Assembly (NCBI RefSeq): GCF_902713615.1
Contig: NC_052171.1
Span: forward strand, 9,984,245-10,048,244
From: Scyliorhinus canicula
Lineage: Eukaryota
Length of the DNA stretch: 64,000 nucleotides
Direction: 5' to 3'
Shown here: piece by piece, positions 1 to 64,000 of the stretch
Layout: each line of letters opens with the position of its first letter
How positions within the stretch are numbered: position 1 is the stretch's first letter
Made by a program: the position numbers and the translations under genes
The notes under the pieces: generated by a model
What the model was told of the DNA's origin: nothing
Seen by the model: only the letters and a program-made list of their open reading frames with translations
Databases searched by the model: none

Positions 1-289
1 GGAGACGAACCCCCCCCCCCCCCACCGCGCATGCGCTGGGATGACACCAGCACCACGCTGGCACTCCCGCGCGTGTGCCAACTCGTGCCGGCCGGCGGAG
101 GCTCTTCAGCACCGGTTGGCACGGGACCTACCCCGACGACGCCGGCCTAGCCCCTGAAGGTGTGGCGGCCCGGCCGGAGTGGTTCACGCCATTCCTCAGC
201 CCCGGGACCGGGTAGGGTAGAATCCCACCCACTGCCTTCAAATCTCTGTAAAGGACAGGTAGTACTGTACTGAGGACGCAGTGGGGGAG

Positions 290-738
290 GGCTGCAGAAG
301 GAATTGGACAGGCTAGGAGAGTGGACAAAGAAGTGGCAGATGGAATACAATGTGGAAAAGTGTGAGGTTGTGCACTTTGATAGGAGGATTGGAGGCATAG
401 ACTATTTTCTAAATGGGAAAAGGTTTGGGAAATCAGAAGCACAAAGGGACGCGGGAGTCCTGGTTTGCGATTCTCTTAAGGTTAACGTGCAGGTTCCTCA
501 GAGATGAGGAGGAATTTCTTCAGCCAGAGGCTGGTGAATCTGTGGAACTCTTTGCCGCAGAAGGCTGTGGGGGCCAAATCACTGAGTGTCTTTAAGACAG
601 AGATGGATAGGTTCTTGATTAATAAGGGGGTCAGGGGTTACGGGGAGAAGGCAGGAGAATGGGGATGAGATATCAGCCATGATTGAATGGCGGAGCAGAC
701 TCGATGGGCCGAATGGCCTAATTCTGCTCCTATGTCTT
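290..738 (+). mobile_element. CR1/HER1-like LINE 3' fragment (internally deleted)
   Basis: DRLGEW..WQMEYNVEKCEVVHF motif plus the gatgggccgaatggcctaattctgctcc tail. Confidence 0.8.
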
Positions 739-1355
739 AAGGACCTCCCAACACACTCCCGTTTCTATCTCCTCCTGTTTATAGATTGAGCGACGCCTCG
801 GCACTATTAAACACCATTAATCTCCAGTTAACACGGGATACAATCTCATAAGGATGACCCTGACCCTTCAGTCACTTCCTCCAGGTGTTAACTTCAACAA
901 GATTAAACATAGAAAGATAGAAAATAGCAGAAGACGATTCAGCCCTTCGAGACTGCTCATTACGGCTAATCCTTGATCGCGAAGGCATGTTCCCACTTTC
1001 TCCCCAAGCTCATTGACGCCATTAAAATCGAAAAGGATTTTATACGTTTCAGCAAGATCCACTCTCTTCTAAACTCCGGCGAGGTCACACTCCGGCGCCT
1101 GTTCGGGTACACGGAGGGAGAATTCAGAATGTCCAATTCACCCAGCAAGCACGTCTTTCGGGACTTGTGGGAGGAAACCGGAGCGCCCGGAGGAAACCCC
1201 ACGCAGACACGGGGGAGAGAACGGGCGTACTCCGCACAGGCAGTGCTGGGAATCGAACCCGGGGCCCTGGCGCTGTGAAGCAACAGTGCTAACCACTGTG
1301 CCACAGTGTGGATTCCGAAAGGGAATTGGGGAAAACACAGGGGGGAGGTACCGAC

Positions 1356-1490
1356 CTCCTGGAAAGATTCAACAAGGTCATCATCAGCTTCTCGTTTCCC
1401 ACCAGGCCGCAGATCGAAGGACCAATGCTGTGCAGACAGGAAGTTGACAAAGATGGCGCTGCCCAGCGCAAAACAGACCAGCAATTTCAT
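1356..1490 (-). CDS. GNRH1: Prepro-gonadotropin-releasing hormone 1, first coding exon (signal peptide, decapeptide QHWSFDLRPG at 1401-1430, GKR site, start of GAP); downstream exons lie outside the window
   Basis: Translates MKLLVCFALGSAIFVNFLSA-QHWSFDLRPG-GKR-EADDDLVESFQE. Acceptor tttgcag ends at 1528 and donor GAG|gtcggt is at 1355. An in-frame upstream ATG (MSPT) is at 1502. Next to KCTD9, as for tetrapod GNRH1. Confidence 0.96.
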
Positions 1491-1715
1491 CGTGGGTGAC
1501 ATTCCGGGAGAGCGAGGGCGTCGTGAGCTGCAAATTTTAAAACATAGATTGAATTATTCGTCAGTTGGAAAAATAAGTGGGGTGGGGTGTACGTGCCATA
1601 CAGAATCAGCTCTAAGAATGAATATTGTTTTAAAAAGAGAATGGATTTTAAAAGAAATTCTTCTGCTATCCAATTAAGGGGGCGATTTAGCGCGGCCAAT
1701 CCACCTACCCTGCAC

Positions 1716-2050
1716 ATAGAACATAGAACAGTACAGCACAGAACAGGCCCTTCGGCCCTCGATGTTGTGCCGAGCAATGATCACCCTACTCAAACCCACG
1801 TATCCACCCTATACCCGTAACCCCCCCTTAAACTTACTTATTTAGGACACTACAGGCAATTTAACCTGGCCAATCCACCTAACCCGCACATCTTTGGACT
1901 GTGGGAGGAAACCGGAGCACCCGGAGGAAACCCACGCACACACGGGGAGGACGTGCAGACTCCACACAGACAGTGACCCAGCCGGGAATCGAACCTGGGA
2001 CCCTGGAGCTGTGAAGCATTTATGCTAACCACCATGCTACCGTGCTGCCC
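1716..2050 (-). mobile_element. HE1-type (V-SINE) tRNA-derived SINE, full length, nested in another SINE
   Basis: tRNA-like head GGGCAGCACGGTAGC..GGTTCGATTCC, core GGGTTTCCTCCGGGTGCTCCGGTTTCCTCCCAC and LINE-like tail. Confidence 0.85.
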
Positions 2051-2128
2051 AAAACCCATCTTTGGGTTGTGGGGGCGAAACCCACGCAGACACGGGGAGA
2101 ATGTGCAAACTCCACACGGACAGTGACC

Positions 2129-2340
2129 TGTTAAGTAATGGGTTAAGAGACATTGCAATTAGTTGTCTCATTTATGTTAAGTGTTCAATGATTGACACTG
2201 ATATGTAAAGGGGCTTCAGGTGGACTTGTGATGATCTGTAGAGTTCTGTGCAGAGTGAGTTTGAACCATTAAAGGTGTGTTAGGGGAAAAAGGAGCTGAA
2301 CGCTTGCCTCTTCATACCACAGCATCTGATGCATTTAACA
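2129..2340 (+). mobile_element. Short solo LTR inserted in a SINE
   Basis: TGTTAA...TTAACA termini; 5-bp TSD tgacc. Confidence 0.8.
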
Positions 2341-2699
2341 TGACCCGGGGCCGGGATCGAACGCGGATCTTCGGCGCCGTGAGGCAGCAGTGCTAACCGT
2401 GCCGCCAAAGAAGTGTTTTAATTAGCCCCCCAGAATCCTTTAGGCACTGAAATTAGGAGCAGGAGGAAGCTCTTTGGCCCTTCAAGTCTGTTCAGCCATT
2501 CAATATGATCAGGGTTGACCCTTGACCTCAAAGCCATATTCCTGCTTTCTCCCCATACACCTTGATGCCATTAAAATCTCATCCTTCTAAACTCTAGTTT
2601 ATACAGGCCTTGTTGAAGCAGCCACTTCTCACAGGACAGTTCGCCAACCCCAGTACAGCTAACAGCCATACTTAAGGGCATTACTAACAAATATTTCAT

Positions 2700-3032
2700 C
2701 GAATCAGAGAATTTACATTCGGGTCATTCGGCCCATCGAGTGTGCACCGGGCCTTGGAACGAGCACCCTATCTAACCCCGCACCCTATTCCTGTAGCCCA
2801 GTAACCCTGCCGAACATTTTTTTGGACGCTAAGGGTAATGTAGCATAGTCGATCCACCTAACCCGCACATCTTTGGACTTGTGGGAGGAAACCGGAGCAC
2901 CCGGAGGAAACCCACGCAGACACGGGGGAGAACGTGCAGACTCCGCACAGACAGTGACCCAAGCCGGGAACCGAACCTGGGACCCTGGAGCTGTGAAGCA
3001 ACTGTGCTAACCACTGTGCTACCGTGCTGCCC
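2700..3032 (-). mobile_element. HE1-type SINE
   Basis: Same head, core and tail. Confidence 0.85.
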
Positions 3033-3959
3033 CTGTGCTACCATGCTGCATTTCTTGGGGCCTTACATACTGCAGTATGATTCGTGACACCAGGTAAGAG
3101 ACAAACTGCCCAAATCCCTTGGGAGACTTGAGGCAGCTGCCAGAACGGTTTTGCAATTTGTGTATTATGAGGAGCAACTAGATTTTACATTAAAGTTGGG
3201 CGGCACGGTGGCGCAGTGGTTAGCACTGCTGCCTGACAATGCTGAGGACCCGGGTTCGATCCCGGCCCCGGGTCACTGTCCGTGTGGAGTTTGCACATTC
3301 TCCCCGTGTCTGCATGGGTCTCACCCCCACAACTGTAAGTTGTGCAGGGTAGGATGGGTTGACCACACTAAATTGCCCCTTAATTGGGAAAAAAAAATTG
3401 GGTACTCTAAATTTAGTTTTTTAAATAAATAAATAAATACAAGAACGCCTTTACGTAGTTAGCAGTATGTTTTAAGAGATCCCCCAAAAAAAGTTTTGGC
3501 CTCAAATAAACCCCCCGCCCCCAGCTCACCCTTTAGATGGCAACAGTCCTTACAGATTATCTTACCTCAAAATTTCCAATAACTTTACCACGCAGTACCC
3601 TGATGCTGTAGCGTTCACTGAGTGTGAAAGAAAACTGGTTCTCACAGGTCTGGGGAGAGTGCAGGAGTTTGGTGTTAAGATAGAGGATCAGCCATGATCA
3701 TATCGAAAGGCGGAGCAGGCCCGAAGGGCAAAATGGCCGACTCTTGCTCCTATTTTTCTGTTTCCCTATTTTAAAAGTAAACTTACACCATCTTTGTCTC
3801 ATTTATTTACAATCTTTCAATTGTATATGTTTCCCTTTGAAATTCAACAGCCAACTTCAAACTACTTCTTTCTTTGCTTGATGTAAATTCTTATTTAAGT
3901 TCCCGTGATCCCTGTATTCATCATCGCATCAAACCACTTGCCTTCACGCCCTTCTTATT

Positions 3960-4275
3960 GAACATAGAACATACAGTATAGAAGGAGGACATGTGGCCCA
4001 TCCCATCTGTCACTTAAGCCCTCACTTCCACCCTATCCCCATAACCCAATAAATCCTCCTATCCTTTTTGGTCACTAAGGGTAATTTATCATGGCTGATC
4101 CACCTAACCTGCACGTCTTTGGACTGTGGGAGGAAACAGGAGCACACGGAGGAAACCCACACAGACACGGGGAGAACGTGCAGACTCCGCATAGGCAGTG
4201 ACCCAGTGGGGAATCGAACCTGGGACCCTGGCGCTGTGAAGCCACAGTGCTATCCACTTATGCAACGTGCTGCCC
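3960..4275 (-). mobile_element. HE1-type SINE
   Basis: Same head, core and tail. Confidence 0.8.
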
Positions 4276-4836
4276 ACAAGTTCGACCGTTGAAATCTGCT
4301 GCGCACGCCCCCATTCCATTATAAGAGAATATCACAGCGTTATTACTAACAATCTTTGCACACTGATTTATTTGCGGAGATACAAGTCACAAGCAAATAC
4401 CTCCTAACCCTCCAGTATCAGTCTGCTCCTATTAATAGGAGCTCAAGTGAGCCGCCGGTGGTTAAGGAAAGACCATTCAGCCCATTGCATCTTCTCTAGG
4501 ACATTGACCAGCACCTGCACATTCTCTCCCTCCCCCCCCCCCCCCCCCCCCCACCCAAACTTTATCTCACAGCCCGAGCGTGGTTCTGCCTTGCAAACCC
4601 CACCCCTCACAGTCAACACTCTGGCCTACTCATCATCTTCACTGTGTACCGTGGCTCCACCACACCCACATTTTTGAGGCTCACTATTCGCGGAATCACA
4701 GAATAATAGTGCAGAAGAAGCCATTCGGCCCGTCCAGTCTGCACTGACTGTTCACTGCAGATTTGACATGCTCTTTGACTGTCGTCAACTGGCTAAGCCC
4801 TGCACTCGACAGGGGATTCCTTGGGAATATGCAAGT

Positions 4837-5182
4837 GGGCAGCGCAGTGGAGCAGTTCTCAGCACGCTTGCCTCACAGCGCCAGGGTCCCAGGTTCGATT
4901 CCCGGCTGGGTCACTGTCTGTGCGGAGTCTGCACGTTCGTGTCTGCGTGGGTTTCCTCCGGGTGCTCCACCGTCCTCCCACAGTCCAAAGACGTGCAGGT
5001 TAGGTGGATTGGCCATGCTAAATTGCCCTTAGTGTCCAGGGATGTACAGGTGAGGTGGGGTTACGGGGATAGGACGAGGGAGGGGGGAGTAGGGCCCAAG
5101 TCGGGTGCTCTTTCGGAGGGTCAGTGCGGACTCGATGGGCTGAATAGCCTTCCTCTGCACTGTGGGGAGATCTATGATCTAT
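4837..5182 (+). mobile_element. HE1-type SINE
   Basis: Same head, core and tail. Confidence 0.8.
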
Positions 5183-5287
5183 GATACAGCTGGAAACTGC
5201 CTCCTTTAGCTCAGGGAACGGGAGCAACTGATTAAAGAGTTGACCATGGAGGGCAGCATAACAATGAGGGAACAAGAAATCCCTTAC

Positions 5288-5450
5288 CTTGTCTGGTTGC
5301 GACTCGGAGCCCTGTGCTCAGTTTGAATCTCGGCCGCTGTATATATACAATACAGGCATTAAGATCCCAATGGGGGGGGGGGGAAGTGGAATCCTGCAGA
5401 GGATTAAACTAAACCCATAATCCCCTCTCCGCCATACCTGTAATTATTGA
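5288..5450 (-). promoter_or_regulatory. GNRH1: Probable GNRH1 core promoter and short non-coding exon 1
   Basis: Minus-strand TATATATA at 5340-5347 and strong donor AAG|gtaagg at 5287 about 55 nt downstream. OTX-type GGATTA/TAATCC at 5401 and 5418, TAATTA at 5441. GnRH genes have a non-coding exon 1. Confidence 0.6.
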
Positions 5451-5877
5451 GCCGCTGAAGTCAACTCCAACAAATTGATCAATCTCCGGGGGACGAATTA
5501 TGATTCCAAAGTGCCCAGGCTAAAAGTTCGCCTTAAAGTGGCACAGTGGGGCGTAGATGTAAATGTATTAGTCAGAAATTACTTCCCCTTCAGAAGAGCT
5601 GTTAATCCATTTAGCTGTTACAGATTAAAGACACATTAAACAGGTCCCCTACCTTGTAACCATATGACAAGGCGATATTTCGGATCTTGCACCTCAGATT
5701 TGAAGATGGAAACCCATTCTTTGCACACATTTTTTAAGATGCACTGGGGATCAGAGGTACCTTGGTGTGTGCCTGTCGTGAGGGCACGTCCTGTTGATTC
5801 CCCTATTTCCTCTGTCTATTATTTTTGCCGTTACTATTTTCGATCCATGGATGGATTAATGGACGTGTCTTTAAGGC

Positions 5878-6926
5878 AAGCAGATGAGGGAACAAAATGG
5901 AACATCTCAAAGTTTGCAGATGTTGGGTTGGGGTGGGAGGGTGAATTGTGACGAGGATGCAGGGATCCTACAGCAAGACCTGGACAGGTTGGGCGAGTGG
6001 GCAAACCAATGGCAGATGCAGTATAATTTGGATAAGTGTGCGTTTATTCACTTTGGAAGCAAAAACAGGAAGGCAGATTACTACCTGAATGGTTGTAAAT
6101 TGGGAGAGGAGAGTGTGCAGTGGGACCTGGGTGTCCTTGTGCACCATTCGCTGAAGGTCAGCATGCAGGTACAGCAGGCGGTAAAGAAGGCTAATGGTAT
6201 GTTGGCCTTCATTGCGAGAGGTTTTGAGTACAGAAGCAGGGATGTGTTGCTGCAATTGTACAGGGCCTTGGTGAGGCCACACCTGGAGTATTGGGGGCAG
6301 TTTTGGCCTCCTTCTCTGAGGGAGGATGTTCTTGCTCTCGAGGGAGAGCAGCAAAGGTTTACCAGACTGATTCCAGGGATGGCGGGACTGTCACGTGAGG
6401 ACAGATTGCCGAGGTTAGGATTGTTCTCGCTGGAGTTCAGAAGAATGAGGGGGGATCTTATAGAGACTTATAAAATTCTAACAGGACGAGACAGGGTAGA
6501 TGCAGGGAAGATGTTACCAATGATGGGTGTGTCCAGAACCAGGGGTCACAGCCTGAGGATTCAGGGTAAACCATTTCGGACAGAGATAAGGAGACATTTC
6601 TTCACACCAAGAAATGAAATGAAATGAAAATCACTTATTGTCATGAGTAGGCTTCAATGAAGTTACTGTGAAAAGCCCCTAGTCGCCACATTCCCGAGAA
6701 TGGTGAACCTGTGGAATTCATTACCACAGGAAGTAGTTGATGCTAAAACATTGAATATATTCAAGAGGCGGCTGGATATAGCACTTGGGGAGAATGGGAT
6801 CAAAGGCTATGGGGAGAAAGCAGGATTAGGCTATTGAGTTGGATGATCAGCCATGATCGTGATGAATGGCGGAGCAGGCTCGAAGGGCCAAAAGGCCTCC
6901 TCCTGCCCCTATCTTCTATGTATCTA
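5878..6926 (+). mobile_element. CR1/HER1-like LINE 3' fragment
   Basis: SKFAD...LQQDLDRLGEWA..WQM...RPHLEY...RGDLIETYKIL, plus 3' tail. Confidence 0.9.
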
Positions 6927-7765
6927 TGTGACATTCAGAGGTTACAGAGGGAACACTCCGCTCATCTCTGCTGGTTTAAATAGGAGCTGGAAGACTTGTC
7001 AACACCAGAGAGAAAGATGGGGTGCGACTCGGTTTGATTGATTGGCTGGAAGCCAGTGAATTGGCTGGAAAGGTTGTACTCTGCCCGGTAACCGGTGGGG
7101 ATTGAATCCCATCCCAGTGGAATGATTTTTCAGGGTCCCAAGGAGTTTGACCCTGGCAACACAGACAAGATCCCGCTACTCCCCCACTCCCTCATGTTTG
7201 CTCCAGAAAAGCTGGGAATGCTGCATTTCTGAACTGGCGTAGAACCTGAACGGATCTAGCTACATGAAAGCCATTTGCAGGCTGGAAACTAAGACCAGAA
7301 CCTGCTACCTCTCACCAGGAAAGCCCATGAGTGCAGTAGTTCTGAAACCTCAGAGGCCTGAATAACCTACAATAAAACCACAAACTGAAAGTGAGGTTTG
7401 AAGAGGAGTACGGTGCTGAAAACCACCAGCTGAACCAAAGGCACGTTTTTCCTTTTTCCTATTCTTTTTTTACCCCATTCTTCCCCCTCTGTGTTAGTCT
7501 GTCTTGTGTGTCTGTGTATGTCGAGGGTGGGGGCAAGTTAAAGTGTGGCATTAGGGATTAGGTAATAGTTAACTAGTTGTGTTTGCTGCAGGTTTCATTA
7601 TAGTTCTTGCCACGAATAACAAGTAATTGTGTTCTACATTTGCAAACCTGGACAGCCAAGGATCGCGGGTATTTGTCCAACAATTATTGGCTAATTCACT
7701 TGTGTGGTGACTCCAGGGCAGGTGGGGCTGGAATTGACCACACACTAGCCCAGGGTGTTGTAACA
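6927..7765 (+). mobile_element. Probable solo LTR (Gypsy-like); related fragments near 13410-13890 and 21196-21480
   Basis: TGTGACA...TGTAACA termini; 3' end (gactcc..gg...actagccc.ggg...aca) shared with 13850-13890; no clean TSD. Confidence 0.55.
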
Positions 7766-7969
7766 ATATCCCTTAAGGTAGAGTGTTAGGTAGATACAGT
7801 GGTTAAGAAGGCATTTGGGATACTTGCCTTTATTAGCCAAGGCATAGAGTTTAAGAGAAGGGAGGCTATGCTGGAACTGTATAAAACATTGGTGAAGCCA
7901 CAGCTAGAGAATTGTGTGCAGTTCTGGAATCCACCTTATGCTGGTATGTGATAGCAGTGGAATAATCTA

Positions 7970-8274
7970 AATATCTTTACTAGTGCCACAAGTCGGCTTA
8001 CATTAACACTGCAATGAAGTTACTGTGGAAATCCCCTCGTCGCCACATTCCGGCGCCTGTTCGGGTGCACGGAGGGAGAATTCAGAATGTCCAATTCACC
8101 TAACGAGCACGTCTTTCAGGACTTGTGGGAGGAAACCGGAGCACCCGGAGGAAACCCACGCAGACACGGGGGAGAACGTGCAGACTCCGCACAGACAGTG
8201 ACCCGAGCCGGGAATCGAACCCCTGGGTCCCTGGTGCTGTGAAGCAACAGTGCTAAACACTGTGCTACCGTGCC
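7970..8274 (-). mobile_element. HE1-type SINE with alternative tail (..ccgaacaggcgccggaatgtggcgact..)
   Basis: Same head and core; tail shared with 1075-1308 and 10738-11015. Confidence 0.8.
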
Positions 8275-8296
8275 CTTCCCATAGATAAAATCAAAG

Positions 8297-8369
8297 TGGA
8301 GAACGTGGGCATCGATCCCACTACCTCTCACATGCAAAGCGAGCGCTCTACCATTTGAGCTAATTGCCC
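8297..8369 (-). tRNA. tRNA-Ala(UGC)-like gene, possibly a pseudogene
   Basis: GGGCAATTAGCTCAAATGGTAGAGCGCTCGCTTTGCATGTGAGAGGTAGTGGGATCGATGCCCACGTTCTCCA: 73 nt cloverleaf, TGC anticodon, G3:U70, one C4:C69 mismatch, TTTT a few nt downstream. Confidence 0.8.
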
Positions 8370-8940
8370 CAGTCAGCGAAGAGGCGATTTACCAGGATGT
8401 TGCCTTGGGTTGCAGAGTTTTAGCTATGGAGAAGGTCTGGATAGACTGAGGCTGTTTTCCTTGGAGCAGAGGAGACTGAGACGTGATTGAGATATATAAA
8501 ATTATGAGGGGCATAGGTAGAGTTCAGAGGAAGGAACTTTTCCCCTTAGTAGAGGGGTCAATAACTAGGGGGCATATATTTAAAGTAAGGGGCGGGAACT
8601 TTCGAGGGGATGTGAGGAAGAATCTTTTCACCCAGAGGATGATGGGAATCTGGAACTCGCTGCCTGAAAGGGTGGTCGAGGCAGGAACTTGCACAACATT
8701 TAAGAAATATTTAGATATACACTTGCGATGCCAAGGCATAGAAGGTGTTTGGGGCCAAGTGCTAGAAAATGGGATTGGAGTTGCTGTTTAGCACAGGGCT
8801 AAATCGCTGGCTTTGAAAGCAGGCCAGCAGCACGGTTCGATTCCTGTAACAGCCTCCCCGAACAGGCGCCGGAATGTGGCAACTAGGGGCTTTTCACAGT
8901 AACTTCATTTGAAGCCTACTTCTGACAATAAGCGATTTTA

Positions 8941-9281
8941 GGGGCAGCATGGTAGCATGGTGGTTAACATAAATGCTTCACAGCTCCAGGGTCCCAGGTT
9001 CGATTCCCGGCTGGGTCACTGTCTGTGTGGAGTCTGCACGTCCTCCCCCTGTGTGCGTGGGTTTCCTCCGGGTGCTCCGGTTTCCTCCCACAGTCCAAAG
9101 ATGTGCGGGTTAGGTGGATTGGCCATGCTAAATTGCCCGTAGTGTCCTAAAAAAAGTAAAGGTTAATGGGGGGGGTTGTTGGGTTACGGGTATAGGGTGG
9201 ATACGTGGGTTTGAGTAGGGTGATCATGGCTCGGCACAACATTGAGGGCCAAAGGGCCTGTTCTGTACTGTTCTATGTTCT
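8941..9281 (+). mobile_element. HE1-type SINE
   Basis: Same head, core and tail. Confidence 0.85.
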
Positions 9282-9711
9282 AATAGTTAGGTGGTTGTTT
9301 TGGGCCTTTTCTGTTACGTAGACATCGACGACTCCATGAATATGTATTACTGACTTCCCCGTTCAGTTCTCGGTCCGAGTTGCCATGCATGAGTGGAGGA
9401 TCGTTGATCTCACTCACTGCAAAGGGAAGCTCCCTCGCATCAATCCCGAGTTTTTACCAGAAGGCCCCCTAATTTGTTACAACTTAATACCGAACTTCGG
9501 ACTAAATTTGAATTGACCAGTCCCCCTAATTGATTTTTAAAGAAACACACAGTGACCTGTGATCGTCATCAAAGATGGCCGCACATTTGCATCGCTGCTC
9601 CTTCTGTGTTCCAAAACTATTCAAATGGAGAGCAACTGTCTGCAAATACCTGAAGTCATTTGGACAATGAGACCCTGACTCAAGCATCGGAAACTGATGC
9701 TTCTGCAGCAG

Positions 9712-10250
9712 AGTGTTCAATTCTGGGTCGCCACACTGTCAGAAGGATGTGGAGGCTTTAGAGAGGGTGCAGAAGAGATTTACCAGGATGTTGCCTGGTA
9801 TGGAGGGCATTAGCTATGAGGAGCGGTTGAATAAACTCGGTTTGTTCTCACTGGAACGACGGAGGTTGAGGGGCGACCTGATAGAGGTCTACAAAATTAT
9901 GAGGGGCATAGACAGAGTGGATAGTCAGAGGCTTTTTCCCAGCTCAGAGTGGTCAATTACTAGGGGGCATAGGTTTAAGGTGCGAGGGGCAAGGTTTAGA
10001 GGAGATGTACGAGGCAAGTTTTTTTACACAGAGGGTAGTGGGTGCCTGGAACTCGCTGCCGGAGGAGGTGGTGGAAGCAGGGACGATAGTGACATTTAAG
10101 GGGCATCTTGACAAATACATGAATAGGATGGGAATAGAGGGATACGGACCCCGGAAGTGTAGAAGATTTTAGTTTAGATGGGCACCATGGTCGGCACGGG
10201 CTTGGAGGGCCGAAGGGCCTGTTCCTGTGCTGTACTTTTCTTTCTTCTTT
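9712..10250 (+). mobile_element. CR1/HER1-like LINE 3' fragment
   Basis: KDVEALERVQKRFTRMLPG...RGDLIEVYKIM plus tail. Confidence 0.9.
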
Positions 10251-22649: not shown

Positions 22650-25600
22650 TTGTACACAAGGTCCGGGAGGTAAAGTTGTACACAGGGTCCGGGGGCTAAC
22701 ACTGTACACAGGGTCCGGCAGCTAACACTGTACACAGGGTCCAGGATCTAACACTGCACAGGGTCCAGGAGCTAACACTGTACACAGGGTCCGGGGCTGG
22801 GAGCTAACACTGTACACAGGGTCCGGGAGCTAACACTGTACACAGGGTCCGGGAGCTAACACTGTACACAGGGTCCGGGAGCTAACACTGTACACAGGGT
22901 CCGGGAGCTAACACTGTACACAGGGTCTGGGAGCTAACGCTGTACACAGGGTCCGGGATCTAACGCTGTACACAGGGTCCGGGAGCTAACACTGTACACA
23001 GGGTCCGGGAGCTAACACTGTACACAGGGTCCGGGGGCTAACACTGTACACAGGGTCCGGGAGCTAACACTGTACACAGGGTCCGGGGCTGGGAGCTAAC
23101 ACTGTACACAGGGTCCGGGGGCTAACACTGTACACAGGGTCCGGGGGCTAACACTGTACACAGGGTCCGGGAGCTAACACTGTACACAGGGTCCGGGAGC
23201 TAACACTGTACACAGGGTCCGGGGGCTAACACTGTACACAGGGTCCGGGAGCTAACACTGTACACAGGGTCCGGGAGCTAACACTGTACACAGGGTCCGG
23301 GAGCTAACACTGTACACAGGGTCCGGGGCTGGGAGCTAACACTGTACACAGGGTCCGGGAGCTAACACTGTACACAGGGTCCGGGAGCTAACACTGTACA
23401 CAGGGTCCGGGAGCTAACACTGTACACAGGGTCCGGGAGCTAACACTGTACACAGGGTCCGGGAGCTAACACTGTACACAGGGTCCGGGAGCTAACACTG
23501 TACACAGGGTCTGGGAGCTAACACTGTACACAGGGTCCGGGAGCTAACACTGTACACAGGGTCCGGGAGCTAACACTGTACACAGGGTCCGGGAGCTAAC
23601 ACTGTACACAGGGTCCGGGGCTGGGAGCTAACACTGTACACAGGGTCCGGGGCTGGGAGCTAACACTGTACACAGGGTCCGGGAGCTAACACTGTACACA
23701 GGGTCCGGGAGCTAACACTGTACACAGGGTCCGGGAGCTAACACTGTACACAGGGTCCGGGAGCTAACACTGTACACAGGGGCTGGGAGCTAACACTGTA
23801 CACAGGGTCCGGGAGCTAACACTGTACACAGGGTCCGGGGGCTAACACTGTACACAGGGTCCGGGAGCTAACACTGTACACAGGGTCCGGGAGCTAACAC
23901 TGTATACAGGGTCCGGGGCTGGGACCTAACGCTGTACACAGGGTCCGGGAGCTAACACTGTACACAGGGTCCGGGGGCTAACACTGTACACAGGGTCCGG
24001 GAGCTAACACTGTACACAGGGTCCGGGGGCTAACACTGTACACAGGGTCCGGGAGCTAACACTGTACACAGGGTCCGGGGCTGGGAGCTAACACTGTACA
24101 CAGGGTCCGGGAGCTAACACTGTACACAGGGTCCGGGAGTTAACACTGTACACAGGGTCCGGGAGCTAACACTGTACACAGGGTCCGGGGCTGGGAGCTA
24201 ACACTGTACACAGGGTCCGGGAGCTAACACTGTACACAGGGTCCGGGAGCTAACACTGTACACAGGGTCCGGGAGCTAACACTGTACACAGGGTCCGGGA
24301 GCTAACACTGTACACAGGGTCCGGGGGCTAACACTGTACACAGGGTCCGGGGCTGGGAGCTAACACTGTACACAGGGTCCGGGAGCTAACACTGTACACA
24401 GGGTCCGGGAGCTAACACTGTACACAGGGTCCGGGAGCTAACACTGTACACAGGGTCCGGGAGCTAACACTGTACACAGGGTCCGGGAGCTAACACTGTA
24501 CACAGGGGCTGGGAGCTAACACTGTACACAGGGTCCGGGGCTGGGAGCTAACACTGTACACAGGGTCCGGGAGCTAACACTGTACACAGGGTCCGGGAGC
24601 TAACACTGTACACAGGGTCCGGGGGCTAACACTGTACACAGGGTCCGGGGGCTAACACTGTACACAGGGTCCGGGAGCTAACACTGTACACAGGGTCCGG
24701 GAGCTAACACTGTACACAGGGTCCGGGAGCTAACACTGTACACAGGGTCCGGGGCTGGGAGCTAACACTGTACACAGGGTCCGGGAGCTAACACTGTACA
24801 CAGGGTCCGGGAGCTAACACTGTACACAGGGCCCGGGAGCTAACACTGTACACAGGGTCCGGGAGCTAACACTGTACACAGGGTCCGGGAGCTAACACTG
24901 TACACAGGGTCCCGGGGCTAACACTGTACACAGGGTCCGGGGCTGGGAGCTAACACTGTACACAGGGTCCGGGAGCTAACACTGTACACAGGGTCCGGGA
25001 GCTAACACTGTACACAGGGTCCGGGAGCTAACACTGTACACAGGGTCCGGGAGCTAACACTGTACACAGGGTCCGGGAGCTAACACTGTACACAGGGTCC
25101 GGGGCTGGGAGCTAACACTGTACACAGGGTCCGGGGCTGGGAGCTAACACTGTACACAGGGTCCGGGAGCTAACACTGTACACAGGGTCCGGGGCTGGGA
25201 GCTAACACTGTACACAGGGTCCGGGAGCTAACACTGTACACAGGGTCCGGGGGCTAACACTGTACACAGGGTCCGGGAGGTAACACTGTACACAGGGTCC
25301 GGGAGCTAACACTGTACACAGGGTCCGGGGGCTAACGCTGTACACAGGGTCCGGGAGCTAACACTGTACACAGGGTCCGGGAGGTAACGCTGTACACAGG
25401 GTCCGGGAGCTAACACTGTACACAGGGTCCGGGAGCTAACACTGTACACAGGGTCCGGGAGCTAACACTGTACACAGGGTCCGGGAGCTAACACTGTACA
25501 CAGGGTCCGGGAGCTAACACTGTACACAGGGTCCGGGAGCTAACACTGTACACAGGGTCCGGGAGCTGGGAGCTAACGCTGTACACAGGGTCCGGGAGCT

Positions 25601-28600
25601 AACACTGTACACAGGGTCCGGGAGCTAACACTGTACACAGGGTCCGGGGCTGGGAGCTAACACTGTACACAGGGTCCGGGAGCTAACACTGTACACAGGG
25701 TCCGGGAGCTAACACTGTACACAGGGTCCGGGAGCTAACACTGTACACAGGGTCCGGGAGCTAACACTGTACACAGGGTCCGGGAGCTAACACTGTACAC
25801 AGGGTCCGGGAGCTAACACTGTACACAGGGTCCGGGGTTGGGAGCTAACACTGTACACAGGGTCCGGGGCTGGGAGCTAACACTGTACACAGGGTCCGGG
25901 GCTGGGAGCTAACACTGTACACAGGGTCCGGGGCTGGGAGCTAACACTGTACACAGGGTCCGGGGCTGGGAGCTAACACTGTACACAGGGTCCGGGGCTG
26001 GGAGCTAACACTGTACACAGGGTCCGGGAGCTAACACTGTACACAGGGTCCGGGAGGTAACGCTGTACACAGGGTCCGGGAGCTAACACTGTACACAGGG
26101 TCCGGGAGCTAACACTGTACACAGGGTCCGGGGGCTAACACTGTACACAGGGTCCGGGAGCTAACACTGTACACAGGGTCCCGGGGCTAACACTGTACAC
26201 AGGGTCCGGGGCTGGGAGCTAACACTGTACACAGGGTCCGGGAGCTAACACTGTACACAGGGTCCGGGAGCTAACACTGTACACAGGGTCCGGGAGCTAA
26301 CACTGTACACAGGGTCCGGGAGCTAACACTGTACACAGGGTCCGGGGGCTAACACTGTACACAGGGTCCGGGAGCTAACACTGTACACAGGGTCCGGGGC
26401 TGGGAGCTAACACTGTACACAGGGTCCGGGAGCTAACACTGTACACAGGGTCCGGGAGCTAACACTGTACACAGGGTCCGGGAGCTAACACTGTACACAG
26501 GGTCCGGGAGCTAACACTGTACACAGGGTCCGGGAGGTAACACTGTACACAGGGTCCGGGGCTGGGAGCTAACACTGTACACAGGGTCCGGGGGCTAACA
26601 CTGTACACAGGGTCCGGGAGCTAACGCTGTACACAGGGTCCGGGGGCTAACACTGTACACAGGGTCCGGGGCTGGGAGCTAACACTGTACACAGGGTCCG
26701 GGGCTGGGAGCTAACACTGTACACAGGGTCCGGGAGGTAACGCTGTACACAGGGTCCGGGGCTGGGAGCTAACACTGTACACAGGGTCCGGGGCTGGGAG
26801 CTAACACTGTACACAGGGTCCGGGAGCTAACACTGTACACAGGGTCCGGGAGCTAACACTGTACACAGGGTCCGGGGCTGGGAGCTAACACTGTACACAG
26901 GGTCCGGGAGCTAACACTGTACACAGGGTCCGGGGGCTGGGAGCTAACACTGTACACAGGGTCCGGGAGCTAACACTGTACACAGGGTCCGGGAGCTAAC
27001 ACTGTACACAGGGTCCGGGGCTGGGAGCTAACACTGTACACAGGGTCCGGGAGCTAACACTGTACACAGGGTCCGGGGCTGGGAGCTAACACTGTACACA
27101 GGATCCGGGAGCTAACACTGTACACAGGGTCCGGGGCTGGGAGCTAACACTGTACACAGGGGCTGGGAGCTAACACTGTACACAGGGTACGGGGGCTAAC
27201 ACTGTGCACAGGGTCCGGGAGCTAACACTGTACACAGGGTCCGGGGCTGGGAGCTAACACTGTACACAGGGTCCGGGAGCTAACACTGTACACAGGGTAC
27301 GGGGGCTAACACTGTACACAGGGTCCGGGAGCTAACACTGTACACAGGGTCCGGGAGCTAACACTGTACACAGGGTCCGGGAGCTAACACTGTACACAGG
27401 GTCCGGGGGCTAACACTGTGCACAGGGTCCGGGAGCTAACACTGTACACAGGGTCCGGGGCTGGGAGCTAACACTGTACACAGGGTCCGGGAGCTAACAC
27501 TGTACACAGGGTCCGGGGGCTAACACTGTACACAGGGTCCGGGAGCTAACACTGTACACAGGGTCCGGGAGCTAACACTGTACACAGGGTCCGGGGGCTA
27601 ACACTGTACACAGGGTCCGGGGCTGGGAGCTAACACTGTACACAGGGTCCGGGGGCTAACACTGTACACAGGGTCCGGGAGCTAACACTGTACACAGGGT
27701 CCGGGGGCTAACACTGTACACAGGGTCCGGGAGCTAACACTGTACACAGGGTCCGGGAGCTAACACTGTACACAGGGGCTGGGAGCTAACGCTGTACACA
27801 GGGTCCGGGGGCTAACACTGTACACAGGGTCCGAGAGGTAACACTGTACACAGGGTCCGGGGGCTAACACTGTACACAGGGTCCGGGAGCTAACGCTGTA
27901 CACAGGGTCCGGGGGCTAACACTGTACACAGGGTCCGGGAGCTAACACTGTACACAGGGTCCGGGGCTGGGAGCTAACACTGTACACAGGGTCCGGGAGC
28001 TAACACTGTACACAGGGTCCGGGGCTGGGAGCTAACACTGTACACAGGGTCCGGGGCTGGGAGCTAACACTGTACACAGGGTCCGGGAGCTAACACTGTA
28101 CACAGGGTCTGGGAGCTAACACTGTACACAGGGTCCGGGAGCTAACACTGTACACAGGGTCCGGGAGCTAACACTGTACACAGGGTCCGGGAGCTAACGC
28201 TGTACACAGGGTCCGGGAGCTAACACTGTACACAGGGTCCGGGAGCTAACACTGTACACAGGGTCCGGGAGCTAACACTGTACACAGGGTCCGGGACCTA
28301 ACACTGTACACAGGGGCTGGGAGCTAACACTGTACACAGGGTCCGGGGGCTAACACTGTACACAGGGTCCGGGGGCTGGGAGCTAACACTGTACACAGGG
28401 TCCGGGAGCTAACACTGTACACAGGGTCCGGGAGCTAACACTGTACACAGGGTCCGGGGCTGGGAGCTAACACTGTACACAGGGTCCGGGAGCTAACACT
28501 GTACACAGGGTCCGGGGCTGGGAGCTAACACTGTACACAGGATCCGGGAGCTAACACTGTACACAGGGTCCGGGGCTGGGAGCTAACACTGTACACAGGG

Positions 28601-30140
28601 TCCGGGAGCTAACACTGTACACAGGGTCCGGGAGCTAACACTGTACACAGGGTCCGGGGGCTAACACTGTACACAGGGTCCGGGGGCTAACACTGTACAC
28701 AGGGTCCGGGGCTGGGAGCTAACACTGTACACAGGGGCTGGGAGCTAACACTGTACACAGGGGCTGGGAGCTAACACTGTACACAGGGTCCGGGGGCTAA
28801 CACTGTGCACAGGGTCCGGGAGCTAACACTGTACACAGGGTCCGGGGGCTAACACTGTACACAGGGTCCGGGGGCTAACACTGTACACAGGGTCCGGGGC
28901 TGGGAGCTAACACTGTACACAGGGGCTGGGAGCTAACACTGTACACAGGGGCTGGGAGCTAACACTGTACACAGGGTCCGGGGGCTAACACTGTGCACAG
29001 GGTCCGGGGGCTAACACTGTACACAGGGGCTGGGAGCTAACACTGTACACAGGGTACGGGGGCTAACACTGTACACAGGGTCCGGGAGCTAACACTGTAC
29101 ACAGGGTCCGGGAGCTAACACTGTACACAGGGTCCGGGAGCTAACACTGTACACAGGGTCCGGGGGCTAACACTGTGCACAGGGTCCGGGAGCTAACACT
29201 GTACACAGGGTCCGGGAGCTAACACTGTACACAGGGTCCGGGGCTGGGAGCTAACACTGTACACAGGGTCCGGGAGCTAACACTGTACACAGGGTCCGGG
29301 GCTGGGAGCTAACACTGTACACAGGGTCCGGGAGCTAACACTGTACACAGGGTCCGGGAGCTAACACTGTACACAGGGTCCGGGAGCTAACACTGTACAC
29401 AGGGTCCGGGAGCTAACACTGTACACAGGGTCTGGGAGGTAACACTGTACACAGGGTCCGGGGGCTAACACTGTACACAGGGTCTGGGAGCTAACACTGT
29501 ACACAGGGTCCGGGAGCTAACACTGTACACAGGGTCCGGGAGCTAACACTGTACACAGGGTCCGGGAGCTAACACTGTACACAGGGTCCGGGAGCTAACA
29601 CTGTACACAGGGTCCGGGAGGTAACGCTGTACACAGGGTCCGGGAGCTAACACTGTACACAGGGTCCGGGAGCTAACACTGTACACAGGGTCCGGGGGCT
29701 AACACTGTACACAGGGTCCGGGAGCTAACACTGTACACAGGGTCCGGGAGCTAACACTGTACACAGCGTCTGGGAGCTAACACTGTACACAGGGTCCGGA
29801 GCTAACACTGTACACAGGGTCCGGGGCTGGGAGCTAACACTGTACACAGGGTCCGGGAGGTAACGCTGTACACAGGGTCCGGGAGCTAACACTGTACACA
29901 GGGTCCGGGAGCTAACACTGTACACAGGGTCCGGGAGGTAACGCTGTACACAGGGTCCGGGAGCTAACACTGTACACAGGGTCCGGGAGCTAACACTGTA
30001 CACAGGGTCCGGGAGCCAACACTGTACACAGGGTCCGGGAGCTAACACTGTACACAGGGTCCGGGAGCTAACACTGTACACAGGGTCCGGGGCTGGGAGC
30101 TAACACTGTACACAGGGTCCGGGAGCTAACACTGTACACA
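22650..30140. repeat. ~7.5 kb 26-bp minisatellite (gggagctaacactgtacacagggtcc, with 32-bp variants) filling KCTD9 intron 6
   Basis: Tandem units visible directly. Confidence 0.98.
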
Positions 30141-30156
30141 GCATCTCCGAATTTAC

Positions 30157-30285
30157 CCAGTAAGTTGAGGCCTTTGTTGACGATGAGTTGCCCATGACGT
30201 AGGTAGTTGAGGATAGGCATGAAGAACTCTGGGCTCCGATCGATGAGGAAGCCTCCTTGATGGTCCCTCTTATTGCCCCAAGCAT
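30157..30285 (-). CDS. KCTD9: KCTD9 exon 6 (DAWGNKRDHQGGFLIDRSPEFFMPILNYLRHGQLIVNKGLNLL)
   Basis: aag/gtaaat boundaries, 129 nt, BTB motif IDRSP..ILNYLR. Confidence 0.93.
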
Positions 30286-30892
30286 CTTGCTCGCCGAAGA
30301 AAGCCATGTGGCAAACAGCAACAACAAAAAGAGGGAGGGGGAAATATCAGAAAATGAGCAACGTAGCAGGGTGCAGAGTCCAGCTACAATGGGCCGAATG
30401 GCCACAGGGCTTCTTGTCGCTCTGAGATCTCTCTGTCGTCGCTCTACCAGAACTCTAATGAAGCTTAGCGCCAACTCAGCCTCCAAACTCCCCGCTTTCT
30501 CGGGATAACAGGGTTCCTTGACCTGTTGCTTCAGTTGGCTCGTGTGCTGCCGTTCGCACCTCACCCCCCCCACCCTTTCTTTACCTGCCGCACGACCACT
30601 CCCTCGAGCCTCGCGTCGAGAACTGTGCTGTCGTTTAATCTCTCCTGCTCTCCGCCCCATCAGAGGCCTCCCTCTTTCCCCGACTCCCCACCCTCCCTCC
30701 TCTCACTTGTCCAAAACCGATGACATTTTCAACACTCGGCAAGCAACAGCCTAAGCTGGCTGGTGCAGCTGGAAAGGGGTGCGTCCGGGCTAGTGTATAA
30801 TGCTCGCGTTGGTGTGTTTACCAATGCCCTGTAATGGTCCGAGGCGGCATCTTTGACACCTCAACTTATAACAGAACCATGTTCACAGAATA

Positions 30893-31857
30893 ATAAGTCT
30901 TCCAACACCAGGTTAAAATCCAACCGGTTTGTTTGGAATCACTAGCTTTCGGAGCACTGCTCCTCCACCAGGTGAGTGAAGAGGTAGGTTACACAAACAC
31001 GGCATGTAGATAACGTGGGGATGCCGACGCTGGATTGGGGTGGGCATAGTAAGGACACCAGAGAACATACAGTGCAGGAGGCCATTCAGCCCATCGAGTC
31101 TGCACCGATCCACTTGAGCCCTCACTTCCACCCTATCCCCGTAACCCAAGAACCCCCCCCCCCCCCAAGCTTTTGGACACTAAGGGGCAATTTATCACGG
31201 CCAATCCACCTAACCTGCACATCTTTGGACTGTGGGAGGAAACCGGAGCACCCGGAGGAAACCCACGCAGACACGGGGAGGATGTGCAGACTCCGCACAG
31301 ACAGTGACCCAAACCGGGAATCGAACCTGGGACCCTGGCGCTGTGAAGCCACAGTGCTATCCACTGTGCTACCGTGCTGCCCTAAAGTTCAACGGGTTTA
31401 TTTGCAATCACGAGCTTTCGGAAGGCCGCAGGATAACGCAGAATCGCTGAGCAGAAACTGATCGCCAAGTTCCGCACACATGAGTGCGGCCTCAACCGGG
31501 ATCTTGGATTCATGTCGCATTACATTCATCCCCCACCATCTGGCCTGGGCTTGCAAAATCCTACCAACTGTCCTGGCTTGAGACAATTCACACCTTTTTA
31601 ACCTGTGATTATCCCTCTCTCCAGTCTCACTGTCTGGACCTGTAAAGACTTAATTATCTGCAAAGACTCGCATTCGAAGTATCATCTTGCATCATTGGCT
31701 TTGTCTGTATATGCTGTGTTTGTGTAACCTACCTCGTCACTCACCTGATGATGGGGCTACGCTCCAAAAGTTAGTGATTCCAAACAAACCTGTCGGACTT
31801 CAACCTGGCTTCTTACTGTGCCCACCCCAGTCCAACACCGGCATCTACACATCATGT
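30893..31857. mobile_element. Penelope-like remnant: inverted terminal-repeat copies plus GIY-YIG C-terminus, interrupted by a SINE
   Basis: Minus-strand copies of the 43250-43337 terminal sequence at 30893-31012 and ~31385-31425; plus-strand AEQKLIAKFRTHE and terminal repeat at 31435-31857. Confidence 0.75.
31060..31383 (-). mobile_element. HE1-type SINE
   Basis: Same head, core and tail. Confidence 0.85.
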
Positions 31858-32400
31858 TCACAAAATACGCAGGCTAGTGAAGGGAGACAGCAGCGTAGCG
31901 GTATTGTCGTTGGAATACTAAGATCAAGACCCCGGCCAAAGCTCTGGGGGGCACTGGTTCAAATCCCACCACAGCAGCTGGTGGAATTTAAATTCAATTA
32001 ATAAAATCTGTAATTGTCGCTAATCCCAGTAATGATGACCACGCGATTATTACCGATTGACATAAAAGCACAACTGGTTCACTTAATGTCCATTCGGAAA
32101 GGAAATCTGCTGCCCATACCCCATCTGGCCTACATGTGCCACAGCAACAAGTGGCACGATGGCGCAGTGCTTAGCACTGCTGCCTCATGGTGCCGACGAC
32201 CCGGGTTCAATCCCGGCCCAGGGTCGCTGTCCGTGTGGAGTTTGCACTTTCTCCCGTGTCTGCGTGGGTTTCACCCCCCACAACTTGAAGATGTGCAGGG
32301 TAGATGGATTGGCCACATTAATTGCCCCTTAGTTTGTGTAGCCAGCAGTATATTCAGCTATATCATCTGGTAAGGTGCTGGAGGCTAAGGTAATACTAAC

Positions 32401-32459
32401 CTTTATCTCGAAACATGTGAGCAAGCATACTCTCTGGTTCCTTATTCACTAAAGTGCTC
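32401..32459 (-). CDS. KCTD9: KCTD9 exon 5 (STLVNKEPESMLAHMFRDK)
   Basis: cag/gttagt boundaries, 59 nt, in frame. Confidence 0.94.
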
Positions 32460-32544
32460 CTGGGAATGACAGGAAAGGAGGTGTTAGTCGAAGATCGGGA
32501 AAGCAATGTTTCAGTCTGTCAGAGGTCACCCACTTAACAGAACA

Positions 32545-33994
32545 CTCCCTCTACACTGTCCCCATCAAACACTCCCAGGACAGGTACAGCACGGGGTTAG
32601 ATACAGAGTAAAGCTCCCTCTACACTGTCCCCATCAAACACTCCCAGGACAGGCACAGCACGGGGTTAGATACAGAGTAAAGCTCCCTCTACACTGTCCC
32701 CATCAAACACTCCCAGGACAGGTACAGCACGGGGTTAGATACAGAGTAAAGCTCCCTCTACACTGTCCCCATCAAACACTCCCAGGACAGGTACAGCACG
32801 GGGTCAGATACAGAGTAAAGCTCCCTCTACACTGTCCCCATCAAACACTCCCAGGACAGGTACAGCACGGGGTTAGATACAGAGTAAAGCTCCCTCTGCA
32901 CTGTCCCCATCAAACACTCCCAGGACAGGTACAGCACGGGGTTAGATACAGAGTAAAGCTCCCTCTACACTGTCCCCATCAAACACTCCCAGGACAGTTA
33001 CAGCACGGGGTTAGATACAGAGTAAAGCTCCCTCTACACCAGGGGTGGGCAAACTACGGCCCGCGGGCCGCATGCGGCCCGCCAAAGGTATTTCTGCGGC
33101 CCACCAAGTCATTAAAAAAAAAAATTTTAAAAAAATTTGTTTTAATTTTTTTTTTTTTAATTTTTTTTAAAGGTTAATGGGGGGGCTGTTGGGTTACTTA
33201 CTGGTATAGGGTGGATACGTTGACTTGAGTAGGGTGATCATTGCTCGGCACAACGTCGAGGGCCGAAGGGCCTGTTCTGTGCTGTACTGTTCTATGTTCT
33301 ATATGAGGCGCCCAGAATCATAACCGGGTGAAGTAATTATTTTACTTAATATACTATGCGGCCCTTTGTGAATTGTGAATTTCTGAATGTGGCCCTTGCA
33401 CGGAAAAGTTTGCTCACCCCTGCTCTACACTGTCCCCATCAAACACTCCCAGGACAGGTACAGCACGGGGTTAGATACAGAGTAAAGCTCCCTCTACACT
33501 GTCCCCATCAAACACTCCCAGGACAGGTACAGCACGGGGTTAGATACAGAGTAAAGCTCCCTCTACACTGTCCCCATCAAACACTCCCAGGACAGGTACA
33601 GCACAGGGTTAGATACAGAGTAAAGCTCCCTCTACACTGTCCCCATCAAACACTCCCAGGGCAGGTACAGCACTGGGTTAGATACAGAGTAAAGCTCCCT
33701 CTACACTGTTCCCATCAAACACTCCCAGGACAGGTACAGCACGGTGTTAGATACAGAGTAAAGCTCCCTCTACACTGTCCCCATCAAACACTCCCAGGAC
33801 AGGTACAGCACGGGGTTAGATACACAGTAAAGCTCCCTCTACACTGTCCCCATCAAACACTCCCAGGACAGGTACAGCACGGGGTTAGATACAGAGTAAA
33901 GCTCCCTCTACACTGCCCCCATCAAACACTCCCAGGACAGGTACAGCACGGGGTTAGATACAGAGTAAAGCTCCCTCTACACTGTCCCCATCAA
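32545..33994. repeat. 69-bp tandem repeat (ctccctctacactgtccccatcaaacactcccaggacagg...) in KCTD9 intron 4, interrupted by a MITE
   Basis: 23-codon periodicity in the ORF track. Confidence 0.95.
33040..33422. mobile_element. hAT (Charlie-type) MITE copy 1 carrying a SINE 3' tail
   Basis: TIRs CAGGGGTGGGCAAACT / AGTTTGCTCACCCCTG; 8-bp TSD ctctacac. Confidence 0.9.
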
Positions 33995-33996
33995 CA

Positions 33997-34722
33997 TGAC
34001 AGAGTGGATAGTCTGAGGTTTTTCCCCAGGGTAGAGGCGTCAATTACAAGGGGAAATAGGTTTAAGGTGCGATGGGGTAAGATTAGAGGAGATGTGCGAG
34101 GGACGTTTTTTTACACAGAGGGTAGTGGGTGCCTGGAACTCGCTGCCGGAGGAGGTGGTGGAAGCAGGGACGATAGTGACGTTTAAGGGGCATCTTGACA
34201 AATACATGAATAGGATAGGAATAGAGCAGGGGTGGGCAAACTACGGCCCGCGGGCCGCATGCGGCCCGCCAAAGGTATTTCTGCGGCCCACCAAGTCATT
34301 AAAAAATAAATTTAAAAAATTTTTTTTTAATTTTTTTTTAAAAATTTTTTTAAGGTTAATGGGGGGGGGGCTGTTGGGTTACTTACTGGTATAGGGTGGA
34401 TACGTTGACTTGAGTAGGGTGATCATTGCTCGGCACAACGTCGAGGGCCGAAGGGCCTGTTCTGTGCTGTACTGTTCTATGTTCTATATGAGGCGCCCAG
34501 AATCATAACCAGGTGAAGTAATTATTTTACTTAATATACTATGCAGCCCTTTGTGAATTGTGAATTTCTGAATGTGGCCCTTGCACGGAAAAGTTTGCCC
34601 ACCCCTGGAATAGAGGGATACGGACCCCGGAAGTGTAGTAGATTTTAGTTTAGACGGGCAGCATGGTCGGCACAGGCTTGGAGAGCCGAAGGGCCTGTTC
34701 CTGTGCTGTACTTTTCTTTGTT
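33997..34722 (+). mobile_element. CR1/HER1-like LINE 3' end interrupted by MITE copy 2
   Basis: Nearly identical to 9910-10245. Confidence 0.85.
34227..34607. mobile_element. hAT (Charlie-type) MITE copy 2 carrying a SINE 3' tail
   Basis: Perfect 16-bp TIRs; 8-bp TSD gaatagag; near-identical to copy 1. Confidence 0.9.
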
Positions 34723-34927
34723 CGTCCAGTCCCTGATGTTGACCCAAAGTCAGATTTGGATTAGCGGCCCACACGATAATGAGATTACTAAGTAAAAGCA
34801 GCACTTTTGGATTGGGAGAGAAAAAAAAAGAGCCCCTTTCAAAATAAACGTTATTAACTGCCGAGACACTTTAGCATCTTACTGACCAGAAGGGAGATAA
34901 TTTGCTTCACCTTCAATTTGAAAAGCG

Positions 34928-35527
34928 CTGGAGTATAAAAACTGGCAATTCGTGCTGCAGTTGGATAGAACCTTGGGAAGGCCGCACTTGGAATATTGCG
35001 CACAATTCTGGTCGCCACACTACCAGAAGGATGTTGAGGCTCTGGAGAGGGTGCAGAGGAGGTTTACCAGGATGTTGCCTGGTCTGGACGGTGTTAGCTA
35101 TGCGGAGAGGCTGAATAGACTCGGACTGTTTTCATTAGAAAGACGGAGGTTGAGGGGTGACCTGATAGAGGCCTACAAGAGTATGAGGGGCATGGATAGA
35201 GTGGATGGGCAGGCACTCTTTCCCAGGGTGGAAGGGTCACTCACCAGGGGGCAGAGGTTTAAGGTCCGTGGGGCAAAGTTTAGAGGGGATGTGCGAGGCA
35301 GGTTTTTTACACAGAGGGTGGTGAGTGCCTGGAACACGTTGCCGGGGGAGGTTGTGGAAGCAGATACATTAACGGCGTTCAAAAGGCATCTTGACAAACA
35401 CATGGATAGGATGGGTATAGAGGGATACGGCACAAGGAAGGGCTGAGGGGTTTGGCAAAGGTTGGTATCATGACCAGTTCAGGCTTGGAGGGCCGAAGGG
35501 CCTGTTCCTCTGCTGTATTGAGCTTTG
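34928..35527 (+). mobile_element. CR1/HER1-like LINE 3' fragment
   Basis: RPHLEYCAQFWSPHYQKDVEALERVQRRFTRMLPG. Confidence 0.9.
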
Positions 35528-35624
35528 ATCTTCAGCTAACACATTCCGAGAGCGTGAAAGCTCGAGTACGGCAGGAATACAGTCCCGAAGACAATCCCAA
35601 TTTTCCCGCCGCGAGCTTCCTTAC

Positions 35625-35721
35625 CGTGTCGTGGTGAAGTATTGCCCCCCAACGTTTAGTGTTATCCAATCGGTACACATGCTTGACTTGGCCTCCATCT
35701 CCTTATCATGTGCCTCCGGGT
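35625..35721 (-). CDS. KCTD9: KCTD9 exon 4 (DPEAHDKEMEAKSSMCTDWITLNVGGQYFTTTR; BTB start)
   Basis: cag/gtaagg boundaries, 97 nt, BTB/T1 motif LNVGG. Confidence 0.94.
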
Positions 35722-36194
35722 CTGCCAACATGGGGAGGTGAAAATTCAGACATTAGGAGCCAATTCTATCACAAGGCACTGTTTGCGCAGGCATCGCAAG
35801 ACGGAACCAGCCCACTTCCGAGCTCGTTATGCCGATCAAGACGTTTCTTGGTAATAGGTTTAGTTACAGCATTGCACCTTCCAAAAACCCCCCCCACCCA
35901 CCATCTCTCTCTTCATCCAGTAAAATCAAACAAATTAAACAGACTGACCATCCCAAAAGGGACAGCGGTCTCTCTTTCTACATGCTCAAGACCCTTAATC
36001 AAACAATACCCATCACCAGTCTCTCCCAACAACACAATTAACATGCCATGTTGTCACAGCATGAAAACCAATTAAATTTGTGCACTATGGCTTCATAAAT
36101 TATATTATATTATTGAACGTTCCCAGGATCCAATTTTACAAAAAGGGCACAAAGTTTCTAACGCATGGTCTAACTCATTCAGAGGCACACTCAC

Positions 36195-36238
36195 CTATAA
36201 ATGTCTCGCCTTCAGACACATACAGTACATCATCATCT
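36195..36238 (-). CDS. KCTD9: KCTD9 exon 3 (DDDVLYVSEGETFI)
   Basis: cag/gtgagt boundaries, 44 nt, in frame. Confidence 0.93.
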
Positions 36239-37433
36239 CTGCTCAGGAACAAAAAGAAGAGTAAATTATTAAGACAATATTTAGTGCCTCTGAAATAGCC
36301 GAGTTTTGGATTAAACTCAACAGAGATGACATCTGAACTTCCACCTCCGAGAGCACGACCAGCTTGAGGGGTCAGCGAGCAGAGTTTCATTTCGATAGCC
36401 ACTTTCACATCCTCGGGAGGCAGAGGAGACTGTTGTTTGGAAGTCAATCACAGCAAGACTCCCGTATGGCAATGGGCTCGACAATACACAGCCTTGGATA
36501 GGCCAGGCTATTGTCACAGGGGCACTTAGGGATGGGCAACTCATTTGCCAGCGCACCCCCCCCCCCCCCCCCCCCCCCAACAAGTGGGACTCAGCCCAGC
36601 GAGCCTGCTGGTGGGACACTGCACACCAGGCCGCTTTCATCCACCCAATTCACTTCAGCATCTCTTTCTATCCCCCTCCTCTCTCCTGCACTCGCCTACT
36701 TTCTTCCAAAGCATCAGTCGCAACTCAAACATCTCCTGTCCTGCCGAGTTTCACATTTCCTTGGGAGACAAGAAATTTCCTAATTCGATTCATTAATGGT
36801 CATATTATCCTGTTGGGGTGAGATTGAGTGTGTCCCACACTGAAAGGTCCAGATTTGATCTCCGAGTGAGTGCTGGCTTTACATAAGAACGAGGAGCAAG
36901 CGTGGGCCATTAGCTCCTCGCGTCTGCTCCGCTGTTCTGTGCTGATTTCATCCCCGCTTTCCTGTCCGCTCCTCATAACCCTTCATCCCACGACTAATTA
37001 AAAACCTTTCTGACGCCTCCTTAGGTTGTTTGTTTCGTGTTCCAGGGTCCACTGCTCTTTAGTTCGAGGATTCCACAGATTCAGCATCCTGGATCTGCTC
37101 ATTTCGGTTTTAAATCTCTGCCCCCTTTTGCCTCAAACTCTGGCCTCTAGTTTTAGAATGTCCAACGAGGGGAAATCTGCGTCTACCCTGTCAATCCCCC
37201 TGAGCATCTTGTCGGTCTCAATTTGATCTCCCCCCCATTCTTCTGAACTCAAGAGCGTATAGGCCTGAACTGCTCAATCTCTGACTTATCCCTCAAAACA
37301 CCAATCGGTTAATGAATTTTGGAAAATGTGCTCGATCACCCCCTCCAGCATTGCGTTCGGCCACAGATCTGAAGCGGTGGCAACTGGTGGTGTAGAAATC
37401 CGTCGATGGAATTGGCTGGTTAGAAACACTCAC

Positions 37434-37555
37434 CGAATGAGCGCGATGTCGTCGATGAGGCCGCCCTTTCCATTGTAGAGGTTAACGGCCTTGATGTTCA
37501 ACTTATTGCTCGCGACTGACAGCAGATCCGACAGTGCGCCGTACACAGCAACGAC
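37434..37555 (-). CDS. KCTD9: KCTD9 exon 2 (VVAVYGALSDLLSVASNKLNIKAVNLYNGKGGLIDDIALIR)
   Basis: cag/gtgagt boundaries, 122 nt, in frame. Confidence 0.95.
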
Positions 37556-37959
37556 CTGCCCAGAGAGTGTGTGGGGAGGAAGTGGGGGGAGAAAACAGTG
37601 AGAAGGTGACCAGGAGCACTGCATGCAGGCTGCAACACAGCAATTGATAGGATGCACAGCAAGATCCCGTGCTGGGAGACCATCGGGTCTTCCAATTTCG
37701 GCTGGAAGTGCGATCTCCCGCATCCCTGCCCCCTCCCGGATAAAAACAACCGGGTTTCAAAAAGGGAACTGGCTCCCGCAGGTTCCCACAACCCCAAACG
37801 CGGAAATCAGAGGAAACACTGGGAATATGTCCCTTCTGAAAATAATTAACAAATCCACCTTTCAAATTGCAACGCGATTAAAAGCTTCATTCAGACCCAC
37901 ATGAACTCACGCCAGAAAATTAACTTGCCAACATGAAAGGTCACATCGGCTGCAAGGAT

Positions 37960-39158
37960 CAGTCCTTTAATCCCTGACCACAGACTCAGTCCTTTACCCC
38001 TGGCCCCGAGGCTCGATCCTTTACCCCCTGACCCCCAGGTTTGTCCTTTACCCCCTGACCCCCAGACTCGGTCCTTTACCCCCTGATCCCCAGGCTCGGT
38101 CCTTTAACCCCTGACCCCCAGGTTTGTCCTTTACCCCCTAACCCCTACGCTCAATCCTTTACCCCCTGACCCCCAGTCTCAGTCCTTTACCTCCTGACCC
38201 CCAGGCTCAGTCCTTTACCCCCTGATCCCCAGGCTCAGTCCTTTACCCCCTGACCCCCAGGCTCGATCCTTTACCCCAGACCCCCAGGCTCGGTCCTTTA
38301 CCCCTGACCCCCAGGCTCAGTTCTTTACCCCCTGACCCGCAGGTTTGTCCTTTACCCCCTGACCCCCAGGCTCAGTCCTTTACCCCATGACCCCCAGGTT
38401 TGTCCTTTACCCCCTGACCCCCAGGCTCAGTTCTTTACCCCCTGACCCCCAGGTTTGTCCTTTACCCCCTGACCCCCAGGTTCTGTCCTTTACCCCCTGA
38501 CCCCCAGGCTCAGTCCTTTACCCCATGACCCTCAGGTTTGTCCTTTACCCCCTGACCCCCAGGCTCAGTCCTTTACCCCCTGACCCCAGGCTCAGCCCTT
38601 TACCCCCTGACTCGATCCTTTACCCCCTGACCCCCAGGCTCAGTCCTTTACCCCCTGACCCCCAGGCTCAATCCTTTACCCCCTGACCCCCAGGCTCAAT
38701 CCTTTACCCCCTGACCCCCAAGCTCAGTCCTTTACCCCCTGACTCCCAGGCTCGATCCTTTACCCCCTGACCCCAGGCTCAGTCCTTTAACCCCTGACCC
38801 CCAGGCTGTCCTTGACCCCCAGGCTGTCCTTGACCCCCAGGCTGTCCTTGACCCCCAGGCTCAGTCCTTTACCCCCTGGCCCCCAGGCTCAGTCCTTTAC
38901 CCTCTGATCCCCAGGCTCGATCCTTTACCCTCTGATCCCCAGGCTATGTCCTTTACCCCCTGACCCCCAGGTTTGTCCTTTACCCCCTGACCCCCAGGCT
39001 CTGTCCTTTACCCCCTGACCCCCCCAGGCTCAGTAGTTTACCCCTTGACCCCCAGACTCTGTCCTTGACCCCCAGGCTCAGTCGTTTCCCCCCTGACCTC
39101 CAGGCACAGTCCTTTACCCCCTGACCCCAAGCTTGATCCTTTACCCCCTGACCCCCGG
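37960..39158. repeat. ~28-bp C-rich minisatellite (cctttaccccctgacccccaggctcagt) in KCTD9 intron 1
   Basis: Tandem units visible directly. Confidence 0.95.
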
Positions 39159-39164
39159 CCTCAC

Positions 39165-39212
39165 CTTCCCGTCCCGGTGGCTCCCGTTCACGAACAGCGT
39201 CACCCGCCGCAT
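39165..39212 (-). CDS. KCTD9: KCTD9 exon 1 (MRRVTLFVNGSHRDGK)
   Basis: Matches the KCTD9 N-terminus (KHA domain start); donor gtgagg. The 12 exons sum to 1170 nt = 389 aa plus stop. Confidence 0.95.
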
Positions 39213-39760
39213 CCCCGATACCCACTGGGACTAGGACCGGAAACCGCCGGTGGAGCCCGCCCCTGATCGACAGCTGCGTCATCCAATGGTAGGGCGGCCC
39301 CGCCTTGAGTGTCAGCAGGGCCAACCAATCAGCAGGCGCGATACGGCGAGCAGGCGTGATAGGGCAGGGCCGCGGGTACGGAAGTCCCACCCCCTCTGAC
39401 TCAGCGCAATGGACCAATCAGCGAACCGAATTACCCACAGTGACAGGGCGGGTAACCAATCAGCAGGAACGTAACGGGATGACGATAAGGGCGGGGGAGA
39501 TTTACGCACCAGATTGACAATGCGGAGGACCAATCAAAGTGCAGGATCTCGGGGCGTCATCTGAAAACTGACCAATAGGAGGAGGAGACGAAGGATGAGT
39601 CACCGCCCCCGCGAATGACCGATCAGAGCTCTGGATAGAGTGGAATGGACCAATCAGTGAGGAGAAAATAAGGTGACGTCAGGTTGTATTGACAGCTGGA
39701 ATCACCAATCACAATAGAGTGAAGCAGTGAGTGACAGCGCGTATAGCCAATCGGAGTGCG
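39213..39760 (-). promoter_or_regulatory. KCTD9: KCTD9 CpG-rich promoter with 9 CCAAT boxes, GC boxes and a perfect CRE
   Basis: CCAAT at 39283, 39325, 39414, 39456, 39530, 39572, 39650, 39705 and 39747; TGACGTCA at 39674-39681; several GGGCGG. Confidence 0.8.
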
Positions 39761-39773
39761 CGAAAGAGGAATT

Positions 39774-41590
39774 ACCGCCCCCTGCTGGAGAGAGAAATCA
39801 CCGCCCTCCCGCTGGACGGAGGACTCACTGCCCCCTGGTGGAGGGAGGAATCACTGCCCCCTGCTGGAAGGAGGAATCACAGCCCCCTGCTGGAGGGAGG
39901 AATCACTGCCCCCTGCTGGAGGGAGGAATCACCGCCCCCTGCTGGAGGGAGGAATCACCGCTCCCTGCCGGAGGGAGGAATCACCGCCCCCTGCTGGAGG
40001 GAGGAATCACTGCCCCCTGCTGGAGGGAGGAACCACCGCCCCCTGATGGAGGGAGGAATCACCGCCCCCTGATGGAGGGAGGAATCACCGCCCCCTGCTG
40101 GAGGGAGGAATCACTGCCCCCTGCTGGAGGGAGGAATCACCGCCCCCTGCTGGAGGGAGGAACCACCGACCCCTGCTGGAGGGAGGAACCACCGCCCCCT
40201 GCCGGAGGGAGGAATCACCGCCCCCTGATGGAGGGAGGACTCACAGCCCCCTGCTGGAGGGAGGAATCACTGCCACCTGCTGGAGGGAGGAATCACTGCC
40301 CCCTGCTGGAGGGAGGAACCACCGCCCCCTGCCGGAGGGAGGAATCACCGCCCCCTGCTGGAGGGAGGACTCACAGCCCCCTGCTGGAGGGAGGAATCAC
40401 TGCCACCTGCTGGAGGGAGGAATCACCGCCCCCTGCTGGAGGGTGGAATCACTGCCCCCTGCTGGAGGGAGGAACCACCGCCCCCTGCCTGAGGGGTGGA
40501 ACCACTGCCCCCTGAGGCCCCCTGCTGGAGGGAGGAGTCAACGCCCCTGCTGGAGGGAGCAATCACTGCCCCCTGCTGGAGGGAGGAATCACCACTCCCT
40601 GTTGGAGGGGAGGAATCACCGCCCCCTGTTGGAGGGGAGGAATCACCGCCCCCTGCTGGAGGGGAGGAATCACCGCCCCCTGTTGGAGGGGAGGAATCAC
40701 TGCCCCCTGCTGGAGGGAGGTAACACCACCCCCTGCTGGAGGGGAGGTTTGACTGTACCCGATGGATAGGAGTAATCAGTGCTCCCTGCTGGAGGGGTGG
40801 TATCAGTGTCCCCTGCTGGAGGGAGGAATCACCGCCCCCTGCTGGAGGGGAGGAATCACCGCCCCCTGCTGGAGGGGAGGTAACACCACCCCCTGCTGGA
40901 GGGAGGTAACACCACCCCCTGCTGGAGGGGAGGTTTGACTGTACCCGATGGATAGGAGTAATCAGTGTCCCCTGCTGGAGGGGTGGTATCAGTGCCCCCT
41001 GCTGGAGGGGAGGTTTAACTGTACCCGATGGATAGGAGGAATCACTGCCCCCTGCTGGAGAGGAGGAATCACTGCCCCCTGCTGGAGGGAGGAATCACTG
41101 CCCCCTGCTGGAGGGGAGGAATCACCGCCCCCTGCTGGAGGGGAGGAATCACTGCCCCCTGCTGGAGGGAGGAATCACTGCCCCCTGCTGGAGAGGAGGT
41201 GTTACTGCCCCCTGCTGGAGGGAGGAATCACAGCCCCCTGCTGGAGGGAGGAATCACCGCCCCCTGCTGGAGGGAGGAATCACCGCCCCCTGCTGGAGGG
41301 AGGAATCACCGCCCCCTGCTGGAGGGGAGGTTTGACCGTCCCCGATGGATAGGAGGAATCAGTGCTCCCTGCTGGAAGGGTGGTATCAGTGCCCCCTGCT
41401 GGAGGGGAGGTTTGACCGTCCCCGATGGATAGGAGGAATCAGTGCTCCCTGCTGGGAGGGTGGTATCAGTGCCCCCTGCTGGAGAGGAGGTGTTACTGCC
41501 CCCTGCTGGAGAGGAGGTGTTACTGCCCCCTGCTGGAGGGAGGAATCACCGCCCCCCTGCTGGAGGGAGGAATCACCGCCCCCTGCTGGA
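39774..41590. repeat. 26/27-bp minisatellite (ccccctgctggagggaggaatcaccg) whose unit contains a CTCF consensus motif
   Basis: Reverse complement of the unit core is CCAGCAGGGGGCGG or CCAGCAGGGGGCAG. Confidence 0.95.
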
Positions 41591-42390
41591 TGCCCTCGTA
41601 CGAACGGGATATGGCGCTCGACCCATCGGTCGATGTTCCAACGCACCACAGCAAAAAAACCGGATCAACCTCCTCAGAAGGCAAACACGGGACACAACCG
41701 ACAGAGTAACGTTTGTCGTCCAGTACTTCCCCGAAGCGGAGAAACTGCGACATCTTCTTTGCAGCCTTCAACACATCATCGATGAAGATGAACATCTTGC
41801 CAAGGTCACCCCCACTAATTGCCTTCAAACAACCACAACACCACGCAACCCTGCCAGGGCAATCTCTGCAAGACATGCCAGATCATCGACATGAATACCA
41901 CCATTACACATGGAAACACCACCAACCAGGTACGCGGTACATACCCGTGTGACTCGCCCAACGTTGTCTATCTCATACGCTGCAGGAAAGGATGTCCCGA
42001 AGCGTGGTACATTGGCAAGATCATGCAGACGCGGCGACAACGGATGAACGGGCATCGCGCGACAATCACCAGGCAGGAATGATCCCTTCCGGTCGGGGAA
42101 CACTTCAGCAGTCAAGGGCATTCAGCCTCTGATCTCCGGGTAAGCGTTCTCCAAGGCGGCCTTCAGGACACGCGACAACGCAGAATCGCTGAGCAGAAAC
42201 TGATAGCTAAGTTCCGCACCAATCCCCCACCATCTGGCCTGGGCTTGCCAAATCCTACCAACTGTCCTGGCTTGAGACAATTCACACCTCTTTAACCTGG
42301 GGTTACCCCATCTCTGGATCTGTAAAGACTTAATTACCTGCAAATTCTCACATTCTAAGCATCGTCCGGCATCTCTGACTCTGTCTATAT

Positions 42391-43216
42391 CAGTGGTTCT
42401 CAACCGGGGTCCTTCCCTGGGGGTCCATGCAACATTACTGGGGGTCCGCACAAAAAAATACCGAATTGGGGGTCCACGGTGATATTTTAGTGGTCCATAG
42501 AGCAATTCTACTTCAGAACAATTGTTATTACTGAGAATCAAGTAGAAGAAAAAAATGTTTGTTTTCATGATGAATATTCACCTTTCTCTCTCTCTCTCTC
42601 TCTCTCGCACTGACAAAGGTCAAAGAGAGATTATAATCTATCTAATTTACCTTGAGGGCTGAAGGGGCTCAGAACCAAAAAGGTGCATTTGCTGTGTTTA
42701 TTTTTGTGGTACTGCATTCTGAGGAAAAAAAATCCATACCGGTTGATGACAAATGGGTTTATTGTGCTTTAATGACAGTTGTTGTTGAAGATTGCCCGGG
42801 CTATTGTCCCCTAGGAACAGCCTGGAGGACCTTTAATGACAGAAGCAGCTTATTAAATACCCACGGTTGACCTGACGCTTATGCCACGTTTCTCCTTGAC
42901 AAGTTTAATGAATGATTTAACACAGTAATCACTAGAAACTGTGTATATTTGATATGAATTGGTTATTTTTAGAGTAATTTAATTCAATTTAGTCAGTAAA
43001 AAGTTTTTTTCATTACTTTTTATATTAGAATAAGTTTGGCAACGTACGAAAATACCGCTAATCCGTTTCCAACCCTCACGGTAAGGTAGATGGACTTTAG
43101 GATTAGTTTACCACGCATATAAGAAGCTTTTTTTTCTGTGGAATGGCTATGGGGGTCCACAAAAAAAAATTAAGAGGAAAAGGGGTCCATGGGTTAAAAA
43201 AGGTTGAGAACCCCTG
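42391..43216. mobile_element. Non-autonomous hAT (Charlie-type) DNA transposon
   Basis: TIRs CAGTGGTTCTCAACC / GGTTGAGAACCCCTG; 8-bp TSD gtctatat. Confidence 0.9.
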
Positions 43217-43251
43217 GTCTATATAGATGTTTCTGGAACATACCTCTCCAT

Positions 43252-43288
43252 TCACCTGAGGAAGGAGCTGTGCTCCGAAAGCTAGTGA
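43252..43288 (+). ncRNA. Minimal type I hammerhead ribozyme motif in a Penelope terminal repeat
   Basis: TCAC-CTGAGGA-A-GGAGC/tgt/GCTCC-GAAA-GCTA-GTGA: stem I, core, stem II and palindromic AGCT stem III. Confidence 0.7.
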
Positions 43289-44139
43289 TTCGAAACAAAC
43301 CTGTTGGACTTTAACCTGGTGTTGTCAGACTTCTTACCCCACTGGAGAGCCGGGGCGGGATTCACCTAAGTTCCGCGCCGAAATCGGGCTCGGCGCAGGG
43401 GGTAGAGAATGACCCAAAATAGGCTCCCACGCCGGCACGCGATTCTCCGGCGAATATCCGCGCTCGACGGGCCGACTGCCCGCCCAGTCCCGCCGCCGTG
43501 GTTCTAATGTGGTTCCACCCGGCGGGAACTCAGAGTCACGGCTGGTGTGAGCGTGGGGAGGGGGTGTGGGGATCGGACAGAGCTATGGGACGCACGCCGG
43601 GGTCCTGCTAGCCCCCTGGAGAACGGGGAGCCCCCTCGGACTTTCGAGGAAAAAGTCCGGAGTGATTCTCGCCCGTCTTCCGGCGGGCGTGGGTGACTTA
43701 GTTCCCCCAAAGTGGAGTGAGGTGATCTTCCAGCTCCTATCCTGGATCGCCAGGGATGAGGCTCAACCACATCCGTCTTCAGAACACAGCATTCCCGGGT
43801 TTATACACTAGGTGACCACTAAGGGGAGCTATTTCCTCACTGAGTGAGCCGACTTCAAATACACTTGACTTTTAAAATTCTCAGCTTTGGTCCAATTCTA
43901 TCCCATGGTGTCATCCCTCCCTATCTCCATTGCTCCCCCCCCCCCCCCCCCCCCCCCCCATTCCTCCGATTTCAACCTCTCATCCTTCATTCGGGCACCG
44001 CCAGCCCGCGCCTCTTCGCTCCAAGTCTTCCCGTTGTTTCATCTCTCTCTCTGACTCTCAACGTACGTTGTTTCAAGCCTGTTGTAAGCTCGAAGCAAGG
44101 ATTGTCACAGGAGAGACGGCAGTGTTCGTTCCACCGCGT

Positions 44140-44950
44140 GACGGACTGGGAATATCGTCAGGTGTGCAGAGGAGTGGCGAATGGAATCCAACCCGGAAAA
44201 ACCGGACTTGGGGAAGGCGAAGGAGGCAAAGGATTGCACTATGAATGGTCAGGCATGGGAAGTACAGAGGAGCAGAGGGACCTTGGGGTACATGCTCATC
44301 GATCCCTGAAGGCAGCAGGGCAGGTAGATAAGGTGGTTAAGGAGGCTGATGGGATACTTGCCTTTATTAGCCGAGGTATAGAATATAAGAGCAGGGAGGT
44401 TATGATGGAGCTGTATAAAACGCTGGTTAGGCCACAGCTAGAGTACTGAGTGCAGTTCTCGTCGCCACTCTATAGGAAGGATGTGATTGCCCTGGAGAGG
44501 GAGCAGAGGGGATTCACCAGGATGTTGCCCTGGGCTGGAGCGTTTCAGCTATGGAGAGAGGCTGGTTAGGCTGGGGTTGTTTTCCTTGGAGCAGAGAAGG
44601 CTGAGGGGGGACCTGATTGAGGTGGACAACATTATGAGGGACACAGATCGGGTGGATAGGGTGGAACTTTCCCCCTTAGTAGAGGGTCAATAACCAGGGG
44701 GCACAGATTTAAGGTAAGGGGCGGGAGATTTAGAGGGGATTTGAGGAAAAGGATTTCACCCAGAGGATGATGGGAATCTGGAACTCGCTGCCTGACAGGG
44801 TGGTAGAGGCAGGAACTCTCACAACTATTAAAAAGTGTTTAGATGAGCTCTTGAAACGCCGCAGCAGACAAGGCCTCGGGCCTAGTGCTGGGAAATGGGA
44901 TCAGTGTCGTCAGATATTCCTGGGAACGATGGGCTAATTAGCCTCCTTGG
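44140..44950 (+). mobile_element. CR1-like LINE fragment
   Basis: EQRDLGVH...ELYKTLVRPQLEY, degenerate. Confidence 0.85.
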
Positions 44951-45212
44951 GCGCTCTGAACGCTCCCGGGTCTCCGAAGAGGCAATCTCCCCTGCTCTGA
45001 CCATGGTGCGTGTTGGAAAGCTTTCACACGCCCCCTCCCGGAGACATGTACTCATTGCCTGACGGACAAGGTGGGCTCATTCTGCCAAAAGCGATCACCC
45101 ACTGACTTTGGCTGTTACGGTGCGACAATGCCCAGGGTGCCATGAGAGGCAAGGAGCTGACAATCGCAAACACTTAACAAGGAGACTTAAATATTGCAAA
45201 TTTTCAAATCAT

Positions 45213-45235
45213 TTTATTTGTCACAGAATAAATAA
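45213..45235 (-). terminator. DUSP2: DUSP2 3' UTR AU-rich element (UUAUUUAUU) and polyadenylation signal
   Basis: Minus-strand TTATTTATT at 45227-45235 and AATAAA at 45213-45218. Confidence 0.7.
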
Positions 45236-46136
45236 TGCATCCCATAATTTACTAAACGCGTATTTCAAAAAATATATTTGTGCGTATATGTATATATATC
45301 TTTATTTATAAAGTACTTTTCTTCCGAAGGAAATTAGCAGGTAGTTCTCTTATAACAGAGTCACATTTTCCATTGTGTTTCGAGAGGGGGCTGTGGGGCG
45401 AGAGTCCGGGGTGATTCTAATCGTTTCAGCGACTTCGGCCTGAGGTGGCCTCGCCTGGAAGTTCCCCCCTTCTCGAACGCAGTCAGTGCTATAAGGTAGA
45501 GAAACGCACGCCCCGTGAGTCTCACATGGTGGCAGCGTTTACCGCTTCTCAGGACGGTTCTGGCTCAGAAAACAAAGAAACAAACAAACAAACATCGGCA
45601 GGCGCCTGGCATCCATTCCGCGATGGGAAGAGCAGCATTTGGGCGGGATAATCTCCGGGAGGGTCTCCTTACGAGATGGTTCGCGGTGAGCCGAGCCTTA
45701 AAACCGGCAAGGTGGCATGCTCCAAGACGTGGCGTCAACTCAACTCGCAGATTTCGGTCAAACAGGCCTCCTTGACAGACGGCAAGGAATGAATTGTCCC
45801 GCTCATTCCCAATGGGAACGTCAACACGCTGGGATTGAAGTCAACAGCTCCCGCAACAGTGAAGTGCTAAGATGGCCACATGGCAGACGCAATGTGCTGC
45901 AGTTTTGTCTGTCATGAATGGCGACGGCTGATACAGAGTTGACGTCATGTGTTCTGAACCGGCCTAGTGGCTCGACAGGAGGGTCACAAAAGTGGGCAGT
46001 GAGGCACGCCGTTTTCCCAGTCATTGGGGTTGGGGAGGGGGGAGGGGTGAAAGAGGACTGCTGGGGAGAGCAATGACCTGCGTTTTGTTTCCCCCCTTCC
46101 CCTCAATGCGAAATGCAAAAACCCGGCCAGCTGGCG

Positions 46137-46351
46137 TTAGCGGCAGAGGACCTCGGTCTCGAACTGTAGCAGTTGCCCCATGAAGCCCAGGTTGGGCGAG
46201 ATGACTCCACGGCGCTGCTTGACAAAGTCGAAGGCTTCTTCCAGGCCCACCCGCTGTGTTCGGATGAGATACGCCAGGCAGATGGTGGCGGACCTGGAGA
46301 TGCCAGCCTGGCAGTGAACCAAGACTCGTCCGCCATTGTTCTTCACTGAAT
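46137..46351 (-). CDS. DUSP2: DUSP2 coding exon 4 (catalytic VHCQAGISRS; ends QFETEVLCR*)
   Basis: HCx5R motif. DUSP2-type AFDFVKQRRGVISPN and a short C-terminus without the DUSP1/4 tail. Confidence 0.93.
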
Positions 46352-47418
46352 CTAATAGGGGGCAAATCCAAGGAGGAAAATCTCATTAATACATGTCAAC
46401 CGTGGGCATCATTCACATCCTAAACATTGGCACAACTGGTGTGGTAGTGGCCATGTCACTGGGCTGGTACCCAGGCTAATACTCAGACGACAGGCGCCAG
46501 ATCTCACTAGGGCGGGGGCTGGTTTAGCTCAGTGGGCTAAACAGCTGGCTTGCAATGCAGAACAAGGCCAGCAGCGCGGGTTCAATTCCTGTACCAGCCT
46601 CCCCGAACAGGGAGAATGTGGCGACTCGGGACTTCTCACAGTAACTTCATTTGAAGCCTACTGGTGACAATAAGCGATTATTATTTAAATTCAATTCATA
46701 AAATATAACGGAGATCGAGAAACTCTCACTGATTATCGTAAAAACCCATCTGGCTCATTAATCGGTAAGGATTTTTTTTTCTTTTTAAATTTCGAGTGCC
46801 CAATTATACTTTTTCCAATTCAGGGGCAATTTATCGTGGCCAATCCCGCACAACGTTTTGGGTTGTGTGGGGGGGTGAGACCCACGCAGACAACGGGGAG
46901 AATGGGCAATCTCCACACGGACAGTGACCCGGGGCCGGGATCGAACCCGGGGCCTCGGCAGCACGAGGCAGCAGTGCTAACCACTGCGCCACCCTTCTCA
47001 GGAAGGAAACTGTTATTGTCACCAGTCGGCTTCAAATGAAGTTACTGTGAAAAGCCCCTAGTCGCCACATCCCGGTGCCTGTTCGGGGAGGCCGCTACGG
47101 GAATGTATAGAACTATGAGGGACGTCGATGGGTAGAAATGTTTCTCTTTTGGGGAAGGGGGGCACAGATTTAAGGGAAGGGGCAGGAGGCTGAGAGGGGA
47201 TTTGAAAAGAAGCTCTTTCACCCAGAGGATGATGGGAACTCACAGCCCGAAAGGGTGGTCAAGGCGGGAACTCTCACAACTATTGAGAAGCATTTAGACG
47301 AGCACTTGTCTGCTCGATCGTGGAAAGGTGCTTGATGGGTGGCCGGTGATTCATCGCCCCCCCCACCCTCAGAGCTGAACGGGAGGTTGAAGGGAGAGAG
47401 AAAAAAACGCTCGCTCAC

Positions 47419-47638
47419 CAATGAAATCAATAGCTTCGCAAAACCAGGCGCTGATGTCAGACATGTGGCTGTCCTCAACAGGGATACATTTGTACTGGAA
47501 GACCCCCTCGAAATAGTTGGGGCAGTTGGAGGACACGTTGAGGAGGGCAGTGATTCCCAGCGACTGCAGTGTCTCTTTCCGGGAGGAATGGGCGGCGCTG
47601 CCAAGGTAGAGGAAGGGCAGAATCTCCACGGGACCACC
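47419..47638 (-). CDS. DUSP2: DUSP2 coding exon 3 (GGPVEILPFLYLGS...DISAWFCEAIDFI)
   Basis: cag/gtgagc boundaries, 220 nt, DSP catalytic domain. Confidence 0.93.
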
Positions 47639-47790
47639 CTGGAAAGAAACCAAACACATTGCTCCCGCGTTAGGACAGATCGAAACGACACGAGTTTAAT
47701 GAAAGCTGTACTGATTATCGTGGCCAACTGTGCTCCCTGCCCCCCCCCCCCCCCCCCCCCCCAGCTCTGACTCCCCTCTGGACTCCTCAC

Positions 47791-47909
47791 CTGATCGTAC
47801 AGCGGTGTGCCCCTGGCGACCAACGTGGGCATGGTGCCCGCCTGTGGGCAACAGCTGAGGTCCTCTGTGCACATCTCAGGGAAGAGGGAATGGAAGGTCT
47901 CGTAGCCAC
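47791..47909 (-). CDS. DUSP2: DUSP2 coding exon 2 (GGYETFHSLFPEMC...TPLYDQ)
   Basis: cag/gtgagg boundaries, 119 nt, in frame. Confidence 0.92.
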
Positions 47910-48188
47910 CTGCGAGAGAGAGAGAGAGAGAGAAGGTTAATAACCAGAATTGCACAAGGCATACGATCAATAGCAAGTCAGGCACAGGGGGAGGGCTGAG
48001 AGATGGCATTCATTGCAAAGGTTGACCCACCGTAATCAGATCTTGGTGGGTAGACTATAGATTAAGCTGATTTGCCCGTGAGCAAGCACTTTCACCTGCT
48101 GAGCAAGTCGTTTTTTAAAAAAATCAGAGCGTGCCTCTCGTATAATCGTTTGGATCTGTTTTCGAGGGGGGCCGGAATTGAGTCTTAC

Positions 48189-48555
48189 CTTTCAAGAAGC
48201 AGAGCTGCACTCTGCTGGTGTCCAGCTCAGCATTGAGGGTGTTGAGGACCAGCCTGGCTGTGTTGTCCCGACCGAGCGCAGCCAAGCTGGGGCTCCTGTC
48301 GTCGAACACCACCACCGTCCGGTAACGGCTGCAGCTGAGGGAGGCGCGGAGACTCTCCTCGGGCAGGATGCAGTCCAGGGCGATGGCTCCTTTCGAGCGC
48401 CGCTTCACGATGGTGTTACAGTACACGTTGCGCGACCCCCGGATGTGGGAGACGTTGAAACTCAAGAACGGGCGACAGTCCAGCAGGAGGATTTCTTCGA
48501 CCAGCAGCTTCACCAAGTGGCAACAGTCCACCTCCAGCGATTCGGTGGTCACCAT
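48189..48555 (-). CDS. DUSP2: Dual-specificity MAPK phosphatase DUSP2 (PAC-1), coding exon 1 (rhodanese domain, KIM IVKRRSKG)
   Basis: LLLDCRPFLSF...NTIVKRRSKG...LCFLK; donor gtaaga. The four exons sum to 921 nt = 306 aa plus stop. Confidence 0.9.
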
Positions 48556-48808
48556 ATTGCGATGAGGGGCACGACTTACAGTAGCAGATGAACAAAAACT
48601 TCTCTTTTATTCTATCCTGTGACGATTTCCCTCTCTCAAATTGACGAGTGGGAAGATATTCTTTGTTTCTGTTTCGAAAAAAAAAGTGGCTTTTTTCAAC
48701 AAAATTGTCATCAAATCCCATTCCCAACAATTATATTCAAGTCAGCTTTCTGGTGCTTGAAGAATTTAATGATTCGGTTCCAGTTACGGGTAAAATGATC
48801 TTTCTGCG

Positions 48809-49400
48809 CGGCGCAGTGGCGCGGTGGGTTAGCACTGCTGCCTCACGGCGCCGAGGTCCTGGGTTCGATCCCGGCCCTGGGTCACTGTCCGTGTGGAGTT
48901 TGCACATTCTCCCCGTGTCCGCGTGGGCTTCATCCCCACACAACCCAAAGATGTGCCGGGTAGGTGGATTGGCCGCGCTAAATTGCCCCTTAATTGGGGG
49001 GGGGGGGAGAATTGGGTACTCTAAAAAAAAAATTTAAGTAATCGTACAGAATTGAACATAGAACATAGAACTGTACAGCACAGAACAGGCCCTTCGGCCC
49101 TCGATGTTGTGCCGAGCAATGATCACCCTACTCAAACCCACGTATCCACCCTATACCCGTAACCCAACAACCCCCCCCTTAACCTTACTTCCTAGCACAC
49201 TACGGGCAATTTATCATGGCCAATCCACTTAACCCGCACATCTTTGGACTGTGGGAGGAAACCGGAGCACCCGGAGGAAACCCACGCACACAGGGGGAGG
49301 ATGTGCATACTCCGCACAGACAGTGACCCAGCCGGGAACCGAACCTGGGACCCTGGAGCTGTGAAGCATTTATGCTAACCACCATGCTACCCTGCTGCCC
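48809..49400. mobile_element. Two tail-to-tail HE1-type SINEs in the DUSP2 5' intron
   Basis: 48809-49030 (+) and 49054-49400 (-). Confidence 0.8.
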
Positions 49401-49772
49401 GTAAAATAAAAACACAGAACATTTAAAAATTCAATTGATCCCAGCACGTTGCAATAAAAGTGAAATTAAACTACATGGCAAATAAAGTTGAATTAAACTA
49501 CAATATCAGCAATTTAAGATAACTTCACGAATATTTACAAAACACAGAACATAGAGATTTGAGTTTGATCCCAAACGATTGAATTAAACTTAACTCTCTG
49601 TCCGGTGTATTTTTCTTTAAAAAGTAGCTAATCAATTTTCATTTCAGATTCAAGTTTGACTCCAAGGTTAACAAGCCCAAGTCTCTTTGTTAATTAAGTG
49701 ACAGCAAAATAGAGAGTTCAACGGGTCTTACAGAGCGTAAGTGAGTTAAGTTGCGACCTGGCAAATACTTAC

Positions 49773-50060
49773 GGTCAGTGCTGAGAGAGGAATGCACAGT
49801 TGGAGGTTAAATCCACTTGAATCCTTTTAGTTTCTTTGTGAGGGAGCTGCCTCTTGTCATTTTATACTGTCGGAGCCGGAACCCTTGCCAGCAGCTGCCT
49901 TATTAGGTCAGTGACGACACGGGGTGTCCCTCCCCCTCTCTTCTCTCCAAACAGGGAGGCACTTCGTCACTGCCCGTGGGCCCAGGAAACACCATTCAAC
50001 CACCCCCCCCCCCTCTCCGCTAATGACGTGGTAGGGGCTTTGGGAGGCGTGGCCCACAGC
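49773..50060 (-). promoter_or_regulatory. DUSP2: DUSP2 promoter (TATA, CArG/SRE, CRE half sites) and probable 5' non-coding exon
   Basis: TATAAAA at 49860-49866, CCGGAA at 49876, CArG CCTTATTAGG at 49898-49907, TGACG at 49912, 49965 and 50024. Donor CC|gtaagt at 49772; acceptor tttttttttcgaaacag at 48669. Confidence 0.7.
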
Positions 50061-50463
50061 CGACGCCGGCCTTGTAGCTTTTCTTTTGTCACATTTGGGC
50101 GCCGGGTAAAGCCCCCAGTGAATGTTGCCAAGAGGGTTTGCCCCTGTCCCTCCTCTCCCTTCCTTCTCTGACTGGCCGTGGGGGGGGGGGGGAATTTACT
50201 GGTGACATCCTCTGCTCGGAGTTCGACAACACCAATATAAAATAAAACAAAGGGCCCCCAAACGAGGGGGGGAGGGGGGGGAAGTGGTCGATTCGGCCCA
50301 TCGTTGTCGAAACCATTGTGTGTTCTTCTGGTCTCAGGCTCACTTACTCAGCTCCCCCCTCCCCCCCCCCCTCCCACCTCGATTTCCCAGAAAGGCTACT
50401 ATCCTGTCATAAAGTCATAGGGCTGGATTCTCCGATTTCCCGGCTATGTCCAGACGATACGTG

Positions 50464-51078
50464 GGGCGAAATTCTCCCAGAGGCCCGACGCCGTCGTGAA
50501 CCTCTCCAGGAAGCCTCGCCCGGCCCCCTATTCTCCCCTACCCGGGGGGATAGGAGGGCCGTGCCGGGAAACTCGGCCGCCGGGCCTTGTCGCTGGCATC
50601 AAGGCCCGGCACGCCGAAAATGACGCGGTTGACGCACCTAATGACGTCAGCCGCGCATGCGCAGTTTCGACGGCGCCAATCCGCGCATGCACGATTGCCG
50701 TCTTCCCCTCAGCCGCCCCGCAAGACGTGGCGGCTTGATCTTGCGGGGCAGCTGAGGGGAAATACTGCGTCCCATTGAGATGCCGGCCCGACAATCGGTG
50801 GGCACCGATCGCGGGCCTGTCCCCTCCCGAGCACGGCCGTGGTGCTCATTCCTTTCTAGGCCCCCGACAAGCCCCAAACGGGCATCTGACGGCGGTTTCA
50901 CGACGGCAGTGACCAGGTGTGGTTGCCGCCGTCGTGAAACGGTCGCGAACGGCAGGCCGCTCGGCCCATCCGGGTCGGAGAATCTCCGAGCGGCGTGTCG
51001 CGTGAGAGAATCGCGGGAGGTGCGGGAGCGGACCTCCCGCGATTCTCCCCCCCGGCGTGGGGGCGGAGAATCGCGCCC
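50464..51078. mobile_element. GC-rich PIF/Harbinger-like MITE nested in a related element (~50420-51590)
   Basis: Imperfect TIRs GGGCGAAATTCTCC / GGAGAATCGCGCCC; 3-bp TSD gtg. Related fragments at 1-230 and 43351-43720. Confidence 0.65.
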
Positions 51079-51911
51079 GTGACGTTTTACGTCAAAAAAT
51101 ATCGGTGGCGGCCCAGCACTGATCGTCCGGTGAGGGGCTACCAGGCGGAGAACAAAAGCGGCCGGAAGATGGCCGGGTCTGTGGCCGCGCGCGGACCCGA
51201 CCTGCCAGATAGTGTCCAACTGGACACCCCCCTCGCCACTCCTGGGCCACCCCCACCCACCGCCATCCCTCACCGAAGCGGTACGGCTCTCACCCGACTG
51301 TGGCGCCGCTAGACGCAGTCCGCAGCCACCATGCCGGGTTCCCGACCGTTGATGCCGAACGTTCCCCCGCGTGGTTGGGAACTCGGGCCATCGGAGGCAG
51401 AGCCTCGGGGGAGGGCCTCAGCTGACGCCCTGAGGTCTCCCAACGGCGTGCGGCGCGCTCCTCGATGATGCCATTTTGGAGCGGACGGAGCATCTGAAAA
51501 CAGGCGCCACCCCCGATTCCATCGTTAAAAAGGATTCTCCGCCCGATCACCAATTACAAAATCGCCGTCGGTGAACCAAGCGTTCCTCCCGTAGAGTTTT
51601 ACAGGAGAAATACACCTGGTACGACCCGTGCAGCCACCAGTTTGATCAACAGTAAAGGTTTGCCCATTCCCGAAGAAATGAACATGAGAACCTGAGAGGA
51701 GGAGGCCATTTGGCCCCTCAAGCCTGCCCCACAAGACCATACGATCATGGCTGATCTTGTGGGCCCCTGACTCTACTTTCCATCCCTGTCCCCTTTGACC
51801 TTCTTGTCAATCAGAAATCTGTCTGAATATATTCAGCGACCCACAGCCCCCACCACTCTCTGGGGAGAGCGAATTGCACAGACTGACCATCTTCAGAGAG
51901 AAGAAATTCCC

Positions 51912-52398
51912 CCTCTCTGTTGGCCATCTTAGTTCCTCCTCTCTGTCGGCCATCTTAGTTCCTCTTCTCTGTCGGCCATCTTAGTTCCTCCTCTCTGTCG
52001 GCCATTTTAGTTCCTCCTCTCTGTCGGCCATCTTAGTTCCTCCTCTCTGTCGGCCATCTTAGTTCCTCCTCTGTGTCGGCCATCTTAGTTCCTCCTCTCT
52101 GTTGGCCATCAGTTCCTCCTCTCTGTCGGCCATCTTAGTTCCTCCTCTCTGTCGGCCATCTTAGTTCCTCCTCTGTGTCGGCCATCTTAGTTCCTCCTCT
52201 CTGTCGGCCATCTTAGTTCCTCCTCTTTGGCGGCCATCTTAGTCCTCCTCTTTGGCGGCCATCTTAGTTCCTCCTCGCTGTCGGCCATCTTAGTTCCTCC
52301 TCTGTGTCGGCCATCTTAGTTCCTCCTCTCTGTCGGCCATCTTAGTTCCTCCTCTTTGGCGGCCATCTTAGTTCCTCCTCTCTGCCGGCCATCTTAGT
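51912..52398. repeat. 26-bp minisatellite (ggccatcttagttcctcctctctgtc), 19 units, containing a YY1-type motif
   Basis: Reverse complement of the unit core is AAGATGGCCG. Confidence 0.95.
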
Positions 52399-52739
52399 TG
52401 ATCCTGGTGACGGTGTCTAGAACAGGATGTGAGATTGAGGATAAGAACTCGGAGAACCATGGGAAATCTCTAGGACTGCAGATCACTACTTGTACAGGAA
52501 TTTGGGAAGAGGTTGGGAAGCTGATTAGAATGACGAATGTCTGAAATTAATGGGGGGGGGGCGGAGGGGAGTGATTAATGGTGAGCAGTTGGGGTTGATT
52601 GAGACATTAATTTGTTCCAACCCCCGCGTCAAATGATGAGGCGTGGATAGGCCGGTGAGGTCACGTTGAGTCACCTCATTCGACCTCGAGTAAGTGGTGA
52701 AACGTTGTCCTCTGACTGAGTGCTCACGTGTAGTTTTGT

Positions 52740-53067
52740 CATAGAATCCCTTCAGAGCAGAAGGAGGCCATTCGGCCCATCGAGCCTCCACCGACTCTCT
52801 GAAAGAGCTCCCTACCCAGGCCCACTCCCCCACACTATCCCTGTAACACCACTCTAACCTGCACATCCCTGGACACCAAGGGACAATAGATCACGGCCAA
52901 TCCACCTGACCTGCACATCTTTGGACTGTGGTAGGAAACCGGAGCACCCGGAGGAAACCCACGAACACACGGGGAGGACGTGCAGACTCCGCACAGACAG
53001 TGACCCAAGGCCGTAATCGAACACGTGTCCCTGGCGCGGCGAGGCAACAATGCTAATCTTCCCGTGC
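52740..53067 (-). mobile_element. HE1-type SINE
   Basis: Same head, core and tail. Confidence 0.8.
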
Positions 53068-54289
53068 CATCTCCCCCAGCCTCTGGGACCTCCGCCCTCC
53101 TCCAATTCCGGCCTCTTGAGCACCTCCGATGTTCTATCGTGTCGCCATTTGGCGTCCTCAGCTGCCTGGGGCGGCCTGGTTAGCACAGCAGTCAGCACTG
53201 TTGCCTCACAGCGCCAGGGTCCCAGGTTCGATTGCGGCCTTGGGTCACTGTCTGTGCCGAGTCTGCAGGAAGGTCCCCAAAGAGGTGCATGCGAGAGCTC
53301 GCTCTTCGAAGGCGCACGGACCAGAACCGACGCCTTTTGCGAGTCCCGGGGAAGGGATTCACGTTTGAACGTCTGTTTTCCGCTCCCCCCCCCCACCCCC
53401 ACCCCTCTCCCCCCACCTCCTCCCGGACGTTGATCTTCACTATTTCTGTTCTCAAGTTGACACTTAGACTACGTCAGGAAGGGAACACAGCGAGAGAAAC
53501 ACAAACAACACGTCACACACTTCCTGTGAAGTCCTCCTCGCGATGTTATGACACTCGATTGATGCAAACTGCTCCCCGGCTCTCTCCCCCCACCCCCCAC
53601 CCCCCCCCCCCCCCCCCCCCCCCCACCCTCCCGAAACTTGCAGTGCCAAGTTTTCCGCCCCATCTGATTCACCAATAACACCGCTTTCGACTGATCGAAG
53701 TGGAATAAAACACCAGCGTTCGAAACTTAAAGATACCCTCCACTCCCCTAACTCCGACTGCATGAAGGTCGAAAAAACCCCCCCTCAGGCAAAACATTGC
53801 GAGGTGGTGGGGGAAGGTGGGGGAGAGGGGGGGGAGGAAGGGGGAGGGGGGGTCACAAGAACCTGCTTCAGAAGACCAGCATTTTGAATGCCCACAGTGC
53901 AGAAGGAGGCCATTCAGCCCCTCGAGCCTGCACCGACCCTCTGAAAGAATACCCCACCTAGGCCCACTTCCCTGCCCTATCCCAGTAACCCCACCTAACC
54001 TGCGCGTCACTGGACTGTGGAGGAAACCGGAGCACCCGGAGGAAACATACAGGGGGGGGGGGAACGTGCAGACTCCGCACAGACAATGACCCAGAGGGGA
54101 ATCGAACCCGGGTCCCTGGCGCGGTGAGGCAGCAGTGCTCTGTGCCACGGTACAGGGCTCCCTTGCCAGTGTGTGGGTCCAGGAGGAACTCCATTGGCTG
54201 CAGGCTTGGCTTTGGGTCAGGCTTGTTGAAGTTACAGGCCGGGCCCCAGGGATGGGAATGGCTAAATTCAAACTGGGAATCTGGGCTCT

Positions 54290-57200
54290 CCACTGCCCAA
54301 CCCCCGCACCCCGCCAGCCAGTACCCCACTGCCCAACCCCGCACCCCGCCAGCCAGCACCCCACTGCCCAACCCCCGCACCCCGCCAGCCAGCACCCCAC
54401 TGCCCAACCCCCGCACCCCGCCAGCCAGCCAGTACCCCACTGCCCAACCCCGCCAGCCAGAACCCCACTGCCCAACCCCCGCACCCCGCCAGCCAGCGCC
54501 CCACTGCCCAACCCCCGCACCCCGCCAGCCAGTACCCCACTGAGCAACCCCCGCACCCCGCCAGCCAGCACCCCACTGCCCAACCCCCGCACCCCGCCAG
54601 CCAGCACCCCACTGCCCAACCCCGCACCCCGCCAGCCAGCGCCCCACTGCCCCCCCGCCAGCCAGCACCCCACTGCCCAACCCCGCACCCCGCCAGCCAG
54701 CGCCCCACTGCCCAGCCCCGCCAGCCAGAACCCCACTGCCCAACCCCCGCACCCCGCCAACCAGCACCCCACTGCCCAACCCCCTCCCGCCAGCCAGCAC
54801 CCCACTGCCCAACCCCCTCCCGCCAGCCAGCACCCCACTGCCCCCCGCCAGCCAGCACCCCACTGCCCAACCCCCTCCCGCCAGCCAGCGCCCCACTGCC
54901 CAACCCCCGCACCCCGCCAGCCAGCACCCCACTGCCCAACCCCGCCAGCCAGCACCCCACTGCCCAACCCCGCACCCCGCCAGCCAGCACCCCACTGCCC
55001 CCCCGCCAACCAGTACCCCACTGCCAAACCCCCTCCCGCCAACCAGCGCATCACTGCCCAACCCCCGCACCCCGCCAGCCAGCGCCCCACTGCCCAACCC
55101 CGCCAGCCAGTACCCCACTGCCCAACCCCCGCACCCCGCCAACCAGTACCCCACTGCCCAACCCCCGCACCCCGCCAGACTGCGCCCCACTGCCCAACCC
55201 CCGCACCCCGCCAGCCAGTACCCCACTGCCCAACCCCCGCACCCCGCCAGCCAGTACCCCACTGCCCAACCCCCGCACCCCGCCAGCCAGCACCCCACTG
55301 CCCCCCCGCCAACCAGTACCCCACTGCCCAACCCCGCACCCCGCCAACCAGTACCCCACTGCCCAACCCCGCACCCCGCCAACCAGTACCCCACTGCCCA
55401 ACCCCCGCACCCCGCCAACCAGTACCCCACTGCCCAACCCCGCACCCCGCCAACCAGTACCCCACTGCCCAACCCCGCACCCCGCCAACCAGTACCCCAC
55501 TGCCCAACCCCGCACCCCGCCAACCAGTACCCCACTGCCCAACCCCCGCACCCCGCCAGCCAGCACCCCACTGCCCAACCCCCCGCCAACCAGCGCCCCA
55601 CTGCCCAATCCCCCGCCAACCAGTACCCCACAGCCCAACCCCCCCCGCCAGCCAGCGCCCCACTGCCCAACCTCCGCCAACCAGTGCCCCACTGCCCAAC
55701 CCCCTCCCGCCAGCCAGCGCCCCACTGCCCAACCCCCTCCCGCCAGCCAGCGCCCCACTGCCCAACCCCCGCACCCCGCCAGCCAGCGCCCCACTGCCCA
55801 ACCCCCGCACCCCGCCAGCCAGTACCCCACTGCCCAACCCCCCCGCCAACCAGCACCCCACTGCCCCCCCGCCAGCCAGCACCCCACTGCCCAACCCCCG
55901 CACTCCGCCAGCCAGTACCCCACTGCCCAACCCCCCCGCCAACCAGCACCCCACTGCCCAACCCCCCCGCCAACCAGCGCCCCACTGCCCAATCCCCCGC
56001 CAACCAGTACCCCACAGCCCAACCCCCCCGCCAGCCAGCGCCCCACTGCCCAACCTCCGCCAACCAGTGCCCCACTGCCCAACCCCCTCCCGCCAGCCAG
56101 CGCCCCACTGCCCAACCCCCGCACCCCGCCAGCCAGCGCCCCACTGCCCAACCCCCGCACCCCGCCAGCCAGCGCCCCACTGCCCAACCCCCGCACCCCG
56201 CCAGCCAGCACCCCACTGCCAAACCCCCTCCCGCCAACCAGTACCCCACTGCCCCCCTGCCAACCAGTACCCCACTGCCCCCCGCCAACCAGTACCCCAC
56301 TGCCCCCCCACCAACCAGTACCCCACTGCCCCCCCGCCAACCAGTACCCCACTGCCCAACCCCCCGCCAACCAGTACCCCACTGCCCCCCACCAACCAGT
56401 ACCCCACTGCCCCGCCAACCAGTACCCCACTGCCCAACCCCCGCACCCCACCAACCAGTACCCCACTGCCCCCCTGCCAACCAGTACCCCACTGCCCAAC
56501 CCCCGCACCCCACCAACCAGTACCCCACTGCCCCCTGCCAACCAGTACCCCACTGCCCAACCCCCGCACCCCACCAACCAGTACCCCACTGCCCAACCCC
56601 CGCCAGCCAACCAGTACCCCACTGCCCAACCCCCGCCAGCCAACCAGTACCCCACTGCCCAACCCCCCCCCGCAAACAAGTACCCCACTGCCCCCCGCCA
56701 GCCAGCACCACACTGCCCAACCCCCCGCCAACCAGCACCCCACTGCCCAACCCCCGCCAACCAGTACCCCACTGCCCAACCCCCGAACCCCGCCAGCCAG
56801 TACCCCAATGCCCCCCGCCAACCAGTACCCCACTGCCCCCCCGCCAGCCAGTACCCCACTGCCCCCCGCCAACCAGTACCCCACTGCCCCCCCCGCCAAC
56901 CAGTACCCCACTGCCCCCCCACCAGCCAGTACCCCACTGCCCCCCGCCAACCAGTACCCCACTGCCCCCCGCCAACCAGTACCCCACTGCCCCCCCGCCA
57001 GCCAGTACCCCACTGCCCCCCCGCCAACCAGTATCCCACTGCCCAACCCCCGCACCCCGCCAACCAGTACCCCACTGCCCAACCCCCCGCCAACCAGTAC
57101 CCCATTGCCCAACCCCCCCGCCAGCCAGTACCCCACTGCCCCCCTGCCAACCAGTACCCCACTGCCCCCCCGCCAACCAGTACCCCACTGCCCCCCCGCC

Positions 57201-57397
57201 AACCAGTACCCCACTGCCCCCCCCACCAACCAGTACCCCACTGCCCCCCCGCCAACCAGTACCCCACTGCCCAACCCCCGCACCCCGCCAACCAGTACCC
57301 CACTGCCCAAACCCCCCCACACCCCGCCAACCAGTACCCCACTGCCCAACCCCCCCCCCCCCCCCCCCCCCGCCCCCCGCACCCCGCCAACCAGTAC
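54290..57397. repeat. ~3.1 kb C-rich minisatellite (ccccactgcccaacccccgcaccccgccagccagta, variable length)
   Basis: Tandem units; explains the very long ORFs on both strands. Confidence 0.95.
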
Positions 57398-58059
57398 TCT
57401 GGCTGCCAAGGAGAGAGAGAGCGAGATAGAGAGAGGGAGAGAGAGAGAGAGAGGCAGAGAGAGAGAGAGAGTTAGAGAGAGAGAGAGAGAAAGAGATAGA
57501 TAGAGAGTGAGAGTTAGAGAGACTGGACAACATGCCGATTGGTTTACAGGTCTGTTGACTGAGGCAGGAGGGCAGAAGTGGAAGATCCCATCCAGCGACT
57601 CTGTTCCGGACATTGTATCTGTCCCTCGATAGATCGAGGCCTCTCTGACAGAACAGGGCAGGGCATGACAGGCATTGATCTCACCGTGTTTCAGGAGAGC
57701 ATGAGAAATGGGATCAGGTGTGGCCCATTCGGCCCCTCGACCCTGCTCCGCCATTCAATACTATCGTGGCAGATCGTCCGCCTGAATTCAATTTCCCCCG
57801 CCTGCTCCCCATATCCGTTAGTCTCATGCGGGACCGAACATCGGCCCACCCCAGCCTTCAATATATTTAACCGTCGAGACTCCGCAATCCTCTGGGGTCG
57901 AGACTTTCAACGATCCACAACACAACATCTTCCATCGGGCAGGAGATACAGAAGTCTGAGAACACGCATGAACAGCCTCAAAAACAGCTTCTTCCCCGCT
58001 GTTACCACAACTCCTAAACGACCCTCTTATGGACTGAACTGATCGCCACACATCTTCTC

Positions 58060-58442
58060 TGAAGTGTTGGCTAGTGTAGACTTGAGAGATGTACAGACAC
58101 TTCCAACACTGATGAAGGTTCAACTCAATTTTATTAACTACTTCTAACTAACTGACACACGATGACTGTGGGTCTAAATGATGCTAACTTAAACTAGAGA
58201 CCTAAGCCTTGTCCGGACCAGTTGATTCCCTCAGCACGTGGTGAGAGTCTGTGCTGGGCTGGATGAGTTCCTGTTACACTGAGAGACAGCACCCAGAATG
58301 AGCGGGAACCGTGGTGCCCTCTGCCTTTATAGTGTGTGTATTCTAACTGGTGATTGGCTGCGGTGTTTGTACATGTTGATTGGTCCGTGTGTGTGTCCAT
58401 CAGTGTGTGTCTGCACCATGATATACTGGTGTATATATGACA
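58060..58442 (-). mobile_element. Solo LTR inserted in a Rex1/Babar-like LINE tail
   Basis: TG...CA termini and 5-bp TSD ttctc; minus-strand CCAAT boxes, TATAAA (58326-58331) and AATAAA (58130-58135). Confidence 0.8.
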
Positions 58443-59459
58443 TTCTCTACTGTGTAGTACTACACCCCGTATGCTTCACCTGATGTCAATGTATTTACAT
58501 TGTGTATTTATCATATGTCCTATCGTATTATCCAACCCTATTCAGTGAAGAAATTTCCCCTCACGGCGCCAAGGAACCGGGTTCAATCCCGGCCCCGGCT
58601 CACTGTCCGTGTGGAGTTTGCACATTCTCCCCGTGTCTGCCTGGGTCTCACCCCCACACAACCCCAAAAGATGTGGGTGGATTGGCGATGCTAAATTGCC
58701 CTTGAATTGGGAAAGAAAAAGAATTGGGTGCTCTAAATTTATTTCTAAAAAAAAGAGGCCTGGGTTGAGGGGAGAGTTTAAATCAGCCTGTGAATCTTAA
58801 ACTCATTCGATTCACGCTAAAAATCCAGGAGAGAAAGCTGGCGTCCATCTTGCTGATGTGAAAGTACGGGATTGTTAGGCTAATGGAGGGAAATGTACCC
58901 TCCATATACCCGGTCGGGCCTACTCGCGAGCCCAGATCCACAACAACCTCCGAAATGGCCCATGAGCCACCAGTACCAAACACGAGCAAATTTCTTCCTG
59001 TCAAGGCCCTGGGGGTTGTACTGATGAACTCAGAAGTAAAACCCACATCTCACTTCATGTTTTTTTGTTAAATCACGGGACATTCCCAGGCTGTGGCTAG
59101 GATAGAAAGTACGACTCAAACTTCTAGTTTCCCTTTCACAGGCCCTCGAATGACTCACATATCCCGGTATAGTCCTTGCAATCTTTGGTCTTCCCCAAGG
59201 TTTTCAGTTTTAGAAATCTTTACCAGTACTCTGACGTGTAAATCACCCTCGCCCACCCCTGATGATAAAAACAAACTCTGTTCCCACGGATTTTCTTCCC
59301 CCATTTCCTGGAAGGTTTTATATTCGTTGGGGTTTAAGCTGTGGTGATTCTGGCTTCTCGTCCCAGTGACGCATCGCAGCTACCACCCCAATCCCCTCCT
59401 CAGCTGATAGATGAACACAGAACGTTCAGTGGAGGAGTGGGTAGGTCGTGAATAGTGTG

Positions 59460-60670
59460 ATACACACACACACGGACTCTCACACACGCAGACTCACACA
59501 CACACACAGACTCTCACACACGCGGACACACACACACACACTCTCACACACGCGGACTCTCTCATACACACACAGACTCACACACACGAACTCTCACTCA
59601 CAGGGACTCACACACACACACACACGGATTCACACACGCACACTCTCACACACACAAGCAGACACACACGCACACACAGACTCTCACACACGCGGACACA
59701 CATGTCATTCTCACACACGCGGACTCACACACGTAGACACTCACATACCCACACATTCTCACACACGCGGACTCACATACACACACACACACACATACAC
59801 ACGGACTCTCACACACACACACAGACTCTCACACACACAAATGGACTCTCACACAGGCGGAACTCACACACATGCATACGGACTCACACACACGCACACG
59901 GACTCACACACACACAAACTCTCACACACGCGGGCTCTCACACACATGGACTCACACACACACACACATGGATTCTCACACATGCGGGGACACACACACA
60001 CACGGACTCACACACACGGACTCACACACATGAACTCACATACGCACACATGGATTCTCACACACACGGACTCACACACACACATGGACTCTCACACACA
60101 CGGACTCACACACACACATGGACTCAGACACACACGCAGACTCAGACACACATGGGACTCACACAAGCGGACTTTACACACACACACACACGGACTCACA
60201 CACACACACACGGAATCACACACAAGAATTCTCACACACACACGGACTCACACACACTCGCACTCTCACACTCGCGGACTCACACACGCACACTCACACA
60301 CAGATGGACTCTCACACACATACACACACTCACAGAATCACACAAAAGAATTCTCACACACACACAGACGGACTCACACACACACGGATTCACACTCACA
60401 GACACAGACACACACGCTCAGACTCACACTCACGGACTCTCACACATGACTGTCACATGCGCGCGGACTCACACACAGACTCATATACATACACACTCTC
60501 ACACACAAATGGAAGCATACACAGGGACACAAACTCATAGACTGAAATATATGCGCGCGCAGACACACACATACACAAGAGCACACACAGGGACGTATAC
60601 ACACAGACAGAGACACACATACATGCACACACAAAGGGGCACAAACACACAAACACAGATACACACACAC
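59460..60670. repeat. CA-rich low-complexity tandem repeat (cacacacggactca)
   Basis: Visible directly. Confidence 0.9.
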
Positions 60671-60797
60671 TTTCCATGTGGTGATGGGGAGTATGAGAGC
60701 TGGGTACGGGGTAGCGTTTCATTGGAAGGTGATCAGTAGTGAGAGGGCTGACTGCAAATACCACTTGAGGAAACCATGCCAACACTCTCTACCCATT

Positions 60798-61105
60798 AGG
60801 GCTGCACGGTAGCACAGTTGCTTCACAGCTCCAGGGTCCCAGGTTCGATTCCGGCTTGGGTCACTGTCTGTGTGGAGTCTGCACATCCTCCCCCGTGTGT
60901 GCGTGGGTTTCCTCCCACAGTCTAAAGATGTGCAGGTTAGGTGGATTGGCCATGATCAATTGCCCTTAGTGTCCAAAAAAAAAGGTTAGGTGGGGTTACT
61001 GGGTTACGGGGATAGGGTGGAGACGGAGGGTGCTCCTTCCAAGGGCCGGCGCAGACTCGATGGGCCAAATGGCCTCCTTCTGCCCTGTAAATTCTATGAT
61101 TCTAT
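60798..61105 (+). mobile_element. HE1-type SINE
   Basis: Same head, core and tail. Confidence 0.8.
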
Positions 61106-61502
61106 AACTGGGCAACAAGCCTCGAATCTATACTCGCTAGCTAATGCACCGAGGCTGTACCCTCTGTGAAAGACAAACGCATAACTGTGAGTATTGCTGG
61201 AAAAGTGACATGTTGCCAAAGTTTTTAATTTCTGACTCATCAGGACAAACACAAGAATGCCAAATGTCAAATGCCCACAACAATTTATGCTGCAGGATAG
61301 AAGGCTGCCGATTGGCTGGCGCGATGACTCCGATTGGTCTGGGCGTTGCTATGGAGAAAGCAATGGGGAACTAGAGGATCTCCAAACTCCCGAGTAATTC
61401 CAAAACGATGCACGGGTCGAACATTCCTTCTGTTTTGCAGAGGACCTTGCATATGAATGTATCTCCATTCGAGCCCGTATAAATGAGAAACTGATTATCT
61501 GA

Positions 61503-61843
61503 AATCATAGAATTTACAGTGCAGAAGGAGGCCATTCGGCCCATCGAGTCTGCACCGGCTCTTGGAAAGAGCACCCTACCCAAGGTCAACACCTCCACCC
61601 TATCCCCATAACCCAGTAACCCCACCCAACATTAAGGGCAATTTTGGACACTAAGGGCAATTTATCACGGCCAATCCACCTAACCTGCACATCTTTGTGA
61701 CTGTGGGAGAAAACCGGAGCACCCGGAGGAAACCCACGCACAAATGGGGAGGATGTGCAGACTCCGCACAGACAGTGACCCAAGCCGGAATCGAACCTGG
61801 GATCCTGGAGCTGTGAAGCGATTGTGCTATCCACAATGCTACC
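61503..61843 (-). mobile_element. HE1-type SINE
   Basis: Same head, core and tail. Confidence 0.85.
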
Positions 61844-62114
61844 AATGCGGTTTTTAGCCTTGCTATAGCGCAGTCAGGATTGTTCATTTCAGTGCTTAAC
61901 GGCCTCGGCCAATTCCTTGCCCATCCCTAGTTTCTCCGAGTAGAGGTTTGACGCAGCTGGGGGTTTGCCGAGATGTTTCAGAGGGGCCGTTAAGAGTTAA
62001 TAACATTGCGGTGGGATCTGGTTACATTCAGCTCCTGGTCACTTATTGCCCCTTAATTGGAAAAAATAATTGGGTACTCTAAAAAAATTTTAAAATACAT
62101 TTATGGGGTGTGGG

Positions 62115-62480
62115 TGTCGCTGGCTAGGCCCCAGCATTTGTGGCCTATCCCTAATTGCCCCTTGAGAAGGTGGTGGGTGAGCCGCCTTCTTGAGCCGCTG
62201 CAGGCCTTGAGGTGTAGGTACACCCACTGTGCTGTTAGGGAGGGCGTTCCAGGATTTTGCCCAGCGACAGTGAAGGAACGGCCGATATATTTCCAAGTCG
62301 GGGCGGTGAGTGACTTGGAGGGGAACCTCCAGGTGGTGGGGTTCCCAGGTATCTGCTGCCCTTGTCCTTCTAGATGGTAGAGGTCGTGGGTTTGGAAGGT
62401 GCTGCCTAAGGAGCCTTGGTGAGTTGCTGCAGTGCATCTTGTAGATGGTACACACGGCTGCCGCTGTGCGTCGGTGGGGG
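62115..62480 (-). mobile_element. L2/CR1-group LINE 3' fragment
   Basis: Reverse complement of the 20590-20945 sequence. Confidence 0.8.
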
Positions 62481-63479
62481 AGGAACTGTTGCAGCTCAAG
62501 AAGGCGGCTCACCCCTACCTCTCAAGGGTCAATTAGGGGTGGGCAACAAATGTTGGACCTCACCAGCGAATGATTTTATAAAAATAAGATCGGCAGCGCA
62601 AAAAGCCAGTGGGAACTTAGTGTTAGGGGGGGCTGGAAGAGATTACAGAGATAGGAAGAAGCAAGGTGGTGGAGGGATTTGAACTCAAAGGTAAAGATTT
62701 GAAAATTGAAAGGGTTTTCGATGAGCGTGATAAAATGGCCTTTGAAGATTAACGGCTGCGGAATACATGAATCAAAAGCTTCACGTTTTCCGACTTGATG
62801 TAGAACTGTTTTGCATAGTCTGTGACAGGAAGGGGAAGCTTTCTCTCTCTCTCTCTCACTGAGGTACGAGGGCTGTTTCCACTTGTCAACGCCCAAGATG
62901 TCATCACTGTCTGTGAGGTGGGTGGAACATTTGTTCCGAGCTTGGCCGAAAGATATTCAGACCGAGGGGCGGAGGGGCGGAGGGGGGGGGGGGCTGGATT
63001 TTCGAAAGAGCACGTGAGCCGATAAGTGATCAGGAGCTGAATGTAACCTGCTTCAACAAGATCGCACACGGCTAGTTTTAAAAAACACACACACACACAG
63101 CTGCCTCACAGTTTGCAAGGATTTTGTGACTCATTCCTCAAAAACAAATTCCCCGTCTATTTTTCTCCTCAGCTTTTGACCCACTAGCGTAAGGAATAAA
63201 AATAAACAAAGCCTGTGGCGCCTTCAGTTTTTTTGGGGGTAAATTTAGAGTACCCGATTGGGGTTTTCCCACCCCCAATTGAGGAGCAATTTAGCGCGGC
63301 CAATCCACCTACCCTGCGCATCTTTTTGGGATGTGGGGGCGAAACTCACGCAGACACGGGGAGAATGTGCAAACTCCACACGGACAGTGACCCAGAGCCG
63401 GGATTGAACCTGGAACCTCGGTGCCGTGAGGCACTAGTGCTAACCACTGCACCCCCCCCCCCCCCCCCGTCTCCGTCTC

Positions 63480-64000
63480 GACCAGCATTTGTTGCCCATC
63501 CCTAGTTGCCCCTTGAGAAGGTGGTGAGTGAGCCGCCTTCTTGAGCCGCTGCAGTCTGTGGGGTGTAGGTACACCCACAGTGCTGTTAGGGAGGGAGCAC
63601 CAGGATTTTGACCCAGCGACAGTGAAGGAACGGCCGATATATTTCCAAGTCAGGGCGGTGAGTGACTTGGAGGGGAACCTCCAGGTGGTGGGGTTCCCAG
63701 GTATCTGCTGCCCTTGTCCTTCTAGATGGTAGAGGCCGTGGGTTTGGAAGATGCTGCCTAAGGAGCCTTGGTGAGTTGCTGCAGTGCATCTTGTAGATGG
63801 TACACACGGCTGCCACTGTGCGTCGGTGGTGGAGGGAGTGAATGTTTGTGGATGGGGTGCCGATCAAGCGGGGCTGCTTTGTCCTGGATGGTGTGGAGCT
63901 TCTTGAATGTTGTTGGAGCTGCACTCATCCAGGCAAGTGGAGAGTATTCACTCACACTCCTGACTTGTGCCTTGTAGATGGTGGACAGGCTTCGAGGGGG
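63480..64000 (-). mobile_element. L2/CR1-group LINE 3' fragment (runs off the window)
   Basis: MSEYSPLAWMSAAPTTFKKLHTIQDKAA; near-identical to 62115-62480. Confidence 0.85.

What the first reader, a model, noticed from the sequence alone, without database searches (positions are those of the whole stretch)
39774..41590. Minisatellite of about 60 co-oriented CTCF consensus motifs between the KCTD9 promoter and DUSP2
Seen: most 26/27-bp units contain C(C/T)GCCCCCTGCTGG, i.e. CCAGCAGGGGGCGG or CCAGCAGGGGGCAG on the minus strand. The array starts about 20 bp beyond the last CCAAT box of the KCTD9 promoter. Established: this fits the CTCF core consensus CCASYAGRKGGCRS, and motif orientation sets the direction of cohesin blocking. 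Inference: a promoter-proximal CTCF site has been amplified into a repeat-encoded insulator. It would face KCTD9/GNRH1 and separate them from the inducible DUSP2 domain, and copy number could tune insulation. Units with ACCG contain a CpG and units with ACTG do not, so methylation sensitivity may differ between units.
Basis: partly seen in the sequence, partly recalled or inferred. Interest (0 to 1): 0.8.

Follow-up and report, generated by a model that had tools for sequence, protein, structure and literature searches.

The report
Ancient CTCF-site minisatellite upstream of KCTD9
A 1.8-kb tandem repeat beside a shark's KCTD9 promoter carries about 60 same-direction binding motifs for the genome-folding protein CTCF, and two distantly related sharks have the same repeat with the same motif at the matching place, so it is probably a maintained piece of genome architecture, not junk.

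Summary
Positions 39766-41590 are a 26/27-bp minisatellite of 70 units. Sixty units carry a strong CTCF core motif, all on the minus strand, which is the KCTD9 strand. The array starts 554 bp upstream of the KCTD9 start codon, just beyond a CpG-island promoter with nine CCAAT boxes, and lies downstream of DUSP2.

Orthologous loci reached through DUSP2 add the main new result. Heptranchias perlo has at least 149 units of 27 bp. Stegostoma tigrinum has a 52-bp array plus decayed copies. Both arrays lie downstream of DUSP2 (in Stegostoma also upstream of KCTD9) and share the 16-nt core CCAGCAGGGGGCRGTG on the gene strand. A ray, Narcine, has two single co-oriented sites at the matching place. Four-fold sites in DUSP2 differ by 44-49%, and the neighbouring intron-1 minisatellites are unrelated between species, so the core looks constrained.

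The most likely reading is an ancient, repeat-encoded, one-directional CTCF barrier or anchor at the KCTD9 promoter. CTCF occupancy and insulation are untested. Copy number ranges from 2 to at least 149, which argues against fine tuning.

The closest precedents are DXZ4 and DXPas34. The scan noted other CTCF-like arrays elsewhere in this genome, but not at this locus.

The parts
39766..41590 (-). CTCF-core minisatellite: 70 units of 26/27 bp. Gene-sense consensus is CCTCCAGCAGGGGGCGGTGATTCCTC. Sixty units hold a CTCF motif on the minus strand.
39766..40494 (-). Sub-array A: regular 26-bp units, 91-93% alike at lag 26. It includes a 130-bp (5-unit) block duplicated at 98.5% identity (40183-40312 and 40313-40442). 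The first three units at the promoter edge are degenerate.
40495..40557 (-). Irregular junction of truncated units between the two sub-arrays.
40558..41590 (-). Sub-array B: mixed 26/27-bp units with an 80-bp higher-order repeat in five copies (92-97.5% alike). One of its three units has lost the motif. The array ends abruptly on a near-perfect unit.
39213..39765 (-). KCTD9 5' region and CpG-island promoter (CpG o/e 0.93 over 39165-39765, which also spans exon 1), with nine gene-sense ATTGG (CCAAT) boxes from -539 to -75.
39165..39212 (-). KCTD9 exon 1 coding part (MRRVTLFVNGSHRDGK, then a GT donor).
   Evidence: aligned to Stegostoma and Narcine exon 1
37955..39163 (-). KCTD9 intron-1 minisatellite (28-bp unit) starting at the splice donor. 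Used here as an internal control because its unit is not conserved between species.
41591..43300 (+). Retroelement fragment abutting the distal end of the array. I read it by eye as a 5'-truncated Penelope-like element with a GIY-YIG-like C-terminus. The extent is approximate.
43813..43831 (+). Lone CTCF-like motif (14.9 bits) pointing toward DUSP2. It is the best hit outside the array and a possible divergent partner, but it may be chance.
46137..48555 (-). DUSP2 coding exons (rhodanese and DSPc domains). The last exon ends ...QFETEVLCR, with the stop at 46137.
45304..45360 (-). 57-bp element downstream of the DUSP2 stop, conserved in two rays (83-86%). It is the only other alignable non-coding piece of the intergenic region.

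Best explanation
This is an old, orthologously conserved minisatellite whose repeat unit is essentially one CTCF binding site plus a short pyrimidine-rich spacer. It sits just distal to the KCTD9 CpG-island promoter, between the 3' end of DUSP2 and KCTD9, and all three genes (DUSP2, KCTD9, GNRH1) lie on the same strand.

Shown: the array, its motif content and single orientation; its position; higher-order blocks that show ongoing unequal exchange; and the presence of the same unit family with an identical 16-nt core, on the same strand, at the matching position in a hexanchiform and an orectolobiform shark. A ray has two single sites there.

Inferred: a promoter-proximal CTCF site was amplified in or before the last common ancestor of living sharks. 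The array has since turned over continuously by slippage and unequal exchange, while selection kept the CTCF core.

Inferred mechanism: CTCF occupies a changing subset of units. Neighbouring units can be filled only in the 19-bp core mode, not the 35-bp mode. With tens of sites, at least one is nearly always bound. The array would therefore act as a very robust, one-directional stop or anchor for cohesin extruding from the KCTD9/GNRH1 side. That would tie the KCTD9 promoter to its own domain and limit cross-talk with the inducible DUSP2 unit.
For: Array and motifs. A chance resemblance is very unlikely: p about 2e-7 per position, and no random or neighbouring unit comes close.

Gene context.

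Orthologous loci: Heptranchias perlo L002 has an array at 19464-23481+, period 27, at least 149 copies, with 134 PWM hits all on the gene strand. Stegostoma tigrinum L004 has a 52-bp x 9.9 array plus decayed copies, giving 15 gene-strand hits from -2391 to -481 of the KCTD9 ATG. Narcine bancroftii L003 has two gene-strand hits at -454 and -386.

The order array/sites, then ATTGG boxes, then ATG is the same in the window, Stegostoma and Narcine.

The window array aligns over its whole length to the Heptranchias array (75%) and to the Stegostoma array (68-71%). The rest of the intergenic DNA does not align, apart from exons and one 57-bp element.

The core is identical at 16/16 positions with Heptranchias and 15/16 with Stegostoma. 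DUSP2 four-fold sites differ by 0.44-0.49, so neutral P(16/16) is about 2-4e-5. Invariant alignment columns fall in the core. The exact 16-mer occurs 27, 120 and 9 times, only inside the arrays and only on the gene strand.

Intron-1 minisatellites at the same locus share no sequence between species, which serves as a control.

Heptranchias is in Squalomorphii and Stegostoma in Galeomorphii, so together they span the crown of living sharks.

Literature: loop-extrusion signatures in a skate (bioRxiv 10.64898/2026.10.19.759930); clustered CTCF sites block extrusion stepwise (PMC10497529); 19-bp and 35-bp footprints (PMC12081859); orientation-dependent contacts of a tandem bank of CTCF motifs (PMC5899087).
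Against: No binding, methylation or contact data for any shark were available here.

Within the window's array, variation does not track the information content of the motif (rho -0.14, p 0.49). Ten units have lost the motif. Many old copies in Stegostoma have lost it as well, so individual copies are not protected.

Half the units have lost the unit's CpG by C-to-T change. This is what germ-line methylation would produce, although that position is degenerate in the motif.

Copy number differs about 70-fold between species.

The Heptranchias locus ends inside the array, so KCTD9 itself was not seen there. Only three sharks and one informative ray were read.

The genome-wide distribution of this unit family is unknown.

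The PWM was recalled from memory. The IUPAC consensus and the exact-word counts do not depend on it.
Confidence: 0.62

Rival explanations
1. It is a neutral hypervariable minisatellite that happened to be seeded on, or to resemble, a CTCF site. It is methylated and unbound, has no effect on chromatin folding, and persists only through repeat dynamics.
For: About a quarter of this window is minisatellite, so arrays are cheap in this genome. Within-array variation is unrelated to motif information. CpG-to-TpG change is present in half the units. Copy number varies wildly between species. Decayed copies occur in Stegostoma.
Against: A neutral array's consensus should drift at the neutral rate. 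Instead the 16-nt core is identical in lineages whose four-fold sites differ by about 47-49%. The intron-1 arrays at the same locus have been completely replaced. A chance match is about 1 in 40,000 units.
Confidence: 0.12
2. The unit belongs to a dispersed repeat family (satellite or transposon-borne minisatellite) that carries a CTCF motif and tends to land near promoters. On this view the three species' arrays are independent insertions or are homogenised from a shared mobile source, so the conservation says nothing about this locus.
For: Earlier notes of this scan list at least nine other tandem CTCF-like arrays in this genome. One of them (s1-268225) was followed up and judged an ordinary, highly abundant satellite family. 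Retroelement fragments abut the array.
Against: The 16-mer occurs nowhere else in the 62 kb of window or in about 90 kb of flanks from four other species. Position, strand and order relative to the CCAAT boxes and the ATG are the same in each species. The promoter-side edge is degenerate, as expected for growth in place. The ray has plain single sites at the same spot. A protein-level search with the array's open frame and a metagenome DNA scan found nothing, but both are weak tests.
Confidence: 0.12
3. The conserved core is read by something other than CTCF (another zinc-finger protein, a recombination-hotspot factor), or it acts through DNA structure or as a polymerase roadblock that stops DUSP2 read-through into the KCTD9 promoter.
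For: DUSP2 lies upstream on the same strand, so read-through would run into the KCTD9 promoter. G5/C5 runs recur every 26 bp. The unit ends in a chi-like GCTGGAGG, a classic look for a minisatellite (resemblance recalled from memory).
Against: The conserved block coincides with the 19-bp CTCF core and scores 19-20 bits in three species. Variable positions in the array sit largely at degenerate motif positions, for example R at position 16. No other candidate factor was identified. A roadblock role would still most simply work through bound CTCF.
Confidence: 0.08

Closest known systems
DXZ4/Dxz4 macrosatellite (mammalian X chromosome)
   Same: It is a tandem array carrying a bank of CTCF motifs in one orientation. 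It is kept at a conserved place next to the same gene (PLS3) across mammals, with sequence conservation restricted to the CTCF motif and large differences in array size and unit organisation (PMC3491370). Its orientation dictates the direction of long-range contacts (PMC5899087). The shark array shows the same pattern: conserved place, conserved core, free spacer, variable unit length and copy number.
   Different: DXZ4 units are kilobases long. The shark units are 26-27 bp, shorter than the full 35-bp CTCF footprint. DXZ4 works in the context of X inactivation, whereas this array abuts an ordinary CpG-island promoter. CTCF binding is shown for DXZ4 and untested here. The shark array spans the crown of living sharks, probably older than DXZ4 (my recollection of divergence times, not checked).
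DXPas34 minisatellite at mouse Tsix
   Same: It is a minisatellite with monomers of 30-34 bp, each containing a CTCF site, lying next to a promoter. The number of sites varies between related species (PMC3149622).
   Different: DXPas34 is restricted to rodents, and some voles lack CTCF sites altogether. Its CTCF motifs are weaker and CpG-rich. The shark core is a near-consensus site kept across distant orders.
Clustered CTCF sites at TAD boundaries
   Same: Several closely spaced, often co-oriented sites add up to a robust block to loop extrusion (PMC10497529). Loop-extrusion signatures exist in cartilaginous fish. In Stegostoma an inverted block of the same units lies distal to the main cluster, giving the divergent arrangement typical of boundaries.
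   Different: Ordinary clusters are a few unrelated sites spread over kilobases. Here tens to more than a hundred copies of one site are packed head to tail. The divergent arrangement is not seen in the window (one weak candidate at 43813) or in Heptranchias.
Classical GC-rich hypervariable minisatellites
   Same: The unit length, GC richness, higher-order blocks and abrupt or degenerate edges are typical of arrays evolving by slippage and unequal exchange.
   Different: Such arrays normally turn over quickly, as the intron-1 arrays at this very locus do. This one has kept its unit across lineages whose silent sites are near saturation.

Membership tests
CTCF binding site (core motif, JASPAR MA0139.1 type) | Sequence match to the core consensus or matrix | tested here: met
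   37 exact IUPAC matches. 60 PWM hits, with the consensus unit at 18.99 bits. The matrix was recalled from memory.
CTCF binding site (core motif, JASPAR MA0139.1 type) | Evolutionary conservation of the core relative to flanks | tested here: met
   16/16 and 15/16 core identity against 44-49% four-fold divergence. Invariant columns fall in the core.
CTCF binding site (core motif, JASPAR MA0139.1 type) | Occupancy by CTCF in cells (ChIP, CUT&Tag, footprint) | not testable with these tools
   No chromatin data were available.
Tandem-repeat CTCF platform (DXZ4, DXPas34 kind) | Head-to-tail array in which each unit carries a CTCF motif, all in one orientation | tested here: met
   60 of 70 units, all on the minus strand. 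The same holds in Heptranchias (134 hits) and Stegostoma.
Tandem-repeat CTCF platform (DXZ4, DXPas34 kind) | Conserved location next to the same genes, with conservation centred on the motif | tested here: met
   The array lies downstream of DUSP2 and upstream of KCTD9 in the window and Stegostoma, and downstream of DUSP2 in Heptranchias. KCTD9 itself was not seen in the Heptranchias locus.
Tandem-repeat CTCF platform (DXZ4, DXPas34 kind) | Orientation-dependent effect on long-range contacts | not testable with these tools
   This needs Hi-C or an inversion experiment.
TAD boundary / insulator | Insulation step or loop anchor in contact maps | not testable with these tools
   No contact data were available.
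TAD boundary / insulator | Divergent clusters of CTCF motifs | tested here: inconclusive
   Present in Stegostoma: minus-strand hits at 12736-14482, then 15 plus-strand hits. In the window there is only one 14.9-bit candidate at 43813. None in Heptranchias.
Hypervariable minisatellite (VNTR) | Tandem units of 10-100 bp with signs of unequal exchange | tested here: met
   (blocks 92-98.5% identical).
Hypervariable minisatellite (VNTR) | Length polymorphism within a population | not testable with these tools
   Only a single assembly was available.
Dispersed satellite or transposon-borne repeat family | Many copies at unrelated loci | tested here: inconclusive
   No copy was found elsewhere in about 150 kb read from five species. 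No whole-genome search was possible. Searches found nothing.

The most novel reading that the evidence does not exclude
Sharks have kept one minisatellite at one locus since before the split of Squalomorphii and Galeomorphii. It would be a repeat-encoded bank of CTCF sites at the KCTD9 promoter that is continually rebuilt by unequal exchange, while selection holds the 16-19-nt protein-binding core. That would make it one of the oldest orthologous minisatellites known. It would also be a natural series (2, 15, 60 and at least 134 sites) for asking how the number and spacing of CTCF sites set barrier strength. It may be the best-documented example of a wider class of promoter-abutting CTCF arrays in this genome, several of which the scan has noted.
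Probability: 0.45. Interest if true: 0.75.

Novelty: new member of a known kind. Interest (0 to 1): 0.62.

Why it matters
Tandem arrays of CTCF sites with a demonstrated architectural role are few and mostly tied to mammalian X inactivation (DXZ4, Firre, DXPas34). A promoter-adjacent array, with no tie to X inactivation, whose binding core has outlasted saturation of silent sites across shark orders would show two things. First, selection can maintain a minisatellite as such. Second, repeat amplification is an old vertebrate way of making a barrier robust.

Related species carry 2, 15, 60 and more than 130 copies of the same site at the same place, and a ray has the unamplified state. The locus is therefore a ready-made comparative test of how CTCF site number, 26-bp versus 52-bp spacing and orientation relate to insulation. 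Hi-C reads were probably made for these chromosome-scale assemblies and could be reused for that test.

Tried and rejected
1. Chance resemblance. Rejected: p is about 2e-7 per position, and no random 26-mer or other array in the window comes near.

2. My own first reading, that neutral seeding of arrays on random CTCF sites explains it. Dropped after the orthologous loci showed core conservation.

3. Selection signal inside the array (variation against motif information). No signal in the window. In Heptranchias variation sits mostly in the spacer, but one variant spread by block duplication dominates, so this is not decisive.

4. Common descent of the window's several 26-bp arrays. No significant shared words, except between the two arrays at 54-57 kb.

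5. Searching public proteins with the array's 262-aa open frame to find other copies. No hit.

6. Exact-pattern scan of metagenome contigs. No hit.

7. Exact look-ups of window exon ORFs and of fragment P0001. Not on record. The bamboo-shark contig with P0002 is only 1.5 kb.

8. No DNA was returned for Heterodontus, Cetorhinus, Mustelus, Scyliorhinus torazame or Hemitrygon. In Pristis, KCTD9 is not within 10 kb.

9. Rfam found only a tRNA in the window. The bacterial promoter/terminator scan is irrelevant here.

10. The array is not coding. All three plus-strand frames are open only because the unit lacks stop triplets.

11. I compared the unit by eye with the human PRDM9 13-mer. No match, and not pursued.

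12. The library holds no paper linking KCTD9 to a CTCF array.
Full report
OBSERVATION

Tandem Repeats Finder reports one array at 39766-41590: period 26, 68.9 copies, 81% matches. Cutting it in register gives 70 units of 25-28 bp. On the plus strand the consensus is GAGGAATCACCGCCCCCTGCTGGAGG. On the minus strand this reads CCTCCAGCAGGGGGCGGTGATTCCTC.

All matches are on the minus strand and inside the array, with none in the rest of the window. I then used a 19-position CTCF matrix (JASPAR MA0139.1). I recalled it from memory, so it is flagged as such. Its consensus and its two CpG positions agree with what PMC6868874 says about that matrix. It gives 60 hits at p<1e-4, 56 at p<1e-5 and 37 at p<1e-6, all on the minus strand. 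The remaining 62 kb has 16 weak hits, about the chance number.

The consensus unit scores 18.99 bits, p about 2e-7 per position. None of 19,425 random 26-mers from the window reached 16 bits when tandemised. The window's other minisatellites score below 1.3 bits.

CONTEXT

- KCTD9 is on the minus strand. Exon 1 runs 39212-39165 (MRRVTLFVNGSHRDGK, then a GT donor). Exon 2 lies at about 37563-37430 and carries the KHA domain. Later exons reach at least 21917.
- The 600 bp around the 5' end, 39165-39765, form a CpG island (o/e 0.93, against 0.54 for the window and 0.20 for the array). The promoter has nine gene-sense ATTGG boxes from -539 to -75.
- The array runs from -554 to -2378 relative to the ATG.
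- Beyond it lies a retroelement fragment that I read by eye as Penelope-like. Pfam gave no family for it.
- Next comes the 3' end of a MAP-kinase phosphatase gene on the same strand (exons 48555-46137; rhodanese and DSPc domains). Its nearest full-length relatives are annotated DUSP2, and it ends, as theirs do, right after QFET.VLC..
- GNRH1 lies downstream of KCTD9 on the same strand, near 1430.

ANATOMY

The array has two parts.

- 39766-40494 is a regular 26-bp array, 91-93% alike at lag 26. It contains a five-unit block duplicated at 98.5% identity.
- 40558-41590 mixes 26- and 27-bp units. It contains an 80-bp higher-order repeat in five copies (92-97.5% alike), in which one of three units has lost the motif.
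- An irregular junction separates the two parts.

The promoter-side edge is degenerate, while the distal edge stops on a near-perfect unit next to the retroelement.

The commonest variant is C-to-T at the unit's only CpG, present in half the units. That position is the degenerate R of the motif, so both forms score about 19 bits.

Across the 26 unit positions, variability does not follow the information content of the motif (rho -0.14, p 0.49). On the window alone I therefore first favoured a neutral array seeded on a CTCF site.

ORTHOLOGOUS LOCI

No tool searches shark genomes directly, so I went through DUSP2.

1. An exhaustive representative search with exon 1 led to a paddlefish DUSP2.
2. 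Two homologue searches then listed cartilaginous-fish DUSP2 proteins.
3. Exact look-ups returned DNA with 10-kb flanks for four species.

DUSP2 followed by KCTD9 on the same strand is seen in Narcine, Stegostoma, Heterodontus, Cetorhinus and Scyliorhinus torazame. The gaps are 3.6-9.6 kb.

- Heptranchias perlo (Squalomorphii). Six kb downstream of DUSP2 an array begins and runs off the end of the locus. It has period 27, at least 149 copies and 94% matches, with unit TCCCACCAGCAGGGGGCGGTGTCCCTC. It holds 134 CTCF hits, all on the gene strand, 120 of them at about 20 bits.
- Stegostoma tigrinum (Galeomorphii). A 52-bp x 9.9 array (97% matches) lies upstream of the KCTD9 ATG. It is a dimer of the 26-bp unit in which one half has lost the motif. 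Older, decayed copies surround it. Together they give 15 gene-strand hits from -2391 to -481. About 0.5 kb further out lies an inverted, decayed block of the same unit family. It is 74% identical to window units over 155 bp, spacer included. This gives the divergent arrangement typical of boundaries.
- Narcine bancroftii, a ray. There is no array. Two single gene-strand motifs (17.2 and 13.5 bits) lie at -454 and -386, followed by two ATTGG boxes and the ATG.
- Pristis pectinata was uninformative, because KCTD9 is not within 10 kb.

IS THE CONSERVATION MEANINGFUL?

I compared the window's 37300-46400 interval with these loci by blastn. Only exons, one 57-bp element downstream of DUSP2, scattered transposon fragments, and the array aligned. 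The array aligned over its whole length to Heptranchias (75%) and over about 500 bp to Stegostoma (68-71%).

The 16-nt core CCAGCAGGGGGCGGTG is identical in the window and Heptranchias. It differs in Stegostoma only at the degenerate R. The spacers differ in sequence and length. The exact word CCAGCAGGGGGCRGTG occurs 27, 120 and 9 times in the three sharks, always on the gene strand and only inside these arrays.

Four-fold degenerate sites of DUSP2 differ by 0.44-0.49 between the window's species and each of the others. A neutral 16-mer would therefore stay identical with probability about 2-4e-5.

The locus also supplies its own control. KCTD9 intron 1 begins with a minisatellite in the window, in Stegostoma and in Narcine, but the three units are unrelated.

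A neutral array's consensus should drift like any other sequence, and this one did not. I conclude that the core is under constraint, and that the unit family dates at least to the common ancestor of living sharks. The ray may show either the unamplified state or a loss. Without a chimaera this cannot be polarised.

MECHANISM (INFERRED)

CTCF is the obvious reader of a 19-20-bit core. Signatures of CTCF-dependent loop extrusion are reported for a skate.

The motif points toward KCTD9 and GNRH1. By the convergent rule (summarised in PMC5899087), the array should stop cohesin coming from that side and anchor loops into that domain.

Reported in-cell footprints are 19 bp (core) or 35 bp (core plus upstream module) (PMC12081859). 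At 26-bp spacing, about 2.5 helical turns, neighbouring units could both be filled only in the core mode.

Single CTCF sites block extrusion incompletely, and clustering adds up stepwise (PMC10497529). Tens of sites would therefore make an almost permanent barrier.

What the barrier is for is not shown. It could shield the housekeeping KCTD9 promoter and GNRH1 from the inducible DUSP2 unit, tether KCTD9 to its own enhancers, or stop DUSP2 read-through.

- Copy-number tuning is not supported. The motif count is 2, 15, 60 and at least 134 in four species.
- Differential methylation sensitivity is weak. The unit's CpG is at motif position C12, where methylation is reported to matter less than at C2. 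Only about four units have a C2 CpG.

COMPARISON WITH WHAT IS KNOWN

The nearest precedent is DXZ4. It is a tandem array kept next to PLS3 across mammals, with conservation restricted to the CTCF motif and otherwise free organisation (PMC3491370). Its motif orientation directs its contacts.

DXPas34 is a 30-34-bp minisatellite with a CTCF site per monomer, but it is confined to rodents and is unstable.

The shark array is a new member of this kind. It is built at minisatellite scale, lies next to an ordinary promoter, occurs in cartilaginous fish and is apparently older. The library holds no paper linking KCTD9 to such an array.

EARLIER SCAN NOTES

Other pieces of this genome carry at least nine noted tandem CTCF-like arrays. 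Two of them are said to abut promoters. One was followed up and judged an ordinary abundant satellite. None is this locus.

These notes supply the main surviving rival, that the unit is a dispersed family. I could test this only weakly: there are no other copies in about 150 kb read from five species.

LIMITS

- No binding, methylation or contact data were available.
- KCTD9 was not seen in the truncated Heptranchias locus.
- Only three sharks and one informative ray were read.
- The PWM was recalled from memory.
- Divergence times are from my recollection only.
- The window's own species is not known to me.

Noticed in passing
window 37955-39163; L004 17447-19254; L003 18680-18924: KCTD9 intron 1 begins with a minisatellite within 0-90 bp of the exon-1 splice donor in the window's shark, in Stegostoma and in Narcine, but the three units are unrelated. 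In the window each 28-bp unit carries a donor-like GGTAAAG. The position recurs without sequence conservation, and this is unexplained.
   Followed up: partly
window 22651-30141, 39766-41590, 51907-52399, 56226-57272: Four separate minisatellites in one window have a period of exactly 26 bp, with unrelated consensus units. About a quarter of the window is minisatellite.
   Followed up: partly
window 39324-39753: Nine co-oriented CCAAT boxes (seven match the stricter RCCAATCR pattern, out of 15 such matches in the window) lie in the KCTD9 CpG-island promoter. Stegostoma has 4-5 and Narcine 2 in the same 600 bp, so box number has expanded with irregular spacing of 31-89 bp.
   Followed up: partly
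window about 1430, minus strand: A GNRH1-type precursor encodes the decapeptide QHWSFDLRPG followed by GKR, with Asp at position 6, where most vertebrate GnRH forms have Gly (from memory).
   Followed up: no
window 45304-45360: A 57-bp element about 0.8 kb downstream of the DUSP2 stop codon is 83-86% identical in two rays (Narcine, Pristis). It is probably a conserved 3'-UTR element.
   Followed up: no
window 41591-43300: A retroelement fragment abuts the distal end of the array. Its ORFs (41442-41894, 41819-42082) look Penelope-like by eye, but Pfam returned no family.
   Followed up: partly
Together with the CCAAT and CTCF arrays, three arrays in this window carry textbook promoter or insulator motifs. 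This was not tested against a motif library.
   Followed up: no
L004 14345-14498: Stegostoma has an inverted, decayed block of about six units of the same 26-bp family just distal to its main CTCF cluster. This gives a divergent motif arrangement not seen in the window or in Heptranchias.
   Followed up: yes
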